Source of the DNA: Candidatus Angelobacter sp.
GTDB lineage: Bacteria; Acidobacteriota; Terriglobia; Terriglobales; Acidobacteriaceae
Length of the DNA stretch: 56,158 bases
NCBI GenBank assembly: GCA_035763445.1
Contig: DASUBD010000190.1
Location: 1-56,158, forward strand
Direction: 5' to 3'
Part shown: one piece after another, positions 1-56,158 of the stretch
Position numbering within the stretch: the first letter of the stretch is position 1
Layout: every line of letters begins with the position of its first letter
Made by a program: the position numbers and the translations under genes
The notes under the pieces: generated by a model
Database searches by the model: none
What the model was told of the DNA's origin: nothing
Seen by the model: only the letters and a program-made list of their open reading frames with translations

Positions 1-228
1 CTTTCTGTACTCCTCCGCTTCCTGTTCGGGAGTCAGCTTATGACCGGAAGCTACCAGCTGACGGATTTCAGGGTTCTTGGCGATCAGAGAAGGGTTGGTA
101 GTCTGGCCATCGACGAAACCGAGCAGGTCTTTAATTTGGCGGGTTTCTTCGGGGTCCCCTCCGTCCACGAAAATCTTAGTCTTCAATCTAGCTTTGAGGG
201 AACGCTTCAATGCACTCTCTTTCATCAT
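1..228 (-). CDS. transaldolase-family protein, first 76 codons only (gene runs off the left window edge)
   Basis: Absent from the ORF track because it is open at the window edge. My reverse-strand translation from ATG at 228 gives MMKESALKRSLKARLKTKIFVDGGDPEETRQIKDLLGFVDGQTTNPSLIAKNPEIRQLV. This contains the DG-x-TTNPSL motif of transaldolase/fructose-6-phosphate aldolase. A GGAAGGAAGA SD-like string lies at 231-240 (reverse strand). Confidence 0.65.
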   Translation of the reverse strand, partial: MMKESALKRSLKARLKTKIFVDGGDPEETRQIKDLLGFVDGQTTNPSLIAKNPEIRQLVASGHKLTPEQEAEEYRK

Positions 229-362
229 CGTCTTCCTTCCTTACGCTCAGGGCGACCTCCGCCCGCGATTCGGTGGAGCACAACTGAACGGTTGCGGTTC
301 GCACAAGTCCTTTAAATCCACTGTTCCTTTCGCCGTTGCGGTTTGAGATCTTGCACACCACC

Positions 363-767
363 CTAGATACTATTCTTGAGCAACGGAAGAACCAAGGTCC
401 AATCAACCAATCTCAGTAGTTGATTCGGGTGTGGTTCTGGCAAACTTTGAGAAATTTGTCGTGGATCCAATGTAGGATCATGAGTTCTGTTCATAAGCTC
501 AACCACTCGCTCTCCCTGGATCGGATGGCGGTAATTGGATGTGGCGTAACAAATTCTGCGCTCATAGGTGGCTTTCCTTTTCTGCATCAAGCGCTCACCC
601 TCAACCACATCCTGTCTACACGCAGTCATGGCCGATGGCGGCAGAGTACCGTTTCGGAGTCTAAAATCGACGTGCATAAATCGTCGCGAGTCATCATCTG
701 CGATCAGCATTGCTGTTTCGGTGAAGACGACCTCGGCCTCAGAGCGATCCGAGGACTGGCGTAACAA
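363..767 (-). CDS. hypothetical protein
   Basis: Supported only as an open frame in the ORF track. I recognise no motif. It overlaps the 3' end of the cupin ORF by 29 nt. Confidence 0.3.
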   Translation of the reverse strand: MLRQSSDRSEAEVVFTETAMLIADDDSRRFMHVDFRLRNGTLPPSAMTACRQDVVEGERLMQKRKATYERRICYATSNYRHPIQGERVVELMNRTHDPTLDPRQISQSLPEPHPNQLLRLVDWTLVLPLLKNSI

Positions 768-1233
768 CCTCAGCTCGGTGGTGATGGACGGGGGCTCGCG
801 CCAATATTTCCCCAGTCAACAGCGGGTCCAGGGGTGGCCATGCGATCGTAAGCAGAAACGCACTATCCGTGAGCGCTTCGACGTCGTGAGCCACCTCGCG
901 ATCCAGCATGAGCAAGTCGCCGGCGTTCATGTCCGCCGTCTTACTCTCGAATGCGCCGCTCAAAAGAACTCGGATGCTGCCGCGGCAGGCCTGGATCGAA
1001 ATGCGACCCGCTGTGCGGTGACGAACGAGTTGCGCTCCGGCCTTCATGACAACCAGCACGACGCGAAAATCCGGGTATTTTGCAATCGTCTTTGCAGTAT
1101 GGCCGGCCTGCCAGCGGGGCTCTGCCTGGAGCTGGCGGATCTCTTCATCCAGATTAAACTTCAATGACGTCGCGGCAAGTACTCCGGGCGCTCGCACACG
1201 GCCGTCATGAGCTGCAATTTGTGGAATTATCAT
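739..1233 (-). CDS. cupin-domain protein
   Basis: The 164-aa ORF contains GDLLMLDREVAHDVEALTDSAFLLTIAW, which resembles the conserved beta-strand region of small cupin_2 proteins. The C-terminal extension is unusually long, so the true stop or frame at the 3' end is uncertain. Confidence 0.65.
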   Translation of the reverse strand: MIIPQIAAHDGRVRAPGVLAATSLKFNLDEEIRQLQAEPRWQAGHTAKTIAKYPDFRVVLVVMKAGAQLVRHRTAGRISIQACRGSIRVLLSGAFESKTADMNAGDLLMLDREVAHDVEALTDSAFLLTIAWPPLDPLLTGEILARAPVHHHRAEVVTPVLGSL

Positions 1234-1302
1234 GGCTTCCTCCTGATCGAAATTCTTGCCCTTCTGCTTGAATCATTGCTGCCTCGCCCTGGTCTCCGGG
1301 AC

Positions 1303-1596
1303 TTACCGTACGTCGCCGGCTCTCACTGCCGGTGTGCTTGGAAACCTGCTTACCAAGACGCGCTCGGGAACAAGTCTCACGCCAAGACGCAGGTCAAATT
1401 TCAAAGTGAAGCGGGAACAGCACTCCTGGCAAAGCCAGAAGAAGATTGCTGCATGAGCCGGTCTGTTCGTACAGATCGCATTGGGAACATCATTGCAGGG
1501 TTCCCCGGGCGATTTCACATCGAATCGGTACAGCCGCCCGCCGCGAAGGTAATGCAGTGGCGCTCGACATGCCGGATTTGCGCAATGAGAAATCAT
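1303..1596 (-). CDS. small Cys-rich (zinc-ribbon-like) conserved hypothetical protein
   Basis: The 97-aa ORF begins MISHCANPACRAPLHYLRGGRLYRF and later has WLCQECC, a CxxxxC...CxxC pattern. A strong GAGGGAGGA SD lies on the reverse strand at 1602-1610, just upstream of the ATG at 1596. Confidence 0.6.
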   Translation of the reverse strand: MISHCANPACRAPLHYLRGGRLYRFDVKSPGEPCNDVPNAICTNRPAHAAIFFWLCQECCSRFTLKFDLRLGVRLVPERVLVSRFPSTPAVRAGDVR

Positions 1597-2195
1597 GGAC
1601 GTCCTCCCTCACAATCTATCTGTATGCACAGTAGCGCTGCCGGGGAACTTGGCACAATCCGCCATCTGTACCGCTCCATGACACAAATGTCACACGGCGG
1701 TTCAAGCTCGGACCAATTCGCGCAGCGGGCATTCACCACATCTTTCAGCCGATTGCGGATACGCAGTTGCCGACAGATGTGGTGGAGGTGGTACTGAGAG
1801 TACGGGAGTTATATGCAAGGTCCGGGAGATCGGGTTAACTCTTGCCTTGGGCAAAATCCGTAAAACTTGTTTTTCTGTTTCGAAAGAATGACCACGAGAG
1901 CGGGATAATCGCCCGGAGGCTGCGTTGCCGAACCCGAGTTGCCCGGGGATCGAGCATTCTCTGGTCTCCGCTCCTCACTTAATATATGAGCTTCTAATGT
2001 CATGCTCCAGATGTATCAGCATCCAGGCATCGATATCTAAATGATACAAAAGAAGTAGTGGGCATATTGATGCGACGCCGCTCACCGGCGTTCGGTTCAC
2101 GCTCATCTTACAATTGGGGATCTCCGCATTCCTGCCCGCGTACTCGGCAACTCTTCGGATCGAATGGCGCCATTGATTTTGCGGGTTGAAATACG

Positions 2196-2483
2196 TCAGC
2201 GTGAAGCACCGGGCGCAGTCAACTCACGCTTGATTTGCTTGAGTTCGTCCAGGCATGCAGCGCAACGACCGATATGATGGAGCGTGTACTCGTCTTCGAA
2301 TTTTTCCTTGGCCAATGCCAACGAGACCAGAACCAGTCTTCCAGGACAGCCTTTCCGCTCCGGGTTGGGGTACATACGGTGAACCCAGGCATCAAAGGCC
2401 TCGATCAGTTCGGGCTCGCCCGGTTCCACGTCGATGGGCAGCTCTGATCCGCCAGCTTCCGGTTTGAATTCTTCGCAACTCAT
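2196..2483 (-). CDS. small Cys/His-containing protein, possible anti-sigma-like partner
   Basis: The 95-aa ORF overlaps the upstream sigma-like gene by 4 nt (ATGA at 2480-2483). It has an [13 protein letters not shown] Cys/His cluster. The functional call is inference from position only. Confidence 0.5.
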
Positions 2484-3103
2484 TTCACTCCCGATCCATT
2501 TGCTTTTCCGTTTGGTCTCTTTTTGCTCTTGAGCTTGGCCAACGCTTCGTGCACATCATGCCAAAACGCGCTTCGGATGATGGCCGGAGCAATTCCCATT
2601 TTTTCTCCGATCTCTTTCCAATCGTGACCTAGCGTGCGCATGCCCACAATCGTACAACTTCTTTCAGTCAAATACGGCATCAATCTCTTGACATCGATTC
2701 TTAGATTGATTTCATCCACCCAGCTCGGAACAGCAAGCGTCCCTTCGATATCCCACGACCCGCCGATAGATTTCAGACGGCCTAGCCTTGCCGCTCGACG
2801 TCTCAACTCCTGGCGAAAGTGCAAGCTCAGCAGAGAAGGAATGTTGGCGGCAAATGGCTGCGCTTGGATGCGGTCCAGATGGTGAGAAATCAGCAGGACA
2901 GTGGTCTCCATCAACTCCGCGGCATCGCCATTGTCACCCAGCGTCGCACGCACGCGGTTGCAGGCATCAGGCCAAAGGTCGTGCGCGGCTCGGCGCACAT
3001 CCGTGCGGATTGGCCTGCCCTGATCATCGACATCCCGGTCCCACCACTGCGGACCCCTATCAGGGAGAGTAGCCATGTTGCTGTCCCACTGGCACCCAAG
3101 CAC
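2480..3103 (-). CDS. divergent sigma-70-family (ECF-like) factor
   Basis: The C-terminal [44 protein letters not shown] looks like a sigma region-4 HTH. The start is uncertain: GTG at 3103 or ATG at 3076. Confidence 0.55.
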
Positions 3104-3344
3104 AGGTGGCCAGAATGTGTTTCAGCTACTTACTTAGACGAAAGGGGAACGAGTCCGGTTCCAGACCTTGCAAACAATTTTTAACTCAAAACTTCTGGTT
3201 TCCTTTACGAACAGATTTCGTTTTGACTGCTTTATATATACACAGGAGGAGCTCTGGAAAGAAGAGCGCCGGCGGGTTGAGCTACCGAGTGGGCCCAGGA
3301 ATACGGTAGGCCAACGCTTCGCAAGTTCTGGACTATCGGAAACT

Positions 3345-4082
3345 ATGGGTGATGTACATGACGGCAACTCTCGCCGCGGATTTCGCTGGTCGAAAGCGGC
3401 ACGTGACCTGGTGCACGCCAATTTAAACGCGAGCGGAAATGACTTGAGCGATTTGCTTACCAAGCTGATGGAAGAATCCGGCAATCCCAGATGGGCATGC
3501 AGAAGATTTGTGCGACGCTTGGGTGTTAAATCCAGGCGACCATACCGCACGTGGACAAAGCCGGAGCAGGAGCGCCTGCTGAAGTTGATTGACCTTCATC
3601 CGATCAATGAGACGGCGAAATTGTTGCGGCGGTCACAAAGTTCAATCTGGCATATGCTGTACCGCCTCGGCGCTAATGCAAGGATGGGCAAAGACAGCTT
3701 CACAAAATACACATTGGCTGAGGCACTCCATGTCCGACCCGAGATAATCGAGCTCTGGATCAGCCGCGGCTGGCTCCATGCTAAAGAGATGGAAACCGGA
3801 CCCGGTAAGCGGATCATCATAGACGCTGAGGATTTTTGCCAATTCTGCAGAAAACACATAAAGGATGCGGTGGGTAATCGCCTCGCAAGAGATCGCCTTG
3901 ACTTTGTTTACCACATTGCATTTCCATCCAGCCATGCGGAGCTCTTGCCGGTTCGCAAAAGCAAGAAAGAGCGCAGCGCCTATGAGGCGCAACTGAAGGA
4001 GGAAGAAGCCGCATCCGAATCAGGACCAACCGGTGCTGAGCTGGACGATGACGGGGGCGATGCGCTTGACCGGACCGCGTGA
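3345..4082 (+). CDS. DNA-binding protein with two HTH-like segments
   Basis: WTKPEQERLLKLIDLHPINETAKLLRRSQSSIWHMLYRLG is Myb/sigma-r4-like. YTLAEALHVRPEIIELWISRGWL is MerR/excisionase-type HTH-like. I chose ATG at 3345; the track ORF opens at 3168 on a non-ATG codon. Confidence 0.55.
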   Translation: MGDVHDGNSRRGFRWSKAARDLVHANLNASGNDLSDLLTKLMEESGNPRWACRRFVRRLGVKSRRPYRTWTKPEQERLLKLIDLHPINETAKLLRRSQSSIWHMLYRLGANARMGKDSFTKYTLAEALHVRPEIIELWISRGWLHAKEMETGPGKRIIIDAEDFCQFCRKHIKDAVGNRLARDRLDFVYHIAFPSSHAELLPVRKSKKERSAYEAQLKEEEAASESGPTGAELDDDGGDALDRTA

Positions 4083-4339
4083 GCGAGACACTTGCAGCCG
4101 AGGAAGCAAGCGATGGCTCCTACACGAAAGCGCGTTCACAACCACTACCAATGGATCCGGCCAAGATCAGGCGCGCGCAAAAAGCGTTCCAGGCGAGGTC
4201 TGGAATCGAAGCCATCGAGTGGGCTTTGGACTTCGCCATTGCTGAAAACGGGAAAAATCGTTTGACTCTGGCCGCTACTGAACGCTTTGTGAAAAGCGGG
4301 ATTCAGATTCGCGATGTGTACAACACACTTCAAAGCTAA
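4079..4339 (+). CDS. VapB/DUF2191-like antitoxin candidate
   Basis: MDPAKIRRAQKAFQARSGIEAIEWALDFAIAE resembles the ribbon/helix N-terminus of type II antitoxins. The start may be GTG at 4079 (GTGA overlap with the upstream stop) or ATG at 4151. It is followed immediately by a PIN-like remnant. Confidence 0.45.
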   Translation: MSETLAAEEASDGSYTKARSQPLPMDPAKIRRAQKAFQARSGIEAIEWALDFAIAENGKNRLTLAATERFVKSGIQIRDVYNTLQS

Positions 4340-4432
4340 ATGCAGCCGGCGCTGTTCGAGAGTTCAATTTACATTTCTGCTTTAAGAGGAGATCAGGCGG
4401 CGCGCACTTCTGCGGTGGGCGCCGCCAATTGA
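4340..4432 (+). pseudogene. 30-codon remnant resembling the N-terminus of a PIN-domain (VapC) toxin
   Basis: The ATG at 4340 directly abuts the TAA of the antitoxin-like ORF (taaatg). The translation is MQPALFESSIYISALRGDQAARTSAVGAAN-stop. The pattern LFESSIYISALRG resembles the first strand/helix of PIN toxins (usually L-D-T/S-S-V...L-R-G), but the ORF stops after 30 aa. Confidence 0.35.
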
Positions 4433-4487
4433 CCAGTTTTGGCTCTATGCCGTCGTTGGTCGCTTGATCGGGGGAATTGTTGTGAAG

Positions 4488-4727
4488 TCACCCGGTGCGC
4501 GTTTTCTTCTGCGCAGCCCATCTTTTCTTCTGTGCAACACTTATCCGCTTCCGCGCGGCAGCCGATAAGCGGCGACGGCCCATTCCGCTCGGCCCCCCTT
4601 TGCTCAACCGTCTGCCATCACCTTTGAGAGCCGAAATCGCCTGCTCAAGGCGGTCTCGCTCAGCTTCCAACTCAGAAATGATCGACTGCGTGTCCAGTGG
4701 CGGTTTCTCCCTTCCGGAACAGAACAT
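4488..4727 (-). CDS. small basic protein with RRRLSAAARKRISVAQKKRWAAQKK motif
   Basis: The 79-aa ORF has a coiled N-terminal half (ELEAERDRLEQAISAL) and a basic C-terminal motif. The same motif recurs in the 55-aa ORF at 6976-7143. Confidence 0.5.
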   Translation of the reverse strand: MFCSGREKPPLDTQSIISELEAERDRLEQAISALKGDGRRLSKGGPSGMGRRRLSAAARKRISVAQKKRWAAQKKTRTG

Positions 4728-5004
4728 CGCCGATTGTAAGTCATTGGCGAATGCGGGAACAGCACCTCGGCCTAGCCTCAGATTTACTGGTACTTAGCTA
4801 GCGTTCTCCGAATTGCGCCAGGAGCGTACCGCAGACGCCGCTTTGTGCATCTAGGGTGATAGCGAGATCAGATTCTGAAAAACCGGCAGAACTGCTCTTT
4901 CGCTTCAGTGCACAAACGTCCCAAACTACACACAATTATCTCGTTCTTCATCAAGCGCTTTCAAGAAGCGCCAATAATCTTGGCACATTCTGGTTGGAGG
5001 TTTT

Positions 5005-5940
5005 ATGGCAAATGAGGATGTTACAGGTGGAGATGATCCAAGAGAGTCATCTCGACAAAAGGCGGTCGCAGAAGGTCTGCAAAGGATCATCCATCGCGCG
5101 TTCGATAACGGGTCGACAGGCCAGAAGATCAAGAATTTCCTCAACGGCACATGGATGGGCCACCCGCTGCACGTCATATTGACTGATGTGCCTATAGGCG
5201 CATGGACTGCAGCAGAAGTCTTTGATGTCTTAGAAGTGGCCAGTGGCAGTGATGGATGCGGCAAAGCTGCCGATACTTCGATTGCAATCGGTATCTTCGG
5301 GGCGCTCGGCGCTGCTCTCACCGGGGCCACGGATTGGCAGGATGCAGACGCGCCGGCTCGCCGTATCGGCATGATTCACGGCCTTTTGAACCTCGGCGGA
5401 GCGGCCTTATTCACGACCTCGTGGTTCATGCGCAAGCGCGGATCGCGGACCATGGGGCGGCTCCTATCGGCTCTGGCTTATGCGGGGATGACGTACTCGG
5501 CCCGGCTCGGCGGCAATATGGTGTACGACTACCGGGTAGGTGTTGACCGCACCGCCGGGCAGAGCTTCCCCGAGGACTTCGTGGCGGTGTTGAGCGAATC
5601 TGAGCTGTCGGAAGACACACCAACGCGCGTCGAGCACGAAGGCGTGCCCATTCTTCTGGTAAAGCGGCAGAACCGGATTTTTGCCTTAGCGGAAACGTGT
5701 TCTCACTTCAGCGGCCCGCTGTCGGAAGGCAAACTCATCAGCAACAGTATTCAATGTCCATGGCACCGGTCGCGTTTCGCGCTGGAAGACGGGCGCGTGC
5801 TGGATGGACCCGCCGTTCATCCACAACCGTGCCTCGAAACTCGCGTGCACAATGGACAAATCGAAATACGAAACCGGCCTGGCAGACAGGCTCAGCCGTT
5901 GACGGCGCCTGAGGTTGGTGGGTTGCGCCCAGTCGCCTAA
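5005..5940 (+). CDS. membrane (DUF2231-like) plus Rieske [2Fe-2S] domain protein
   Basis: The Rieske ligand motifs CSHFSGPL and CPWHRSRF are present. The N-terminal half is hydrophobic (LHVILTDVPIGAWTAAEVFDVLE...), as in DUF2231-Rieske fusions. Confidence 0.85.
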   Translation: MANEDVTGGDDPRESSRQKAVAEGLQRIIHRAFDNGSTGQKIKNFLNGTWMGHPLHVILTDVPIGAWTAAEVFDVLEVASGSDGCGKAADTSIAIGIFGALGAALTGATDWQDADAPARRIGMIHGLLNLGGAALFTTSWFMRKRGSRTMGRLLSALAYAGMTYSARLGGNMVYDYRVGVDRTAGQSFPEDFVAVLSESELSEDTPTRVEHEGVPILLVKRQNRIFALAETCSHFSGPLSEGKLISNSIQCPWHRSRFALEDGRVLDGPAVHPQPCLETRVHNGQIEIRNRPGRQAQPLTAPEVGGLRPVA

Positions 5941-6296
5941 CCAGAGTCGATGCGGAATGTTCAACCGACATTCCGCCGATCCTCTGTTACTACCCAAAGG
6001 ATGCAGACGAGACCCTGGTCACACCGGAACAGGTCCTGAGATTATCTGCGCGTTCGACCGTTTGTTTGATTCTAGGCACGGGAGTCGCATTCGTGATCGC
6101 GTCGAGCGCAGCGGTAGGAGCATTGCGATTGTTGGTAGAGTGACCGGGTGGAGCGGGCGGCCCAGTATATATTACGGCGTCTAACCGGGAAGAGTGGATG
6201 CGCTCGCCATGGCGCAGTTTGTGCTGCCAAAGAGCCGCAAGCAGGTCCGCGATTAGATTAAAGGTGTTCCGACGCATTGGCCAGGGAGTACAAAAC

Positions 6297-6532
6297 GTGA
6301 TTGTCGTCGTGATGGGAGTGGCGGGGGTTGGAAAAACGACAATCGGCGAGTTGCTTGCCCAAGCGCTGGGATGCGCATTTCTCGAAGGAGACTCACTTCA
6401 TCCGCCAGCAAACATCGAGAAGATGGCACGGGGCATCCCCTTGACAGATGCAGACAGGGCACCGTGGCTGGCCGCAATACGCGAGTACATTGAGAAGACC
6501 TTCAGACAGGGTCAGAACCTGGTGGTCGCATT
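6297..6532 (+). pseudogene. gntK: gluconokinase 5' fragment (about 78 codons), truncated at the repeat junction
   Basis: VIVVVMGVAGVGKTTIGELLAQALGCAFLEGDSLHPPANIEKMARGIPLTDADRAPWLAAIREYI has the P-loop and the DxxHP-x-N-IxKM signature of GntK-type kinases. Homology stops at ...GQNLVVA, after which the frame reads into aldolase-derived DNA. Confidence 0.7.
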
Positions 6533-6951
6533 CGGAGGAGGCGGTCCAATTCGTTTCACACACGAGAGTTGACATCTTGGCTCCGTCAGTCGGAAACATG
6601 CATGGTCTCCTCCCCTCGATGGTGCGAGGCGAGACTCAGAAGCGACTCGATATCGGGCGCATCAGGCAAATTAACCAGCAGACTGGCGCATTCCTGACTC
6701 TGCACGGCGGCTCCAGAACTGCTGACCAGGATTTCGTCGCGGCTATCCAGGCGGGGATCACGATTATTCACGTTAACACGGAACTGCGGCTTGCCTGGCG
6801 TCAAGGCGTCGAAGAGGGGCTTAATGCACACCCGAACGAGATTGCACCCTACAAAATCCTGCCGGCTGCGGTGAATGCTGTTGAGGCGATCGTTGCGCGC
6901 CGGCTGAGACTCTTCAATAACCTGCCACAGGCTCCGGCCGCGGCGGCATGA
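6533..6951 (+). pseudogene. 3' fragment of a class II fructose-bisphosphate aldolase gene (duplicate of 32058-32476)
   Basis: EEAVQFVSHTRVDILAPSVGNMHGLLP...LTLHGGS...IIHVNTELR matches the C-terminal half of class II FBA/tagatose-bisphosphate aldolases. No N-terminal half is present. It is nearly identical at the DNA level to 32058-32476. Confidence 0.8.
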
Positions 6952-7051
6952 ATATCTGGTTGGGGAATCGAATCTATGAGTCCCTTCGCCGTTGACGTGC
7001 AAGGGGAAGACCCAAGCGCTCCATGTTCTGCGGCACAGCTCTCTGAATACA
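6533..7051. repeat. left copy of a ~519-bp direct repeat
   Basis: My hand alignment to 32058-32575 shows about 13 substitutions and one 1-nt indel (roughly 97 percent identity). The mismatches concentrate in the last ~60 nt. Confidence 0.9.
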
Positions 7052-7143
7052 CGAGGCGGCGTCGACTTTCAGCCGCAGCTCGTAAACGCATCAGTGCTGC
7101 CATGAAAGCGCGATGGGCGCGACGTAAGAAGAGCGGGCCGTAA
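6976..7143 (+). CDS. 55-aa basic protein with RRRLSAAARKRISAAMKARWARRKK motif
   Basis: Below the ORF-track size cutoff. My translation is MSPFAVDVQGEDPSAPCSAAQLSEYTRRRRLSAAARKRISAAMKARWARRKKSGP. The motif is shared with the ORF at 4488-4727. Confidence 0.45.
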   Translation: MSPFAVDVQGEDPSAPCSAAQLSEYTRRRRLSAAARKRISAAMKARWARRKKSGP

Positions 7144-7296
7144 AGCGAGCCCACTTCGGCAGACTTCGTTCGACCAATCCAAGGCGTAACCAATCGCGCA
7201 GAATTCTTTATGCAATTGGGAACTTGGCAGGAAGATCTACTCGCGAACTTATCTGGCGTCGCGTATCGCAGCAGAGCGAAACCCGCGCTGTGTCAT

Positions 7297-8214
7297 TTAG
7301 GCTACTTTTAAGATCACCTTCTCGCGCGTTTTGCCATTCTCGCTGAGTTCCTGGGCTTCTCTTGCCTGGCTTAGGCGCATCGTTTCACTAAGTCGAGGTT
7401 TAACCGCGCCGTTTTCGACGAGTCGCGCGAGTTCGGCCAGATCTGCCGCGTTGCGCCTCATGATCACTTGGACAGCGCGAATTCCGGCCCGCTTCGCTGC
7501 CGATTCATCTATCGGCTGAACAGTGGTGGCGAGCACTCCGCCCTTTTTTACGACGGAATACGAGCGCGAGAGCGTCTCCCCGCCCACCAGATCGACAACG
7601 GCGTCGACGCCACTCACCGTGTCTTCGAAACGCTCACGCTTGTAATCAACGATTTGTTCTACCCCCAGCGATTTGAGGTATTCAATGTCGGCTCCCGTGG
7701 CCGTGCCGATCACCCGGGCTCCCACATTTATGGCGATCTGCGAAGCATATGAGCCCACCCCACCCGCAGCGCCATGGATGAGGATCGTGATGCCGGTTTT
7801 GGCGGTTACGACATCCCGGATAACCTGCAGTGCCGTCGATCCGGCGGTCGGCAGCGCTGCTGCTGTGGCAAAGTCCATTGAGTTAGGAATGGCGGCGACG
7901 GTTGATGCCGGTGCAGCTGCGTATTCAGCGTAGGCGCCCTGGGCGAACCCGAATACCCTATCACCAACCGCAAACTGCGTGACGGCGCTGCCGATATCGA
8001 CAACTTTACCCGCAAAGTCCTGACCCATTGTCATCGGAAATGTCGCGGGCATCGCCTGCTTCATGTAGCCTTGCCTGATTTTCCAATCGATTGGGTTCAC
8101 ACCTGCATCATGAATACGGACGAGGAGTTGATGATCTGCGATCGACATGCGCGGAACGTCTTCCAGTTTCAACGTGCTGGCGTCACCATATTGATGGATA
8201 CGAACTGCTTTCAT
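7297..8214 (-). CDS. qor: NADPH:quinone oxidoreductase / zinc-type alcohol dehydrogenase superfamily (MDR)
   Basis: MKAVRIHQYGDASTLKLEDVP...GVNPIDWKIRQG and the Rossmann motif IHGAAGGVGSYASQIA are present. I chose ATG at 8214 because GGAGG lies 4 nt upstream of it; the track start is 8226. Confidence 0.88.
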   Translation of the reverse strand: MKAVRIHQYGDASTLKLEDVPRMSIADHQLLVRIHDAGVNPIDWKIRQGYMKQAMPATFPMTMGQDFAGKVVDIGSAVTQFAVGDRVFGFAQGAYAEYAAAPASTVAAIPNSMDFATAAALPTAGSTALQVIRDVVTAKTGITILIHGAAGGVGSYASQIAINVGARVIGTATGADIEYLKSLGVEQIVDYKRERFEDTVSGVDAVVDLVGGETLSRSYSVVKKGGVLATTVQPIDESAAKRAGIRAVQVIMRRNAADLAELARLVENGAVKPRLSETMRLSQAREAQELSENGKTREKVILKVA

Positions 8215-8247
8215 TGTGACCTCCATGTTTTCGATTTCCGGGGCACG

Positions 8248-8610
8248 TTACTTCGCTTCGACGGTATAGCGGATAGTCTGGGCGACGATCCAGCCATTTT
8301 CGAAGAAGAACGAGTCGGCGCCATCGCGCACAAACGTGCGCTCAGCTTCGGACGTCCACTCCAGGAACGCCACATTTCCCTCTATTAACTGATTCGTGTA
8401 CAGATAAGGTGCGTTCGGCAGCTCCTGTTCGAGCAGCCGCGCCAGCTCATTTGCGCCCTCACGGCCGCGAAAAATGCCTCGACGCTCGAGAATCACGATA
8501 TCGGGCGAGACGTTGCGCTCGATGTCTTCTTCGAATCGATGCTCGGCGGCGAGGCGCAAATGATCCTTGAAGACTTCGGCGGCGGAACGGCGTCGCAGAT
8601 CATCTGTCAT
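8248..8610 (-). CDS. SnoaL/NTF2-like fold protein
   Basis: The length and pattern (FRGREGANELARLL...GNVAFLEWTS...GADSFFFENGWIVAQTIRYTV) are typical of SnoaL-like proteins. ATG at 8610 is preceded by AAGGAG. Confidence 0.7.
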   Translation of the reverse strand: MTDDLRRRSAAEVFKDHLRLAAEHRFEEDIERNVSPDIVILERRGIFRGREGANELARLLEQELPNAPYLYTNQLIEGNVAFLEWTSEAERTFVRDGADSFFFENGWIVAQTIRYTVEAK

Positions 8611-8706
8611 GGTCAACTCCTTTCCCGGCGATAGCGAACACAAGCCGGGTTCATCCTGGCTTCGCATCGGCAGGCGCTCCCGCGTGATTGTTCAAGCTAG
8701 CACTAG

Positions 8707-9351
8707 CTAGGCTGTTTTCCTGATCTTTGGTGATACAGGCTCGCCCTCTTCGCCGATTTCGTGTACCAGCGGCATATCTACCAGGTGCTCGCTTAAAAAC
8801 CAGACTTGCATTTCATTGGTGCGCAGCACCTCACTCACCACAAGATCATTGGTGACTTCGTCGCCAAGCTCGGAGGCACGGCGAGCGAGTTTGCGGGACT
8901 CGCGGACGATGATCTGGTGGGCGTCAAGCAGCCGGGAAAGTTGCGCAGGAACTTCCTCGCGACCGCGCGGAGGCCGCTCGATCTGAGTTTCCTCTGCCAC
9001 ATCAGCCGCCATAGCAAGGCTGATGCCGCCAAGGGTTTGAATGCGCTCCGCAATGCCGTCCACCAATTCCATCTGCTCATCGAAATGTTTATCAAACAAT
9101 AAGTGCAGTTGATAGAAGCTGGGTCCTGCTACTTGCCAATGACACTTCTTGTAGAGATCGCGAATCGTGATTGTGTCAGCCAGCAGCTGGTTGAGTTGCT
9201 CGGTCATTTCCAACCGGACTGGTTCCTCCAGTTCCAGTGGCATGTTCAAGTTCACCGTCCCGTATTGTTGGATTTCTGCTGCACGTTGATGCAGGCGAGG
9301 CTGAGCGCTGATTTTCTCAGAACGCCCTGAGTTCCTGTTGGACTTCATCAT
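8707..9351 (-). CDS. dps: Dps-family DNA-protection/ferritin-like protein
   Basis: LNQLLADTITIRDLYKKCHWQVAGPSFYQLHLLFDKHFDEQMELVDGIAERI carries the HW-x-G-x-F-x-LH-x-FD signature. GGAGG lies upstream of the ATG at 9351. Confidence 0.9.
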   Translation of the reverse strand: MMKSNRNSGRSEKISAQPRLHQRAAEIQQYGTVNLNMPLELEEPVRLEMTEQLNQLLADTITIRDLYKKCHWQVAGPSFYQLHLLFDKHFDEQMELVDGIAERIQTLGGISLAMAADVAEETQIERPPRGREEVPAQLSRLLDAHQIIVRESRKLARRASELGDEVTNDLVVSEVLRTNEMQVWFLSEHLVDMPLVHEIGEEGEPVSPKIRKTA

Positions 9352-9554
9352 GGGACCTCCTTTTTCTGGCAGTGTGATGCCTGGCTTGAAATTTGAGCAG
9401 CTAATACAGACAGGATCGTTCGACTCAGGATCTCCGGCGACGTGAATCGGTCAGACAAGCGCTCGGGAATATTGCGTGCGCTATACCCTAGACAGGGCAT
9501 CCTAGTAGAGGTCAACCCTCCGTCCCCGTATACCCACCCGAAGGAGGAGAGATC

Positions 9555-10133
9555 ATGGCCACCACTCGAGTTCCGCTTCATTTCGAACATCTCGGACGTA
9601 GATGGGGATGGTTCCTCACTCTCGGAATCCTCCTAATCGTGCTCGGGATTCTTGCGCTGATATTTACGCCGGCAGCAACGCTTGCCAGTGTGCTTATTCT
9701 CGGTTGGGTGATGTTTTTCAGCGGCATTGTGGAAGCCGTGCACGCATTCCACGCGCGCGGATGGGGTGGCGTACTGCTCCACGTTGCCGGCGCCGCACTC
9801 GGCATTCTGGTTGGGCTCCTGGTAGTAACAGATCCATTGGCCGGGGCGCTCGCCTTCACACTGCTGTTTGCCTGCTTCTTTACTGTCATTGGGCTGTTCC
9901 GTCTCATTGCCGCCATTTCGCTTCGATATCGCAGTTGGGGTTGGGCCGTCTTCGATGGCCTGGTGACACTCGGGCTTGGTGTGGTGCTCTGGGCTGGAAT
10001 GCCTTGGTCGGGGTTATGGTTCCTCGGGCTCGCACTCGGAATTGCACTTCTGTTGCGAGGCTGGTCCGACATAATGTTTGCCTTTGCGGTTCGCTCGATA
10101 GGCCATATCGTAGCGTTGCGCCCTGCCGCGTGA
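9555..10133 (+). CDS. hdeD: HdeD-family (DUF308) membrane protein
   Basis: WGWFLTLGILLIVLGILALIFTPAATLASVLILGWVMFFSGIVEAVHAF, together with repeated GxxxG-rich TM pairs, is typical of HdeD. AGGAGGAG lies upstream of the start. Confidence 0.85.
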   Translation: MATTRVPLHFEHLGRRWGWFLTLGILLIVLGILALIFTPAATLASVLILGWVMFFSGIVEAVHAFHARGWGGVLLHVAGAALGILVGLLVVTDPLAGALAFTLLFACFFTVIGLFRLIAAISLRYRSWGWAVFDGLVTLGLGVVLWAGMPWSGLWFLGLALGIALLLRGWSDIMFAFAVRSIGHIVALRPAA

Positions 10134-10726
10134 ACCAGCCTTGCACTGGGGAGTCAAGCCGCGGCGGAGCCCCTGTTTTGGCGGCTCATGTTTGGGGGGC
10201 TGTAACAAGGGGCGCACGAACAACGGCCTTACAACTAACTGTTTTACCTGAAAAAGGAGCGTCCCTCGGGCAGACACAACCAAGAGTGGTCAGGATCAAA
10301 GAGGATGAGCTTTACTTCAGTAGCGCGGCGCCCATCCATTCACAAGGCGAGCTGGTCAATTCCCACCTGCACTCACTGGAACCAGGCAAGCACACTGGTA
10401 GCCTCGTTGAGGGTTAAGGACGAACATGAGGCAATGAAGCCAGTGGAGCGGATACGAACGCTTCAGCATATCACGCACCGCTCGATCATAAATGGGACTA
10501 AGAAAAAAGAGAGCTACCGTCGGATCAAAGTCCTGGAGTATCGCGCCGCGGCGCAAGGGATCGGGGGACGATGCCAACGCTGAGTTGACCTTCCTTGATT
10601 CGGTTTAATGCAGGGTGGCCGAGTACCTAAGCAATGTCACAAAAGCAAATTGAAGCCTGATCCGGGCATCTGAAGTGACTGTAAGAAGCGGAGACATCAT
10701 TGGGTCTGCCCGCGGAGGTAAGGACA

Positions 10727-11215
10727 ATGGCAGTTAACAAACCTCACCAAAGAGCCGGTAGCTCACGATCACGACCAGCAACCGAGGCTGTCAAAAGGCC
10801 ACCCTGGGTTGACGACGAATCTGATTTTATTCCGTATCCCACCAATAAGGTAGTCGGGGTTATAGATGACGTGAAGGACGCCCAAGCTGCTGTGCGTGAT
10901 TTGCAGAAGGCGGGATTTTCGGCAGGAAAAATAAGGGTGCTCACCGGCAAGAAAGGAGCCCGCCGCATCAATGCGCGCGGCGACCAACACGGTCTATTCG
11001 CGCGTATGTTGCGCGCAACCCAGAAGATCCTCGGTGACTACGAAATCCCACATGCGACGCGGCATGAAAGAGAGATGCTGGCAGGCCACTTCGGGATCGG
11101 GGTATCCGTCCGCGATAAGCACGATCGTAACAAGGCGCTAAAAATCTTGAAATCGCATCGCGGGCACTTCATCAACTTCTATGGCCCATTGACAATGGAA
11201 ATACTCAGGCCATGA
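10727..11215 (+). CDS. hypothetical protein
   Basis: A clean ORF with GGAGG 9 nt upstream of the ATG at 10727. I recognise no motif. Confidence 0.55.
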   Translation: MAVNKPHQRAGSSRSRPATEAVKRPPWVDDESDFIPYPTNKVVGVIDDVKDAQAAVRDLQKAGFSAGKIRVLTGKKGARRINARGDQHGLFARMLRATQKILGDYEIPHATRHEREMLAGHFGIGVSVRDKHDRNKALKILKSHRGHFINFYGPLTMEILRP

Positions 11216-11339
11216 TCTCCAAAAAAGCGCAACGCTGTGTCGCGCAGGTGGTTCAAGCATTTCGTTGGACATCGTCAGATCTTTCCGCGTCCTAGTGGCA
11301 CGGTGACGTGATCAGCTCGGCACCGCACGTCTAGCCAGC

Positions 11340-13457
11340 GTGCATTCACAGCTAGCGGATATCATGCACGATAGTCACGAACACCAGCGGCATGAGGCAC
11401 ATGGCAAGGCCGTGGAAGAGGCGCGAGCCGCGCTCTATCCCGAACACCCCGACGCTGGTGGAACTCGCCGCCCCCGCGAACACGTGTCCCACGATAAACA
11501 CGCGGGTCACAGCATCGCCATGTTTCGACGCAAGTTCTGGGTTTCCCTCGCGCTTACCATTCCGACGCTCGTATGGGGACACATGTTGCAGCGCGCGATC
11601 GGGTACGCGGCCCCGCATTTCGGCGCTACGTGGATTCCGCCGGTATTCGGAACCGCAGTTTTCGCGTACGGCGGCTGGGTTTTCATTCAGGGGGCCATTC
11701 GCGAATTGCGTGATCGCCTGCCGGGAATGATGACGCTTATTGCCCTGGCGATCTCGGTTGCTTTTGTGTTCAGCGCTGCGGTCACGCTCGGCTATCCGGG
11801 GATGCCGCTGTGGGAAGAGCTCTCCACGCTAGTCACCATTATGCTGCTCGGCCACTGGATTGAGATGCGGTCGATTGCGCAGGCTCAAGGCGCACTTAAT
11901 GAGCTCGCGAAGCTGCTTCCTGATATTGCGGTACGGATCATCGGAGAGCGAATGGAAGAGGTTCGTATTTCTGACTTGCAGGAGGGTGATATCGTTCTGG
12001 TTCGTCCAGGAGCGAGTGTTCCGGCTGACGGCTTAGTGCGCCAGGGCGAGAGCGAAGTCAACGAGGCGATGATCACTGGCGAATCACGGCCGGTGAAGAA
12101 GGGGGTTGGCACTAAAGTCATCGCGGGTACGGTGAACGGCTCAGGTTCGCTGCGCGTGGAAGTCAGCGGTACCGGTGAGCACACTGCACTAGCGGGAATT
12201 ATGAGATTGGTCGCACAGGCGCAGTCCTCGCGGTCACGGGCGCAAGCCCTCGCAGACCGCGCCGCATTTGTACTCACGCTTGTCGCCCTCGGGGCCGGGA
12301 CTCTGACGTTACTTGTTTGGCTCTCGCTGAATGCAAGTGGAGCTTTTGCCGTCGAACGGCTCGTGAGCGTGCTCGTCATCGCGTGCCCGCATGCGTTAGG
12401 ACTTGCGATCCCACTTGTCATCGCAATTTCCACGACGGTGGCGGCACATAGCGGTCTCCTCATAAGAGACAGGCGAGGTCTTGAAAATGCGCGTTTGATC
12501 AACGCGGTTGTGTTCGACAAGACGGGAACGCTTACCCGAGGCGAGTTTGGAGTTGTAAACCTCGCAACCGGAGACAGCCTCACCCCTGACGATGCACTGG
12601 CCCTGGCCGCAGCCGTCGAGCGCGATTCAGAGCACACGATTGCCAAAGGGATTGTCAGAACCGCCGAGGAACGAAAATTAACGATTCCTTCAGCGCATGC
12701 GTTCGAAGCCATTCCTGGCAAGGGGGTCAGAGCAGCGATCGATGGGCGCACGCTTTATATGGGCGGGCCGGCGTTGCTCCGGAGCCTGGACGTGCGAGTT
12801 CCTGAGCGATTGCGACAGGCAGCAACTGAAGCAGGTAATCGGGGGAACGCTTCCATATACCTGGTCGAACAGAATACAGCAATTGCTATGTTTGCTGTTG
12901 CGGATGTAGTGCGGCCGGAATCACAAGAAGCCGTGTGGCTTCTGCACGATCGGGGTGTGCAAGTGGTCATGATGACCGGTGACGCGCGGGTCGTGGCGGA
13001 TTCGGTGGCCGCTGATCTCAATATTGACCTCGTCTTTTCAGAAGTGTTGCCCGAGCAGAAGGCGAGCAAGATACAACAGCTGAAGCATGCAAGTAAGCGC
13101 GTTGCCATGGTGGGGGACGGGGTCAATGATGCTCCGGCGCTCGTTACCGCCGATATTGGCATTGCAATCGGAGCCGGTACTGACGTGGCAGTTGAAGCCG
13201 GAGACATTGTGCTCGTCCGCAACGATCCCCGCGACGTGCCACGAATTCTCGATCTATCGACAGCAAGTTATCGCAAGATGATCCAGAACCTGGTTTGGGC
13301 GACCGGTTACAACGTAATCGCCATTCCGCTGGCAGCCGGCGTGTTGGCGCATTGGGGGGTCGTTTTGTCTCCGGCTATCGGCGCCGTGCTGATGTCGCTC
13401 AGCACTGTGATCGTCGCGCTGAACGCCCAACTGTTGCGGCGCGTGCAACGGGGGTAG
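11340..13457 (+). CDS. copB: heavy-metal (copper) translocating P1B-type ATPase, CopB-like
   Basis: Motifs present: TGES, CPH in the TM helix (VIACPHALGLAIPLV), DKTGTLT and GDGVNDAPAL. The N-terminus is His-rich (HDSHEHQRHEAHGK...HVSHDKHAGH), and there is no CxxC HMA domain. The alternative start is ATG at 11364. Confidence 0.9.
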   Translation: MHSQLADIMHDSHEHQRHEAHGKAVEEARAALYPEHPDAGGTRRPREHVSHDKHAGHSIAMFRRKFWVSLALTIPTLVWGHMLQRAIGYAAPHFGATWIPPVFGTAVFAYGGWVFIQGAIRELRDRLPGMMTLIALAISVAFVFSAAVTLGYPGMPLWEELSTLVTIMLLGHWIEMRSIAQAQGALNELAKLLPDIAVRIIGERMEEVRISDLQEGDIVLVRPGASVPADGLVRQGESEVNEAMITGESRPVKKGVGTKVIAGTVNGSGSLRVEVSGTGEHTALAGIMRLVAQAQSSRSRAQALADRAAFVLTLVALGAGTLTLLVWLSLNASGAFAVERLVSVLVIACPHALGLAIPLVIAISTTVAAHSGLLIRDRRGLENARLINAVVFDKTGTLTRGEFGVVNLATGDSLTPDDALALAAAVERDSEHTIAKGIVRTAEERKLTIPSAHAFEAIPGKGVRAAIDGRTLYMGGPALLRSLDVRVPERLRQAATEAGNRGNASIYLVEQNTAIAMFAVADVVRPESQEAVWLLHDRGVQVVMMTGDARVVADSVAADLNIDLVFSEVLPEQKASKIQQLKHASKRVAMVGDGVNDAPALVTADIGIAIGAGTDVAVEAGDIVLVRNDPRDVPRILDLSTASYRKMIQNLVWATGYNVIAIPLAAGVLAHWGVVLSPAIGAVLMSLSTVIVALNAQLLRRVQRG

Positions 13458-13511
13458 TCTGGTAGGCAGGATTGTAACGAAGCATAACGCGGCATCGCCC
13501 ATAGTCACGAG

Positions 13512-13784
13512 ATGCAGACGACACATTCCACTCCGACCAGTCATACCCAGGAACTCAGCTCGCGGCAGTCCGCGCGTGCACTTGCTGAGCAGGCGTTTTC
13601 GCGCGCAGCGCGTCTGATTCTGTTCGCGGGAATTCTGCTTTTGGGAATTACAGCTTTTCTGTTCTGTTTTCCCCGAGTCGCAGGCTATGGATTAGCGGCA
13701 ATTGTCGGCTGGATCGGAATCGCTTTGGTGCACCGTGGTTGGAAAGTCCATCGCAAGCGCAATCGCGATATGAACTCCCGCTAG
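13512..13784 (+). CDS. small membrane protein
   Basis: The 90-aa ORF has two hydrophobic helices (LILFAGILLLGITAFLFCF, GLAAIVGWIGIALV). It lies directly downstream of the ATPase. Confidence 0.4.
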   Translation: MQTTHSTPTSHTQELSSRQSARALAEQAFSRAARLILFAGILLLGITAFLFCFPRVAGYGLAAIVGWIGIALVHRGWKVHRKRNRDMNSR

Positions 13785-14240
13785 CCGGCGATTTGCAAGC
13801 CGTTTTGATGAGCGATTCTTGCAGGGACAACATCAGCATAGGTTCAGTCACTTCTCCAGATTCTGACTTACCTGACGGGTCTCGTGTCGAAAACCACTGG
13901 CGTAAATCCGTCTTGCGGTCACTGCTTGCAATTCCACTTGCGGCCGGAACTCTGGCAGCAGAAGGAGTCGTCCTCACCCGCTATCAGCGCAATCTTAATA
14001 TGGCTTAGACGGTTATAGTCGTCATCCAACGCTCAACTCGTTCGACGCGCAAACGAGAGTGGATGGAGCGCCTTAATTCCTACGCGGCTGAACAAATTCT
14101 CATTCTTGCTTCGATAAGAGATTTCCACAGGATTATTCCATCGGATGTGAATTGGCTTGTTTTATCCAGCGCTAAGATGGCGATGGAGCGGATGCTCGTG
14201 CTGATCCCTTTCCGACCTGGGATCTGGTTGAGGTTGGGCC

Positions 14241-14648
14241 ATGGCGCTTGTTCTCTGCACGGGGATTGACTTCGCGCTGACCGAAACGCGAAAGCTTATT
14301 CTTGAGAAGGCTGGGCATACGGTTATAACTGCCATGGATGAAAAGGAAATGGTGGCCGCATGCAGGGCAAACGCATTCGACATTGCCGTGATTGGCCAGA
14401 TCGAATCCTCCAATATCAAGCGCCACTTCTTTGACATGCTTCGCTATAACTGTTGGTCAGCCCAGATTTTGGAATTGTTCACCGCGGATGCGGGTCCGGT
14501 TCTGGCAGAAGCCGATTCCTGGCTGGAAGTCCCGGCCAATTCGCCAAATGATCTCGCGAATAAGGTTGTTGAACTCGCAAACAGAAAAGGAAAGAAAGTA
14601 CCTGATCGAGGTCGACCCCTGCTACGGTTCAAAAGAAAAAGCTTGTAG
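14241..14648 (+). CDS. receiver-like (pseudo-response-regulator) protein
   Basis: ALVLCTGIDFALTETRKLILEKAGHTVITAMDEKEMVAACRANAFDIAVIGQ has the beta-alpha periodicity of a REC domain. It lacks an obvious acidic pocket or phospho-acceptor Asp. Confidence 0.4.
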   Translation: MALVLCTGIDFALTETRKLILEKAGHTVITAMDEKEMVAACRANAFDIAVIGQIESSNIKRHFFDMLRYNCWSAQILELFTADAGPVLAEADSWLEVPANSPNDLANKVVELANRKGKKVPDRGRPLLRFKRKSL

Positions 14649-14750
14649 TGGACGTTGTCGCGACACAACATAAACGGGACCCACGTTCGGGTGATCCCTA
14701 GCGCCGGAGTTTTGTCGAGAGTGGATGACGAAATCATGCCAGCCCTCAAT

Positions 14751-15045
14751 TGAGATGCCAGTTCCTCCTTGCCGAGTCCGTCTATGCCTCTGTTCGATTG
14801 CGTGTACCAGTGGCATCTTCACCAGACGCTCGCCTAAAAGCAGATTTGCATTTTCATTAGTGCGTAGCAGATCACTGGCTACGTCGTTTGCTGACCTCCT
14901 CCCCAACTTTGGAGGCAAGGGGGCGAGTTTTGCGACACTGGCGGACTATGATCAGGTGGGCTTCAACGAGCAGCGAGGTCTGCTGCCCTAGCACGGCTCA
15001 TGCCGCCAAGAGTTTGAATGCGTTCCGCAATGCCGCCCTGCAGGC
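14751..15045 (-). pseudogene. dps: decayed second copy of dps (C-terminal half, internal deletion, in-frame stops)
   Basis: DNA similarity to 8741-9070 is clear in two segments: gtgtaccagtggcat...tttgcatttcatt, and atgccgccaagagtttgaatgcgttccgcaatgcc versus atgccgccaagggtttgaatgcgctccgcaatgcc. The peptide LLRTNENANLLLGERLVKMPLVHAIE matches VLRTNEMQVWFLSEHLVDMPLVHEIG. The N-terminal half is missing. Confidence 0.6.
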
Positions 15046-15116
15046 CTCGCTCCTTTAGCGTCAAGGCATCTCAGTACAAGTCAACGAGTCTGCTCACCTA
15101 CAAAGAAGGAGAGATC

Positions 15117-15212
15117 ATGGCTACCGCTCGACTTCCACATCACTTCGAAAGCTCAGGGCACAAATGGGGCTGCTTCGGACTGGTTGCAGCCCGTGCGCGC
15201 TGTTGCGCTTAA
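15117..15212 (+). pseudogene. hdeD: 31-codon remnant of a second hdeD copy
   Basis: aaggagagatcatggctaccgctcgacttcc parallels aggaggagagatcatggccaccactcgagttcc at 9540-9575. The peptide MATARLPHHFESSGHKWGCFG matches MATTRVPLHFEHLGRRWGWFL, then the remnant stops. Confidence 0.55.
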
Positions 15213-15224
15213 CGCGGAGAGGTC

Positions 15225-15677
15225 ATGACGGGATGGGACGAATTTCCACGAATACTGTTAAGCCTCGCGATTGCATTTGTACTGGGGTTGCCCATTGGAT
15301 GGGAGCGCGGGAATCCAGCCAGGCCAGGGCTTCGCACCTACCCCCTGCTGGCCATGGGCGCCTGCGCGTATCTTGAAATCGGCCAGTTTGCGTTCCACAA
15401 TAATGCCGACGCACAGGCGCGTGTGTTTCAAGGCCTGGTGAGCGGGATCGGATTTATCGGCGCGGGCGCGATCATAAAGGGGCGCGTCAAGGTACATGGG
15501 CTCGCGACGGCAGTCAGCCTCTGGGTGACCGTCGCCATCGGGATTGCGGCCTCGTACCAGCTTTTCGCGCTCGGTATAGTGCTTTCGGGCACGACCCTCT
15601 TGGTTCTATTGCTGCTTGATCCTAAAAGGCTCCATCCGGAGCAAGCCGACACGGTCGACCACGAGAAGTCCGGCTGA
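15225..15677 (+). CDS. mgtC: MgtC/SapB-family membrane protein
   Basis: LSLAIAFVLGLPIGWERGNPARPGLRTYPLLAMGA and GIGFIGAGAIIK match MgtC N-domain signatures. Confidence 0.85.
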   Translation: MTGWDEFPRILLSLAIAFVLGLPIGWERGNPARPGLRTYPLLAMGACAYLEIGQFAFHNNADAQARVFQGLVSGIGFIGAGAIIKGRVKVHGLATAVSLWVTVAIGIAASYQLFALGIVLSGTTLLVLLLLDPKRLHPEQADTVDHEKSG

Positions 15678-15820
15678 TGCGCTCGCCGCGTCTCTCTAGC
15701 GCCTGAGATGCACGATTGGCTGCGTCCCAACTCTGTCAGTTTCGTGACCATCGTTCTATGGAAGCTGGGCGGACTCTCGAATCGCGCCACATGTTACGAC
15801 CACATCGATTGATCCAGCTT

Positions 15821-16756
15821 CTACGCCGCCCTGGATGGGCGCTCTTCCACCCCGGATGTTGCTCGTACCGGGGTGACTTCTGGAGTGGGAACTCCGACGT
15901 GCGGCGTTCGCCTGCTCAGGCGCCACGCGATTGCGAAGAGCAGGAGCAGGCCGACCAGAACGGAAGCTGTGACCATCACCAGAATGTCCGGATCATTGAA
16001 GTCTCTGGACGCGATCACCATGGCCCCCGCAACATTTCGCTGTGCCGTTCCGAACCCGAGCACGGCGCTGCGTTCAGGGCGGCTGAGCAGAAATCCCATG
16101 GCAAAGGCCCCCGCGATGAGCACGACCCCAGCCAGTACCGCACCGCCCCTCACGATCCTGATCAGGTCCTGAAAATTGGCGCCGAAGGTGGAGACAACCA
16201 CCACCACGAGCGCGATAGTCGCCACCTTGCCGCCGATCGGGGCGAGCCGCGCGGCCCAGCCCGGGGCGAGCGCTTTCACTAGGAGTCCCAGCGCGATGGG
16301 TAGGATCAAGGTGGAGAGGAGCGGCAGGCCGATGGCGAAAATGCTGGAGGGGGCGTAAGACAGGCTGCGCAGAGAAGGATGGGCCATAGCCAATGGCACG
16401 TAGAACGGAAGGAAGAAGACCGTCACTGGGACCAGGAGCAACAGGAGAGCCGCGCTGAGAGCGAGGTCCCTTCTCGCGGCACTCGCCAGCTTTATGAGGA
16501 ACGGCGCTCCAGCCGACCCTGCGAGCAGAAAGAGCCCGAGCGCCACCGGCGGCTCCAGCGGGATCATCCGCTCGATTCCGACGGCCAGCAGGGGAACGAG
16601 GACAAAGTTCGCGACCAAGGCACGGAACACGGCGCGAGCCTCTCGCAGGGGACCGATGATCAGACCGATACGGTAAGCGAGTCCGATGGACAGCATGCTG
16701 CTCACGGCAAAGATGGTGATGGCGATACTGGCCGCTTGTGCGAGGGCTGCTCTCAT
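15821..16756 (-). CDS. bile acid:sodium symporter (BASS/SBF-like) family transporter
   Basis: The 311-aa polytopic membrane protein has a FRALVANFVLVPLLAVG...GLFLLAGSAGAPF pattern typical of SBF-like transporters. Confidence 0.8.
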   Translation of the reverse strand: MRAALAQAASIAITIFAVSSMLSIGLAYRIGLIIGPLREARAVFRALVANFVLVPLLAVGIERMIPLEPPVALGLFLLAGSAGAPFLIKLASAARRDLALSAALLLLLVPVTVFFLPFYVPLAMAHPSLRSLSYAPSSIFAIGLPLLSTLILPIALGLLVKALAPGWAARLAPIGGKVATIALVVVVVSTFGANFQDLIRIVRGGAVLAGVVLIAGAFAMGFLLSRPERSAVLGFGTAQRNVAGAMVIASRDFNDPDILVMVTASVLVGLLLLFAIAWRLSRRTPHVGVPTPEVTPVRATSGVEERPSRAA

Positions 16757-16775
16757 CCAATCTGCCCTGAACCAC

Positions 16776-19124
16776 TCAGTAGTCCTGCAAATGCCGCGTG
16801 ATCAGTTCCTCATGGGTCCACTCTGCTGAGTGGCCGAAATGGAGTTCGACACGTTCAATTCGACCTGTGAAGCGGAACGGGAGCCGCTCGCGGTAGCCGG
16901 GGTACACTGGCGATCGCGTGTCCTTCCCAATATCCAGGCTCTCAAATCCGAACCGCCCCGGCACCTGTTTACCGATCTGGCCTTGACCTACCAGATGACC
17001 GTCGTAAAAGAGGCGCACGAGCGCAGGTCCACCGGGCGTCTCCGGCGTTTCGCACTGGAACTCCATACGGAATACCACCCGTCCCCGCGGCAGCGGCAAA
17101 TCGGCGACGACGTCATAGCGCTCCAGCGTAAACCAGTTGTAGTGATATCGAAGCCGGTCGCCCACGATGAAGAGGCTCCAGCCTGCGGTGTCCCCTCCGA
17201 TACAGACGAGGACCCCTTCTGCGCCCTCAGGCGGAATTTCCGCGATGACGTCAATGGCGTGATTGATGTTGATGGTCCTGGGGGCGCTCCCTTCCGGCAG
17301 GCTCCCCATCCCTGGAAAGAGCGTGATCTGGTTCCGGCCGGCAAAGAAGCTCGGTCGCAAGGTGCTGTCCATTCGCTCCGCGAACCGGTCGTCGAGCGGG
17401 AGCACGTGATATCGTCCCGCTTCCACCAGAAAGCGCTCTTGCAGCTCGCGCAATTTTTCCGGATGGCTGGCCGCGAGATCTTCGGACTGGCTGAAGTCTT
17501 CCTCGATGTTGTAGAGCTCCCAGCGATCGTCGGCGAAGTCCGCGGTCCCTCTGGTGACCCAGGGCAGCCGTCCATGGCGGCAACTCGCAATCCATCCCTC
17601 AGAGTAGAGGGCTCGATTGCCAAGCATCTCGAAGTATTGTGTCGTGCGTGCGCTGTTCGCGTTTGGCTGATCAAAGGTGTAGGCCATGCTGAGGCCCTCG
17701 ATTGGCCTTTGGGCAACACCGTCCACCATTGTCGGCTCGGCGATACCAACTACTTCGAGGATTGTCGGCAGCACGTCGATCACGTGATGGAACTGGAAGC
17801 GTGTGGAACCGGCATCGGAGATGCCAGCAGGCCAACTCACGATCATTGCGTTTCGGGTTGCGCCGAAGTGGGACGCAATCTGCTTCACCCATTGGAACGG
17901 CGTATCGCCGGCCCACGCCCAACCCACGGCAAAATGCGGGCTGGTGCCCGGCAGTCCCAGCTCATTGATCCGCTCGAGGCTTGCTTCAATGGGTGGCTCG
18001 ATTCCCTGCATCGCGGCAAGTTCACTGATAGTACCGCGAATGGATCCCTCAGCGCTCGATCCATTGTCACCAAGAATGTAGATAAAGAGTGTGTTCTCCA
18101 GTTCACCTATTTCATGGAGCGATTGCAGCAGGCGGCCTACTTCGTAGTCGGTATGCTCGAGAAAGTCGGCGAAGTTCTCTACCTGTCTCTCAAATAGCTG
18201 CCGTTCCTTAGCACTAAAGTTGTTCCAGGAGGGAATCTCTGCCGGACGAGCTGTCAGCCGGGTTCCGGGAGCGACTACTCCCATCTCGCGCTGCCGCTTG
18301 AGGACCACTTCGCGATAGCGTTCCCAACCCATGTCAAAACGGCCGGCGTTGCGTCCCCGCCAACTCAGGGGAGGCTGGTGAGGGCCGTGCGCCGCTCCCG
18401 GAGCAAAGTGCACGAAGAATGGACGATCAGGCGCAATGGATTTCTGCGTTCTCATCCAGGTGATGCAATCATCTGCGAGGTCTGTTGTGAGGTGATAACC
18501 TTTTTCCGGGCTGGTTGGCGCTTCCACAGCGACGGTGTTTCGAAATAAAGCCGGGTAGAATTGGTCCGTTTCTCCTCCTATGAATCCATAGAAGTAGTCC
18601 AATCCCAAGCCGGTGGGCCAGTTAGTGAATGGTCCGGCCGGGCTGGTCTGGCTGTCAGGCGTGTTGTGGTTCTTGCCCCACCACCCGGTGGCGTATCCGT
18701 TGTGTGAGAGTATCTTGGCTATAGTGGCGCAACTTCTCGGGAGGATTCCGCTGTAGCCGGGAAACCCTGTGGCCATCTCCTGAACTACTCCGGTTGATAC
18801 TGAATGATGATTGCGACCGGTAAGCAGCGCGGCGCGTGTAGGCGCGCAAAGTCCCGTGGTATGGAATTGACAGTACGTTAAGCCCTCGCGTGCGAGCTTC
18901 TCGGCTGCCGGCATCCGGACTAGACCGCCGCAGGCACTCGGCCATCCGTAGCCCACGTCATCCAGCAGCACGATAATGACGTTCGGCGCGCGAGGCGGGG
19001 CCTTATCCACCGGCGGGAAGTCAGGTTTCGAATTATGGTAAGTCATTCCGATCTTTGCATTCGGAAAGCGGTGCTCTGGTTTGGGGTAGACTTCGTGTCT
19101 GACGTTCTTCGGGTCTTTAGTCAT
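16776..19124 (-). CDS. arylsulfatase (large sulfatase-family enzyme)
   Basis: NVIIVLLDDVGYG and the LCAPTRAALLTGRNHH C-x-P-x-R formylglycine motif are present. The 782-aa length is typical of AtsA-type arylsulfatases. Confidence 0.92.
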   Translation of the reverse strand: MTKDPKNVRHEVYPKPEHRFPNAKIGMTYHNSKPDFPPVDKAPPRAPNVIIVLLDDVGYGWPSACGGLVRMPAAEKLAREGLTYCQFHTTGLCAPTRAALLTGRNHHSVSTGVVQEMATGFPGYSGILPRSCATIAKILSHNGYATGWWGKNHNTPDSQTSPAGPFTNWPTGLGLDYFYGFIGGETDQFYPALFRNTVAVEAPTSPEKGYHLTTDLADDCITWMRTQKSIAPDRPFFVHFAPGAAHGPHQPPLSWRGRNAGRFDMGWERYREVVLKRQREMGVVAPGTRLTARPAEIPSWNNFSAKERQLFERQVENFADFLEHTDYEVGRLLQSLHEIGELENTLFIYILGDNGSSAEGSIRGTISELAAMQGIEPPIEASLERINELGLPGTSPHFAVGWAWAGDTPFQWVKQIASHFGATRNAMIVSWPAGISDAGSTRFQFHHVIDVLPTILEVVGIAEPTMVDGVAQRPIEGLSMAYTFDQPNANSARTTQYFEMLGNRALYSEGWIASCRHGRLPWVTRGTADFADDRWELYNIEEDFSQSEDLAASHPEKLRELQERFLVEAGRYHVLPLDDRFAERMDSTLRPSFFAGRNQITLFPGMGSLPEGSAPRTININHAIDVIAEIPPEGAEGVLVCIGGDTAGWSLFIVGDRLRYHYNWFTLERYDVVADLPLPRGRVVFRMEFQCETPETPGGPALVRLFYDGHLVGQGQIGKQVPGRFGFESLDIGKDTRSPVYPGYRERLPFRFTGRIERVELHFGHSAEWTHEELITRHLQDY

Positions 19125-19743
19125 GTCTCACCTCGCCAGCCATTCCTCGTCGAAAGACACTGTGCACGATGTTTCTATTCGAAATCTCGTCTTCGCAGCG
19201 CTGGAAGAGCTGCTGTTCAAAGGCCGGAGTGGCGCAGTGACGCTCATTTTTTAACTCTCTGGTGATTCGGATATGCGTGGAATGCGAGATGTGATGAGTC
19301 CTCCGTGTTGGCGGTTTCCCAATCGACTCGCCTCTACCAATCTACTGAGAGGGGAAGCGATGAAGTGGGTGCTCATCTCCTCTCCTGAGGCTTCAGCTCT
19401 GATCCAAGCCGGCGCCGGTATGCAATTCGGCACGAATCGGAGTGTCGGCCGGATTGCAGCCGGACCGCATTTATAGGGCATTGCAAAAAGGGTGTTTACC
19501 TGTACGCGCTCGCAGCGGTGTACCAGAGCGCGAATACAGCGAAGAGGACAAACGCGGTACAAGACTCGAAATCTAAACGGAGTTGTCTCGGCGGTTTTAG
19601 GGCAGGCGAAACCCGGGAGGGTGCTGCTGCTTTCCCAGAGCATCTCGCGGGTTTGGAGTTGCAGCTTTGTGTAATTCTGTGGTTTGCACCCGCAAGAGAT
19701 TAACGGGCGCAAGTGCGCTCGACAATCACTGAGGTATTTAGAA

Positions 19744-20718
19744 ATGCCGCAGAATATTGCCTTGCTGACCAGTGGTGGCGATGCGCCCGGAATGAATGCA
19801 GCGATTCGCGCAGTTGTTCGAAGCGCCATCCATCGGGGGTGGCAGGTGATCGGAATCGAATCCGGGTTTGCAGGCCTGCTTTCGGGGGAGTTCCGTGGCC
19901 TGACAAGGGGTGACGTGAGCGGGATCATCGACAAAGGGGGAACTTTCCTGCGTAGCGCACGATCAGCGGCTTTCTTGGAAGAGGCGGCCCAAGCGCAAGC
20001 GGTGGCCACCCTACGGGCACACCAAATTACCGGATTGATCGTGATTGGGGGCAATGGATCTCAGGCTGGAGCCCTTGCCCTCGCAAAGCGAGCTTTCCCG
20101 GTCGTTGGCATTGGAGCCACGATTGACAACGATGTATTTGGGACGGATCTTGCCATAGGCGTTGATACTGCTTTGAATATTGCCTTGGAGGCAATTGATC
20201 GCATTAAGGTCACCGCGGCCTCGCATCAGCGAGTATTTCTTGTAGAGGTTATGGGGCGGGATTCCGGATACCTGGCGTTGGTCTCCGGAATTGCGGGTGG
20301 AGCCGAACTCATTGTGATCCCCGAATTCGAAGGTGACTCCGCCCGGATGGCAGATCAACTGCTTGGTGCCTATCAGCGCGGGCACGCTCATGCGATTGCA
20401 GTGGTCGCTGAAGGGGCTCGTTACGACGCGGATGCGTTCTCAAAGTATCTTTCAGCAGATCCAAAATACACCAAGATTGACACGCGGGTAACGAAATTGG
20501 GTCACGTCCAACGTGGCGGAGCCCCAGGCGTAGTCGACCGGCTGCTGGCCTCGCGACTGGGAGTTGCTGCGTGTGACTGTTTTGCACGCGGCGAGCACGG
20601 AGTTCTTGTCGGACTGGCCGCAGGGAGAGTCGCTGTGACCGCCCTCTCGAGAGTCGTGTCATCCAAAAAAATGTTGGATCAAGAGTTGATTCGGCTCTCG
20701 GGCGAACTGGCGGACTAA
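19744..20718 (+). CDS. pfkA: ATP-dependent 6-phosphofructokinase
   Basis: Motifs present: LTSGGDAPGMNAAIRAVVR, IGGNGS, TIDNDV, MGRDSGYLAL and HVQRGG. ATG at 19744 was chosen over the upstream TTG at 19684. Confidence 0.92.
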   Translation: MPQNIALLTSGGDAPGMNAAIRAVVRSAIHRGWQVIGIESGFAGLLSGEFRGLTRGDVSGIIDKGGTFLRSARSAAFLEEAAQAQAVATLRAHQITGLIVIGGNGSQAGALALAKRAFPVVGIGATIDNDVFGTDLAIGVDTALNIALEAIDRIKVTAASHQRVFLVEVMGRDSGYLALVSGIAGGAELIVIPEFEGDSARMADQLLGAYQRGHAHAIAVVAEGARYDADAFSKYLSADPKYTKIDTRVTKLGHVQRGGAPGVVDRLLASRLGVAACDCFARGEHGVLVGLAAGRVAVTALSRVVSSKKMLDQELIRLSGELAD

Positions 20719-20723
20719 GCGCT

Positions 20724-20936
20724 TCAGGCGCTCTTCCGTTCCTCAGGCGTTATCTTGCGCGCCGTACCCGGTTCATCACGGTGTTCCGTCCCGGGCGTTT
20801 GGGAGCTGAACGAGTCAAAGGCCGGGTTCTGCAACGTAGAAAGCGGGTCGCTGGCGGGAAAAGTATCTGCAAGAGTCTTGTCCAGCATCCTTTCGGCATC
20901 GGTCTCAATGCTCATTATGCGGAACCTTTCTCTCAT
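20724..20936 (-). CDS. small protein with TFPASDP motif
   Basis: LDKTLADTFPASDPLS is a motif I recognise from many small uncharacterised bacterial proteins. This is the last gene of the minus-strand run 25009 to 20724. Confidence 0.5.
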   Translation of the reverse strand: MRERFRIMSIETDAERMLDKTLADTFPASDPLSTLQNPAFDSFSSQTPGTEHRDEPGTARKITPEERKSA

Positions 20937-20969
20937 TCGAGAGCGTTGGGCGCGAAACCTTCTCAGTCT

Positions 20970-22169
20970 TCAGCCAGCGCGCGAAAAAAGTGGAATATTT
21001 GTTTTCCGGCGCGACGGGATCCTTGCGGCGCGAAGCCACGCGCCAATGCCGCCTGCTGCGCGGAGCTTTCTTGCCGCTTCACCTGCCACAACTTCCATTG
21101 GAACGGACTGTAAGTTGGCAAGTTCGGGAAGTAGAGTGCGCAGCGTTCGTGATTGCCGTTCAGAGCCGCAGATTGGACAAGCAGCGTCTGTCGTCCGGTC
21201 GCCCCAGCCGCAGTTCGAGCACTGCTGCACCACTCCCTTCAAACCGCGAGCGACGACCAGTTCGCGTACCTCTCCATGTTGAAGCCGGTCCAATGTTTGA
21301 TCGAGGCCCGTTACACTCTGGCGTGTCTCCTGGCCGGAGATGATCTCGTTGACAAGCGCTGTCTCATACTCGCGCTCCCAACGATTCAGGGCGGGCTGGA
21401 GTTTATTGTTTACCTCGCTCGGAGACATGTCTGGGAAAGTTTTCGGGAGCGTGGCCATTTGCTCACGAGATTCTGAAGGTACTGTGCTAAGAATGGTTTC
21501 GACCTCCGCTCGTTCGCCGGCCAGGATGATGGGGCTTATTTGTCCTTCGTTTGACCAGTCAACAACGCGCTTGGACAGCCGCCTGAGGAAATGGTTGCGC
21601 TGTTCTGCTGTGCGAGTGGCAACTTGGTCGCGCTGTACGCCGTATTGCTTCGATACTCCTGAAGTGGACGGTCCGACAAGATGCGGCTTCCTCCACGAGG
21701 AGATATTTATAGAGAAGGCAAAGGTTGGATCTTCCTCAACGAATCCGAGCCAGAAGCGGAAAAACCGTGCTCCAGATCCTCCAATGAGAACGGCGCCACG
21801 GAGCCGATGTTCATCAAGCAGCCATGCCATGTGCTGAAGAGATGGGTTGCCCCAATGCAGTTCCTCCGCGACTTCAACCTGCAACGGGATTGCTTCCCAT
21901 GTTTGCTGGCCCGCAAATACCACGAGGCCGCGGCTACGAGGCCGGGCCCTCTGAACGTATTCGTTGACTCGGTCGAGTTGTTTGCGAAACTCTTTTCGCG
22001 CAGATGGTGGCAGTTCGTTGTTGAGTGCTTGCCCAGCTGACTTAAGCCATTTGACGTAGCCTCTAGGCGTGCTCTGGTTCCTTGGATTCCCAGGACTCAC
22101 GTCGAGATATGCAGCCAAAACGGGGGGCGGTACATGGAGTAGGCCCGAAACTCGTGATGCTAGAGACAC
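20970..22169 (-). CDS. bacterial eRF1/Pelota-like (baeRF1/Vms1-like) protein with inserted zinc ribbon
   Basis: The N-terminal PPVLAAYLDVSPG, the central VLIGGSGARFFRF, and the C-terminal TGLDQTLDRLQHGEVRELVVARGL resemble eRF1-like three-domain proteins. A CSNCGW...CPICG zinc ribbon is inserted. Confidence 0.7.
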   Translation of the reverse strand: MSLASRVSGLLHVPPPVLAAYLDVSPGNPRNQSTPRGYVKWLKSAGQALNNELPPSARKEFRKQLDRVNEYVQRARPRSRGLVVFAGQQTWEAIPLQVEVAEELHWGNPSLQHMAWLLDEHRLRGAVLIGGSGARFFRFWLGFVEEDPTFAFSINISSWRKPHLVGPSTSGVSKQYGVQRDQVATRTAEQRNHFLRRLSKRVVDWSNEGQISPIILAGERAEVETILSTVPSESREQMATLPKTFPDMSPSEVNNKLQPALNRWEREYETALVNEIISGQETRQSVTGLDQTLDRLQHGEVRELVVARGLKGVVQQCSNCGWGDRTTDAACPICGSERQSRTLRTLLPELANLQSVPMEVVAGEAARKLRAAGGIGAWLRAARIPSRRKTNIPLFSRAG

Positions 22170-22201
22170 TTGTTTTCCTCTTCTTGGAATGTTCGGAATT
22201 T

Positions 22202-23380
22202 TCAGGCTGCTGGATGCAACTGACCAGTTTCTTGCTCCCGGAGCAGTCCTAAAATCAGACGGTTTGTCTCCATTGCCCGCGTCTGAAGATCAGGCAGCCT
22301 CTTCGCTATACTCTTCGTGATTTCCTTCCTGGTATCCCATGAGCGGTCAATCCGCGCGATGAGCTGCCCTATACTGAAAGTTCCGAGTGGGGGTGTCTCA
22401 ATATCAAGATCTTGTAAAAACCCCATGACTTTCGAGGCATAGGGGAGCGCGGTAAATGGCACCCCACGCAGTGCAGCGAAGATCAGAAAATGAAGCCGCA
22501 TACCCACGGCAAATTCGAAATGACCGAGCAGCGACAGAATTTCCTGAGGCAAGTAGGTGCGCCTGAGCACCTCCGCCCTGTCTGCGTTCTGCATGTGTGA
22601 AACAACTGCGTGACTGTGCTGAACGTCGGTCCTTTCCATAGAGACAAACACGACGTCAGCATCCAACCGATCAACGATGTAATCCGCGGCATTCGCAAGC
22701 AGCGCGTAATACTCCTCTGGATTGATATCGGGAGCCGCCGGGCCGCGTTCCCGAACGGAAAATCCAACCAAATGGCGCTGGAATTGAACGCCTTCTTCTT
22801 TGATCGCGTCGAGCGATAACTGCCCGAGGACGAGGAGAAGTGCAGGATCGGCAGTCAGGTGGATTTCACGGTTTACGCCGACGTCTTCCAATACACGATA
22901 GCCTTGCCTGTCGCGCACAGACACAATCGCGGCCGAGTTCAGCGCCTCCCGGACGGAAACTCGCGCTTCACGGTTGTTCAACGGCCCGGCACTCACAGCG
23001 TAAACCACCACTGGGATATTCAGTTCATGCGCCACCAACACTTCCCTGAGATAGATCTCGGCTTCGCCATCGAAGAGGATTCCTCCTCCGCCCAGAATGA
23101 AAAGATCGAGCCGCCGAATCTCGGGAGTAATCTCCTTTCGAGTCAATTCCCGAACGGGCACGGCTCGCTCCACGTTGTGCCTGCTGAGAGTGTCCGCAGG
23201 ATTCCGAGTGAACACGGTAATTTCCACCGGCAGGGAGGCGCGCAGTTGGGAGATGATTCCGTCTAGAATCGCCTCGTCTCCCAAATTCATGCCGCCATAG
23301 GATCCCGAAATGCCGATTTGGAAGACGCGGTGCACTGGAGATTTCCTGGTTTGCTTTTTAGCATTGTCGGCTCGAATCAT
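22202..23380 (-). CDS. polysaccharide pyruvyl transferase family protein
   Basis: FQIGISGSYGGMNLGDEAILDGIISQLRA and ILGGGGILFDG are typical of the CsaB/WcaK-type PS_pyruv_trans family. Confidence 0.82.
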   Translation of the reverse strand: MIRADNAKKQTRKSPVHRVFQIGISGSYGGMNLGDEAILDGIISQLRASLPVEITVFTRNPADTLSRHNVERAVPVRELTRKEITPEIRRLDLFILGGGGILFDGEAEIYLREVLVAHELNIPVVVYAVSAGPLNNREARVSVREALNSAAIVSVRDRQGYRVLEDVGVNREIHLTADPALLLVLGQLSLDAIKEEGVQFQRHLVGFSVRERGPAAPDINPEEYYALLANAADYIVDRLDADVVFVSMERTDVQHSHAVVSHMQNADRAEVLRRTYLPQEILSLLGHFEFAVGMRLHFLIFAALRGVPFTALPYASKVMGFLQDLDIETPPLGTFSIGQLIARIDRSWDTRKEITKSIAKRLPDLQTRAMETNRLILGLLREQETGQLHPAA

Positions 23381-23392
23381 AGCGATACGTTC

Positions 23393-25009
23393 TCACACTG
23401 GTGTGAGGGAAGGCCACTCCAGTTGGATGCCTTGTTTGCGAAGATAAGATTGAAATTCTAGGAGAAGAGAGTTTCGGTGCAGCACTCCCCTGGGACTTAC
23501 CTTACGTTCCAAGCAGAATGCCGCCAACGCTCCCGCAGCTTCGCCCACTGCCCATTCCACATGATGTACCCGGTAAGCTCCGCTTGCAATGCAGCTCACG
23601 CCCAGGTTCCTTCCACCGGGTAGAAGGTTCTCCAGTCGCTCTGGTATTAAGGAACCAAGCGGAATCTGAAAAGGCCAGGCACCCAAGTCCAAATAAGGGG
23701 CGCCGTTTGTACGCGGATGCAGGTCAATTCGATAGCAGCCCACCCCGACCGAATCTGCAAACAGTTCTGGACCGTCAGGGCGTAAAGAGGAAGCAATGTG
23801 CTGTTCAAGAACCGTGAATTCGGCACGGATGCGGCGCGATGAACGGATGTAAGGCGAAAGCGCGAGTCCGTCCGGGGTTCCGCCGACAACATCCGCCCGG
23901 AGCCGCAACCCAGGGTAGCCAGTGCCGTCATCCGGCCTCGGGGCTTCGACTTGGAGCCAATACAAGAGGCTGAGGCTGAGTTGGCGCGCGCTTTCAAGAT
24001 TCCGGGCCTGCTCGTCGCGATCGACGCCGCAAACAGGCGCGATTCTGTAGTCGTTTTGCGGCCAGTCCACCAGAGTTATGTCGCTGGGCGCAAAGCCATC
24101 CTGGAAGTTACTTCGATCCAGAATTCGTCGAAAACTCCACCAAGAATAGCCGTCTGCCGGCTCAAAAAGAAAACGCTCCAGGGGCTCGAGAGTGGAAGGT
24201 CTTACTACTCTCCAGCTAAGCAGGCGGCCTGGCCAGTTCGGAGGAGTGTAGGCGCGCCAGAATTGGTAGTCACGTGGCTTTTCAATGATGTGGTCTTCAC
24301 CGGGCAGGTGCTCCATGGCAAAGCAGAACGTCATTGCCTGCTGATCCAAAGGATCCGCGCGATCCGGCGCATGAGGTTCGCCAGTATGGGTCCGAGATTC
24401 AGCGCCAATCCAATACTCCGCTCCTGACATCGGGAGGAGGTCTCCGAACGAAGTGGCATCAATAAAGTAGCGCGCGTGAATTTCGTATTCCACTCCAGGA
24501 TCAAGGCTCTCGACCATTACGGACTCGATCTGGTCGCGAATGGCGCACGCCTGAACGGGACGGCACGTCCGCAAAATAGACAGGTTCCCGTTCAGCTCAT
24601 ACGGAGCAAGCAACTGACTCAGAACCGCGAGCGCGACTCGCGGATCATGACACAACCGGCTAACGAAGCCATTGCCTGGATTAAAAGTCTTTAACCTGCG
24701 GACCTGTGGCCTCAACGGCAGGTGAGCGCGATAATAAGCACGAATACCCCGGCGAAGTTCCCGGTAGCTGCTATTTGCTCCAAATTGCTCAATCCAGGGG
24801 TGCTCGTCAGGAGGCACGGCTTCACTCGTTAACTGCCCGCCGAGCCACTGCGTTTGCTCTGTCAGAATCACGCGCTTTCCTGCTCTTGCCGCTGCTAACG
24901 CCGCCGCGCAACCTCCAAGGCCTCCTCCAATGATGGCAACATCTGTACGAAGAAATTTCACCGTCTTCCCTTCTGCAGCGTCGGCATACGCCAACTGCCA
25001 CTTGCGCAA
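23393..25009 (-). CDS. FAD-dependent oxidoreductase
   Basis: The dinucleotide-binding motif DVAIIGGGLGGCAAALAAARAGKRVILTEQTQWLGGQ is at the N-terminus. Confidence 0.85.
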   Translation of the reverse strand: MRKWQLAYADAAEGKTVKFLRTDVAIIGGGLGGCAAALAAARAGKRVILTEQTQWLGGQLTSEAVPPDEHPWIEQFGANSSYRELRRGIRAYYRAHLPLRPQVRRLKTFNPGNGFVSRLCHDPRVALAVLSQLLAPYELNGNLSILRTCRPVQACAIRDQIESVMVESLDPGVEYEIHARYFIDATSFGDLLPMSGAEYWIGAESRTHTGEPHAPDRADPLDQQAMTFCFAMEHLPGEDHIIEKPRDYQFWRAYTPPNWPGRLLSWRVVRPSTLEPLERFLFEPADGYSWWSFRRILDRSNFQDGFAPSDITLVDWPQNDYRIAPVCGVDRDEQARNLESARQLSLSLLYWLQVEAPRPDDGTGYPGLRLRADVVGGTPDGLALSPYIRSSRRIRAEFTVLEQHIASSLRPDGPELFADSVGVGCYRIDLHPRTNGAPYLDLGAWPFQIPLGSLIPERLENLLPGGRNLGVSCIASGAYRVHHVEWAVGEAAGALAAFCLERKVSPRGVLHRNSLLLEFQSYLRKQGIQLEWPSLTPV

Positions 25010-25283
25010 ATGCCTTCAGAAGCGATGCTGCAATTGGAGAGCGCGATTCCTGAATAGAAATAAGCTAAGCACGTTCTATGTCTTGGGGAACCTCGCTGAT
25101 TCTACCGGCATCTGGTTTCGAAGAGATGTCTGGGGCATTTAGAGGAAGGAATACAGCTTCGAAAATGAGTTCCGCGCCAGGGGAGCGAGAGTACCGAGTC
25201 TTTGCCATGAGAAAAGATGATCCGGTGTCGCGTACAGGTTGAACTCCTTTGCTGAATGACTAAATGCTGGATATAACAAGAAC

Positions 25284-25742
25284 ATGCCTATGTGGCCGCC
25301 TAGAAAGATTCTCTGCCCGACCGATTTCAGCGAAGGCTCCAGGATAGCCATTTCACAAGCAACCGAACTGGCAACGCAATTTCGAGCAGCGATTTATTTG
25401 CTTCACGCAATTTCGATGCAAGCGCCGCCATTGCCGACCGACCCTGAGTATTCCTTCAATATGCTGGAGGCAAATAAAATTTTGGATGAACAGGCGCGAA
25501 GAAATTTGCAACAGGCGGCTGAACAGCTTAAAAATGCGGGCTTTACAACGCGTGCCATTGTCGTCATTGGAGATGCAGCTACTGCAATCGTTGAAACTGC
25601 CGAGCGAGAGCAGGTGGACCTCATTGTGATTGCCACGTATGGGAAAACAGGGTGGCGCCGCCTGGCCTTTGGATCTGTCACCGAAAAGGTTGTTCGCCTT
25701 GCAACCTGCCCGGTTTTAACGATTCACGGGGACGTGCAGTGA
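25284..25742 (+). CDS. universal stress protein (single USP domain)
   Basis: ILCPTDFSEGS...DLIVIATYGKTGWRRLAFGSVTEKVVRLATCPVLTI carries the G-x2-G-x9-G(S/T) ATP motif. Confidence 0.9.
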   Translation: MPMWPPRKILCPTDFSEGSRIAISQATELATQFRAAIYLLHAISMQAPPLPTDPEYSFNMLEANKILDEQARRNLQQAAEQLKNAGFTTRAIVVIGDAATAIVETAEREQVDLIVIATYGKTGWRRLAFGSVTEKVVRLATCPVLTIHGDVQ

Positions 25743-25892
25743 CGCTCCGCGCCCTGGATAGTCGAATATGAAACTTTTCGATCGTTGCGAAGAAAAGAAA
25801 GGATGTGATGGCTATGGGATAGTTGGGTGATATCCGTCTGATCTCTTGCGAACAAGGACAATGTCGCGCAAGCATCCAACTGGAAGAGAGCA

Positions 25893-28202
25893 ATGGATTA
25901 CGAAATCGATCCCCGATGGTTGCTTGTGGAGGACGGCTTTGTTCTTCCCCGTGAGCACGAGGTCGAGTCTTTGTTTACAGTCGGCAATGGCGCTACCGGC
26001 ACGCGAGGGTCGCTCGAAGAAGGCAGCGACTTCTCGGCACCAGCCACATTCGTTGCAGGAGTCTTTCTTCATCCCGAGCCGCCTGGAGCCGTCCCGGAAC
26101 TTATGACCTTTCCAAATTGGGCAGGTATGAAGGTCTGGGTGAACGGATCCATGCTCAGCATGAAAGAAGGTGATGTGCTTGAACACCGGCGTATTCTGGA
26201 CCTGAAGCACGCAATTCTTCATCGCGAATGGCGCCAATCTGATCCAAATGGACGCATAACACGGTTCCGTTCTTTACGAGTAGCGTCTCTGGCAGACAGA
26301 CGTTTGCTGCTTCAGCAGGTGTTGCTCACGGCAGAGAATTACTGCATGAGCTTGACCATCGAGAGTTCGATCGAGCTTGAGCCTGGCCTTGAATTGCCTG
26401 CCGGTTGGAACCATGAAAGTCGAGCTGAGTGCCCCAACCTTTTTCCGCTCACTTTGCGGCTCTCAGAAGGCAAAGCCGCAGCCGAATTTTGTATCGCTTC
26501 GCAGGTGCTGCCGCTGGAAGCGCATCGGGTCGAGCGCCGTGTCGAGGTGCAAGCCAGACGTCTTGTCGAAAGCTATCGAATTCAGGCTGGCGCCGGAGCA
26601 CAGTGCGAGTTCCGCCGGTTCGTTTCGGTGTCGCGAGTAGGGGGCAACGAATACGCCCCCCGGGCGGAGGTTCACGCTCGTGCGGCGGTATCCGCCGGCA
26701 TCTCGCCCGCAGTGGCGGCTCACAAAACTGAATGGCAAGCCCGGTGGCAGGCAGCCGATGTGCTGGTAGATGGAGATGAACCGCTGCAAAAGGCGCTTCG
26801 TTTTACTGCCTACCATCTCATCAGCGCTGGCAATCCTGAGGATAGCCATAGCTCAATCGCTGCCCGCGCTATGACAGGTCATGCGTACAAAGGGCACGTT
26901 TTTTGGGACACCGAAATTTATATGCTGCCGTTTTTTACCTTAACGCACCCGGCGACAGCACGAGCGCTGCTCGAATACCGCTACCACACACTTCCGGCCG
27001 CTCGGGAAAAAGCGTGCAAGGCAGGTTATCGAGGCGCAATGTACGCGTGGGAATCTGCGGATACAGGCGAGGAGGTCACACCGGCAGTTGCCATTACTCC
27101 GATGGGAGAAGTGCTTCCTGTTCGGAACGGCGAAATGGAAGTCCATATAACCGCCGATATTGCATACGGCATTTGGCAGTACTGGAAGGCAACCGGAGAT
27201 GACGGCTTTCTGCTCAACTTTGGGGCTGAAATTATTCTGGAAGCGGCCCGGTTCTGGGCGGGTCGCGGAAACCTCGAAGCCGATGGGCTCTACCATATTC
27301 GCCATGTTATAGGGCCCGACGAGTATCACGAGGATGTAGATGACAACGCATTCACCAATTTAATGGCTGCATGGAACCTGCGGCGGGCGGCCAAAATCGC
27401 GAGTTTATTGGAGAACCGTTGGAGCGACCGCTGGTCCGATCTCAGGGACCGGCTGCACCTCACCGCGTCAGAAGTTAGCCTTTGGCCCAAGCTGGCGGAT
27501 GTTATGGCCAGTGGGTTCAATTCGGAGAGCCTGCTGTTTGAGCAGTTCACCGGCTATTTCAGCAAGGAACAGATTGACTTAAGCAAGTTTGAGCCTCGTT
27601 CTGCGAGCGTAGACTTGATTCTGGGACATGAACGCGTGCAGCAAACCAACATCGTGAAACAAGCCGATGTACTGATGGCGATTTACCTGCTATGGGACGA
27701 ACTTCGCCCTGAGGTTCGAAAAGCCAACTTCCTTTATTATGAGCCGAGAACAGCTCATGGAAGTTCATTGAGCCCCTCAATTCATGCGCTGCTTGCGGCT
27801 CGGTTGGGCGAAATCAAACTGGCGCAGCGTTATTTACAGCAATCGGCAGAAATTGACCTGAGCAATAATATGGGCAATGCTGCAGGCGGTGTACATGCAG
27901 CCGCCATTGGAGGTCTGTGGCAGGCTGTTGTATTTGGATTCGCTGGGTTGCAGCGCTGCTCCGAAACCGTCATGCTATCCCCTAACCTGCTTCCCCACTG
28001 GCGACAGATTTCGTTTCCCATGCAATGGCGCGATAACAATCTGTACATCTCTATTCAGCACGAGTCGCTCAAGGTGAAGGCTGCCGGGCCTGATTCCATA
28101 CAAGTACTACTTGCGAATGGGCCGCCGCTACATGCCAGTCCCGACCGTAGTTACGTCACGGTCCGCGAGCAAGATGGCTGGGCCGAGTGGCAAGAAAACT
28201 GA
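25893..28202 (+). CDS. glycoside hydrolase family 65 disaccharide phosphorylase (maltose/trehalose/kojibiose type)
   Basis: GHVFWDTEIYMLPFF, YAWESADTGEE and the catalytic-acid region VIGPDEYHE are present. The 769-aa size is typical. Confidence 0.9.
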   Translation: MDYEIDPRWLLVEDGFVLPREHEVESLFTVGNGATGTRGSLEEGSDFSAPATFVAGVFLHPEPPGAVPELMTFPNWAGMKVWVNGSMLSMKEGDVLEHRRILDLKHAILHREWRQSDPNGRITRFRSLRVASLADRRLLLQQVLLTAENYCMSLTIESSIELEPGLELPAGWNHESRAECPNLFPLTLRLSEGKAAAEFCIASQVLPLEAHRVERRVEVQARRLVESYRIQAGAGAQCEFRRFVSVSRVGGNEYAPRAEVHARAAVSAGISPAVAAHKTEWQARWQAADVLVDGDEPLQKALRFTAYHLISAGNPEDSHSSIAARAMTGHAYKGHVFWDTEIYMLPFFTLTHPATARALLEYRYHTLPAAREKACKAGYRGAMYAWESADTGEEVTPAVAITPMGEVLPVRNGEMEVHITADIAYGIWQYWKATGDDGFLLNFGAEIILEAARFWAGRGNLEADGLYHIRHVIGPDEYHEDVDDNAFTNLMAAWNLRRAAKIASLLENRWSDRWSDLRDRLHLTASEVSLWPKLADVMASGFNSESLLFEQFTGYFSKEQIDLSKFEPRSASVDLILGHERVQQTNIVKQADVLMAIYLLWDELRPEVRKANFLYYEPRTAHGSSLSPSIHALLAARLGEIKLAQRYLQQSAEIDLSNNMGNAAGGVHAAAIGGLWQAVVFGFAGLQRCSETVMLSPNLLPHWRQISFPMQWRDNNLYISIQHESLKVKAAGPDSIQVLLANGPPLHASPDRSYVTVREQDGWAEWQEN

Positions 28203-28217
28203 CGACTGGAGGAGTCT

Positions 28218-29120
28218 GTGGCTGTAGCTTTGCCTGAATCCGATCACGGGACCAATGCGCCGGATCGGACAAGCGTGCGCAGTATTTTGCTGCCTCTGGA
28301 TGGTACGGAGCTGTCGAAAGTGGCCATACCAGTAGCGCTTGGATTAGCGCAGCTCTATCAAGCCACTCTCCATGTGATCTATGCCGGTGCGGAACGAATC
28401 GCACCAGAAACCAAATTGGCTCAGCTTGGAGTTGAATGGAAAGAATTACCGGGGGCCGTTGTCGATCAGGCGGTCGGCTCCCCACCGGAAGCCATTCTCA
28501 GCGCCGAACAGGCGCTACCGAGCCCGCTTATCGTGATGTGCACACACACGGGAAGTACCCCTATGCCGCATGGTTTTGGCTCGGTCACTGAGGAACTGCT
28601 GGCTAAAAATCCGGAGCGCCTCGTACTAGTGGCGCCGGAACACAGCCGGGCAACGTTCCAGATTTCTAAGATCGTGCTCGCACACGATGGCACTCCCGCG
28701 GCTGATTGCGCGATCGCGCCCACGGCGCAACTTGCTGCGCTAGCTCGGGCGAGTGTTACCGCCATACATGTCGCAGCTCCTTGCGAGGGTGCCCCGCAAC
28801 AATCGGGGAGCCTTCCGGCACCTCGATACGTTGACCAGCCCCAACACGAGTGGCCTTCGTGGACGGCTGAATTCAGCGCCCGGATGCAGGCGATGGGTGC
28901 CCCAGCTTCAGCTCTTAAATTCAAGCTGCTCGTCAAAGGAGGGCAGGCGGGCTCTGAGATTGCTCTCCTTGCCAACAAGGAGAAGGCGGATTTGGTGGTG
29001 ATGGGTAATCCTGCGAATTGGCAGTGCTCCCGGCGCAGCCTGACACGAGTTGTGATCCAGACTAGCGGGTGCCCAGTCTTGCTGGTTTGCGCTCATCGCA
29101 GCAAACAGTCTGTCAACTGA
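28218..29120 (+). CDS. tandem universal stress protein
   Basis: It has two USP-like halves (ILLPLDGTELSK...; IVLAHDGTPAAD...LVVMGNPANW...SGCPVLLV). The GTG start follows GGAGGAG. Confidence 0.82.
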   Translation: MAVALPESDHGTNAPDRTSVRSILLPLDGTELSKVAIPVALGLAQLYQATLHVIYAGAERIAPETKLAQLGVEWKELPGAVVDQAVGSPPEAILSAEQALPSPLIVMCTHTGSTPMPHGFGSVTEELLAKNPERLVLVAPEHSRATFQISKIVLAHDGTPAADCAIAPTAQLAALARASVTAIHVAAPCEGAPQQSGSLPAPRYVDQPQHEWPSWTAEFSARMQAMGAPASALKFKLLVKGGQAGSEIALLANKEKADLVVMGNPANWQCSRRSLTRVVIQTSGCPVLLVCAHRSKQSVN

Positions 29121-29128
29121 GCGAATAT

Positions 29129-29908
29129 ATGCCGGCACACAGAAGACTCGAAGGGGTTATTCTCGATCTGGACGGGGTGATTACCTTCACCGCCAGAGTT
29201 CATGCGGCGGCCTGGAAGGAACTCTTTGACAACTTTCTCCGGCAACAAAGCAAAAAGTTCGGCGAAAATTTTCAACCTTTCGACGTCAATTTCGACTACA
29301 GCCAATATGTAGATGGCAAACCCAGGCTCGATGGCATTCTGAGCTTTCTTTCCGCGCGCAAAATCGAGATTCCGCTGGGCAGCCCCTCGGATTCACCCGA
29401 CGCGATAACCGTGTGGGGACTAGCGACACAGAAAAATGAGTTGTTCAGGCGAAAGCTGCAGCAGTTCGGAGTAGATGTGGATCGCGAGGCCGTGCGGTTT
29501 GTGCGCGAGTTGCGATCTTACGGGGTGAGGATCGGACTTGCGTCGTCAAGCAAGAATGCTCGGCTAATTCTCGAAACTACCAAGCTGAGCCGTCTATTTG
29601 ACGCGGTCGTTGATGGAATTGTGAGCCAATCCCTAAATCTTAGGGGCAAGCCTGAACCGGATATTTTTCTTCAGTGCCTCAAGGAACTTAACCCAAATGC
29701 TCTGCCACGTAATGCCGCCGTGGTGGAGGACGCAATTTCCGGTGTTGAGGCCGGAAGGAGAGGTGGCTTTGGGCTGGTGCTGGGGATTGACCGTAAGGGG
29801 TCTGGAAAGTTGCAGAATCATGGCGCGGATTGGGTGATCGGCAGCTTCAAAAATCTTACCGCAGAACGATTCATCGAGGGTTTCGCGTCGCGATCTTACG
29901 CAGCTTAG
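29129..29908 (+). CDS. pgmB: beta-phosphoglucomutase-family HAD hydrolase
   Basis: HAD motif I is VILDLDGVIT, with GLASSSKN and VVEDAISGVEAGRRGGF also present. It lies adjacent to the GH65 phosphorylase. ATG at 29129 was chosen. Confidence 0.82.
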   Translation: MPAHRRLEGVILDLDGVITFTARVHAAAWKELFDNFLRQQSKKFGENFQPFDVNFDYSQYVDGKPRLDGILSFLSARKIEIPLGSPSDSPDAITVWGLATQKNELFRRKLQQFGVDVDREAVRFVRELRSYGVRIGLASSSKNARLILETTKLSRLFDAVVDGIVSQSLNLRGKPEPDIFLQCLKELNPNALPRNAAVVEDAISGVEAGRRGGFGLVLGIDRKGSGKLQNHGADWVIGSFKNLTAERFIEGFASRSYAA

Positions 29909-30110
29909 TTCTGCTCGCGCTTCTCACGTACGCAGTTGTGAGGAAGAGACTCCCATGCGGAGTTGTTCGAAACTGGTTGTGCGTTGCATGGCCACTCCAC
30001 ACCGTTCCGTTACATCGAAGCAAACCAGGCGCACTTTTGCGGCTCACTTTCGACGACTCTTGATCAGCCACCCAGAGTTTGAAAGCGATGCTTTTGGTTA
30101 GGAAGTCGCG

Positions 30111-30965
30111 ATGGATCTCCACAACATTCTTATAGCGACGGATTTTTCAACATCGAGTGAAGCTGCCCTGCGATGCGCGGCGGCGTTCGCCAAACGATTT
30201 CAGGCCAGGTTGTTCGTCGTTCATGTAATTTCCGCCTCAATCTATGCGGATGTTCCTCCTGAGCTCATTGCGGAGGCAAAAACAAGGACCATTCACGACG
30301 TTAAAGCGAAAATGGATGGGATACGCTCCAGGCTTAACGGCCTGCAGCCTGAAACAATCGTTGAGCAAGGGTTTCCCAGCGAGGTGATTCTGCGCTTAGC
30401 GGAAGAAAACTCCATCGCGCTCTTGGTGGTTGGAACGCAAGGGCATGTTCGGACAGAACGGTTGCTCCTCGGTTCTACAGCGGAAAAGATTGCGCGGCAA
30501 GCCCGCTGCCCCGTTCTGATTACGCCGGAGTCCTCGCTGCCCTATGAGGAGTTCAAATTGAAGACAATTTTGTGCCCGACGAATTTTTCGGAAAGGTCAG
30601 CAGCAGCCCTGCGACACGCGTGGCAAGTTGCCAAAGCATTTTCAGCGCACATCATTCTGTTGCACGTTGTGGAAGACCAGAGCCTGGATAGGGCCGACCG
30701 CATCTCTCAGCGCATGAAAGCCGAAGGGCCGATGTCTCGACTCAGTTCTTTTCTCTCCGCGGGCGATCGTTCGCGCGAAGCGGAACTCGCAGTTGAGTTT
30801 GGCGGCCCGGCGGAAAGAATTATCAAAGTAGCTGGGGAACGAAACGCCGATCTGATCGTATTATCGATCCAAAGAGACAAGCCACTGATCGCTCACCTTC
30901 CCCCAGACGTAACCTTTTTGGTTGCGGCTCAGGCTCCTTGTCCAGTCCTGACATCAGCAGCCTAG
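30111..30965 (+). CDS. tandem universal stress protein
   Basis: NILIATDFSTSSEAAL...LLVVGTQGHVRTERLLLGSTAEKIARQARCPVLI is followed by a second USP-like half. Confidence 0.85.
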   Translation: MDLHNILIATDFSTSSEAALRCAAAFAKRFQARLFVVHVISASIYADVPPELIAEAKTRTIHDVKAKMDGIRSRLNGLQPETIVEQGFPSEVILRLAEENSIALLVVGTQGHVRTERLLLGSTAEKIARQARCPVLITPESSLPYEEFKLKTILCPTNFSERSAAALRHAWQVAKAFSAHIILLHVVEDQSLDRADRISQRMKAEGPMSRLSSFLSAGDRSREAELAVEFGGPAERIIKVAGERNADLIVLSIQRDKPLIAHLPPDVTFLVAAQAPCPVLTSAA

Positions 30966-31168
30966 CTGGACCGGCTGGTGCTTGCCGCTCCATGCCGTTC
31001 AGTTACATCAAAGAAAGCCGCTTTTTGCCGAATTGGCGGCATGATTCCAGACGCATACCGCTAAGGCGTTCTTTTCATAGTTGCAGAGACGGACCGTTAC
31101 GCACCAAGGCCCAATTGCGTGCCGGGCGGGTCGAACTCTGCATCCAAAACCAGCAGTGCCACTCTCGT

Positions 31169-31778
31169 ATGAACCTGACAGAGTTCATCGCCCGGCGAAA
31201 CAAGTCCGTGCTCTTCTGCACCGGAGTTGCCTTGCTTGCGGCCATGATTTTGCTTGACAAGGCGAGCCCTGCCGGATTCGAGGCGTCCATCTTCTATTTG
31301 ATTCCTGTTTCTTTCTTTGGCTGGTTCCTTGGTAGGCGGTCGGGGCTGGTGGTTTCTTTCATTTTGCGCCAGCGTCGCCCTCGCCATCCACCGTGTGAAC
31401 CTGCCTCCTTCCCGTTCCCGCCTTGCATCATGGAATGCGCTTGCTTGGCTCGCAGTTTATGTGTTCTTCGTATACGTCATCTCTGAGATTCAACATCTGT
31501 ACGCACGAGAACGAAGCCGGTCGCAGCTAGACCCGTTAACCGGGATCCCGAACAGGCGCTCGTTTTTCGAGCGCCTGGAAATTGAGAAAAGCAGGGCGAA
31601 GCGATATGACCATCCCGTTACACTTGCGTATATCGATCTCGATAATTTCAAGCAAGTCAATGACAGGTTTGGACACAGTACAGGCAACAACCTATTGAGA
31701 CTGGTCGCCCACGTAATGAGCGACGGTCTCAGGAGCACAGATGCGGTCGCACGTCTGGAAGGCGGATTGCGGCACTAG
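31169..31778 (+). pseudogene. membrane diguanylate cyclase gene, frameshifted (~31350) and truncated just before the GGDEF motif
   Basis: The N-terminal TM part (MNLTEFIARRNKSVLFCTGVALLAAMILL...) is in one frame. The rest (LDPLTGIPNRRSF...AYIDLDNFKQVNDRFGHSTGN...DAVARL) is in another. The reading then ends EGGLRH-stop where GGDEF is expected. Confidence 0.7.
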
Positions 31779-32476
31779 TACAAAGCATTCGTGATGAATA
31801 CGAATATCCTGTTTTCCTCTACGCCGATCACACGCACTCCCTGGAATCGGCCCGGACTGCCGCCAAAGCCGGCTTCGACGAGGTCATCTTTGATCTCTCC
31901 GACAGATCGTTTGAAGAAAATGTTAAGGAGACAAAACAGGCGGTTGAACTCTTGAAGTCAATTCGGCCGGAAATTCTGGTCGAAGGGGAAATCGGCTACA
32001 TTGGCCGTTCGTCCGAAATTGTCGCTCACGCGCCAGAGGGGGGCACGCTTACCACTCCGGAGGAGGCGGTCCAATTCGTTTCACACACGAGAGTTGACAT
32101 CTTGGCTCCGTCAGTCGGAAACATGCATGGCCTCCTCCCCTCGATGGTGCGAGGCGAGACTCAGAAGCGACTCGATATCGAGCGCATCAGGCAAATTAAA
32201 CAGCAGACTGGCGCATTCCTGACACTGCACGGCGGCTCCGGAACTGCTGACCAGGATTTCGTCGCGGCTATCCAGGCGGGGATCACGATTATTCACGTCA
32301 ACACGGAACTGCGGCTTGCCTGGCGTCATGGCGTCGAAGAGGGGCTTAATGCACACCCGAACGAGATTGCCCCCTACAAAATCCTGCCGGCTGCGGTGAA
32401 TGCTGTTGAGGCGATCGTTGCGCGCCGGCTGAGACTCTTCAATAACCTGCCACAGGCTCCGGCCGCGGCAGCATGA
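31766..32476 (+). pseudogene. class II fructose-bisphosphate aldolase gene lacking roughly its first 75-80 codons
   Basis: The frame reads AALVQSIRDEYEYPVFLYADHTHSLESARTAAKAGFDEVIFDLSDRSFEENVKETKQAVELL...EGEIGYIG...LHGGSG...HVNTELR. This is class II FBA from about helix 3 onward. There is no start codon or N-terminal strand, and it abuts the truncated cyclase. Confidence 0.78.
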
Positions 32477-32575
32477 ATATCTGGTTGGGGAATCGAATCT
32501 ATGAGTCCCTTCGCCGTTGACGTTCAGGGGGAGACTCAAGCGATCCATGTTCTGCGGCACAGCTCTCTGAATACA
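32058..32575. repeat. right copy of the ~519-bp direct repeat
   Basis: See the left copy at 6533-7051. The offset between copies is 25,525 nt. Confidence 0.9.
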
Positions 32576-32638
32576 AGGCAGGCTCAGTTGATCTCGTTCA
32601 CGGGATCACAAGACGGCAGATTTAGTGAGCCCGCGTAG
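32501..32638 (+). pseudogene. frameshifted copy of the small basic ORF (compare 6976-7143)
   Basis: It has the same first 10 codons (MSPFAVDVQG). A 1-nt indel then changes the frame and the basic RRRLSAAARKRIS motif is lost. Confidence 0.4.
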
Positions 32639-32717
32639 CTAGTATTGAACGGATAACTTCGGTGTTGCCGACGATGCAACCGGGCCCCTCCGTTCGGTAC
32701 TTCCCACAAGTCTTAGT

Positions 32718-32787
32718 GCTGTATCTGAAGCGCGCCCGAACGAAAGCAGGGAGTTGAGACGCTGTGAAGGGGCGGTTCAGATACAGC
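32718..32787. repeat. perfect 12-bp inverted repeat (gctgtatctgaa / ttcagatacagc) with 46-nt spacer
   Basis: Seen directly in the sequence. It lies about 250 nt beyond the 3' end of the IS91-like transposase remnant and may be an element-end hairpin. An inverted repeat of this size could also occur by chance. Confidence 0.4.
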
Positions 32788-33034
32788 GACTTGAAGGAAG
32801 CCGCCCTGGGGGACTATGGGATTTGTATCTGGATGAGCCGGTCTTGATGGTTTGCGAGTTTGCCGTTGCGGTCAGGGCGCTTGGGTTTCAGTAGCGGGTG
32901 GCAGAGAGAATGGGCGTGGGGCGGCGCATCGGAGAGTCTGGAGAGCACCACCATACTACATTCAGAGGAATGCGAGACATAAAACCAGTGTGCGCGCCGA
33001 AGCACGAGCGAGATGCGAGGCTGGAGATGTGGAT

Positions 33035-33475
33035 TCATGCGGCGCACCGGCTGGGATGAGGCGGCGATCGGAGGAAGAGTTGCGCAGCGGAGAGGCGCTC
33101 GACAACCCGCATGGTTCCGCCGCAGAGCGGACAGTTCCATTGTGAGTGGGTGGGGAGCGCGGCCGGCGAGTTGTTGCGTGTTGCGGGCTGATCGGATTGC
33201 TGGAGGAATCGGAAACAGAGCGGAAGGAGTTTTGCTCGCTGCCGGTTAGCGAGGAAGCCGAAGTTGCGGATGCGCATAAAACCACGCGGCAGCAGGTGCA
33301 GGAGGAAGCGTCGTCGACAGGCAGAGTCATCAGCCGCTTCTTGTTGCCGTGAGCGGAGTCGCGCCAACGAAAGGTTACGTTGCCCTCGGAGAGAGTAACC
33401 AACCTGCTGTTGGAGATGGCCACGCGGTGGGTGTATGCGCCGAGATATCGCAGCACATGGCGCCGCAAAGCGGCT
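33035..33475 (-). mobile_element. IS91-family (Y2 rolling-circle) transposase gene remnant: C-terminal part only, with a frameshift
   Basis: LRYLGAYTHRVAISNSRLVTLSEGNVTFRWRDSAHGNKKRLMTLPVD is in one frame. RRFLLHLLPRGFMRIRNFGFLANRQRAKLLPLC...CPLCGGTMRVVERLSAAQL is in another. Both match the conserved C-terminal region of IS91/ISCR transposases. A stop lies directly upstream and the catalytic N-terminal region is missing. Confidence 0.75.
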
Positions 33476-33479
33476 TAGT

Positions 33480-33812
33480 TCAAGTCCGTTTCTGGATAAC
33501 TTCCCTGTGGCGACTAGCCACGCAGAATCGCCGGGTGCGTTGGTCGCGTTTGACTGAGCGACACCCTTTCATTTCTTTCCCAAAGATGCAAATTTCAGAA
33601 AAACGGAATGCCGTATAGAACGCGCTCAGCATGAGCACGCCTGGAACAAGCACCGCCACGGCGCCGGAGAGCAGTGTGTCTCCCTTGAAGGTGCTGGGAA
33701 TGTAGTCAGAGGCTGCCAGGCCGGCCACCGCCAACGCCAGGCCGAGGACAGCTGAGAATGCGCGATGCACGATCATTCCGGCCGTTCTTCCTCCAGTCAT
33801 CGTAGCTCCCAA
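33480..33812 (-). CDS. small two-TM membrane protein
   Basis: The ORF has two hydrophobic helices (AFSAVLGLALAVAGLAA, AVAVLVPGVLMLSAFY). I recognise no motif. Confidence 0.35.
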   Translation of the reverse strand: MGATMTGGRTAGMIVHRAFSAVLGLALAVAGLAASDYIPSTFKGDTLLSGAVAVLVPGVLMLSAFYTAFRFSEICIFGKEMKGCRSVKRDQRTRRFCVASRHREVIQKRT

Positions 33813-33999
33813 CCCTCGACCGCGCCAAAACTGTTTCCCGCGGTAATAAACCTGCCGTCAGACGAAACGGCAATGGTGTTGACGACCCTGCGTAATAAAA
33901 GGGATCGTCCTGAAATTCCCCTCGCTCGCGCTGTACTCTGACTCATGGTTCCCTCATCTTTTGTTCGCACCCATGCCCCGAAACGAACGGCGACTGCTG

Positions 34000-35433
34000 T
34001 CACCGGCAATAGGGTAGGGGCGGCTCGATGACACCACCTTTGCCGGGAAGCGCGGTTCCGGGCACCGTCTTGCCTGATGGTTTGGCGAAGCAGCCTCTGT
34101 CTCTCTTGTATACCTTCATATCGTGACAATCGAGCGTGGGAGAATCCGCGCCGCACGAGAACGTGTGGACGGCGATCTTTGGGCTCGTCTCGTTGATGAG
34201 TTTCTTCAGAGTGTTGGGGGAGAGAAGTTCCGCTTGTTCGGGAACATTCGAGAAAAGGTCGCCAAGGGCTAGGGAAAAAGGTGGCACTGGATCGTTCTCG
34301 TTGACGTAGATATCCAGGGACTTTACATAGCCGGAGCGCACCAGCTCGTTCCACATCTGCAGGCTCTCCCGCGTGATTTGCGGCCCATAGAGCACAACCC
34401 GGTCTGCTATGACATCTTGATTTTCGAGCGCTGCCAAACAAATCATTGCACCGTTGCTATGGCATGCCAACTCGCCAAATTGACGATCTTTGAGCGAGGC
34501 ATAAAGCGCCTGTTCTCTGGCTGAGAACTGCCCGTTCTTGAACTCATCGAAAACCACACGATTTTTCAGGTCGAGAAGAATATTTGTAGAAGCACCGATA
34601 CCCAGCACGAAGTTGTAACGTGAAAAATCGACCCCGTCATATTCCTTGCCCGAAAGTTCCATCTGCTTTTGCAGCATCTGTTTCTCTTTGGCGAGGATAG
34701 CTGGATTTGCATCTTGCACGTTGTAACCCACGAGCCAGGATGTGCCTCCAATGAACCCATTACCTGACAGCCGGTATTGGCGCCAGGTGTGGCCACGCAA
34801 ATCTTTTGAAATCGCTGCCAACTGTTGCGCGGTCATTTCATCTTCCAACTCTTCCCGCGTTGCCTGTAAATCTGCGGCCGCGGTCGCATCCTCAATTTCC
34901 TGGCGCAATCTTAGGAGATCCGCGGCAGCCCGGGCATCTTCCAATTCATCCTGGAGTGCCTTGTTCGCTCTGTCGAGGTGGGCGCGGATTGCAGCATTTT
35001 GCGGATCGGATTCGAGTGCGGCCAGCAGGTGATTCACAGCAGCTCTGTTGTCACCGCGGTTCAGGGCGTCCATGCCCATCTGATCGGCTTCGCTGGCCTT
35101 GCGTTTGCGCTCTGCTTCTTCGGCCTGTCGCCGCATTAATTCTTGCTGTTGTTGGAGTTGCTGCCGCTGGATTTCCTGCTGTCGTCGGTCGGGCCCCGAA
35201 GCGATATTGCCGCCGCGCCGGTAGCACCGAGGAACATAGTTGGCACTACAACTATACGTCTCGCTCATGGAGCCGTCAGGGCAGCGAGCAGAGCAAGTAC
35301 CCTGGGCGGCCGCCGGTGTCGAGAACATGAAGAGTGCTGGAATAAGAGCACCCATCAACGACAAGTCGCGGCGCAACCATCGTCTCTTACCGGCAACGGA
35401 TCTCTGTTTGGGATGTGGATTCCCCGTGCTCAT
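34000..35433 (-). CDS. secreted coiled-coil protein with C-terminal alpha/beta-hydrolase-like (Ser nucleophile?) domain
   Basis: It has a signal-like N-terminus (RRWLRRDLSLMGALIPALFMFSTPAAAQG). A Q/E/A-rich coiled-coil region has internal EDA-x-AAADL repeats. The C-terminal ELACHSNGAMICLAAL resembles a nucleophile elbow (x-H-S-x-G). Confidence 0.7.
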   Translation of the reverse strand: MSTGNPHPKQRSVAGKRRWLRRDLSLMGALIPALFMFSTPAAAQGTCSARCPDGSMSETYSCSANYVPRCYRRGGNIASGPDRRQQEIQRQQLQQQQELMRRQAEEAERKRKASEADQMGMDALNRGDNRAAVNHLLAALESDPQNAAIRAHLDRANKALQDELEDARAAADLLRLRQEIEDATAAADLQATREELEDEMTAQQLAAISKDLRGHTWRQYRLSGNGFIGGTSWLVGYNVQDANPAILAKEKQMLQKQMELSGKEYDGVDFSRYNFVLGIGASTNILLDLKNRVVFDEFKNGQFSAREQALYASLKDRQFGELACHSNGAMICLAALENQDVIADRVVLYGPQITRESLQMWNELVRSGYVKSLDIYVNENDPVPPFSLALGDLFSNVPEQAELLSPNTLKKLINETSPKIAVHTFSCGADSPTLDCHDMKVYKRDRGCFAKPSGKTVPGTALPGKGGVIEPPLPYCR

Positions 35434-36383
35434 TGGCTCTGCTTGAGACTCGCCGCGAGCTTACGGAAAGATTCGAGCTCGTCGTTCACGAGACGAACCA
35501 CGTCGCCGTACTGGGCGTAGGACTTGGAGAATTGAGGATACTGACGCTGACAGTCCTGGATGTCACTCTCGCTTGGAAGATCATACTGCTCTGAAATCGC
35601 GGCAACTATGGCCAGAATCTGCGCGCCGTCAAACTCTCGCGGGCCACCCTGCTTCGGGGGCAGGTCAACCAGAACGGCGCCTTTGGGTTGGGAGAGCCGT
35701 GCATCCGCCGCGCGCAGAGCAATCGCGATCGGGTCGTTTTTGTAGGCTCTGAACTTCTGCTTCGCTTCCTCCCGATTTGGAGCCGACGGGACCTTCCCAG
35801 GACAGGCTTTGTTAGATTGGGCGGCGGCGGGCGATGCGGGCATAATGCTGCTATTTTCCCAGGCATCCGGGATTGACAGATATAGCTGCTTGGGCTTCCC
35901 TGGCTCAATGTCAACTTCCCAGCCAGCCGAAATTACAAATGGGAAGGAACTTTTGTAAAATGGCCCGGGCAAAAGGACCGCAATATCAACATTGTATTTG
36001 CCTGCGGAAAGTGGAAGCTCGACAGGTTGGAAAAGATGCAAGGCGTCCCTCGATTCGGCGTCGAGGTCATAGGGACTGAAGTCGCGGTCCCAGCCGTCGT
36101 CGTGAATCTCTCTCAGGACGAGGCCATTTTGGTTCAGAATCTCCCATCCTTTCTTACCCTTTGAGGCAACGACAGCAGAACCTGTGTCCGACGGGGGGTG
36201 TGGAGGCGCACTCACGATATGCCCGTTCACGTAGATCCAATAATTGCTCCCGACCACGCCGGAAGGCACCCAAACTGTCAGCCGGGCAGAGGCCGGCTTC
36301 GGCGCATCATTGCACACAGCGTTCATCTGACGAGGAATTCCAATCACTACAAGAAACAAAATCAGGTGGATGGAATAACGCAT
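35430..36383 (-). CDS. secreted hypothetical protein, translationally coupled to 34000-35433
   Basis: The signal peptide is MRYSIHLILFLVVIGIPRQMNAV, from ATG at 36383. It has a 4-nt ATGA overlap (35430-35433) with the downstream gene. I recognise no motif. Confidence 0.65.
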   Translation of the reverse strand: MRYSIHLILFLVVIGIPRQMNAVCNDAPKPASARLTVWVPSGVVGSNYWIYVNGHIVSAPPHPPSDTGSAVVASKGKKGWEILNQNGLVLREIHDDGWDRDFSPYDLDAESRDALHLFQPVELPLSAGKYNVDIAVLLPGPFYKSSFPFVISAGWEVDIEPGKPKQLYLSIPDAWENSSIMPASPAAAQSNKACPGKVPSAPNREEAKQKFRAYKNDPIAIALRAADARLSQPKGAVLVDLPPKQGGPREFDGAQILAIVAAISEQYDLPSESDIQDCQRQYPQFSKSYAQYGDVVRLVNDELESFRKLAASLKQSQ

Positions 36384-36714
36384 TAGGGCACCTGGGCTTG
36401 CCAGTCCGTTTCGCAACGCGGTTGTTTGCAGGAAGACGATTCTCCGCATCATCCTATTGTCGTTTAATTCAAGTACGAACACTGGTGACGAAAGTCACAC
36501 TCAAATGCTCGCAACAAGGGATCGACCACCCAGGGACGCCGGGAGGGCGAGAGAAAGCAGAAAGAGTTTGTCACCCGCCAAGAATACTTTTTCTTTGAGT
36601 GAAAGCCCGGCCAGGGCAATATATCGCTTGACCCCGTCAGGCGCGCTCTCTCATATGTACCGTGTGTCGCCCATTCCATATAGAATCTCGGATTATCGGG
36701 GTGAGGATCGAGAC

Positions 36715-37539
36715 ATGAAACAGCGGCGCTCCAAATCGTCCATTAAGTGGCGGTGTATTTTCAGATTCGCCTTCCTCTTGATCCTGGGATGTATCGGTTG
36801 CAGCAAGCCGCCGATGTTCCACGTCGTGGCACGCAGTGAACGGGCGACTGAAGGCGAACGGTACAAGATCTTTCTCAAAGGGCGCGAGTTGGGAACGGTC
36901 ACCGGCAGTGGCACGTTCGCGTTCGATGCCGACGGCCGGAAGGGCGATACCTTCCAACAGATGCAGCCCCAGGATCTGGAGGTCAGAATACCCTGGGTTT
37001 GTGGATGGGTAAAAACGGATTTCTCGTTGTACCTGGCCCATCCCGACGAGATTGAACGTGCCCGAGCCGAACACCGCCCTATTCAGGCCGGCATGAGCGT
37101 CTCGTACATGCCGCCCGCGTTCGATTGGGTCACGATCTTTGTCGATAACCGTGGCGGGCCGCTACAGACGGTTTCGATTGGCGAATTGCAGGAACAGGTG
37201 CCAGCGGGAGCGGCACAACGCGTCCTTTTGCCCTATTCGGAGGGTTGCGACAAGGCGAAGGATGTGCGCCTCAATGGAGCGGTTGTGGCGCCGGTCAGCA
37301 CTCGGCAAACCCTGCTGATCGACATCTCGCATTCCCATTGCTACCGTGTCGAATGGGCAGGCTACGGCTTCGATGACTCAGGCCACGGCAAAACAATTTA
37401 CCAGCCACACCCTTTCCAGTTCCTGGACAGCAACCCCGACTTTTTTATGGAACCAATGCCAGGCTCCGTGGTAACAGCAGGAAATGGCACCGTGAGGGAT
37501 ACCCTAAAGGACGTAGCCTGCCCTAAGCGTGTTCGCTAG
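36715..37539 (+). CDS. lipoprotein, function unknown
   Basis: MKQRRSKSSIKWRCIFRFAFLLILGCIGCSKPP contains a lipobox-like L-G-C. GGTGAGGA SD lies upstream of the ATG at 36715. The gene is divergent from the secreted pair. Confidence 0.65.
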   Translation: MKQRRSKSSIKWRCIFRFAFLLILGCIGCSKPPMFHVVARSERATEGERYKIFLKGRELGTVTGSGTFAFDADGRKGDTFQQMQPQDLEVRIPWVCGWVKTDFSLYLAHPDEIERARAEHRPIQAGMSVSYMPPAFDWVTIFVDNRGGPLQTVSIGELQEQVPAGAAQRVLLPYSEGCDKAKDVRLNGAVVAPVSTRQTLLIDISHSHCYRVEWAGYGFDDSGHGKTIYQPHPFQFLDSNPDFFMEPMPGSVVTAGNGTVRDTLKDVACPKRVR

Positions 37540-37828
37540 TGCAATCCCGGGCTGCTGGGTAGCCCTGGGTGTAATTGGGTCCAAACCGTCCCCCTGATTG
37601 AAGTATGCATGCGCGTGGGGGCATTCAAGGTGAAGCAAAGAACCACCTGGGCGGGCGAGGAAGACTGCCGAGACTTGGTTGTATCTGGATATACCGTGGC
37701 AAGGGTGTGAAGCCGAAGGCGAAATTGAGCTTCGCTTACGGATTCAAAAAGCATTGATCTTTCCAGACCTTTCGTATTGTTTGGCGTCTTCTCTGCCATG
37801 GCGCTTGCGCTCGCTCTGGTGGGCGTCG

Positions 37829-38278
37829 TCACCTCCTCATTCCCAAAGGCATGTTGTCGGCTGCCGACGCGACCTGTGCCCAGTTGCCGGTGATGATTCC
37901 ATGAGCCGATTGACCGGTTGCTATGGCCTCTTGAGAAAATGTTCCATTTGGATTGAACGGGTTTAGCCCCGAAGGCAATGTCTTGTAAGTGCGCAGTACT
38001 CCGACAAGTTCACAACCTGGCATCCATGGTAACCATTGCTGATGTCTTGTTGCAGCGCCGAAAGCTAGGCAGGGGGACGTGCAGACTCTCTCAAGGCAGT
38101 GCCAATGGGCGATATCTCTTCCTGCAAGTGCAATCGGGCCGCCAAACTCGATTAAGGCGAGGCAGACTCGTATGCGAACGAAACGGATTTCTCGGGCGAG
38201 CCCTAAATCCGAGGTCACCCACGTCTTTCCACTCACAGCACAACTCCACACCATCATCTTTGAAGCAAGTCGTTTCAA
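37829..38278 (-). CDS. hypothetical protein (weak)
   Basis: Supported only as an open frame, with no motif and no convincing SD. It lies in the gap between the lipoprotein gene and the helicase stop. Confidence 0.25.
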   Translation of the reverse strand: MKRLASKMMVWSCAVSGKTWVTSDLGLAREIRFVRIRVCLALIEFGGPIALAGRDIAHWHCLERVCTSPCLAFGAATRHQQWLPWMPGCELVGVLRTYKTLPSGLNPFNPNGTFSQEAIATGQSAHGIITGNWAQVASAADNMPLGMRR

Positions 38279-38345
38279 AGCTGCAGATCAATAAACGGTA
38301 AGTTTAGTGAGCCCGCGATCCTGACAAAATGGTGAAGTAACCGGC

Positions 38346-41300
38346 CTAATGCCTCTGATTCGGCGACTTCCTCCGGAACCTTTCGATTCGCTCAGCAGCC
38401 GATATTGGTTGCGCCGGTGAAGCCGTCGAGGGACTCTCAGCCCCTTCGGTCTCATATTGTCGGTTCGCGAGGAGATCACGGAGGACAGCAAGCGCTACGG
38501 GGCGACGCAGTCTCCCAAGCTCAAGATCCGCCTGGCTCGCTGTCGTGAGCAGACAGTTTAGGCAAGCTGATGTGCACTTCCGATCGTGCTCGGAGTTGCG
38601 GTACAGCAACTCCGCTGTTCGTTCAAACCAACTTCTAGCGTTGGCATTTGTAGCAAGCTCAGACACGTGTCCTGCTCCACCGGCGGTGTTGTCGAAAAGG
38701 TAAAGCCCCAATCTGGCGGCTTGACCTGAAGGAGCAAAGTGCACACCAAGCTCCCGATGATCTATTTCCAGAAGCTCCGCGCCAGCTAATCGCAAGCCGT
38801 GACCAAGCGTCACTATTACGTCGCTCGATAGGTCTCGATGACCCACACTGGAAAAATCAAGTTGAAGAATATCCGTAACATGGGTTGCGGCGAAGAGGTG
38901 ATTCCGAAAGACGGGAGACGCATCGCGAGGCCAACAGATCCCTCGATCTAAATGCAAGGCGGTGTGGTCGGAAAACCCCTTTGGGAGGTTCATTCGTCCT
39001 TCGCCGTGATCGGGTTCGCTTTGAGAATACCCGCACCGTGTGCATATAGCGAAACCTTTTTCATTTTCGCCATTGTTGTAGGAGAGCATCTCTCCGCCCT
39101 CGCACAATTCGGCCGAAAGGTGACGGATTCCCGCGAAATCGTCCGTTCGGATGTTCGACCTGCCTTCTATGAATGCCATTGTGGCTAAGGACGTGTCGCC
39201 AATCCGCTCAACATTTCCTTCCCACTGTGGGGGATCCCAAACAGCGGTGGAATATCCGTAACGAGCGATAAGAAGGGGCTCGCCTTGATCACGCTTCATG
39301 CATGTGCAGCCCTTGATCTTACAGAGGGGCGTCTGGTCTGGCAGAAAAGAATAGGAGACATGTCCTGCATCGCACACGTACTTCCAACAGCGTTTGCCAA
39401 ACCCAGTTTCTTCCGCACCTTTCCTCCACGCCGGCAAGACACCCTGCGATGTATAGGTGCGGCCGCCTACCAAAACCTTAGAGCCGGGGACGTATTCGCT
39501 CACCGCAAGAATTCCGCTCCGCTCAAGCTTTATGGGCACCCTCGACACCGAGCGATTCGATGGCACGGTGAGCGACTGCACTCCAATTGGAAACCCGTAA
39601 CGCGGCAAAAACTGGCGAGTTCCTAACTCTTCTATAACTGTCGTCCCCCACAGAGCATCCGCTTGATGAGCGATTGCGTTTAGCTGGGATATCGACGTCT
39701 TCTCTGTCCACCGTAAGCGCCGCACCCACTCTTCAACCAACCCATCATAATCGCTTCTCCATTCAACGCACGCCTTTCGGAATGAATGTGCAACCTCAGC
39801 CATGAGTGAGTCCCAAGCTTGAACTTTGTTGGACAGTGGAGTGCTTGCTAACAAGGTCTTGATCTTTTCAAGATATGGCGACCCGGCTTCTCTCAATGCT
39901 TCAATAAAATTTCCAAACTGGTCTGCTACACTCAGCTGCTGATCACCCCACCATGGATAATCTGTTCGCAGATTGAGTTCATATGCGAATTCATGCGGTC
40001 TATCAGGCCATTTTTCGCTGCTACGAACGATCGGAAGACGAGGACGACCAAGCAGCCAACCCATCTTCTGAAAAGCGTTCATCGCACCAACACGTGTCAT
40101 CGGTAGATAGATAAGTCGAAAGAACTCACCCAATAGAAACGCATGCAGGTGCTTACGGCTGAATCGTTCCCTTCCGAGGAGGACAGAGGGTTCGCGCAGA
40201 GGTCGATGAAAAAAAGCGGTGAAGTCTCGGAAAACCGCATGATCAAAAGCAGTCGTTCGAGCGTAAGTTGCGACGATTGATGACCCGTCCGAGCGGCGCC
40301 CGGCGCGCCCACCACGCTGCTGGTAGTTTGCCCGGCTCGGAGGTACATTGCCAAGCAATACGCCTGAAAGACCCCCAATATCTATCCCAACTTCCAAAGT
40401 CGTCGTGGCGCTTAGAACGTTTCGAGCTCCTTTCGAAAACAAGTCCTGCAACCGCCGGTTCTCATCACTGCTCAGCTGGGCGGAGTGTTCTTCTGCCCAA
40501 AGACCTATTTGGAAGGCGGGGTCATTCTTAAATGATCGTCGAGATCGTCCGAGCCGCGGGTGATTATCGAGCTCTTCTGGCAACGCAAGCTCCAAAGAAT
40601 CATACGACCCTTGCTCTGGTGCGCAACGAAAAACAGAGCGGGGCCAGACGTGTCCCGTGATTCTGCACACAAACAATTTTTCTGGCACACGCAGAGTGAG
40701 ATGTTTCAAACGAAGGCGAATGGCATCGCGTGGAGCTCCATCTCGACTCTGACGCGAGCTCGATTCCAGCCAAGTAACACCGGATTCGGCCATTTGCCGA
40801 AGCTGGTCAAAACATGCCTGGAGCACGGGAACAATAAGTTCGTTCGACAGTTCCGCTGTGCAGCCGGCACTCCTAAGAACATTCAGGCAAAACGCGTTCC
40901 TTCGTGCAGGTGGGTTTCTGTTGATGTCTCCAATCATTGGGACCATCGTCCCAGTCCGATCCCGAAGTCCAACCCACCGGCCAACCGGGAAATATGTGTC
41001 ATTCTGGTCCGCGTCAATGTTGCCGAGAGTAATGGCCCGATCGGCGCGGAGCGTATCACAAAGCCCAGCAACAAACAGAGGCCAATTTTGGATAAACACC
41101 TGAGCTGGTTCGCTGCTCATCCGGCCCAATATCTCGTCTGGCGGCCGAAGACCAGCAATTCCTGGGTAACATATTTCAGCTAATCCAAGTGTCTCCAGCG
41201 AGATTTGTGACCATGCTGGGCTGACAAATTCGGCACTTAGGAGTCGATCAGCAGCGCGTGCAATGTCCTTGTGGTTAGCTTCCCACACTTGCTGGTTCCA

Positions 41301-43586
41301 TTCTTCCGCACGATGGTTCTGCCCTCTTTCACGAGCAAAGAACTGGGCCAGAAGAGGGCGAATAGCCAACTTGGCTGTCCATTCAGAAATTGGGACGCCC
41401 TGCTGGAGGGCTTTCAATCGCGCAGTCTTGCCAGCGAGCTCGATCTCTATGTCCTGCCGTTCGAATGCGCTCAAAGATTCGCTGGCGAACTCGACAGAGA
41501 GAAACTCGATACTCCGCTGGAGCCGCGCACGCGAGTGCTCATCAGAGGCGCCCTGTGAAAGTGTTTCCCAAATCACCACACGACGCATTTGTGCCTCGTG
41601 CTGTGTGGTTAAGAGCGGTCCAAGACGTGCCGCCTCTCGTCGGCTGTCACTGAACACGAGTAAGCGTCGTCCGCGTGCGGGCAGCCATTGTCGATCACTT
41701 GCGTTGGTGACAGGCATTGTTGCCAAGAGGCTCTCGGCAGCAACTGGTAACATAAGCGCATCCGGAATCTTTATAGGACCAAAGTTGCTTTTGTCCCCAC
41801 CGCAGTTTGGACATGTTTCAAGTTCATGCATTTGGACGAATTCGCCGTCCGCTTGTTCACATGAACCGCTCTTAAGATCAAAACTGAAACCAAGCGTGCC
41901 TTCCCCCGGCCGGCAGAACAAATACGCAGCTTCTCGTATTTGTCCAGATTGCCATCGATGGCGCGGATGAAGAGTGTTGGAGGTAAGCCGCCTCACACCA
42001 GCTAATAGCCACTCACCGCAATTTTCGCAGCGGGCCAAGGTCAGTGTTGCGCTCTCACAGGAACTGCATCGATCGTAAGGCTCGCTAACGAGTTCACCAC
42101 CTCCGGGTAGACGCGGTCCCTTAGCCGAACATGCCGGATTTGCGCATGCAGTTACTGTCGAGGGAGCGCGAAATAGGATATGCAACCTGTGAGGCAGTAG
42201 AGGGAGCTCATCAACCTGACGTCGTGCTCGTGCTCCAAGCTGAAGTAGCTTTGCCGTGGCCTTCGTGGCGTCCGCACCGTTCTCCGAGGGCCACAGGAGT
42301 GCTGACAATTCCTTCAGTTTTGTAAGCGATGCCCCCCGCTTCTCCCAGACAAGAGCCTCGAGTTGATGAATAATTGGAGCACGTTCCAGCAAGGCCATAA
42401 GAACCCGAGCGGGTGATTCCTCACCCAGAGTCACATTGACGGCATCTGGGCCGACCAAAGGTGCCATAGCCGCTCGGACTGCACCAGCGGCGGTTGAGTC
42501 AGAGATGAGCTGATTGTTCTCCACGAAAGGAATAGATTCAATGTGATCCACCTGCAGGTCACTTGGTCTGCAGGTCCGCGATGGCGGCGACGCTTCTGGA
42601 AAGGCGTGGCGTACCGGCGTGCCGTGCACTGTATGTACCAGCTCTATCGGCTTCGAGAATAACTCAGCACCAAATTTCTTAAGCACCTGTGCATCGCCGC
42701 CAAAGGTGGCCGATGTTGCAATTTGGAGAACTTCTGAGGGTGAAAGCCCACATCGCAATAGAACTCGGCGAAGCAATAAAGAGAGTTCCGCAGCGAGTGT
42801 GCCACTGTAAAGATGAGCCTCATCAATAACAATCGTTCTTAGTGCCGGCCCAAAGAACGAAGTATCCTGAGGACGGCACAACATATATTCGAGCATCGAA
42901 TAATTTGTTACTAGTACATCGGGCGGGGAAAGTCGGGCCGACTCCCGAGTTCGTTTTCGACATGGCCCAAATTTCGGATATCCAATGCTGTTCGCGTGCT
43001 GTTCGTTCTCAGGTGTTTCGCTTGTGAAATGGAACAGCGTAATATCGGATTGTGGCTGCAACCAGCGATATAAACGTTCCACTTGATCATTTACCAATGC
43101 GTTGATGGGATACAGAATGACCACGCGAACGCCGCGGTCACTCTGGGGACGCGGATGTTGAAAGAGGTCGTTCAGCAACGGAAGCAAGAATGCCTCGGTC
43201 TTCCCAGCACCAGTGCCTGCACTGACAACTATCGCGGGCCGTTCCGGATCGGGCCGCGCTGCCCTCATAATGCACTCTTCTTGGTGACGATAGAGGGGCT
43301 TCGAGACGTCAAAAGCACCACTTTTCTCTACGCACTTCGCCAGATTAGGAGAGAGAACGCCAGCTTTTGATAGTAGAGCAATGTTGTTTTCTGAGACAGA
43401 TGCAGGAAAAATGCTTTCAACCCAAAGGTCCCCAACAGTTCCTTGATGATCATCGGAGAATAATTCCATGCATTGCTTCAGGAGCTCCGGATCTCGCAAA
43501 TAGACTCGCGACTCGATGAATTCGAGTAATCGTGATCTGAGTCTGGCATGTGTGTCAACCGCATCCAACTGGAACTTGTCTGTCAT
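38346..43586 (-). CDS. giant DEAD/DEAH-box helicase with internal zinc ribbons and C-terminal DUF1998/MrfA-type Cys cluster (DruE-like)
   Basis: - Helicase motifs: motif I SAGTGAGKTEAF, motif II VIDEAHLYSG, FSDSRREAARL, and motif V/VI TTTLEVGIDIGGL...YQQRGGRAGRR.
- Zinc ribbons: CANPACSAKG...CSSCES...CENCGEW and CPNCGG.
- C-terminal Cys cluster: KCTSACLNCLLTTASQ.
- Start: I chose ATG at 43586, which overlaps the upstream stop as ATGA (43583-43586). Confidence 0.9.
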   Translation of the reverse strand: MTDKFQLDAVDTHARLRSRLLEFIESRVYLRDPELLKQCMELFSDDHQGTVGDLWVESIFPASVSENNIALLSKAGVLSPNLAKCVEKSGAFDVSKPLYRHQEECIMRAARPDPERPAIVVSAGTGAGKTEAFLLPLLNDLFQHPRPQSDRGVRVVILYPINALVNDQVERLYRWLQPQSDITLFHFTSETPENEQHANSIGYPKFGPCRKRTRESARLSPPDVLVTNYSMLEYMLCRPQDTSFFGPALRTIVIDEAHLYSGTLAAELSLLLRRVLLRCGLSPSEVLQIATSATFGGDAQVLKKFGAELFSKPIELVHTVHGTPVRHAFPEASPPSRTCRPSDLQVDHIESIPFVENNQLISDSTAAGAVRAAMAPLVGPDAVNVTLGEESPARVLMALLERAPIIHQLEALVWEKRGASLTKLKELSALLWPSENGADATKATAKLLQLGARARRQVDELPLLPHRLHILFRAPSTVTACANPACSAKGPRLPGGGELVSEPYDRCSSCESATLTLARCENCGEWLLAGVRRLTSNTLHPRHRWQSGQIREAAYLFCRPGEGTLGFSFDLKSGSCEQADGEFVQMHELETCPNCGGDKSNFGPIKIPDALMLPVAAESLLATMPVTNASDRQWLPARGRRLLVFSDSRREAARLGPLLTTQHEAQMRRVVIWETLSQGASDEHSRARLQRSIEFLSVEFASESLSAFERQDIEIELAGKTARLKALQQGVPISEWTAKLAIRPLLAQFFARERGQNHRAEEWNQQVWEANHKDIARAADRLLSAEFVSPAWSQISLETLGLAEICYPGIAGLRPPDEILGRMSSEPAQVFIQNWPLFVAGLCDTLRADRAITLGNIDADQNDTYFPVGRWVGLRDRTGTMVPMIGDINRNPPARRNAFCLNVLRSAGCTAELSNELIVPVLQACFDQLRQMAESGVTWLESSSRQSRDGAPRDAIRLRLKHLTLRVPEKLFVCRITGHVWPRSVFRCAPEQGSYDSLELALPEELDNHPRLGRSRRSFKNDPAFQIGLWAEEHSAQLSSDENRRLQDLFSKGARNVLSATTTLEVGIDIGGLSGVLLGNVPPSRANYQQRGGRAGRRSDGSSIVATYARTTAFDHAVFRDFTAFFHRPLREPSVLLGRERFSRKHLHAFLLGEFFRLIYLPMTRVGAMNAFQKMGWLLGRPRLPIVRSSEKWPDRPHEFAYELNLRTDYPWWGDQQLSVADQFGNFIEALREAGSPYLEKIKTLLASTPLSNKVQAWDSLMAEVAHSFRKACVEWRSDYDGLVEEWVRRLRWTEKTSISQLNAIAHQADALWGTTVIEELGTRQFLPRYGFPIGVQSLTVPSNRSVSRVPIKLERSGILAVSEYVPGSKVLVGGRTYTSQGVLPAWRKGAEETGFGKRCWKYVCDAGHVSYSFLPDQTPLCKIKGCTCMKRDQGEPLLIARYGYSTAVWDPPQWEGNVERIGDTSLATMAFIEGRSNIRTDDFAGIRHLSAELCEGGEMLSYNNGENEKGFAICTRCGYSQSEPDHGEGRMNLPKGFSDHTALHLDRGICWPRDASPVFRNHLFAATHVTDILQLDFSSVGHRDLSSDVIVTLGHGLRLAGAELLEIDHRELGVHFAPSGQAARLGLYLFDNTAGGAGHVSELATNANARSWFERTAELLYRNSEHDRKCTSACLNCLLTTASQADLELGRLRRPVALAVLRDLLANRQYETEGAESPSTASPAQPISAAERIERFRRKSPNQRH

Positions 43587-46500
43587 TTCACTTTGCCCAA
43601 CACCTCTAACAATTCCAAAACAAGCCATCTGCGAAATGGCTGGACTCCTATTGCAACCCGTAGGTTCGTGGATCGAATGTTTCTCCCGTGGTACAGATCT
43701 ACTGCTTCGTTCCAGAGTACCCGTCGAACAAAAGCTGGATCAGCACCCAACTCCTTTACCCCCCGCTGAAAGAGTTCGGTTCTTACAGCATCGAGAGTCC
43801 CGGACTCCCTCGGCAACCCGGCAATTATGTTCGCGAACATGGACAACAATAGTTGGCGTTCCGCATCGGAAACGTTCGAATACATTGATTTCACACCGCC
43901 CACGACGATTGCCGCCAGCAAGACTGGATTAATTAACGCGAGCTCCGACGACCCCATCCAACTGTCTTTGAGATCGCTTTCTGGCGATCCAGTCAACAAT
44001 CTCGTTGCGCGCAATATTTCAGAGGCTTGAAGTTCGTTCGGCATCCAATGCCAAAAGAACTCCCGAATAACAGCGCCCCAACCGGACGACCCGATGCTTT
44101 CATCGGTGTAGGACATGTCCCCGAATCCGCTGTCGGCCACCCACGAAAGAAGAGTCGGTAATTGTGATTTGTCAATGCATTTGGCTGCAAGATCCTTTAG
44201 TCTCGGATGTAATAAAGGAATGCGCCACCAGCGCATCCAGGGCCTAACAGCTTCCCAGGATTCAGGTGTTAAAACTTCTCTTAGCTCATCGATACATTCA
44301 CTGTGAACGAAACGAGACCCGAGGCATGATCCACGGAAGCTCACTGCGAAGGCCAAGGCCTGCTGCGTGGTATGGACAATCAGATCCCTGCCGACACATG
44401 AAATCTGTCTACGATCCACGTTGCGCGGCGCGTGTTCTCCTCTTTGCCAGATCCAAACGCCGTGCTCGGGTCCAAAATCGAGGGCACTGGAAAGCGTCAG
44501 GCAGTACCCGCCCTCTGTCGCGTCTATGTTTGCGATTAAGCCACTGTCCGAGATAGCAAGGGCAAGATCAATGCCCTGGCCTGAGGAGTTATAAGGTCCA
44601 ATTGTAAGCCGCAACGGTTCCCCTACGCCTGCAAGGACACTATCCAGCCCCGCAACACCCTGACGACGGCTTCGCGCGCAGAACCTTTGTCCCTCTAACA
44701 GTGCCCATTCCTCGGTCTCCACTTGAATGCCATGCCACGACCGCGGGGGACGGATAAACAGTTTCTTGCCAATAAAATCCTGGCGATCGAGCATGTCATT
44801 CGAATTCAGTACAAGCCAACCAGAATTTTTCTTCCGCAAAGCCGCCCCCCAGACATCATTAAGAAGAACAATTCGTGCCGCAAGCTTGTGCACGCCGGTT
44901 CCTTCCGTCGCTAGGATCCCAGCCTTTATGCGATCGTAGTTGAGAGGCGCCAATGCGACCTTGAATCCGCTTGCTGATCGTCGCACGATCTGATCGCCGA
45001 TAATGAGAGCTATTGCGGTCAGTTCTGGTGGCATCGAAACGTCAGCGGTCGAATATTCCCCGAGCCTACCTCCCGACAGGCGTATTTGAATACTGGACGG
45101 AGACTGACGCCTACTTCCGGCAGGCTCCAATGGTTGCCACAATAACTGGCCTTCCAATTCAACCTTCAAATTTTGGGGACAGCCGTTCGGAAAATCGTGG
45201 AGCACCCAAGAGTTTTGGGCAACCCGCCTCATGCGAATTCCTTTAGGAAAGACCTGAATATCCCCTCGACATGCCAGCACAACAGGGCGACCTGGTTTGA
45301 CGTTCCAGAGATCCTGTCGTTTTCCTGTAGATCGATCAAAGAACACGAGTTCATCTTCACCATTGAAAATACTGAGAGAATAGCCGGACGCGATGCAGTG
45401 GCCTTTTTCAATGAGTGTAATGCTCAATTGCGTCTCTAAAAGGGGTATGCGGAATTCGCCGAGAATGAATCTGCCTTGTTCCGACCGTATCAGCCTTGCG
45501 CGATATTCCTCTCCAAACTGAACGACATACTCTGGAGCGCTGAACTCCTCCGGCCAATTTGGTGAAGCCTCGATGCAGACACTCGGATCTGCACTGTCCC
45601 AAAGCAATCGAATGACAAATAGGTCTGACTCTTCATCCTCCTGGCCGAGCAAACCCTGAGAGGGCTGTGATTCGGTTTTCTCCGAAGCGGCCGCGATGAG
45701 CTGGTCGACATCGTGCCAGGAGAACCAAGTGCTACCTTCGAGCACTTTTCGCAGTTCTGCGGTACTTTGTAAACCGCTTCGATATTGACGGACCTCTGCC
45801 CACACATTCCGAAATTCAGGTGCTTGTAAGTCTGGATCATCAAGGAGATCATTAATGGCGACTGGGAGTTTTGCTCCTGAGAGCCACTTCGGTAGACGGC
45901 GCAAGCCGCTCGTTGTTAAGCCGAACTGCAAATACACCGTTCGCAACCAGGCCATGGCACCTTCACGTCCGAACGCGTGACGAAGGTTGAATCTTCTGCA
46001 GGCATCTTCCGTTGCTTCTTGTAACCAATACTTGGGTACGGCCCTGTCTCCGTTGAACAATTCCGACCTGAGATGCTCTCCGATTTCGCGATAAATCTGC
46101 GGCCACAACTCTCCCTCTGTTGCACGCCTACGCGCGACATCGAAACAATAGGCTAGGAAGACAATCGCTAAAGCCTCCCTTTGTGTCAATGCTCGGCTCT
46201 GGAACGTTCTGCTTTTCTGGCCTTCGATGCTCGCTGATTTTGCCCAACGGTGTAAGACGCTCAAATCGTCCGCTGACCAGTTCAGCTCAACCATTGACCA
46301 ACGGGAATCATCAACGAGTAATCCCAAGCTCTTTGCTCGGGCTAGCAAACGCATTGCGGCACTCCAAACAAAGAACTCTGAAGACGCGCTCAGATCGAAA
46401 AATAGAGTGGGTTTGCCCTCCGGTCCCCAATTAGCACCAATAGCAGATGCGATTGCTGCCTGGGCTGCGTCCGGCGTGTTCACGGATTCGGATGGCACTG

Positions 46501-48340
46501 CCGCGTCTCTGCCCACCAAAGTGTAGTATCCACTGCCAATCGGTTTGATAATCGCCGAAGACCCTATCGTCCTCTCGAGAGATGCTTCGCTCCCGTCGGA
46601 GAAGGTCGAACAGATCCGTTTGAGATCAATGCGTCGTACTGGGCCAGGCTGGTCACGCAACGCGACATATATTGCGGTCTCCGCTTCCGATAAGTCGGCA
46701 CCTGATTGGTCGGCAGCACACATCACAGTGCCGCCTTCAACTTTGAGGTAACCAGAGCAGCTGGAACATAAGCGCTCTAAAACAGGAGAAGGTAGATTAA
46801 TGTCGGAAGTACGAGAATCACGTAAAACAGCACTCCGTAGCTCTTCGACCGTAACTGTCTTGGCTACCGAGAAGACTTTTCTTATTCGGCTCATGATCGG
46901 GTTCCGCGGCACTTCCGCAGACCAGAACCACTCTCGGCTTTGATCCAACCATGTTAGCCCGCGGAGCAGAGGGAGGAACTTTTCGATGTAAGATCGTGAG
47001 TGCCCGCTTTTAGCGTCGGCGAGACCATCGGCAACGTATGTTACCGACGTGATCCCGTATTGGCTGATCCTTTTGCGTGCTTCGTTCAAAATCTTACTGA
47101 CCAAGCCTATCGATTGCGAATCAACGGCGATGCGAACGCCACCCTCCTCGATAATTGAGAATGACACGGGAAGTTCAAACATCTCTGCTATCTTTCGCAG
47201 GGACTCGAGTCTAAAGGGTCGCGAAGTCAAACCGCTGCTCAAAAGCTTACGCTCAAGTTCCTCCGCGTCGCAGGGGCTGTGCTTATTGACAAAGCAGAGC
47301 GCTAATCGAAGCGAACCAGGGGCTTTGGATCCCATTCGTTCACGAATTTTCTCCAGAATTTGCCGGACTCTTTCTCGTGTTAAGCCAAGCGGTCGACCGA
47401 TCTCTTCCAAAGTTTCTGTTGGCCTACCGTCAAGGCCGAAATATCTGATCGCAATTTCTCCGTTTCGTCCTTCGCGCACAACTCGACGGCAGAGCTCGAC
47501 ATCGAGACATTCCGGGGCGGCCTCCTCGGAAGATAGCAGGTCCGAGCGGAAAAGTGTTGCCAGTTCAGAAAGCCACTCTTTTTGCCACGGTGCGAGCTGA
47601 TCAGACAGTTCAATTCCGAGTTCTTTTAACTGGTTGCGGACGATGGCCACTTCCTCTGGTGATAGAGTATTCGCCAGGAATGCTTCGCCTCCTTGAAGCA
47701 ACTCTCCAACCACGCTAATGCCCCGGAAACGCAGAGAAAGTTTCCCGCAGCCAATTGTGTCTATTCCACGCAAGAGGTGGAGATTGACAGAGAGCAGCTG
47801 TTCTTTGCTGGATTGATATAGCGACTGAAGGCTGTATAGTTCAGCTTCGGTCATGCCCAGATGCAAATCCAAATTCGAAATTAGTTCTTGGATTTCCTGG
47901 AGTGTCTTGCTCCCAAGATTCTTCAGTCGGCGAATCTTGTCAGCCCTCAGCGAAACGAGTTCACCAATTGTGCTTATTTTCGCTTGCTGTAGACAATTAG
48001 CAGCGCGGACCGACATCGAAAACCGAGCAACAGGAGTGTCAAGCAATGAAGCGAAGGGCAGTTTTTGTGTGTTAGAGAGAACCGCACCGTCGATTGCTGC
48101 TACGAGGAACCCCGCATTTGCTCGGTGAAGCTCACATGCTAGAACACACGCAAACTCCCAATCGCAGCTGAGTCCGTGCAGATCAGAGAAAAGCGGGATC
48201 CCTTGTCCTACCAGAAATCGTAAAACATTGGGCACCGCCACCCGATTTGCTCGCAAAGAGGGATAGATAAATGCTCGCAAAGCCACGCGCGCTGAGTCAA
48301 TCATTGGACGGAGTGGTTCACGTTTGGATGCTGACTGCAA
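43583..48340 (-). CDS. 1585-aa protein: N-terminal RNA polymerase alpha-CTD-like HhH module(s) plus sigma-70 region-4-like HTH, followed by ~1200 aa of unknown function
   Basis: - Alpha-CTD-like segment: FSMSVRAANCLQQAKISTIGELVSLRADKIRRLKNLGSKTLQEIQELISNLDL matches the RpoA C-terminal domain pattern (LS-x-R-x-x-N-C-L...I-x-x-x-G-x-L...L-x-x-x-x-N-x-G-x-K-S/T-x-x-E-I).
- A weaker second copy: LSLRFRGISVVGELLQ...EEVAIVRNQLKELGIEL.
- Sigma-r4-like segment: IRYFGLDGRPTETLEEIGRPLGLTRERVRQILEKIRERM matches sigma-70 region 4.2.
- The start is uncertain: TTG at 48340 or ATG at 48304. Confidence 0.88.
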   Translation of the reverse strand: MQSASKREPLRPMIDSARVALRAFIYPSLRANRVAVPNVLRFLVGQGIPLFSDLHGLSCDWEFACVLACELHRANAGFLVAAIDGAVLSNTQKLPFASLLDTPVARFSMSVRAANCLQQAKISTIGELVSLRADKIRRLKNLGSKTLQEIQELISNLDLHLGMTEAELYSLQSLYQSSKEQLLSVNLHLLRGIDTIGCGKLSLRFRGISVVGELLQGGEAFLANTLSPEEVAIVRNQLKELGIELSDQLAPWQKEWLSELATLFRSDLLSSEEAAPECLDVELCRRVVREGRNGEIAIRYFGLDGRPTETLEEIGRPLGLTRERVRQILEKIRERMGSKAPGSLRLALCFVNKHSPCDAEELERKLLSSGLTSRPFRLESLRKIAEMFELPVSFSIIEEGGVRIAVDSQSIGLVSKILNEARKRISQYGITSVTYVADGLADAKSGHSRSYIEKFLPLLRGLTWLDQSREWFWSAEVPRNPIMSRIRKVFSVAKTVTVEELRSAVLRDSRTSDINLPSPVLERLCSSCSGYLKVEGGTVMCAADQSGADLSEAETAIYVALRDQPGPVRRIDLKRICSTFSDGSEASLERTIGSSAIIKPIGSGYYTLVGRDAAVPSESVNTPDAAQAAIASAIGANWGPEGKPTLFFDLSASSEFFVWSAAMRLLARAKSLGLLVDDSRWSMVELNWSADDLSVLHRWAKSASIEGQKSRTFQSRALTQREALAIVFLAYCFDVARRRATEGELWPQIYREIGEHLRSELFNGDRAVPKYWLQEATEDACRRFNLRHAFGREGAMAWLRTVYLQFGLTTSGLRRLPKWLSGAKLPVAINDLLDDPDLQAPEFRNVWAEVRQYRSGLQSTAELRKVLEGSTWFSWHDVDQLIAAASEKTESQPSQGLLGQEDEESDLFVIRLLWDSADPSVCIEASPNWPEEFSAPEYVVQFGEEYRARLIRSEQGRFILGEFRIPLLETQLSITLIEKGHCIASGYSLSIFNGEDELVFFDRSTGKRQDLWNVKPGRPVVLACRGDIQVFPKGIRMRRVAQNSWVLHDFPNGCPQNLKVELEGQLLWQPLEPAGSRRQSPSSIQIRLSGGRLGEYSTADVSMPPELTAIALIIGDQIVRRSASGFKVALAPLNYDRIKAGILATEGTGVHKLAARIVLLNDVWGAALRKKNSGWLVLNSNDMLDRQDFIGKKLFIRPPRSWHGIQVETEEWALLEGQRFCARSRRQGVAGLDSVLAGVGEPLRLTIGPYNSSGQGIDLALAISDSGLIANIDATEGGYCLTLSSALDFGPEHGVWIWQRGEHAPRNVDRRQISCVGRDLIVHTTQQALAFAVSFRGSCLGSRFVHSECIDELREVLTPESWEAVRPWMRWWRIPLLHPRLKDLAAKCIDKSQLPTLLSWVADSGFGDMSYTDESIGSSGWGAVIREFFWHWMPNELQASEILRATRLLTGSPESDLKDSWMGSSELALINPVLLAAIVVGGVKSMYSNVSDAERQLLLSMFANIIAGLPRESGTLDAVRTELFQRGVKELGADPAFVRRVLWNEAVDLYHGRNIRSTNLRVAIGVQPFRRWLVLELLEVLGKVK

Positions 48341-48462
48341 AGTCTAGCATAGTTTCCGCTCTTCCCTTCAACCCTTACCGCCAGATGCACAGCCGATTTC
48401 ATGAGTTGACGCCCTGCTGATTCATGAGTGCTTTCTAGCAAAACTAACGTGGAGACAACACA

Positions 48463-49539
48463 ATGATTTACAAACGAGGCCAGACGTACTGGTATAAATT
48501 CGCCTGGAGCATCAGGCAGCGAGACGGGACTTCGCGGTCGTTCTTGATACGCCGATCAGCGCGGACAAAGATCCAGGCCGAAGCTGAAGAAGTCGAACAT
48601 GAGCACCGTCGTGCCATCCGGTTGGGCGAAGTTCATCCGCTCGATCCCTGGCCCAAACCGCCGGCGCCTGAAGCGCCGATCCTAAGGGAGTTCACAACTC
48701 GCTTTCTCGAATACGCGAGATTGCATGTGAAGGAAAGCACTTTCGAGTTTTACAAAGGTGCTGTTGCCCGCTTACTGGCATTCCCCGAGCTCGCTAATAT
48801 ACAAATCTCCAAAATCAATCCAGAGATCGTTTCCCGCTTCGCCGGAAGCCGGAAGGCTAAGTCCGTAAGCGTAAGTGCAATCAATGGTGATCTACGGACA
48901 TTGCGCCGCTTGCTCAGGCTGGCTTTTGAATGGGAGATCATCCCGAGGGCACCTGTCGTGCATGCCCTCCCTGGAGAAAGAACCAGAAATCGGGTGATCG
49001 CATTCGAAGAAGAACAAGCATATCTGACGTGTTCGGGACCAAACCTGCGTGCGCTGACCATTCTTGCAGTTGATACAGGGATGCGCCCAAAATCGGAGTT
49101 GTTCAGGCTGGAGTGGCCTCAGGTCCACTTGGAACCGTCTGAAACGATGCCGAACGGACACATTAAAGTCAAAGAGGGAAAGACTCAGAGCGCGGAGAGA
49201 ATCCTCCCATTGACACCCCGGGGCGGGGAAACCCTACTTATATTAAGGATAGAGGTTCGCAGGAAGCGGTGGGTGTTTCCCGGACCCGGGAATTCAGGTC
49301 ACATCGTCAGCATTCAGAAGTCCCATCTCAGGGCAATCCTGAAAGCCGGCCTGGAGCGGTTCCCGTTCTACTGCTGGCGCCACACATTCGGTACGAGGTG
49401 CGCCGAGAGCGGAATGGATCGGCACACCCTCGCCAAATTGATGGGGCACAGCTCACCATGGATCACAGAGAAGTACTACATCCACGTGACCGAGCCGCAT
49501 ATCAGCTCCGGGTTCGGCCGTTTATGGCGTATCATATGA
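48463..49539 (+). CDS. tyrosine-type site-specific integrase
   Basis: The N-terminal arm-type MIYKRGQTYWYKFAW is present. Catalytic residues are in AVDTGMRPKSELFRLEW (Arg), CWRHTFGTRCAESG (H-x-x-R) and GHSSPWITEKYYIHV (His...Tyr). Confidence 0.92.
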   Translation: MIYKRGQTYWYKFAWSIRQRDGTSRSFLIRRSARTKIQAEAEEVEHEHRRAIRLGEVHPLDPWPKPPAPEAPILREFTTRFLEYARLHVKESTFEFYKGAVARLLAFPELANIQISKINPEIVSRFAGSRKAKSVSVSAINGDLRTLRRLLRLAFEWEIIPRAPVVHALPGERTRNRVIAFEEEQAYLTCSGPNLRALTILAVDTGMRPKSELFRLEWPQVHLEPSETMPNGHIKVKEGKTQSAERILPLTPRGGETLLILRIEVRRKRWVFPGPGNSGHIVSIQKSHLRAILKAGLERFPFYCWRHTFGTRCAESGMDRHTLAKLMGHSSPWITEKYYIHVTEPHISSGFGRLWRII

Positions 49540-49689
49540 AGCGTCTGAATCCATTCAGCCCTGAACTCTGGCCCAAGCACCTGGTTCGGGACCAGTCCGT
49601 CGGAGGTCCAAATCATGCCTACTGCTTCCCCGGCCTTGTTTACAGTCGATTCTGCGGAACGGGAAGCAACGAGAGAATCGGCTCAACCT

Positions 49690-50724
49690 TTATGACCGAG
49701 GCGGATAGGTCGTTGACGACGTTGCTTCTGCAGGAGGAGTACTGATTCGGCTTCTCTCGTCAGCGAGACGTTTCCACTCGTCAATATCGAATGTACCAAC
49801 GTGATTTGCCAAATCATCGTGATGCAAGCTTGCCTCAGTTACTGTAATCGTATGTAAAACGATACCGTTCTTGCCGACAACTCTTGGCCTCAGCGCGTCA
49901 AAAGCCCTCGGATCAGGAAAATCCCTGAAATTCCGATAGAAGATATGAGCGCAGATGTCCGCCACTTGGAGGCCAATCATTGACTTCGAATCGCGAAAGT
50001 TTGTGTGATTTCTAAATAAGTCATTGAAGTCGAACAAGCCTTTGTAGACTAGATATTTTCTTTTGAACGGATGATCAGGAGGCCATTCTTTGATCGTCGT
50101 CACTCCGCGCTGCCGACTGTTTTTCATTAGATCATTGCGCAGCCACTCGCGCCAGAACTCAACGTGCTCGTCTCTTCTGACGAAGCTCTCATCAATGGCG
50201 ATCTCAATATTTTCAAACTCGCTGGAGTGCTCCAGTTCTGCGAAACTGACAATCGCATGTTGTAGTGTTTCGATAATTGCTTGCTGAAGCGCGATAACCC
50301 AAAACACGTTAGATGTGCTTCGGTTTCTAACCCAGCCGCTCATCTGTCGATAGGTCTCTCTCAATTTGTTGTTCTCATGCTCGGCGCACAACTCAGAGGA
50401 CAACTGGAATAGCTCGGCAGCCTGATCGCGCAGCCGTTCGACAAATGATTCTTCGGTGGCTTGCGTGTCTCCGCCGACGAGCGTCAGGTGAATTTCTCGC
50501 CTAGTCGGAGGGAGCACCTTGTATGCGAAAGAGTACAGCTGGTTTGCCGTTAGATGTGGCCCCTTCAACTCCGCCTTGCTCTGTCCTACAACCGTGCGTT
50601 TCCAAGCCGCGAAACGCTTTTCCAATTCAGGCAATTCCTTATCGGAAACATTTAGTCCGCAAAAAAGAGACTTGCCTTTGTTCGTCCAAGAAAATGACCC
50701 GGATTCGTCGATAAAAATCCACAT
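49690..50724 (-). CDS. DUF3800-family protein
   Basis: The N-terminus MWIFIDESGSFSW is the hallmark F/Y-I-D-E-S-G start of DUF3800. The 344-aa size fits. Confidence 0.75.
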   Translation of the reverse strand: MWIFIDESGSFSWTNKGKSLFCGLNVSDKELPELEKRFAAWKRTVVGQSKAELKGPHLTANQLYSFAYKVLPPTRREIHLTLVGGDTQATEESFVERLRDQAAELFQLSSELCAEHENNKLRETYRQMSGWVRNRSTSNVFWVIALQQAIIETLQHAIVSFAELEHSSEFENIEIAIDESFVRRDEHVEFWREWLRNDLMKNSRQRGVTTIKEWPPDHPFKRKYLVYKGLFDFNDLFRNHTNFRDSKSMIGLQVADICAHIFYRNFRDFPDPRAFDALRPRVVGKNGIVLHTITVTEASLHHDDLANHVGTFDIDEWKRLADERSRISTPPAEATSSTTYPPRS

Positions 50725-50771
50725 AATCAGCGTCCATTCAGGATTCTTGGCTGCCCATTATTATTTCAACA

Positions 50772-50912
50772 CTACGTCCTCTCTCTTGGAGGTGGGGGCG
50801 GCAGCGGATGCGGAGGATCGATCTTGATGACACGATCCGTATCGCGTGTAGGTCTCTGGGGTTGGGGAGGTGGTGGTTGGGGTGGCTGCTGCGGTTTCCC
50901 TTTCTCGGCCAT
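50772..50912 (-). CDS. 46-aa proline-rich micro-ORF (speculative)
   Basis: My translation is MAEKGKPQQPPQPPPPQPQRPTRDTDRVIKIDPPHPLPPPPPREERT. Its ATG shares one nucleotide with the TGA of the upstream 2TM gene (tgatg at 50910-50914). The sequence is low-complexity, so coding status is doubtful. Confidence 0.25.
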   Translation of the reverse strand: MAEKGKPQQPPQPPPPQPQRPTRDTDRVIKIDPPHPLPPPPPRERT

Positions 50913-51385
50913 CAGTATCCTCTGTTTTTCATCATTTGTGTGAAAGCCTTTTCCCTAAGTTTATCAATGACGGGCAGGCCAGTCTCATCTGTTTTGGCTT
51001 GGAGCTTTGTAGCTTCTTCAAAACGTTTCCAAGTCTCCGGGCTTGCCAAATCGGAATCGAATTGCCACAAAAGGTCGTATTCAATCGCGATCTGCTTCCA
51101 GGATCCGACCAGCGAAGCAATCCTTTTCAAACGGTCATTAGTGATGCTGTGGAACCAAGTACCCACCGGAACGGCCATGGAAAGGATCGTCAGGATGACA
51201 GGAGAGTGCGCCCAAATTGTCCAAGCCGCAACAGCAGGGGATAATGCACTGACACCTTTCACGGCCATCTCAATCTTGGTCTCTCGCCGAGCGAGGAGAG
51301 TCCAATAGCAAACATTGAACTCCGCAACAAGCAGAGCTTTCCACAGTGTTGCGCGGTGTTCTGGAACCGCAACAGGAGAACTCAC
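50912..51385 (-). CDS. two-TM membrane protein with helical tail (possible membrane effector)
   Basis: The predicted TM helices are IEMAVKGVSALSPAVAAWTIW and SPVILTILSMAVPVGTWF, followed by an amphipathic helical C-terminus. The GTG start is preceded by AAGGAG. The layout is reminiscent of SLATT-type 2TM effectors, which is inference only. Confidence 0.65.
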   Translation of the reverse strand: MSSPVAVPEHRATLWKALLVAEFNVCYWTLLARRETKIEMAVKGVSALSPAVAAWTIWAHSPVILTILSMAVPVGTWFHSITNDRLKRIASLVGSWKQIAIEYDLLWQFDSDLASPETWKRFEEATKLQAKTDETGLPVIDKLREKAFTQMMKNRGY

Positions 51386-51411
51386 GTCAATCTAGCTCCT
51401 TGCGGCAATGA

Positions 51412-51885
51412 TTAGGCGGCACCAAAGAATGGGATCCCACGTGGCGTCCCTGCGTCGAGCGCAAGATGGGATATGTAGCCTGGAACAAGGCCATTCAGCA
51501 GGCCTGCCAGAAAGCTCCAGAACAGCTGGGCTAGCTGCTGTAAAAGGGTGAGCGGAACCACTGGCTTCATCGCCCCGGTAACTGGATCTTGCACCGTCTG
51601 GATTGCCCGATATTTGTTGGCCTGTTGGCGGCAGTAATCGGCCCACTGTGCCAGCACCTTATCAATACCGAGCACAACTCCCCCGGCACTTACGCTGTGA
51701 CACGTACCCCTATGCCACGAGGAGATGGCAGGCTCCAGAAAATCCGGCAGCATTGACGACAAGTATCCGCCGCATCCACCCCCAATCGTCTCCATCAAAC
51801 AATCAGGTGTTCCCCACGATTGGTATGCGACACGTGCCGCACCAGTAACTGTTCCAGCAATTTGATGTTTCTTGCGACCTGGCAT
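51412..51885 (-). CDS. DUF457/YdjM-like membrane-bound metal-dependent hydrolase homolog
   Basis: LSSMLPDFLEPAISSWHRGTCHS matches the PD-x-D/E...HRG-x-THS motif. The C-terminal GYISHLALDAGTPRGIPFFG matches the SH-x-x-x-D...G-x-P motif of DUF457. GGAGAAGGA SD lies upstream. Confidence 0.65.
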   Translation of the reverse strand: MPGRKKHQIAGTVTGAARVAYQSWGTPDCLMETIGGGCGGYLSSMLPDFLEPAISSWHRGTCHSVSAGGVVLGIDKVLAQWADYCRQQANKYRAIQTVQDPVTGAMKPVVPLTLLQQLAQLFWSFLAGLLNGLVPGYISHLALDAGTPRGIPFFGAA

Positions 51886-51988
51886 TTAATTTCCTTCTCC
51901 AAACTCATGCCGAGAGTAGAATCCTTAGACCTCGCTCCCAATAAGGTGAATGCCCGTGTACAACAGCCGGGAGCTGTGCCTGGCGATC

Positions 51989-52318
51989 TTACGCCGTGTA
52001 CTTTAGAACATCTTGGTTTGAAGCAGGAATCAGGCCTTGCCAGTGGCGGTTATCATCAGCTTTTGTGACGAACGTACCAGCCCTTTGCCATACCATTTTG
52101 ACAATACCCGATGCCTCATCGCGAACACCAGCGGTGGTCTTGGAAAGTTCCGCTGTGTAAGTCGCATTTGGCATGTGGTACCACTTATCCTCATCACTCT
52201 TGATCACCCGGTAGTAGCCGCTTTGCTGCATGGCGACGTGAAGTCGTTCGTAGTCGTCATAATCGGGCTTATTCCCGCTGTATTCGTGCAACTCCACCCT
52301 TACAGTGAATCGAGGCAT
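51989..52318 (-). CDS. small alpha/beta protein of unknown function
   Basis: MPRFTVRVELHEYSGNKPDYDDYERLHVAMQQSGYYRVIKSDEDKWYHMPNATYTAE has a beta-alpha-beta pattern reminiscent of ferredoxin-like (Cas2/VapD-like) small proteins; this is inference. A strong GGAGG lies 7 nt upstream of the ATG at 52318. Confidence 0.65.
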   Translation of the reverse strand: MPRFTVRVELHEYSGNKPDYDDYERLHVAMQQSGYYRVIKSDEDKWYHMPNATYTAELSKTTAGVRDEASGIVKMVWQRAGTFVTKADDNRHWQGLIPASNQDVLKYTA

Positions 52319-52353
52319 CTGTAGCCCTCCTGGTCTAAAAAATGAGAATCTCG

Positions 52354-53799
52354 TCAAACCCGACACGGAAGGCGGACAGCATCGCCTCGACCCTTCCGGC
52401 TTCTGCTTGTCGTACCGCAATCGAGGCAGAAAGGATCCGGCTTCGGTTCAACGAAACTGATTCGTCTCTCACGAGCAAAGTTCATGATGTGGCCCATCTC
52501 AGCGTTCGGCTCGAAAAGGCCAGTGAACATCATCATTAAATCTGTTGCGGCTTGAGCGGCTGATTGAACATTGAGTGTGATTACACTAGGTTCCGTGACT
52601 TGAGGATCATCCACGTAATTTTGGGCTCTCTGCTCTTCAGCGTTGTTTCCCTCCGAGTTGAGCCGCGAAGCAGGAATCGCGCCAGCACAATCGAGACACC
52701 CACCACCGAGGCCGGGTAGTACCAAGCGAGTTGCTGTGAAGATGTTCGCCACCTCACGCGTGTACTTGTCCGCTGTGACTTTCGCGCCGATCTGCACGCC
52801 AGGGATCACGTACTGGTGAACTAGAGCGTTGAAGACGAGGCGACTCCGAATTGAGTCCGTAGCCAGGAAAATGAAATCTGCATCGCGAACCAACATGGCC
52901 GTAGAGGAATCGAGGATATCGGCGACCAAAGCGTCGTATGTGATTGAAGGATTTGCCTTCTTAGCGACCCGTTTCGCTATATGAACTTTGTGAGCTGCCA
53001 GCCGCTTGCCGAGCCGTTGCAGCCAACCCCAGCGACTTCCGGTTAGCCAAGTTCTAGCATCCCATCGCGTTGCACCAACAACGCGTGGCAGATTGGTTAT
53101 GTCGATTCGATCGAAGTCAATGGCTACGATGTGACCGACACCTAATTTCGCAAGCCACTCATTCAACAACGAGCCACCACCGCCGAGTCCGATGATGACG
53201 ATTTTTAGTCCCCGGAGAATCTCTTGGCCTGCGTCACCGAAAAGGCGTGCATGGCGGTCATACACTCGCTTTGACCGACGCGGCATATCCTGCGGCGATG
53301 GGTACAAAAGACGCGTGTGCTTTCCAACGATCTTCATGTTCTTTAAAGGGAAAACTCCCTCAGTTGTCCAGATCTCTCCAGCTACGGCGGCCTTGGCGAA
53401 GACCAGTGCGCCGACCGGAATGCCGTTTGAGATTTGAAGCAGAGCCGGGTAGCCTCGCTTGTGAGAGGCAACGTCGTCAGGGGAGAAGCCGACAGAATCA
53501 AAGCCGCCGTGATTGTGGATGGCTAGATAACAGAGACCCTCGGTCGAACAAAAGTCCGATTTTTCAGCGACGAAGTTGGCAGTCAACGCCCGGTAGCCGC
53601 GAGTCCCTGGAATGTAATCGACTCCATCCTTCGCGAGGAACACCTCGCGAGCTAAAAGTCGAGTCCCATTCGGTGTCTGTGCGATGCCGGCAGCTATAAC
53701 GGCTCCATGCTCGTCAAAATCGCCGGGAAACAAATGCTGGTGCAGCCTGTTGAATAAGACCTCATCAATGGTGAGCGTGATCGGCAATTTAAGCTTCAT
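52354..53799 (-). CDS. fusion of JAB/JAMM-type isopeptidase domain (N-terminal) and ThiF/E1-like adenylating domain (C-terminal)
   Basis: - JAMM motifs: DEHGAVIAAG (Glu) and AIHNHGGFDSVGFSPDD (H-x-H...S...D).
- E1 Rossmann motif: KIVIIGLGGGGSLLNEWLAKLGVGHIVAIDFDRIDITNLPR.
- Two CxxC pairs, GGGCLDCAG and PFCLDCG, as in ThiF/MoeB zinc sites.
- The ATG at 53799 overlaps the E2-like stop as ATGA. Confidence 0.9.
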   Translation of the reverse strand: MKLKLPITLTIDEVLFNRLHQHLFPGDFDEHGAVIAAGIAQTPNGTRLLAREVFLAKDGVDYIPGTRGYRALTANFVAEKSDFCSTEGLCYLAIHNHGGFDSVGFSPDDVASHKRGYPALLQISNGIPVGALVFAKAAVAGEIWTTEGVFPLKNMKIVGKHTRLLYPSPQDMPRRSKRVYDRHARLFGDAGQEILRGLKIVIIGLGGGGSLLNEWLAKLGVGHIVAIDFDRIDITNLPRVVGATRWDARTWLTGSRWGWLQRLGKRLAAHKVHIAKRVAKKANPSITYDALVADILDSSTAMLVRDADFIFLATDSIRSRLVFNALVHQYVIPGVQIGAKVTADKYTREVANIFTATRLVLPGLGGGCLDCAGAIPASRLNSEGNNAEEQRAQNYVDDPQVTEPSVITLNVQSAAQAATDLMMMFTGLFEPNAEMGHIMNFARERRISFVEPKPDPFCLDCGTTSRSRKGRGDAVRLPCRV

Positions 53800-54173
53800 A
53801 ATTTTCGGAACCACTCCAGGACTTTCGCTAATTTGAGTGCTGCTGTATCGTGCGCTGCATTCCATTTGTTTGAACGACGCGAGAGCTGCAAGACCTGCTG
53901 GTTGCGCCATGTCACCTGCTGGACACCTTGTCGGGCTTGGCCATCTCGGCGACTGATCCCCCCAATGATGTAATGTGGGTATATGTCGGCTCTTGGATAG
54001 AGATAGCTAATCCGAAATCCGCAAGAGGCAACCGACGGCTGGTACTGCGAGCCGATCTCGATGTCAACCACAGTTACGTAGGCACCTCCCTCTCCATCTT
54101 CCTCAGCGATGACAGCGCTATTGGGGAACATGGCCTTAATTTCGTCAATCCCAGCTGAGACGTCTGGCGTCAT
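53796..54173 (-). CDS. prokaryotic E2/UBC-fold-like protein (Prok-E2_E-like)
   Basis: The 125-aa protein contains FRISYLYPRADIYPHYIIGG (a YP...P flap as in the UBC/RWD fold), followed by TWRNQQVLQLSRRSNKW and a C-terminal helix. It sits between the Ubl and E1 genes. GGAG SD lies upstream. Confidence 0.75.
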   Translation of the reverse strand: MTPDVSAGIDEIKAMFPNSAVIAEEDGEGGAYVTVVDIEIGSQYQPSVASCGFRISYLYPRADIYPHYIIGGISRRDGQARQGVQQVTWRNQQVLQLSRRSNKWNAAHDTAALKLAKVLEWFRKL

Positions 54174-54187
54174 ATCGCGGCTCCGAA

Positions 54188-54535
54188 TTAGGAATTGTCG
54201 TCCGGCGCAGTCGCACGGAATTCTTCGTTTTCGTGGATCTTTACATTCTCGTTGTCACCGATCAGCGTGAGCTTGCCGTCTCCGTGCTTTTCGAAAAGTT
54301 GGAAGTCCTTTTCAATCGCAACTCCCTTGCTGATCGCGGCTTCTTTGATTTGGAGCCCTGTGACGTCTTTCTCCTGAAAGCCGATCGGCTGGTTATTTAC
54401 CTTGATGGTGATGACTTTCACCTTTTCATTGGTCTGCGTTGTGTTTTCCAAGTGCCCTCCTAAGGCTTTCTGAGTTCTTGATGGGCAGGATGGTATTCCG
54501 ATTTGCCGTTTGTTGTCAACGGTTTTTTCGGACAT
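54188..54535 (-). CDS. ubiquitin-like beta-grasp protein (Multiubiquitin-family-like), single domain with ~38-aa N-terminal extension
   Basis: KVITIKVNNQPIGFQEKDVTGLQIKEAAISKGVAIEKDFQLFEKHGDGKLTLIGDNENVKIHENEEFRATAPDDNS matches the Multiubiquitin domain pattern as I recall it (I-x-V-N...T-G-x-Q-I...L...D-x-x-V-x-I...F...A-P). ATG at 54535 was chosen because the longer track ORF would run into the divergent XRE gene. Confidence 0.75.
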   Translation of the reverse strand: MSEKTVDNKRQIGIPSCPSRTQKALGGHLENTTQTNEKVKVITIKVNNQPIGFQEKDVTGLQIKEAAISKGVAIEKDFQLFEKHGDGKLTLIGDNENVKIHENEEFRATAPDDNS

Positions 54536-54632
54536 CGCATACGGACGATATAAGTTGCTTATTTTCTGGTATTTTGCAGAAATCGAAGCTAGAATCAAAT
54601 TCGAGACATCACCACGAGGGAGCGGGTAACGG
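54536..54632. promoter_or_regulatory. AT-rich divergent intergenic region with candidate operator
   Basis: This is the 97-nt gap between the Ubl operon and the XRE gene. It contains the inverted repeat tttctg-N8-cagaaa (54563-54582) and a TAGAAT -10-like hexamer at 54590-54595. Both are short and could occur by chance. Confidence 0.35.
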
Positions 54633-55001
54633 ATGGAAAACTTCGGGCAGAGGCTTCGGAATTTGCGTGGAGGCCGTTCCCAAAGAGAAGTTGCGAGTGC
54701 TCTGGGCATGCCTGCCACGACTCTATCAACGCTAGAAAATCAAGAAAGCGTGCCACGTGGAGAGGTTCTACAGAAACTGGCTGAGCATTTCAAAGTACCA
54801 CTTAGCTATTTCTTCCGAACCCCAGACTCAGAACCTAAAGTAAATGCAGCTGCTCTGGATTGGTTGCAAAGGCTGAGAGCTAATAAGTTTCAAGGCAAAG
54901 AAACCGTGGCTACCAATGCAAGTGATCTCGTGGATGAAGAAGTTAAACGCAAAATTGCGAGAGCCCTGAAGCGGCATGCAGAAATTTCAACCGACAAGTA
55001 A
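54633..55001 (+). CDS. XRE-family HTH transcriptional regulator (CapH/ImmR-like)
   Basis: FGQRLRNLRGGRSQREVASALGMPATTLSTLENQESVPRGEVLQKLAEHFKVPLSYFF is a canonical Cro/C1-type HTH. Confidence 0.9.
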   Translation: MENFGQRLRNLRGGRSQREVASALGMPATTLSTLENQESVPRGEVLQKLAEHFKVPLSYFFRTPDSEPKVNAAALDWLQRLRANKFQGKETVATNASDLVDEEVKRKIARALKRHAEISTDK

Positions 55002-55863
55002 TCCCCTTCTAGAACCACAACCGGAGGAAATAGCCGAAACCCTTCTTGTTGAGGCTGGCTCTGCGAATGAGCTTCCAACGGACGAACGCAAGCTGTTGAA
55101 CTACCTTGGCCTTCAACAGCTGAGCTTCGACTTTATGCAGGAACTTGAGGATTTCATTCCCAAGGACAAGAAAACTCTTCCTGATATTCGCGCAGCTCTT
55201 AGCGTAAACGATCGAATTGTGGCGACGCAGGCGGGACTCCCCAGTAAGCGTAAGAAATGGGCGACGCTGCACGAGATCGCTCATTTCATCATGCCTGAGC
55301 ACCAAGCGAAGTTGTTTCTACCAGACAATGACCAGACGCTAGGCTGGTGGGTAAAGATGCGATTTGAGCGGGAGGCGAATGCCATAGCCGCCGAACTTAT
55401 GTTCCAAGGTAATCGTTTCACCGAGGAATCGTTGAACCTTCCCACTTCGATCCGAGCACCTATTCAGTTGTCAGCTAATTATGATGCCTCGCTTGAATCT
55501 GCCATTCGGCGCTATGCGGAACGGCACGTACTCCCTTGCGCCGTAATCGTCTACGACAAGATTCCAAGAGAATTCGATGAAGGTGATGCTGACGAATCAG
55601 AATACAAAATTCATTACACGATCACTTCTTTGCCGTTTCGACGAAAGTACTTTGCTGGTCTGGAGATCAAAGGTGGATCTGTCAAGGGCAGTGAACTCCT
55701 TCGAAGAGGTCACGGCTGGAGATTCAACGATATTACAGAGGCTGAATTGATTGTTGGTCGAGGGGGAGAAGAGGAACCTTGGCATTTTGAGACTGAAGTT
55801 TTCTCCAACAGCTACAAAATCTTCCAATTCCTTCTGCCGCCAAAGGAGACTCTGCAGTTTTAG
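54976..55863 (+). CDS. ImmA/IrrE-family (DUF955) zinc metallopeptidase (CapP-like)
   Basis: The HEXXH motif in WATLHEIAHFIMPEH is followed by FEREANAIAAELMF (the third ligand Glu region). It overlaps the XRE gene by 26 nt. Confidence 0.88.
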   Translation: MQKFQPTSNPLLEPQPEEIAETLLVEAGSANELPTDERKLLNYLGLQQLSFDFMQELEDFIPKDKKTLPDIRAALSVNDRIVATQAGLPSKRKKWATLHEIAHFIMPEHQAKLFLPDNDQTLGWWVKMRFEREANAIAAELMFQGNRFTEESLNLPTSIRAPIQLSANYDASLESAIRRYAERHVLPCAVIVYDKIPREFDEGDADESEYKIHYTITSLPFRRKYFAGLEIKGGSVKGSELLRRGHGWRFNDITEAELIVGRGGEEEPWHFETEVFSNSYKIFQFLLPPKETLQF

Positions 55864-55987
55864 CGGTTGTCGAATGCAAGTAAAGTTTCTTTGCGACGTG
55901 AAATCGGCCTTCCCTAGACCGGCTGGGCCCAAGCTAGTGGATTGGGCAAATTCAATGTTGGCACCATGGCGCAAACTTTTGGGCAAA

Positions 55988-56158
55988 TCACATTGATTCT
56001 GCTTGCCAGATCATTAAATGGGTAATCTCACGCTCCACGCGCCCACCCCCCGATCGCAGAGAATCACGAGACTTGGCCTTCAGTGTGACCACGGTCATAG
56101 CATCAACAATGCGCGTCAGTTCGAATGGCCCATACGAGTCCGGCGAGGAGCCTATGAA
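55988..56158 (-). CDS. possible 3' end of a gene entering from the right edge
   Basis: The open reverse-strand frame reads FIGSSPDSYGPFELTRIVDAMTVVTLKAKSRDSLRSGGGRVEREITHLMIWQAESM-stop. I recognise no motif. Confidence 0.25.
   Translation of the reverse strand, partial: FIGSSPDSYGPFELTRIVDAMTVVTLKAKSRDSLRSGGGRVEREITHLMIWQAESM

Follow-up and report, generated by a model that had tools for sequence, protein, structure and literature searches.

A probable Druantia type III-like two-gene anti-phage system on a horizontally acquired island of Candidatus Angelobacter sp.

Organization of the locus and its genomic setting

The window, by which we mean the entire stretch of 56,158 nucleotides from Candidatus Angelobacter sp. 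that was analysed, contains two very long genes joined end to end on the minus strand and a divergently oriented integrase gene next to them:

43583-48304, minus strand: partner gene (druH-like), 1573 aa, taken from the ORF list and its translation; the public gene call has an identical product
38346-43586, minus strand: druE-like gene, 1746 aa, coding for a compact SF2 helicase of the YprA family that lacks a nuclease domain
43583-43586, minus strand: ATGA stop/start overlap joining the partner and helicase genes, read from the sequence
48463-49539, plus strand: tyrosine integrase gene, divergent to the pair, with Pfam Phage_integrase (E 4.3e-17) and SAM-like N-terminal domains; part of the island context and outside the system

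The two minus-strand reading frames and their ATGA overlap had been described in a first-pass annotation of this DNA, and both are confirmed by the ORF list and by the sequence itself. The junction reads ...AAA GTG AAA TGA, with the TGA at 43583-43585 forming the stop codon of the partner gene and the ATG of the helicase gene overlapping it as ATGA, an arrangement which points to translational coupling of the two genes. The same junction recurs at most of the homologous loci examined, where it is an overlap or a gap of at most 12 nt; at one locus (L023) it measures 32 nt. The size of 1585 aa initially given for the upstream protein corresponds to an existing reading frame that begins at a TTG codon at 48340; however, the ATG at 48304, which yields 1573 aa, is more likely to be the start, given that the public gene call uses the same codon and that it matches the domain positions of the homologues. 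For the helicase there is a formal alternative start at ATG 43628 (1760 aa), and the alignment with the DruE profile begins at residue 11 of the 1746-aa form. Scans for promoters and terminators around both gene ends gave nothing above shuffled expectation. The small downstream ORFs at 37829-38278 and 37536-37832 were considered as parts of the system and set aside on account of having no family matches, and no third conserved gene was found in the homologous loci.

The integrase gene, previously placed about 120 nt upstream of the pair, is separated by 122 nt from the TTG codon at 48340 and by 158 nt from the ATG codon at 48304. The pair occupies a lower-GC stretch, adjoining the integrase and DUF3800, ThiF/E1 and M78 genes, and is carried on a horizontally acquired island. 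A scan of the neighbouring ORFs recovered no methyltransferase, PLD or SNF2 genes, in agreement with the initial observation that no such partner lies nearby. Homologous gene pairs from other genomes adjoin MmeI-like, BrxC/D-like, PglW-like, McrB-like and Schlafen-like genes, with PglW-like genes flanking the pair at loci L019-L022. Among the relatives, one plasmid-borne pair is flanked by IS elements; other relatives are found in varied, non-syntenic contexts. The setting of the gene pair is defence-like.

A compact, nuclease-less DruE helicase

Sequence analysis of the downstream gene product recovered the following conserved domains:

42699-43289, minus strand: RecA1/DEAD domain (DruE residues 100-296; Pfam DEAD, E 3.4e-20)
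40293-40490, minus strand: Helicase_C (RecA2) core (DruE residues 1033-1098; Pfam Helicase_C, E 1.6e-10)
38550-38804, minus strand: MZB/DUF1998 zinc-binding domain (DruE residues 1595-1679; Pfam MZB, E 3e-06, above the cut-off)

All the helicase motifs listed in the first-pass annotation are present in the translation, namely the Walker A motif AGTGAGKT at residue 123 (with K129), DEAH at residues 255-258, FSDSR at residue 645, motif VI QRGGRAGRR at residue 1090 and CTSACLNCLL at residue 1671, of which the CTSACLNC portion falls inside the MZB domain; five CxxC pairs occur besides these motifs. The scoring with DruE HMMs that had been called for was carried out, and the best of all PADLOC models is DruE3 (PDLC00037; E 4.7e-200), followed by DruE1 (1.7e-149) and DruE4 (5.6e-100). 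The solved E. coli DruE (PDB 9tu7) is matched at E 3.3e-78, as against E 1.4e-14 for the repair helicase MrfA/YprA (6znp), the latter match being limited to the helicase core. Given these scores, the 1746-aa protein is, by its sequence, a DruE helicase. A Pfam scan found no PLD or other nuclease domain in it, and only 67 residues lie between the MZB domain and the C-terminus. It belongs to a clade of compact DruE proteins of 1684-1806 aa without a nuclease domain; its identity is 37-57% with other compact DruEs and drops to about 25% with five DruEs of the III-A type.

The partner core and its relationship to DruH

The partner protein consists of an extension formed by its first 640 residues and a C-terminal core of 930 residues, in which three regions can be distinguished:

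[quoted passage not shown]
44309-45619, minus strand: beta-sandwich (Ig/Fn3-like) array of the core (partner residues ~896-1332; secondary structure of the model)
43589-44296, minus strand: C-terminal alpha-helical domain of the core (partner residues ~1337-1572; AlphaFold model)

In core numbering the AlphaFold model (pLDDT 84) is helical over positions 1-235, forms beta-sandwiches over 255-691 and is again helical over 696-931. This predicted order equals that of the solved III-A DruH, which has a helical NTD, six Ig-like domains and a helical CTD (Loeff 10.64898/2026.05.13.724313; Hu 10.64898/2026.05.12.722862). The N-terminal helical domain holds the best-conserved motif of the family, which in the partner reads AYCFDVARRRATEGELW and includes D722; R84 and W93 (core numbering) are invariant in the family alignments, in which the C-terminal domain shows conserved W/P/N positions.

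At E<=0.01 none of the 11-12 PADLOC models for DruH3 (YjiT/STY4851) matches the partner, and one of 40 core-family members matches one such model (E 0.0081); genuine DruH sequences match 10-11 of the same models. The domains PF27205 and PF27201, present in 38 of 38 full-length DruH homologues, do not appear in the Pfam annotation of the partner, and no model of NCBIfam, Pfam or PADLOC covers its core. Alignment of the whole-length core family with DruH by hhalign gave a probability of 6%, and a search of the core profile against PDB sequences, DruH 9tud included, returned only noise (best PH1500, E 0.09). The structure search that had been proposed at the outset was performed for the core model with Foldseek, against BFVD and a PDB copy (to 2026-04-08) that predates the DruH entry 9tud; it retrieved generic Ig/Fn3 arrays only (SbsC, contactin, Dscam and phage tail proteins), thereby bringing out the Ig array.

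Comparison of the N-terminal helical domain of the core with that of DruH recovered a weak hhalign match (probability 31%, E 5e-4; controls 0.2-0.3%), which covers the AAExxRR motif and upstream motifs holding residues that are essential in P. aeruginosa DruH. The residues R22, K28 and E64 of PaDruH map onto the DruH motifs DGRxLYAY[RK] and AAExxRR. Within the core family the acidic residue and the arginine pair are retained (E81, R84 and R85, each at least 90% conserved), the counterpart in the partner being D722-x-x-R725-R726, with Asp in place of Glu; the equivalents of PaDruH R22 and K28 are not conserved in the partner, Asn being found at the K28 position. We read the partner core as a very divergent DruH. 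Neither DruH models nor whole-length profiles recover it, and the case for homology is therefore built from the predicted architecture together with a single motif match below threshold. The question raised in the first-pass annotation, as to whether the large partner is a DruH homologue, hence receives a divided answer, with the HMMs, the YjiT Pfam families and the whole-length profile speaking against it, and the predicted architecture and the weak N-domain match for it.

An N-terminal extension with transcription-related domains

The extension contains a series of potential DNA-binding modules:

47879-48046, minus strand: copy of the RNA polymerase alpha-CTD (partner residues 87-142; Pfam RNA_pol_A_CTD, E 8e-16)
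47333-47476, minus strand: sigma-70 region 4-like helix-turn-helix (partner residues ~277-324; Pfam Sigma70_r4, E 4.4e-06, above the cut-off)
46505-47317, minus strand: three to four winged-helix domains in an array (partner residues ~330-600; AlphaFold model)

The first two of these had been overlooked in the first reading of the sequence, and the published descriptions of Druantia III-like/III-B systems likewise make no mention of a partner with alpha-CTD or sigma domains. The alpha-CTD copy is matched by alpha subunits from the PDB down to E 3.8e-10, and by 9zum and 3n4m in Foldseek with 38-40% identity and an rmsd of 0.8-1.0 A; it keeps the DNA-contact residues R100, N103, C104, G131 and K133. 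The sigma region 4, with the motif TLEEIG..LGLTRERVRQI, is matched by the region 4 chains of RpoS/RpoD in the PDB, and its R310 and Q315 are invariant among the long-form homologues, the DNA-contact residues of both domains being conserved across homologues. The winged-helix stretch is modelled with pLDDT mostly of 85-95, and Foldseek aligns it with the arrays of SelB (WH1-4) and Dcc1 (triple WH). The possibility that the partner is a true alpha subunit or sigma-70 factor was rejected: of the dimerising NTD and the CTD of an alpha subunit, and of sigma regions 2, 3 and 4, only the alpha-CTD (87-142) and sigma region 4 (~277-324) were found, with all its rpoA and sigma equivalog scores lying far below the cut-offs.

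The extension is found, in whole or in part, in no fewer than 14 related cluster representatives, and two scanned extended family members (one of them P0195) have sigma region 2 in addition to region 4. The extension is lacking in 72 of the 150 top family members, which retain the pairing with DruE; it would thus be an accessory to the system rather than part of its core mechanism.

Family size, pairing and distribution

An exhaustive HMMER search with the core recovered 1252 cluster representatives (E<=1e-3), or 695 when the threshold was tightened to E<=1e-10; clusters are defined at 50% identity and 1252 is a lower bound. Cluster look-ups yielded neither names nor taxa for this family. Word-indexed protein searches, which returned 3 weak relatives for the full partner and 1 with a 34-sequence profile, are therefore misleading as to the size of the family. 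In 11 of 11 independent loci, including one on a plasmid of Roseomonas and one in a MAG of Deltaproteobacteria, a core-family gene immediately precedes that of a compact DEAD/Helicase_C/MZB helicase; the pair is thus kept wherever its co-occurrence, which had been put forward as a check, was examined. The helicase clade and the partner family co-vary, in that compact DruEs occur with the core family and III-A DruEs (2038-2104 aa) with the STY4851/YjiT DruH. The distribution of the gene pair looks patchy, a close-relative pattern scan with DruE having found one relative only among 185,579 representative genomes; tblastn searches of plasmids with the partner core and the core-family member P0084 found nothing. 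Clustering of the helicase with MrfA/Lhr, an unconserved partner and a syntenic core position, three of the outcomes which the first-pass annotation had named as refuting its own proposal, were none of them observed.

Comparison with known defence systems

With regard to the criteria for Druantia type III (Doron 2018; PADLOC/DefenseFinder definition), the locus has a DruE matching the type III model, and its two genes form an operon in which the partner precedes druE and the reading frames overlap, but it does not have an adjacent YjiT/STY4851-ECs_5259 DruH (DruH3; PF27205 + PF27201). Like Druantia III-A of E. coli and P. aeruginosa (9tu7, 9tud), it is a coupled two-gene operon in which the large partner comes first, it lies in a mobile island and the YprA-type core of DruE is common to both (RecA1, RecA2, zinc modules and MZB). 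In contrast, the III-A DruE is about 2040-2108 aa long and ends in two PLD nuclease domains, of which the 1746-aa protein has none, and canonical DruH is without the 640-aa alpha-CTD/sigma4/wHTH extension of the partner.

A Druantia III-like or III-B branch has been published in which a compact, mostly nuclease-less DruE is accompanied by one large unannotated partner (10.1101/2025.09.15.676423; 10.64898/2026.05.13.724758), its representative DruE being GIH50614.1 (Bell et al. 10.1101/2025.09.15.676423). Likened by this published description, with which it shares a compact nuclease-less DruE and a single large partner, the pair probably belongs to this uncharacterised III-B branch. Thus, of the two options offered at first pass, a divergent Druantia III or a new two-gene system, the former stands in the sense of a Druantia III-like system, while the latter is overstated, since such a combination has already been described. 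Two-gene DruH-DruE systems protect against phages, including that of M. smegmatis with its nuclease-less DruE of 1667 aa (PMC13316683). The M. smegmatis genes (MSMEG_1253/1254) overlap as they do here, and their sizes of 1132 + 1667 aa are near those of the P0084 pair (1144 + 1709 aa).

The extension of the partner shows likenesses of its own. With PglW of BREX type 2 it shares an alpha-CTD-like domain followed by winged helices (PMC12839542), with matches at E 2.5e-08 (PADLOC) and 3.2e-08 (NCBIfam), and with MzaA of the MZA system it shares sigma-70 region 4 (4.5e-04). The similarity to PglW is confined to the DNA-binding module (PglW profile positions 803-953); whereas PglW combines this module with a Ser/Thr kinase domain and an inactive STAND, kinase, NERD and STAND domains are all missing from the partner, and in L019-L022 a PglW-like protein is encoded as a separate neighbour of the pair. 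An identification of the partner as a BREX type 2 PglW was accordingly rejected, with matches in the alpha-CTD region only and none to the kinase.

As for the helicase, MrfA/YprA-MrfB and DISARM DrmA/DrmB have the helicase superfamily and MZB/DUF1998 in common with it, the DrmA models matching at about 1e-16. DISARM was discounted given that the helicase is a single fused gene rather than a split DrmA/DrmB and that no DrmC/PLD or methyltransferase gene is nearby, and an MrfA/YprA-MrfB module (with a ~750-aa helicase) in view of the weak 6znp match, the lack of an MrfB-like gene and the island context. Matches to DISARM, Dpd, BREX and Cas3 were to the generic helicase core only, and Druantia type IV was dismissed with DruE4 scoring below DruE3 and DruE1.

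Functional considerations and alternative interpretations

The above observations suggest that the two genes probably form a Druantia type III-like anti-phage system. By analogy with the solved III-A DruE, exposed single-stranded DNA or junctions would serve as loading sites for the compact DruE, which would unwind in the 3'->5' direction with ATP. The partner core may supply infection sensing and/or DNA-end processing and may control the helicase; a recognisable nuclease domain is found in neither protein. Reports on canonical DruH disagree, describing it variously as an ssDNA binder without nuclease activity, a 3'-5' exonuclease, or a dimer-dependent nuclease and protein sensor. In the simplest interpretation, the alpha-CTD, sigma region 4 and winged helices would constitute a DNA-reading head for AT-rich UP-like/-35-like DNA, which might place or regulate the complex on DNA.

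Alternatively, the pair could represent a separate two-gene helicase system with a partner unrelated to DruH, the likeness having arisen by convergence on a long Ig-array scaffold, and with the alpha-CTD and sigma region 4 serving as RNA polymerase-mimicking baits that would detect phage proteins hijacking or modifying the polymerase of the host and, in response, set free or activate the helicase. The want of significant sequence or profile similarity between partner and DruH speaks for such a scenario, as do the unusual faithfulness of the alpha-CTD copy (38-40% identity at an rmsd of ~1 A), which retains the Arg corresponding to E. coli R265, the further presence of sigma region 2 in two extended members, including P0195, and the occurrence of the same alpha-CTD/wHTH module in the BREX-2 sensor kinase PglW (PMC12839542), whose relatives flank the pair in L019-L022. 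However, common descent with DruH is favoured by the weak but colinear matches and by the shared order of domains, plain DNA binding explains the conserved DNA-contact residues equally well, and the 72 of 150 top members that are devoid of the extension still pair with DruE. We regard this scenario as rather unlikely. A related notion that keeps the DruH-like module is that the alpha-CTD and sigma region 4 copies are RNA polymerase decoys, the binding or modification of which by phage takeover factors switches on this module and DruE; it must be considered a decidedly long shot. Candidates for such factors could include Alt/ModA-type ADP-ribosyltransferases of the alpha-CTD, AsiA-type anti-sigma proteins and activators docking on the alpha-CTD or region 4.

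The location on an island with an integrase and the plasmid-borne relative in Roseomonas also bring to mind a system whose chief targets are plasmids or other mobile elements instead of phages, or which serves to stabilise the island that carries it, and a helicase family acting on DNA ends and forks might find such substrates in conjugative transfer too. Yet every Druantia III system that has been put to experiment acts on phages (PMC13316683; 10.64898/2026.05.13.724758; 10.64898/2026.05.13.724313) and an addiction-type toxin is not evident, making this very improbable. Least credible of all is a role in DNA repair, either as a housekeeping function or linked to transcription, in which the partner would recruit an MrfA/Lhr-like helicase to promoters or RNA polymerase: while DruE is in the YprA/MrfA helicase family, with weak matches to MrfA and Lhr structures, and the partner has domains of the transcription machinery, the DruE3 score is about 185 orders of magnitude better than the MrfA-type one, an MrfB-like exonuclease is absent, the locus is a low-GC island adjoining an integrase, and the relatives are patchy in their apparent distribution (one among the 185,579 representative genomes), non-syntenic, near restriction/BREX-like genes and in one case on a plasmid between IS elements.

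Implications for the Druantia systems

The several competing mechanisms proposed for Druantia III in 2026 all derive from the III-A systems of E. coli and Pseudomonas, in which DruE has a PLD nuclease of its own. The clade considered here combines a nuclease-less DruE with a partner family that is invisible to the tested PADLOC DruH3 and Pfam YjiT models. A PADLOC-type rule requiring both DruH and DruE would skip such loci, and Druantia-like systems are therefore probably under-counted, the partner family comprising at least 1252 clusters. Comparison of the two partner families could reveal the indispensable features of DruH, candidates for which are the acidic/Arg-Arg motif of the N-terminal domain, the Ig array and the NTD-CTD clamp, and could thereby help to decide among nuclease activity, ssDNA binding and protein sensing as the function of DruH. 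A convenient test case, in which promoter-DNA recognition or RNA polymerase mimicry may feed a helicase-based defence, is provided by the sub-family whose partners carry the alpha-CTD, sigma region 4 and winged helices. Should the decoys be real, they would couple the sensing of transcription hijack to a DNA-helicase immune effector, and the DruH scaffold would be a general platform for grafted sensor heads, such as alpha-CTD/sigma, TerB and HARE-HTH.

Structure of the gene pair and its neighborhood

An ORF listing of the window recovered as real the two giant minus-strand ORFs reported by the first-pass annotation, and reading of the sequence bore out their ATGA overlap: the upstream frame ends in ...AAA GTG AAA TGA, with the last two bases of the downstream ATG and the A after them lying within the upstream stop, so that ATGA spans 43583-43586. 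The upstream frame, encoding the large partner of the helicase, does run back to a TTG at 48340, but the length of 1585 aa given earlier is the less likely one: the public gene call starts at the ATG at 48304 and yields 1573 aa, in agreement with the domain positions of homologues. All previously quoted helicase motifs are present in the 1746-aa product, which also contains five CxxC pairs.

Genes discussed in the text
20970-22169, minus strand: 399-aa protein with bacterial archaeo-eukaryotic release-factor-like domains (baeRF family 10/5/3)
33797-38278: ORFs of 477, 350, 360, 98 and 149 aa
38346-43586, minus strand: DruE-like helicase
43583-48304, minus strand: partner protein
From 48463, divergent: tyrosine integrase, next to the pair as noted earlier
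49690-50724, minus strand: DUF3800 protein
51412-54718, minus strand: four small ORFs (125-176 aa), no family matches, around the ThiF/E1-like gene
52354-53910, minus strand: ThiF/E1-like protein, 518 aa
54976-55863, plus strand: IrrE/M78 peptidase-domain protein

Motifs and domains of the two products
Helicase residue 123: AGTGAGKT
Helicase residue 255: DEAH
Helicase residue 645: FSDSR
Helicase residue 1090: QRGGRAGRR
Helicase residue 1671: CTSACLNCLL
Partner residues 87-142: RNA polymerase alpha-subunit C-terminal domain (alpha-CTD; Pfam E 8e-16)
Partner residues 297-323: sigma-70 region 4 (Pfam, over cut-off)

Ordinary chromosomal genes (sulfatase, phosphofructokinase, GH65, Usp, P-type ATPase) occupy the window as far as ~31 kb; from ~33.8 kb a block of ORFs without family matches leads to the gene pair, past which lie the integrase, DUF3800, ThiF/E1-like and M78/IrrE genes. 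GC content shifts from ~0.56 to ~0.52 at the pair, and no tRNA genes are found in the window. The ORFs between the housekeeping region and druE have no Pfam or PADLOC matches, and may represent additional cargo of the island or another system that is so far uncharacterised. The ThiF/E1-like protein (Pfam ThiF, 2.3e-27) recovered weak PADLOC matches to CBASS-type 'E1-E2' models (best 1.1e-08), and together with the small ORFs around it could constitute a ubiquitin-like conjugation (Bil/CBASS-accessory-like) defence module of the same island. The IrrE/M78 and DUF3800 proteins beside the integrase are typical cargo of mobile elements or defence islands. The baeRF gene, whose domain is linked to conflict systems, is situated amid housekeeping genes, well outside the island.

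The helicase is a compact DruE without a nuclease

Profile scoring supported a Druantia III assignment of the helicase, the top PADLOC model being DruE3 (PDLC00037, E 4.7e-200), with weaker matches to DruE1, DruE2 and DruE4. PADLOC models for DISARM, Dpd, BREX and Cas3 reach the generic helicase core alone, and these readings were rejected. Among solved structures the repair helicase MrfA/YprA scores 1.4e-14, against 3.3e-78 for the closest match, a 2108-aa DruE (9tu7). Its Pfam domains are confined to DEAD, Helicase_C and MZB/DUF1998; just 67 residues lie between the end of the MZB and the C-terminus, so that nuclease domains, whether PLD, Vsr or of another kind, are absent. In pairwise comparisons it groups with the 1684-1806-aa helicases of other loci (L001, L003, L004, L008, L011, L019, L021, L023), with full-length identities of 37-57%, whereas five DruEs of 2038-2104 aa from III-A systems, i.e. 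those with canonical DruH (E. coli, Rhizobium, Methylocystis, Marinobacter and Sinorhizobium plasmids), show ~25% identity over partial alignments. We therefore place the helicase among the DruEs, in a compact clade that lacks a nuclease. In L023 (14441-19690) the compact DruE has a weak precomputed match to PF27116 (YjiV_N), which connects this clade with yjiT-yjiV, the Druantia III remnant of E. coli.

A conserved pairing with a large partner family

The partner consists of an extension (residues 1-640) and a conserved core (residues ~642-1573). A word-indexed protein search made it look like an orphan, but when 1.84 billion cluster representatives were searched exhaustively with HMMER, 1252 matched the core at E<=1e-3, of which 695 reached E<=1e-10 and 150 reached E<=1e-30. 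The 150 best matches include 72 stand-alone proteins (900-1000 aa), 16 proteins of 1100-1300 aa and 20 with the size of the window partner (1450-1750 aa). Sigma70_r4 occurs in 14 and alpha-CTD in 12 of the 33 extended members scanned, with additional Sigma70_r2 in two and TerB in one; in member P0002, TerB is accompanied by HARE-HTH and by an alpha-CTD-like unit. The two members with region 2 are P0195 (1478 aa, Logan contig) and one more aligned sequence; they carry sigma-70 regions 2 and 4 before the DruH-like core, so that most of a sigma factor forms the head of the scaffold.

In all readable neighborhoods a compact DEAD/Helicase_C/MZB helicase gene comes next after the family member, at 11 independent loci besides the window (L001, L003, L004, L007, L008, L011, L012, L019, L021, L023 and a Roseomonas plasmid), with the two genes abutting or overlapping at most of them. 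The flanking genes vary between loci, without synteny, and frequently belong to defence systems or mobile elements: IS elements, MmeI-like R-M, BrxC/D-like ATPases, McrB-like proteins, NERD-kinase-alpha-CTD PglW-like proteins and Schlafen/AlbA_2. In the MAG contigs L019 (16548-19435), L021 (16588-19552), L020 and L022 a gene for a PglW-like protein (~1340 aa; NERD, Ser/Thr kinase and alpha-CTD) directly follows the pair, and in L021 and L022 a BrxC/BrxD-like ATPase gene precedes it, which suggests larger BREX-2-related assemblies. A Pseudanabaena plasmid (NZ_AP017561; L017, 3112-12988) encodes a DruE-like helicase of 2082 aa, and the two unannotated proteins ahead of it (898 and 310 aa) match neither DruH nor the core family and may represent another partner type.

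Relationship of the partner core to DruH

Whether the partner is a DruH had been left undecided. Canonical DruH, the gene for which lies ahead of III-A druE on the five plasmids, corresponds to the NCBI 'STY4851/ECs_5259 family', i.e. the YjiT family (PF27205 + PF27201, PDB 9tud; PMC13192584). It matches 10-11 PADLOC DruH3 models; the window partner matches none, and neither do 40 family members, bar one at 0.0081. Reciprocal hmmsearch between core family and DruH gave no significant match, and whole-length hhalign of a 39-sequence core profile against a 27-sequence DruH profile gave a probability of just 6%. The core thus falls outside the DruH/YjiT family in its current definition.

Nevertheless, we lean towards the core being a very divergent DruH. 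The weak matches are colinear (N- to N-terminus, middle to middle, C- to C-terminus), and hhalign restricted to the N-domains gave 31% probability (E 5e-4), where mismatched domain pairs reached 0.2-0.3%. This alignment places DruH 'DGRPLYAYR...LYAAEwiRR..G.W' opposite 'PWSL.ELR...LLAAEvARR..EG.LW' of the family. In P. aeruginosa DruH, R22, K28 and E64 are required for defence and line a proposed exonuclease cleft (10.64898/2026.05.13.724313); when positions are counted along DruH homologues, these residues fall exactly in the two DruH motifs of the alignment. The family retains the acidic residue and the two arginines (90% or more conserved), which in the window partner are D722 and R725/R726, but the window partner has Asn at the K28-aligned position. 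The AlphaFold model of the core (39-sequence alignment, pLDDT 84, pTM 0.69) comprises a helical region (1-235, core numbering), a beta-sandwich array (255-691) and a second helical region (696-931), and Foldseek matched it only to multi-Ig/Fn3 and phage tail proteins. The same domain order is seen in the solved DruH, where a helical NTD and six Ig-like domains are followed by a helical CTD touching the NTD (10.64898/2026.05.13.724313; 10.64898/2026.05.12.722862).

The N-terminal extension

The extension is rich in DNA-binding folds, and its PDB sequence matches are exclusively to alpha subunits and region 4 of RpoS/RpoD. Its AlphaFold model (22 long-form homologues, pLDDT 82) displays a small alpha/beta domain, the alpha-CTD, a second helix-hairpin-helix unit, a sigma region 4-like bundle and three to four winged helices. 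For the alpha-CTD, structural matches in Foldseek have 38-40% identity at 0.8-1.0 A rmsd, and the winged helices resemble SelB and Dcc1 arrays. The alpha-CTD retains its DNA-contact positions R100, N103, C104, G131 and K133, which correspond to E. coli alpha R265, N268, C269, G296 and K298. In sigma-70, residues of region 4.2 read the -35 element; these are likewise retained (TRERVRQ, with R310 and Q315 invariant), and both contact sets are conserved over the long-form homologues. Most simply, this alpha-CTD/sigma4/wHTH head is a DNA-reading module, with the same alpha-CTD/wHTH grammar as PglW (PMC12839542). It might, less simply, act as a decoy for phage factors aimed at RNA polymerase.

Functional implications

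The analysis shows the parts of the system, their pairing and their predicted folds; its action can be proposed by extension from III-A systems. There, DruE is loaded as a dimer onto exposed ssDNA or junctions, with unwinding in the 3'->5' direction (10.64898/2026.05.13.724758; 10.64898/2026.05.12.722862), and DruH acts upstream; the compact DruE might act on similar substrates. Accounts of canonical DruH conflict: it has been presented as binding ssDNA in competition with ATP, as a 3'-5' exonuclease creating the DruE substrate, or as sensing late phage proteins via its Ig domains (PMC13192584). Since the helicase lacks a nuclease, the source of phage clearance must lie outside it; the partner or host nucleases might provide it, or replication or circularisation might be blocked, as reported for a nuclease-less M. 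smegmatis system (PMC13316683).

Thus, of the original alternatives of a divergent Druantia III or a new two-gene system, a Druantia III-like nature of the pair is the more probable, and this kind of system is known, a nuclease-less 'III-B' branch having already been named. What appears undescribed in the literature searched is that the compact clade has a partner from a sequence family of its own, which none of the tested DruH models detects, as well as the large size of this family and its sub-family with a fused alpha-CTD of RNA polymerase and a fused sigma region 4.

Follow-up and report, generated by a model that had tools for sequence, protein, structure and literature searches.

Why should a giant protein encoded beside a helicase begin with what look like pieces of RNA polymerase? 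The question is raised by a gene in the 56,158-nucleotide stretch of Candidatus Angelobacter sp. DNA analyzed here (the window), apparently an entire contig from a metagenome. According to the open reading frame (ORF) list and its translation, this gene lies at positions 43583 to 48304 on the minus strand and encodes 1573 amino acids (aa) from an ATG at 48304 or 1585 aa from an alternative TTG at 48340. An earlier sequence-only reading had located polymerase-like modules at 47333-48043 on the minus strand. This interval corresponds to residues 100-336 counted from TTG 48340 and to residues 88-324 counted from ATG 48304, and both peptides cited in that reading are found in the ORF translation. 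The description of a defense-type protein with a helicase partner was also right, as the neighboring gene encodes a DruE-type helicase (PADLOC model DruE3, E = 5e-200). The giant protein, referred to below as the DruE partner, consists of an arm of ~640 aa fused to a body of ~930 aa. The arm carries, in order, a small N-terminal domain, a domain resembling the C-terminal domain of the RNA polymerase alpha subunit (alpha-CTD), a degenerate alpha-CTD, a sigma-70 region 4 domain (sigma4), and three to four winged helices. In the Pfam search, it was the sole protein in the window with both PF03118 and PF04545. Its full-length relatives share 25-36% identity with it; the gene had no megablast match in E. 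coli genomes, and a scan of GTDB genomes with the body found no relative. Two plus-strand ORFs at 47049-47600 and 47853-48128 were taken as shadow ORFs of the partner gene.

The alpha-CTD occupies residues 82-152 (positions 47849 to 48061, minus strand) and was recovered with Pfam, with phmmer against PDB sequences, and with Foldseek. The Pfam family RNA_pol_A_CTD (PF03118) matched with an E value of 8e-16 (57.9-61 bits over profile positions 9/10-65 of 67), well over its gathering cutoff of 23.8 bits, and RpoA chains were retrieved by phmmer with E values of 7e-11 to 1e-6. In the AlphaFold2 (AF2) model, which has a mean pLDDT of 88.8, the alpha-CTD segment exceeds a pLDDT of 90. Superposition on RpoA-CTD bore out the assignment made in the sequence-only reading, with target-normalized TM scores of 0.82-0.95, rmsd values of 0.6-0.8 Å over ~66 residues, and 38-39% identity to the alpha-CTD structures 9zum, 3n4m, 1lb2, and 3n97. 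Neither RNA_pol_A_bac nor RNA_pol_L was found in the partner by Pfam; that is, there is no alpha-NTD.

In E. coli, the DNA-binding surface of the alpha-CTD, the 265 determinant, consists of L262, R265, N268, C269, G296, K298, and S299. In an ungapped register, the partner has M, R, N, C, G, K, and T at these positions, with R100, N103, C104, G131, and K133 aligned to R265, N268, C269, G296, and K298. The same surface is largely retained in the family: of the 116 copies of the domain in 107 related proteins, R265 is kept in 110, G296 in 113, and N268 in 84, with a basic residue (K or R) at position 297 in 93 copies and at position 298 in 90 and with S or T at position 299 in 99. The protein-contact positions are different. 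In the partner, D258, D259, and E261 are replaced by A, R, and S, and the 287 determinant is lost (T285-E288 to R/A/D/K); across ~100 copies of the module alpha-CTD, both the 261 and 287 determinants are variable or absent.

The assignment of a sigma region 4 helix-turn-helix (HTH) was likewise sustained, at residues 265-325 (positions 47330 to 47512, minus strand). The Pfam family Sigma70_r4 (PF04545; cutoff, 24.1 bits) scored 26.5 bits with the whole protein and 31.5 bits with the excised segment, covering only profile positions 21-47 of 50. Region 4 of RpoS, SigA, and RpoD was matched by phmmer over query residues 279-324 with E values of 4e-7 to 1e-5 (on the order of 1e-7 for RpoS/RpoD). 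Domain 4 of Staphylococcus aureus sigmaA (4g6d_A) superposed on the AF2 model with a TM score of 0.82 and an rmsd of 1.6 Å, with a whole-model Foldseek E value of only 0.05. Residues R584, E585, R586, R588, and Q589 of sigma region 4.2 contact the -35 element. The partner segment T309-R-E-R-V-R-Q315 corresponds to T583-Q589 of sigma70, and the string TRERVRQI is identical in register. In a set of 40 relatives, conservation reaches 90% or more at each of T309, R310, E311, R312, R314, and Q315, and among 95 family copies of sigma4, R584 is present in 90, E585, R586, and R588 in 94 each, and Q589 in all 95. The residues of sigma4 that contact activators or alpha (E591, R596, K597, R599, and R603) vary or have been deleted in the family; K593 is an exception among the protein-contact positions, being basic in about two-thirds of the copies. 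Unlike a sigma factor, the partner has no Pfam match to Sigma70_r2 or Sigma70_r3. A bait for enzymes or anti-sigma factors that recognize exactly these surfaces would likewise be expected to keep R265 and the recognition helix of sigma4.

Between these two domains, residues 173-242 (positions 47579 to 47788, minus strand) had been called a weaker second alpha-CTD copy. On its own the segment does not reach significance: the excised segment had no Pfam match, BLASTP found no similarity to the first copy, and phmmer with the E. coli alpha-CTD gave E values of 1.6-5 at residues 190-241. What stands is the positional argument. Three relatives have second alpha-CTD matches that range from weak to clear (P0129, E = 2e-3; P0140, E = 5e-3; P0135, E = 0.02) that align to partner residues 173-242, and many members of the family of ~700-aa module proteins have two or three clear tandem alpha-CTDs. 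Because its position equals that of the detectable second alpha-CTD of relatives, we interpret this segment, from which the DNA-contact residues are absent, as a degenerate copy of the alpha-CTD that no longer has them. The N-terminal domain, residues 1-75 (positions 48080 to 48304, minus strand), is predicted by AF2 as a small alpha/beta fold of mixed strands and helices with a pLDDT above 90. A relative, P0157, has a significant N-terminal alpha-CTD at residues 4-57 that aligns to partner residues 3-35, and residues 1-75 may tentatively be seen as the remnant of a further alpha-CTD-like unit.

The remainder of the arm, residues 330-600 (positions 46505 to 47317, minus strand), is modeled by AF2 as repeated units of three helices and a beta-hairpin with a pLDDT above 90. 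Together with the Foldseek matches to tandem winged-helix proteins (SelB structures 1lva and 2uwm, the Rpc5 tWHD, Dcc1, and ESCRT-II), this indicates three to four winged-helix domains. The segment of sigma4 plus winged helices is common to hundreds of proteins of 350-950 aa, and among 62 arm-only proteins in this size range, Sigma70_r4 was matched in 55 and RNA_pol_A_CTD in 53. Uncharacterized proteins of ~700 aa with two to three alpha-CTDs, sigma4, and winged HTH (wHTH) domains, some of them matched by the PADLOC model MzaA, share the arm and its order of domains and are 25-36% identical to the partner over residues ~80-640. However, their C terminus is a small domain of another kind in place of the DruE-partner body, and the gene of one of them comes after a MutL-like HATPase_c_3 gene rather than ahead of a DruE gene. 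Body-only partners without the arm also exist (901-1214 aa, also given as 900-1214 aa). Since body-only and arm-only proteins both exist, the arm is a separable module. It also occurs in other DNA-directed defense contexts, namely, within the PglW profile, beside a MutL-like ATPase, beside an SNF2 helicase, and near BREX genes.

The body, residues 641-1573 (positions 43586 to 46384, minus strand), forms the core DruE-partner module in the alignment and consists of a helical part, a run of Ig-like beta-sandwiches, and a second helical part. Its AF2 model is of moderate confidence (mean pLDDT, 69), and its Foldseek matches, the tandem Ig proteins titin, Dscam, and ICAM, are informative at class level only. 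The downstream gene (positions 38346 to 43586, minus strand) encodes a DruE-type helicase of the YprA/MrfA family with 1746 aa and Pfam matches to DEAD, Helicase_C, and MZB; it is 41.6% identical to a DEAD/DEAH helicase from a Roseomonas plasmid. Its ATG at 43586 overlaps the partner stop codon (ATGA). The same order, partner and then DruE, was found in the window, in loci L001, L008-10, L012, and L014, and with the body-only partners of L016-19, so that the pairing holds in every relative whose contig reaches far enough. The contigs of L007 and L011 are short and are uninformative on pairing because they end just inside the downstream gene. On the other side, the partner gene adjoins a divergent intergenic region of 120-160 bp with an integrase gene beyond it, and the flanking genes scanned (integrase, DUF3800, ThiF, and others) describe an integrase-flanked island.

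These features are similar to those of Druantia type III. The pair is a two-gene operon in which a large partner gene lies immediately upstream of druE and is translationally coupled to it, the helicase has the DEAD, Helicase_C, and DUF1998/MZB domains in Pfam, and the island is flanked by an integrase as in Druantia III loci. The helicase is compact, and its lack of a PLD nuclease domain (Pfam) is shared with the compact III-B branch, whose helicase is described as compact and without PLD nuclease (10.64898/2026.05.13.724758). The helical/Ig-like/helical layout of the body is the one reported for E. coli DruH (10.64898/2026.05.13.724758), a likeness that is architectural only. The partner is not detectably a DruH by PADLOC or hhalign: no PADLOC DruH model matched the partner even at an E value of ≤10, five relatives from the body family matched 0 of the 12 PADLOC DruH models that E. 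coli DruH matches, and hhalign of the partner with E. coli DruH gave a probability of 0.6%. The YjiT Pfam family was not matched in the partner or its relatives, and a profile search of the PDB for a DruH relation gave no relevant match; the PDB copy used by Foldseek contained no DruH structure. Because the body matches no DruH model, the gene pair is, by its predicted domain content, a Druantia III-like variant with a non-DruH partner. The published DruH proteins are described as having no annotated or DNA-binding domains (10.64898/2026.05.13.724758; 10.64898/2026.05.12.722862), in contrast to the 640-aa alpha-CTD/sigma4/wHTH arm of the partner. E. coli DruH binds DNA, and DruE acts on junctions of single- and double-stranded DNA (10.64898/2026.05.12.722862; 10.64898/2026.05.13.724758).

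The closest described counterpart of the arm is found in PglW of BREX type 2. Positions 803-953 of the PADLOC PglW model PDLC02512 matched partner residues 88-326 (E = 3e-8), and the same model also matched 15 of 23 and 32 of 62 relatives. In PglW, wHTH modules come after a helical domain that resembles the alpha-CTD, and this segment has been read as the nucleic acid-binding part of a sensor protein (PMC12839542). The two proteins thus share this order of domains, which lies centrally in PglW and has three wHTH modules there. PglW also has a NERD nuclease, pseudokinase and kinase domains, and an inactive STAND domain at the C terminus, with PglX and PglZ as neighbors. However, the partner has no NERD nuclease or kinase domains in Pfam, no PglX or PglZ is present among the flanking genes scanned, and the partner has a clear sigma-70 region 4 after its alpha-CTDs, which is not mentioned in the PglW description. 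The MzaA profile of the PADLOC candidate system Mza matched the partner marginally (E = 0.014), at profile positions 613-652 of 683 and in the sigma4 segment only; the profile also matched 11 of 23 full-length relatives (best E = 3e-24). No usable description of MzaA was found in the literature. The sequence-only reading had considered the domain combination undescribed. This is true only in part, since alpha-CTD-like domains with winged helices are known from PglW (PMC12839542), but no paper was found on the sigma region 4 identity or on the fusion to a DruE partner, and literature searches on alpha-CTD with sigma region 4 in defense found no description.

Compared to RNA polymerase itself, where alpha-CTD and sigma4 sit on UP and -35 DNA (e.g., PDB 3N97), the partner has the same folds and the same DNA-contact residues (R265, N268, C269, G296, and K298 of alpha and R584, E585, R586, R588, and Q589 of sigma4). 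Unlike in RNA polymerase, both domains are in one chain, ~110 residues apart including the degenerate alpha-CTD, neither the alpha-NTD nor sigma region 2 or 3 is present, and the intersubunit contacts of alpha D259/E261 with sigma R603 are not kept. We consider it probable that the polymerase-derived domains form the N-terminal portion of an arm of ~640 aa that binds DNA, on the partner of a Druantia III-like, predicted two-gene defense system. Because the DNA-contact residues are nearly invariant and the protein-contact surfaces vary, the most likely role of the arm, as predicted from these residues, is to anchor on or read DNA, possibly promoter-like DNA.

The proposed mechanism begins with domains that would have been captured from the transcription machinery, namely, an intact alpha-CTD, one to two degenerate alpha-CTD-like units, and sigma-70 region 4. 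The alpha-CTD would read an A/T-rich minor groove and sigma4 a major-groove hexamer. By analogy with RNA polymerase, a site of the TTGACA type, similar to the -35 element, would suit the fully conserved recognition helix TRERVRQ, and the UP-like and -35-like specificity that we infer is an extrapolation from the polymerase. By reading groove and hexamer, the arm would anchor the partner-DruE machine on double-stranded DNA or guide it there, perhaps to promoter-like invader DNA. By analogy with the E. coli DruH and DruE preprints, the Ig-rich body may sense infection or couple to DruE, and DruE, a 3'-5' helicase, would then unwind and clear the DNA.

Three other explanations were weighed against this DNA-reading role. 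The sequence-only reading had favored an integrated decoy or bait, in which alpha-CTD and sigma4 mimic the polymerase surfaces hit by phage takeover factors and their modification or binding activates DruE. R265 and the sigma4.2 helix are indeed conserved, the structural match 4g6d is sigmaA domain 4 with gp67 of phage G1, showing that phages target sigma domain 4, and E. coli DruH has been proposed as a protein-sensing infection sensor. However, mean pairwise identity is 31% among the module alpha-CTDs, whereas the sampled alpha-CTDs of true RpoA proteins average 63%, and the partner alpha-CTD is ~38% identical to RpoAs; because of this divergence the mimicry would be poor. Most protein-contact positions of sigma4 and alpha-CTD are variable or deleted, K593 excepted, three to four further winged helices of nucleic acid-binding type follow sigma4, and the same arm is present in unrelated systems and in stand-alone proteins. 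The decoy inference gained no support, as the conserved residues are DNA contacts and the protein-contact positions vary, and we regard it as improbable. The takeover factors envisaged for it include ADP-ribosyltransferases that act on alpha R265 and, for sigma region 4, proteins of the AsiA/gp67 type. That reading also suggested that the modules serve the helicase complex as a tether to promoters, which is nearer to the data than the decoy.

The arm could alternatively bind the polymerase, with sigma4 on the beta-flap tip or alpha-CTD on transcription factors, so that partner and DruE ride or compete at RNA polymerase and thereby reach transcribed phage DNA. The core hydrophobic residues of region 4 are kept (F563 as F/Y/L and I565 as W/L/F), and 1 of 23 relatives has a Sigma70_r2 match. 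This explanation is nonetheless very unlikely in our view, given that the partner lacks sigma regions 2 and 3 and has not kept the contacts of sigma R603 and the alpha 261 determinant that link alpha-CTD and sigma4 in the polymerase. There is similarly little to recommend an autoregulator, whose HTH-type domains would repress or activate its own promoter as in many defense operons. Regulators commonly carry sigma4-type HTHs, and the divergent region shared with the integrase gene adjoins the partner gene, but five or six domains of DNA-binding type far exceed the need of an operator-binding repressor, and body-only systems manage without the arm. A scan of 500 bp around the gene start found no sigma-70-type promoter motif and thus no hint of a self-operator, and the upstream scan yielded neither a promoter-like site nor a repeated operator motif. 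The recognition helix, moreover, hardly varies among loci that are otherwise very different, and this speaks against operators specific to each locus.

The preferred DNA-anchoring or DNA-reading role can be taken further, with much less assurance. It is conceivable, though rather unlikely, that the arm is a promoter-reading head, with alpha-CTD as the UP-element reader and sigma4, whose recognition helix is intact and of the housekeeping-sigma kind, as the -35 reader in one chain and independent of RNA polymerase. We also give a low probability to such a head being shared by the Druantia-like pair, PglW-type BREX, and MutL-like ATPase systems and targeting DNA that resembles strong promoters, for example the early promoters of phages. 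If true, it would add a new principle by which invader DNA is distinguished from host DNA or effectors are loaded onto it.

Druantia III is being studied intensively in 2026, and DruH is still called enigmatic and without recognizable domains. The variant described here swaps DruH for a different Ig-rich partner with a readable, predicted DNA-binding arm, and this arm therefore offers a mutable handle (R100, R310, E311, and Q315) on the recruitment of DruE to DNA. As judged from sequence, it is also a documented case in which promoter-recognition domains of RNA polymerase appear to have been exapted by immune systems. Because the arm is common to hundreds of uncharacterized proteins and to PglW, its DNA target would inform several defense systems.

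The region at 47333-48043 (minus strand) corresponds to residues 100 to 336 of a 1,585-codon ORF numbered from a TTG at 48340. We number the partner from the ATG at 48304, which gives a protein of 1,573 aa and leaves the TTG as an alternative candidate start; residue numbers in the sequence-only reading equal ours plus 12. Both peptides quoted in that reading were found in the ORF, and its claim of an alpha-CTD and a sigma region 4 was borne out by the Pfam and superposition checks it had proposed. RNA_pol_A_CTD matched with an E value of 8e-16 (57.9 bits versus a cutoff of 23.8), and Sigma70_r4 scored 26.5 to 31.5 bits against a cutoff of 24.1 in a partial match to profile positions 21 to 47 of 50. 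With phmmer against PDB sequences, the partner was matched by RpoA chains (E = 7e-11) and by region 4 of RpoS, SigA, and RpoD (E of about 4e-7). In an AF2 model of residues 1 to 648 built on 40 relatives (mean pLDDT, 88.8), Foldseek superposed the alpha-CTD on solved alpha-CTD/DNA complexes at 0.6 to 0.8 Å rmsd (target-normalised TM, 0.82 to 0.95) and sigma4 on domain 4 of Staphylococcus aureus sigmaA at a TM of 0.82, with an E value of only 0.05 for the whole-model query. The resemblance to both domains is far beyond chance.

A weaker second alpha-CTD copy had also been proposed. This unit gave no significant match in the partner by Pfam, BLASTP, or phmmer, but it aligns with a second alpha-CTD match, weak yet detectable, in each of three relatives (P0129, P0135, and P0140), and many module proteins have two or three clear alpha-CTD copies in tandem. 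From the alignment, we read it as a degenerate alpha-CTD copy without the DNA-contact residues. The arm runs from a small N-terminal domain through the alpha-CTD, this putatively degenerate copy, and sigma4 to three to four winged helices, which resemble the tandem winged-helix proteins SelB, Rpc5, and Dcc1 (AF2 model, Foldseek). The body was modelled with moderate confidence (pLDDT, 69) as two helical domains flanking a run of Ig-like sandwiches, the general layout of DruH in 2026 cryo-EM preprints.

An exhaustive HMMER search with residues 1 to 1200 (E < 1e-30) yielded 234 cluster representatives in three classes: full-length proteins (1,480 to 1,710 aa, 25 to 36% identity), body-only proteins, and many proteins of 350 to 950 aa aligned only over residues ~80 to 640 or ~270 to 640. 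No relative was found in species-representative genomes. RNA_pol_A_CTD was detected in 19 and Sigma70_r4 in 14 of 23 full-length or long relatives. The window's DruE-type helicase gene (38346-43586, minus strand; DEAD, Helicase_C, and MZB domains; PADLOC DruE3, E = 5e-200) overlaps the partner stop codon with its ATG (ATGA). A DruE-like gene (1,750 to 1,900 aa) directly follows the partner gene on every contig long enough (L001, L008 to L010, and L012); contigs L007 and L011 stop just within the downstream gene. Body-only homologues (901 to 1,214 aa) occupy the same place upstream of DruE-like genes, and a Roseomonas mucosa plasmid encodes a 1,403-aa partner homologous to the body only, adjoining a DruE 41.6% identical to that of the window. 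This context supports the partner-DruE pairing and, together with the body-only and arm-only proteins, indicates that the partner is a separable ~640-aa arm fused to a ~930-aa DruE-partner body.

In one relative, P0002 (L001:2823-10004, 2,393 aa), the same body lies behind a different extension that carries a TerB domain, winged-helix-like repeats, and a degenerate HhH, indicating that the N-terminal arm of the family is modular and swappable. At L017:2723-18537, and also in L018 and L019, a body-only partner (P0282, 927 aa) and a DruE (1,883 aa) belong to a larger conserved array of DUF3780, DUF5131, an unknown gene, DUF1156, partner, DruE, and a UvrD_C-type helicase gene, the last NERD-containing in L018 and L019. 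This array may be a methylase-containing relative of the partner-DruE system.

The closest system, which the pair would work like, is Druantia type III, especially its compact "III-B"-like helicases. However, the window partner does not come out as a DruH: no sequence similarity to Escherichia coli DruH was detectable (hhalign probability, 0.6%), and none of the 12 PADLOC DruH models matched by E. coli DruH matches the partner or the five body-family relatives searched. The likeness to MzaA is one of PADLOC model name, for which no description was traced.

Several other genes were observed in the window. At 48463-50724, a plus-strand gene for a tyrosine integrase (358 aa) diverges from the partner gene and is followed by a minus-strand gene for a DUF3800 protein (344 aa), suggesting that the Druantia-like pair borders an integrated mobile element from within. 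A search of the window for tRNA genes found none. Three ORFs directly downstream of druE (34000-37539; 477, 350, and 360 aa) had no Pfam or PADLOC match and may be further island cargo. At 52354-55863, the island also appears to carry a defence cluster of the ubiquitin-like-conjugation type, made up of genes for a ThiF/E1-like protein (518 aa), a Multiubiquitin-domain protein (176 aa), and a divergent M78-peptidase/CapP-like protein (295 aa; PADLOC capP, E = 1e-16), together with a 125-aa ORF. Carbohydrate-metabolism genes surround the gene at 20970-22169, whose 399-aa product has bacterial eRF1-like domains (baeRF family 10/5, E = 8e-12); this family is usually associated with conflict systems.

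With E. coli alpha-CTD and sigma70 region 4 as references, we aligned all module copies and counted residues at the positions that we take, from the E. coli literature, to contact DNA or protein. Among 116 alpha-CTD copies, the DNA contacts were retained at R265 in 110, G296 in 113, N268 in 84, K/R297 in 93, K/R298 in 90, and S/T299 in 99; among 95 sigma4.2 copies, R584 was retained in 90, E585, R586, and R588 in 94 each, and Q589 in all. The alpha-CTD protein contacts (261 and 287 determinants) are variable (A/R/S and R/A/D/K in the window partner), and the sigma4 activator/alpha contacts E591, R596, K597, R599, and R603 are variable or deleted, the exception being K593, still basic in 63 of 95 copies. 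The arm is also represented in the profile of PglW, a BREX type 2 protein, and is found beside a MutL-like ATPase, beside an SNF2 helicase, and near BREX genes. Selection on the DNA-reading residues only, the downstream winged helices, and the recurrence in other DNA-directed defence settings point to a DNA-binding arm. Extrapolating from RNAP, its alpha-CTD and sigma4 would read an A/T minor groove and a -35-like hexamer, and the arm would position the Ig-rich body and DruE on invader DNA.

The sequence-only reading had preferred a decoy for phage factors, which the arm may be, since phages do target R265 and the sigma4 helix. Module alpha-CTDs share a mean identity of 31%, versus 63% among 18 RpoA alpha-CTDs, a rough comparison given that the RpoA sample was chosen by similarity to the query; that of the window partner is ~38% identical to RpoAs. 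Poor mimicry, mostly variable protein-contact surfaces, and promiscuity of the module argue against a decoy. The arm may be an RNAP tether, although the residues linking alpha-CTD to sigma4 within RNAP are lost. Autoregulation of the partner's own promoter is unlikely, as the arm has five or six domains of DNA-binding type, systems without an arm exist, and the recognition helix is invariant over unrelated loci. A scan upstream of the partner gene turned up no promoter-like site.

The domains also occur in other combinations. P0164 (L020:3743-7764; 761 aa, two alpha-CTDs, sigma4, and wHTH) directly follows a 555-aa HATPase_c_3 (MutL-like) protein, which may point to a distinct two-gene system that uses the arm. 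P0008 (L021:7001-7612, also L022; 203 aa) has sigma4 before alpha-CTD, the reverse of the arm order, on a phage-like contig that is rich in small ORFs and encodes a DnaG-type primase, and a viral structure library holds many single-domain phage proteins labelled "RNA polymerase alpha subunit C-terminal," indicating that phages too deploy these domains on their own.

The combination had been thought undescribed, which is right only in part, since an array of alpha-CTD-like and wHTH units in PglW has been described as a nucleic-acid-binding component (PMC12839542). Our literature search found no description of the sigma region 4 identity within the arm, the near-invariant -35-reading helix, or the fusion to a DruE partner. 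If true, an arm acting as an RNAP-independent promoter reader would be of high interest.

Follow-up and report, generated by a model that had tools for sequence, protein, structure and literature searches.

A three-gene ubiquitin-like operon from Candidatus Angelobacter sp. is probably an intact member of a distinct, BubE-less Bub clade

What kind of pathway is encoded by an operon in which genes for a ubiquitin-like protein (Ubl), an E2-like protein and a JAB-E1 fusion are tightly packed on one strand, and is it a protein-conjugation pathway at all? This question is raised by a locus near one end of a 56,158-nt stretch of Candidatus Angelobacter sp. DNA (contig DASUBD010000190.1), referred to here as the window. 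The three-gene Ubl-type operon is real: the ORF coordinates confirm the packing of three minus-strand genes described in the initial annotation, all of them full length, with the E2-like gene starting 14 nt past the Ubl stop codon (TAA, 54188-54190) behind its own GGAG ribosome-binding site, and with the ATG of JAB-E1 and the TGA stop of E2 sharing an ATGA overlap. The features of the locus are as follows.

54188 to 54451, minus strand: Ubl (BubA-like), 87 aa from its probable start, one Multiubiquitin beta-grasp domain, C-terminus ...APDDNS-COOH
53796 to 54173, minus strand: E2-like protein (BubB-like, Prok-E2_E family), 125 aa, without a conserved Cys
52354 to 53799, minus strand: JAB-E1 fusion ORF, 481 aa
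53290 to 53799, minus strand: JAB/JAMM peptidase domain, approximately residues 1-170 of the 481-aa fusion
52354 to 53262, minus strand: E1 (ThiF-type) adenylation domain, approximately residues 180-481 of the fusion
54633 to 55001, plus strand: CapH-like HTH (XRE-type) repressor, 122 aa, divergent from the Ubl operon, its 3' end overlapping the capP start
54976 to 55863, plus strand: CapP-like M78 (ImmA/IrrE) metallopeptidase, 295 aa, HEIAH at residue 99
54452 to 54632, no strand: divergent regulatory region with promoter-like pattern matches, an inverted repeat and AGGAGG

The split Ubl and E2 genes could be taken for a frameshifted BubAB; this reading was rejected because the two ORFs lie in different frames, E2 comes with a ribosome-binding site of its own, and separate genes are the norm in the clade to which the locus belongs.

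The first gene had been described as encoding a Multiubiquitin-like protein of ~115 aa, of which the family assignment stood and the length probably did not. Pfam Multi_ubiq matched above its gathering score both for the 115-aa form starting at ATG 54535 (E = 8e-9) and for the 87-aa form starting at TTG 54451 (E = 3.7e-9), in agreement with the one to three Multiubiquitin-type beta-grasp domains of Bub Ubls. Judged from the sequence, TTG 54451 is the likelier start because AGGAGG is positioned 4 nt upstream (54461-54456), a sigma-70-like promoter falls inside the 115-aa reading (-35 at 54519, -10 ending at 54490), Ubls of the family are typically 88-92 aa long, and a relative with 96% identity (P0278) was called at 87 aa. 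A direct search of PDB sequences with the Ubl gave no match, and the best PDB profile match was 9cd2, the multi-ubiquitin protein of E. coli ZDHYS365 (a type II BubA structure; E = 0.028).

E1 enzymes normally thread a Gly-Gly tail, and a C-terminal glycine is almost always used by E1-dependent Ubls, including ubiquitin, SUMO, NEDD8, Atg8/12, Urm1, SAMPs, BilA, BubA, ThiS and MoaD. The window Ubl lacks the conserved C-terminal Gly of Bub and ends in ...APDDNS, and the exact DDNS terminus is found in 108 of 120 Ubls of the family. Extended Ubls and natural Ubl-E2 fusions retain DDNS followed by a variable residue, which marks a processing site and the mature end.

The 481-aa product had been proposed to join a JAMM peptidase to a ThiF/E1 domain with two CxxC pairs, and this description was upheld by profile and structure matches as well as by residue conservation. 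Pfam ThiF was matched at E = 1.8e-27, and phmmer against the PDB aligned both domains with Citrobacter BubCD (E = 1.2e-21). The AF2 model (pLDDT 88.8, with a less confident loop at ~371-410) matched full-length BubCD in Foldseek with an E-value of 7.5e-31 and a TM of 0.74-0.80, MccB being among the next-best structural neighbors (E about 1e-13). The JAB domain alone found no match in Pfam even at E 10; its JAMM residues E30, H95, H97 and D109 are invariant in the family and correspond to E28/H91/H93/D104 in the phmmer alignment with BubCD, with S106 at least 90% conserved. The E1 domain has a Gly-rich loop at 204-210 and a conserved R239, the equivalent of BubCD R227. Two residue sets are 100% conserved in 122 sequences, namely the structural Zn tetrad C368/C371/C458/C461, formed by the two CxxC pairs, and crossover-loop Tyr395 (codon 52615-52617), which aligns with BubCD Y370. 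Apart from the Zn-type CxxC pairs, no Cys is conserved in the crossover region or close to it, and the protein thus has the type I Bub combination of an E1 without catalytic Cys, an invariant crossover-loop Tyr and an N-terminal JAB fusion. The tail of the E1 reads ...RLPCRV, and its near-invariant Cys479 could be an alternative nucleophile.

The identity of the E2-like protein was established through its family profile, transitive Prok-E2_E matches and a fold search only, as direct searches of Pfam, NCBIfam, PADLOC and PDB sequences with the window protein gave no match. Pfam Prok-E2_E was matched by 22 of 57 relatives, BubB chains were the only matches of the family in a PDB profile search, and the AF2 model (pLDDT 92.4) matched Citrobacter BubB (9eae_C) in Foldseek (E = 3e-5, TM 0.77), bearing out the 125-aa UBC-fold-like protein suggested initially. 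The Pfam check proposed for the trio therefore succeeded directly for Multi_ubiq and ThiF, by way of relatives for Prok-E2_E, and not for the JAB domain. No conserved Cys column was found in the E2 family alignment. The candidate catalytic residue, within the motif QLSRRSN, is Ser98 (codon 53880-53882), which is invariant in 57 close relatives and present in 128 of 141 representatives; D63, located in the loop preceding Ser98, is conserved together with Y65 and P66, and H67 is partly conserved (91/148). The motif VSRRSNrWNPaiDT aligns with BubB WSRHRSWNPEIDS after a one-residue shift from the HMMER alignment, and it is this shift that places S98 on BubB S333. A BubB-fold E2 with an invariant Ser replacing the catalytic Cys is accordingly present, but it does not match either known set of partners of that Ser, His plus Asp (S-x-H) in type I or Lys plus His in type II. 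The window motif is S98-R99-R100, and position 100 is Arg or Lys in 100 of 137 representatives.

Of 28 related loci, which come from several phyla, 25 have the trio in the same order with Ubl and E2 encoded separately, an association beyond chance; the trio also occurs in further metagenome loci and on plasmids of Rhizobium, Rhodococcus and Mycolicibacterium. Homologue clusters past thresholds numbered 2788 for JAB-E1 and 2816 for the Ubl, with members in cyanobacteria, Acidobacteriota, Actinomycetota, Chloroflexota, Planctomycetota and Proteobacteria. Across them, the three genes, the DDNS end and the full set of catalytic residues are retained, a picture consistent with purifying selection on a functional unit. 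The Ubl-E2 fusion of type I Bub (BubAB) is absent from the window, and ~6% of clade representatives carry such a fusion. BubE, the DUF6527 serine protease, was not detected: Pfam listings of neighboring genes in the window and related loci contained no DUF6527, and a phmmer search with a DUF6527 seed combined with a Cys-motif scan of the window and all loci matched only the seed's own locus. A regex match to the DUF6527 motif in one locus (L032) was a spurious GC-rich ORF. The clade is separate from the catalogued Bub operons, and it is widespread.

The surroundings are of a mobile and defence type. Homologous operons are neighbored by HTH and M78-peptidase regulators, integrases, transposases, toxin-antitoxin genes and a pAgo, and a MoaD/ThiS cofactor setting, which had been named as evidence that would count against a conjugation system, was encountered at none of the loci examined. 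In the window, the integrase and defence-type neighbors noted initially are indeed there, the latter represented by a Druantia DruE helicase (PADLOC, 4.9e-200). The downstream genes (49690-52294) within the span proposed for cloning showed no conservation with the system across the 28 related loci; those at 51989-52294, 51412-51885 and 50912-51385 and the DUF3800 gene were considered as parts of the system and rejected, as none recurs. A phage origin was likewise rejected, with no relatives in IMG/VR (pattern scan) or INPHARED (tblastn).

Upstream of the trio, an HTH gene followed by an M78 gene forms an adjacent, divergently oriented CapH/CapP pair. The CapH-like protein matched Pfam HTH_3 (1.3e-12) and PADLOC capH (1.6e-7); the CapP-like protein, with its HExxH motif, matched PADLOC capP (9.7e-17) and Pfam Peptidase_M78 (7.2e-8) and may be the sensor and activator of the pair. 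The M78 gene adjoins the trio in most related loci, the CapH/CapP-like pair is adjacent in most, and the divergent HTH gene is kept in many. By pattern matching only, a minus-strand sigma-70-like promoter was recognized (TTGACA at 54519-54514, an 18-nt spacer and TACCAT ending at 54490; 10/12 consensus), as was an imperfect inverted repeat (54505-54523) overlapping the -35 element, while a search of the intergenic region for a CapH operator turned up no perfect inverted repeat. A CapH/CapP pair is upstream of 31% of catalogued Bub operons. The initial annotation had not included this pair, the lack of a conserved E2 Cys, the absence of DUF6527 or the non-glycine Ubl terminus.

The closest characterized relative is type I Bub ('6E.1'), BubAB/BubCD/BubE of Citrobacter sp. 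RHBSTW-00271 (Ye, Gong, Chambers, Corbett; PDB 9ea4, 9ea8, 9eae, 9eav), and conjugation through Tyr and Ser oxyesters has been demonstrated for Bub types I and II (Ye et al.). The window locus shares with type I the JAB-E1 domain order, the JAMM site, the adenylation Arg, the crossover-loop Tyr, the BubB-fold E2 with Ser at the catalytic position, the lack of catalytic Cys in E1 and E2, the Multiubiquitin-type Ubl, the upstream CapH/CapP pair and carriage by mobile elements. It differs in its separate Ubl and E2 genes, the missing BubE/DUF6527, the Ser rather than Gly at the end of the Ubl, S-R-R rather than S-R-H in E2, and an E1 whose four-Cys Zn site is retained and whose RLPCR tail is conserved. 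DUF6527-bearing split variants from Deinococcus sp. AB2017081 and Bradyrhizobium plasmids (L034, L041) also encode Ubl, E2 and JAB-E1 separately and with the gene order of the window, and their E1 shares the CxxC pairs and crossover-loop Tyr with the window; in contrast to the window, they carry their own DUF6527 and a kinase-like ('phosphotransferase') gene, an S-W-H motif in E2 and Gly-type Ubl ends (...FGGGV or ...FGHGNH), and their JAB-E1 shares no more than 27% identity with that of the window.

Other known systems are more distant. Bil (BilABCD) and CBASS Cap2/Cap3 are likewise bacterial E1/E2/JAB-based conjugation systems on defence islands. In Bil, however, JAB is separate, the E1 combines two adenylation domains (inactive and active) with a Cys domain, the E2 contains Cys and the Ubl terminates in Gly, whereas the window has a single adenylation domain fused to JAB, no catalytic Cys and a Ser end; Cap2, unlike the window proteins, joins E2 to E1 in one polypeptide and acts on a CD-NTase, and the matches of PADLOC E1-E2 models to the window protein were confined to its Rossmann core (best E 8e-9). 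The locus falls into a class defined computationally, the '6e' neighborhood (Iyer, Burroughs and Aravind 2006; Pfam Multi_ubiq, Prok-E2_E), in which a standalone E2/RWD-like gene between a multi-beta-grasp gene and a JAB+E1 gene had already been described. The initial proposal of a little-characterized, conjugation-based candidate defence system is thus supported in its families and context, but the architecture had been predicted in 2006. The 2006 description also counted among the components a Zn-finger protein (now DUF6527) that the window clade lacks, and it did not set apart the serine-ended, DUF6527-less clade. A literature search, with the supplementary Bub catalogue outside its scope, turned up no publication on a Bub clade that ends its Ubl in serine or lacks BubE.

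We consider it probable, at roughly 0.6, that the locus is an intact representative of a separate Bub ('6E') clade without BubE, that is, a conjugation cascade with an upstream CapH/CapP-type switch, and it is best explained as a damage-inducible, cysteine-free Ubl cascade on a mobile/defence island beside a Druantia DruE gene. The chemistry, regulation and biological role, in a stress response or against phages, are what we infer from this comparison. CapH would repress the divergent promoter until the M78 peptidase CapP, activated by DNA damage or infection, removes CapH and so turns the operon on. The E1 domain would then bind the 87-aa Ubl and adenylate its C-terminal carboxylate, that of a serine (...DDNS) and not a glycine; Tyr395 would receive the Ubl as an oxyester and pass it to Ser98 of the cysteine-free E2, which would hand it to lysines of host or phage targets. 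In type I Bub, JAB cleavage exposes the C-terminal Gly of the Ubl. Here, JAB would trim the minority of precursors with a C-terminal extension or E2 fusion, cutting directly after DDNS, and probably doubles as the deconjugase, because the clade lacks BubE.

Several observations were counted against the Bub-type cascade: the absent BubE/DUF6527 and C-terminal Gly, Arg100 in place of the His that partners the E2 Ser, the identity of only about 18-21% to BubCD and BubB, the missing Pfam matches for E2 and the JAB domain themselves, and Cys479 as a possible alternative nucleophile. In addition, no Bub operon characterized so far has shown a phage phenotype or phage protection (Ye et al. preprint; PMC13373217).

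The alternative that survives best, although we regard it as distinctly unlikely, is that the operon does not conjugate proteins: the E1 would adenylate the acidic DDNS tail for another fate, such as an MccB-like modification via an Asn succinimide, nucleotidylation or transfer to a non-protein acceptor, with the E2-like protein acting as a non-catalytic, RWD-like adaptor. The non-Gly end with its penultimate Asn would suit such chemistry, as would the ThiF/MoeB/MccB-type Zn tetrad and the structural proximity of MccB, and the E2, which has neither Cys nor the Bub His, belongs to a domain that Iyer et al. (2006) predicted to be inactive with an RWD-like fold. Yet the positions that correspond to the Tyr and Ser proven to be catalytic in Bub are conserved; MccB, UBA5 and ThiF match the generic E1 core only, far below BubCD; and no biosynthetic, export or immunity genes are conserved beside the trio. 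The tail itself is informative, as natural variants (DDIS, DDAS, DDEAS, NDESS) lose the Asn and keep the Ser, which argues against Asn-dependent, intein- or MccB-like chemistry and led us to down-weight this alternative. Very improbable is a decayed or domesticated Bub remnant that lost BubE, the proper Ubl terminus and conjugation. The missing BubE and Gly and the position of the locus amid unrelated small genes in a mosaic island would be expected of a remnant; three full-length ORFs and thousands of homologues across phyla with the same genes, DDNS and catalytic residues would not. A ThiF/MoeB system of the sulfur-carrier or cofactor type, which would form a ThiS/MoaD-like thiocarboxylate and have no more than a likeness to Ubl systems, is scarcely credible, since the ThiF, MoeB or TcdA annotation of relatives in databases and the ThiF/MoeB names of the best-named NCBIfam/Pfam matches of E1 are countered by scores far under the curated cut-offs (NCBIfam, 44-64 bits versus 159-376), a Ubl without a Gly-Gly end, the lack of a rhodanese, ThiG/ThiH or MoaE partner at any examined locus, the fusion of E1 to an active-looking JAMM peptidase and its pairing with an E2 fold, and contexts made up of plasmids, integrases, transposases and defence genes.

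A bolder version of the Bub-type reading, which is tentative and on balance unlikely, holds that the co-varying DDNS-COOH tail, Ser-Arg-Arg E2 site and loss of BubE define a third type of bacterial Ubl pathway activating a C-terminal serine. Such a pathway might depart from every known Ubl system in its linkage, its class of targets or the way it is reversed, for example through a non-lysine or non-protein acceptor or JAB-only recycling. If true, E1-dependent Ubl conjugation would no longer obey a 'terminal glycine' rule.

Operons containing DUF6527 were the basis of the Bub catalogue, and all of its entries are stated to carry BubE; a clade without DUF6527 was therefore probably missed, and the bacterial ubiquitination-like repertoire is for that reason probably wider than catalogued. 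The clade is large and phylogenetically broad, has a near-invariant C-terminal serine where glycine is usual, and combines cysteine-free E1 and E2 in a core of three genes that includes neither an E3 nor a separate deconjugase, making it a compact test case for E1 choice of the substrate C-terminus, for oxyester relays and for Bub-type function. Thanks to the CapH/CapP switch and the location on a defence island, a role induced by damage or phage can be put to a direct test.

The three products of the minus-strand operon are homologous to BubA, BubB and BubCD of the bacterial ubiquitination-like Bub ('6E') systems, as shown by sequence, profile and fold matches in combination. The initial annotation had recognized a Multiubiquitin-like Ubl, a UBC-fold-like protein of 125 aa and a JAB domain fused to a ThiF/E1 domain, and all three identities held. 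The Ubl matches Pfam Multi_ubiq above threshold, and the C-terminal part of JAB-E1 matches ThiF (1.8e-27). Searched against PDB sequences, JAB-E1 is closest to the Citrobacter BubCD chains (E 1.2e-21), with an alignment that spans the JAMM region at the N terminus as well as the E1 region. Its AlphaFold2 model, built from 58 sequences (pLDDT 88.8, pTM 0.90), returned BubCD chains as the top eight Foldseek hits (E about 1e-30, TM 0.74-0.80), followed by UBA5, MccB, ThiF and MoeB at about 1e-13 over the E1 core only. The E2-like protein gave no direct match in Pfam, NCBIfam, PADLOC or PDB sequences; 22 of 57 relatives match Pfam Prok-E2_E, and the family profile found Citrobacter BubB as its sole, weak PDB match (E 0.83). 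The sole significant PDB neighbour of its model (pLDDT 92.4) is likewise BubB (chain 9eae_C; Foldseek E 3e-5, TM 0.77), with RWD and UBC folds far below.

The ORF listing and direct reading place the three genes contiguously on the minus strand, with 14 nt separating the Ubl stop codon (TAA, 54188-54190) from the start of the E2-like gene:

53796-54173, minus strand, E2-like gene, 125 aa, preceded by GGAG
52354-53799, minus strand, JAB-E1 gene, 481 aa, its ATG overlapping the E2 stop as ATGA

This layout and the other features first described for the trio are present, with the exception of the Ubl start, where TTG 54451 (87 aa) is favoured over the ATG at 54535 (115 aa) on three grounds. A predicted sigma-70-like promoter (TTGACA at 54519, an 18-nt spacer and TACCAT ending at 54490) lies within the 115-aa reading, AGGAGG stands 4 nt ahead of the TTG, and family Ubls are mostly 88-92 aa long, with a relative of 96% identity called at 87 aa. 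Overlapping the -35 hexamer of this promoter is an imperfect inverted repeat (54505-54523, GCCGTT-N7-AACGGT on the plus strand), a candidate operator for CapH, the HTH repressor encoded divergently with the M78 metallopeptidase CapP.

The window Ubl ends in APDDNS, and 108 of 120 family Ubls share the exact DDNS terminus. In nine others, 4-17 unrelated residues come after DDNS, the remainder include DDIS-Y and DDAS, and the multi-domain Ubls of the clade also terminate in DDNS. In natural Ubl-E2 fusions the junction still carries DDNS, with G, D, D, D, F, R or Y as the next residue, and the junctions of more divergent fusions are DDEAS|F and NDESS|Y. From these patterns of ends, extensions and junctions, the conserved element is an acidic tail with a serine end, and a processing site is predicted immediately after it. 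A system that modifies this tail without conjugation is less likely than the conjugation sequence proposed below, as is a sulfur-carrier system.

Conservation in JAB-E1, read from alignments of 122 and 58 sequences, extends to both of its domains. Of the JAMM residues, E30, H95, H97 and D109 do not vary and S106 shows conservation of at least 90%; in the E1 domain, the Gly-rich loop 204-210 and R239, the equivalent of Citrobacter R227, are invariant. So are C368, C371, C458 and C461, which form a predicted structural Zn tetrad of the ThiF/MoeB/UBA5 type. Tyr395, also invariant, aligns with BubCD Y370, which is required for Ubl transfer (Ye et al.), and neither alignment contains a further conserved Cys in the crossover region. 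Beyond the second CxxC, the C-terminal tail (residues about 459-481; 52354-52425) carries a conserved SRRARGD-x-RLPCR, which is missing from the aligned region of Citrobacter BubCD and from some clade members (loci L026 and L040 and protein representative P0004). Its C479 is near-invariant and absent in some members, and the tail could act as a mobile nucleophile or docking element. The E2 family has no conserved Cys column, either in the close family or among representatives at 50% identity. Invariant in the close family are G29, P60, D63, Y65, P66, S98, R99 and K114; after clustering at 50% identity, 128 of 141 representatives have S98. Shifting the HMMER alignment by one residue brings the motif VSRRSNrWNPaiDT into register with BubB WSRHRSWNPEIDS, so that S98 falls on the catalytic S333 and R100 on H335. 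That the trio is a decayed remnant is less likely than that it is a working system.

The trio is more than an isolated occurrence: at 25 of 28 related loci all three genes are separate and share this order, with the loci drawn from Nostocales, Pyrinomonadaceae, Planctomycetaceae, Dehalococcoidia, Solirubrobacterales and one gammaproteobacterial MAG. It also occurs on Mycolicibacterium, Rhizobium and Rhodococcus plasmids (JAB-E1 identity 40-48%). The families comprise 2788 clusters for JAB-E1 (E 1e-10), 2816 clusters for the Ubl (E 1e-3) and 324 representatives for the E2 (E 1e-3, 50% clustering). One Nostocaceae contig (JBHYDF010000001.1) holds two oppositely oriented cassettes (36007-51467 and 70736-86196), about 35 kb apart, whose identical scores suggest a large inverted duplication.

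None of the related trio loci and plasmid loci examined contains a DUF6527 gene. The Bub papers state that bubE is present in all catalogued Bub operons, and that catalogue was assembled from DUF6527-containing operons. In contrast to the clade, DUF6527-bearing relatives, whose JAB-E1 proteins are 24-27% identical, have Gly-type Ubls (...FGGGV, ...FGHGNH, ...TDG|EV) rather than a serine end, and E2 motifs of S-W-H or S-R-H rather than S-R-R. Serine-ended Ubls, S-R-R motifs and BubE loss thus vary together. Two DUF6527-bearing loci, on Deinococcus and Bradyrhizobium plasmids (L034, 3247-7887; L041, 3299-7394), represent another Bub variant with split Ubl and E2, JAB-E1, a kinase-like 'phosphotransferase' of roughly 480-530 aa and DUF6527; the kinase-like gene falls outside the published Bub type I and type II definitions.

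By homology to biochemically characterised Bub systems, we propose that the operon would be switched on under CapH/CapP control, and that the E1 domain would adenylate the C-terminal Ser of the Ubl. Tyr395 would accept the Ubl as an oxyester, from which it would move to Ser98 of the E2 and be attached to lysines of targets. For the JAB domain, the proposed role is the trimming of precursors that are extended or fused and, given that BubE is missing, probably also the reversal of conjugation. More speculatively, the basic R99/R100 pair may read the acidic Asp-Asp of the Ubl tail.

The neighbouring integrase and defence-type genes noted initially are a tyrosine integrase and a Druantia DruE gene:

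38346-43628, minus strand, DruE helicase gene, 1760 aa, PADLOC DruE3 4.9e-200, with DEAD, Helicase_C and MZB (MrfA Zn-binding) domains
43583-48340, minus strand, gene in the DruH position, 1585 aa, overlapping and preceding the DruE gene, with RNA-polymerase alpha CTD-like and sigma-70 region 4-like domains
48463-49539, plus strand, tyrosine integrase, Phage_integrase 4.3e-17
49690-50724, minus strand, DUF3800 protein gene
50912-51385, minus strand, gene for a 157-aa protein without matches
51412-51885, minus strand, YdjM-like protein gene, sub-threshold match
51989-52294, minus strand, gene for a 101-aa protein, weak YmfI-phage-like match (1.2e-4)

The first two genes are likely a type III Druantia pair, and the 1585-aa protein matches no DruH model. 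The integrase and DUF3800 genes, placed between this pair and the Ubl operon, suggest a mosaic integrative island; the window yielded no tRNA gene. The DUF3800, 157-aa, YdjM-like and 101-aa genes, downstream of JAB-E1, were rejected as system parts because they are missing from every other locus. The sole recurrent neighbour of the trio is an HTH and M78-peptidase pair, represented in the window by PADLOC capH (1.6e-7) and capP (9.7e-17) matches. Other trio loci adjoin pAgo, group II intron, transposase, toxin-antitoxin and integrase genes, and no relatives were found in phage collections (IMG/VR pattern scan, INPHARED tblastn). Two homologous cassettes lie directly beside other defence-type genes: Piwi/pAgo with a PD-(D/E)XK nuclease at one (L003, 450-5271), and DUF6361, a ResIII helicase and a large protein at the other (L005, 10919-17350). 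These surroundings fit carriage on a mobile or defence island. Bub operons have so far given no phage protection to their host (Ye et al. preprint; PMC13373217), and a defence function of the window trio, suggested by its context, is unproven.

This gene-neighbourhood class, including a standalone E2/RWD-like gene, was predicted in 2006 (Iyer et al. 2006), and sister branches of the class were characterised in 2024-2026. In the literature compared, which excludes the Bub supplementary catalogue, we found no description of the BubE-less, serine-ended, S-R-R clade. What would surprise a specialist is mainly that its Ubl does not end in glycine.
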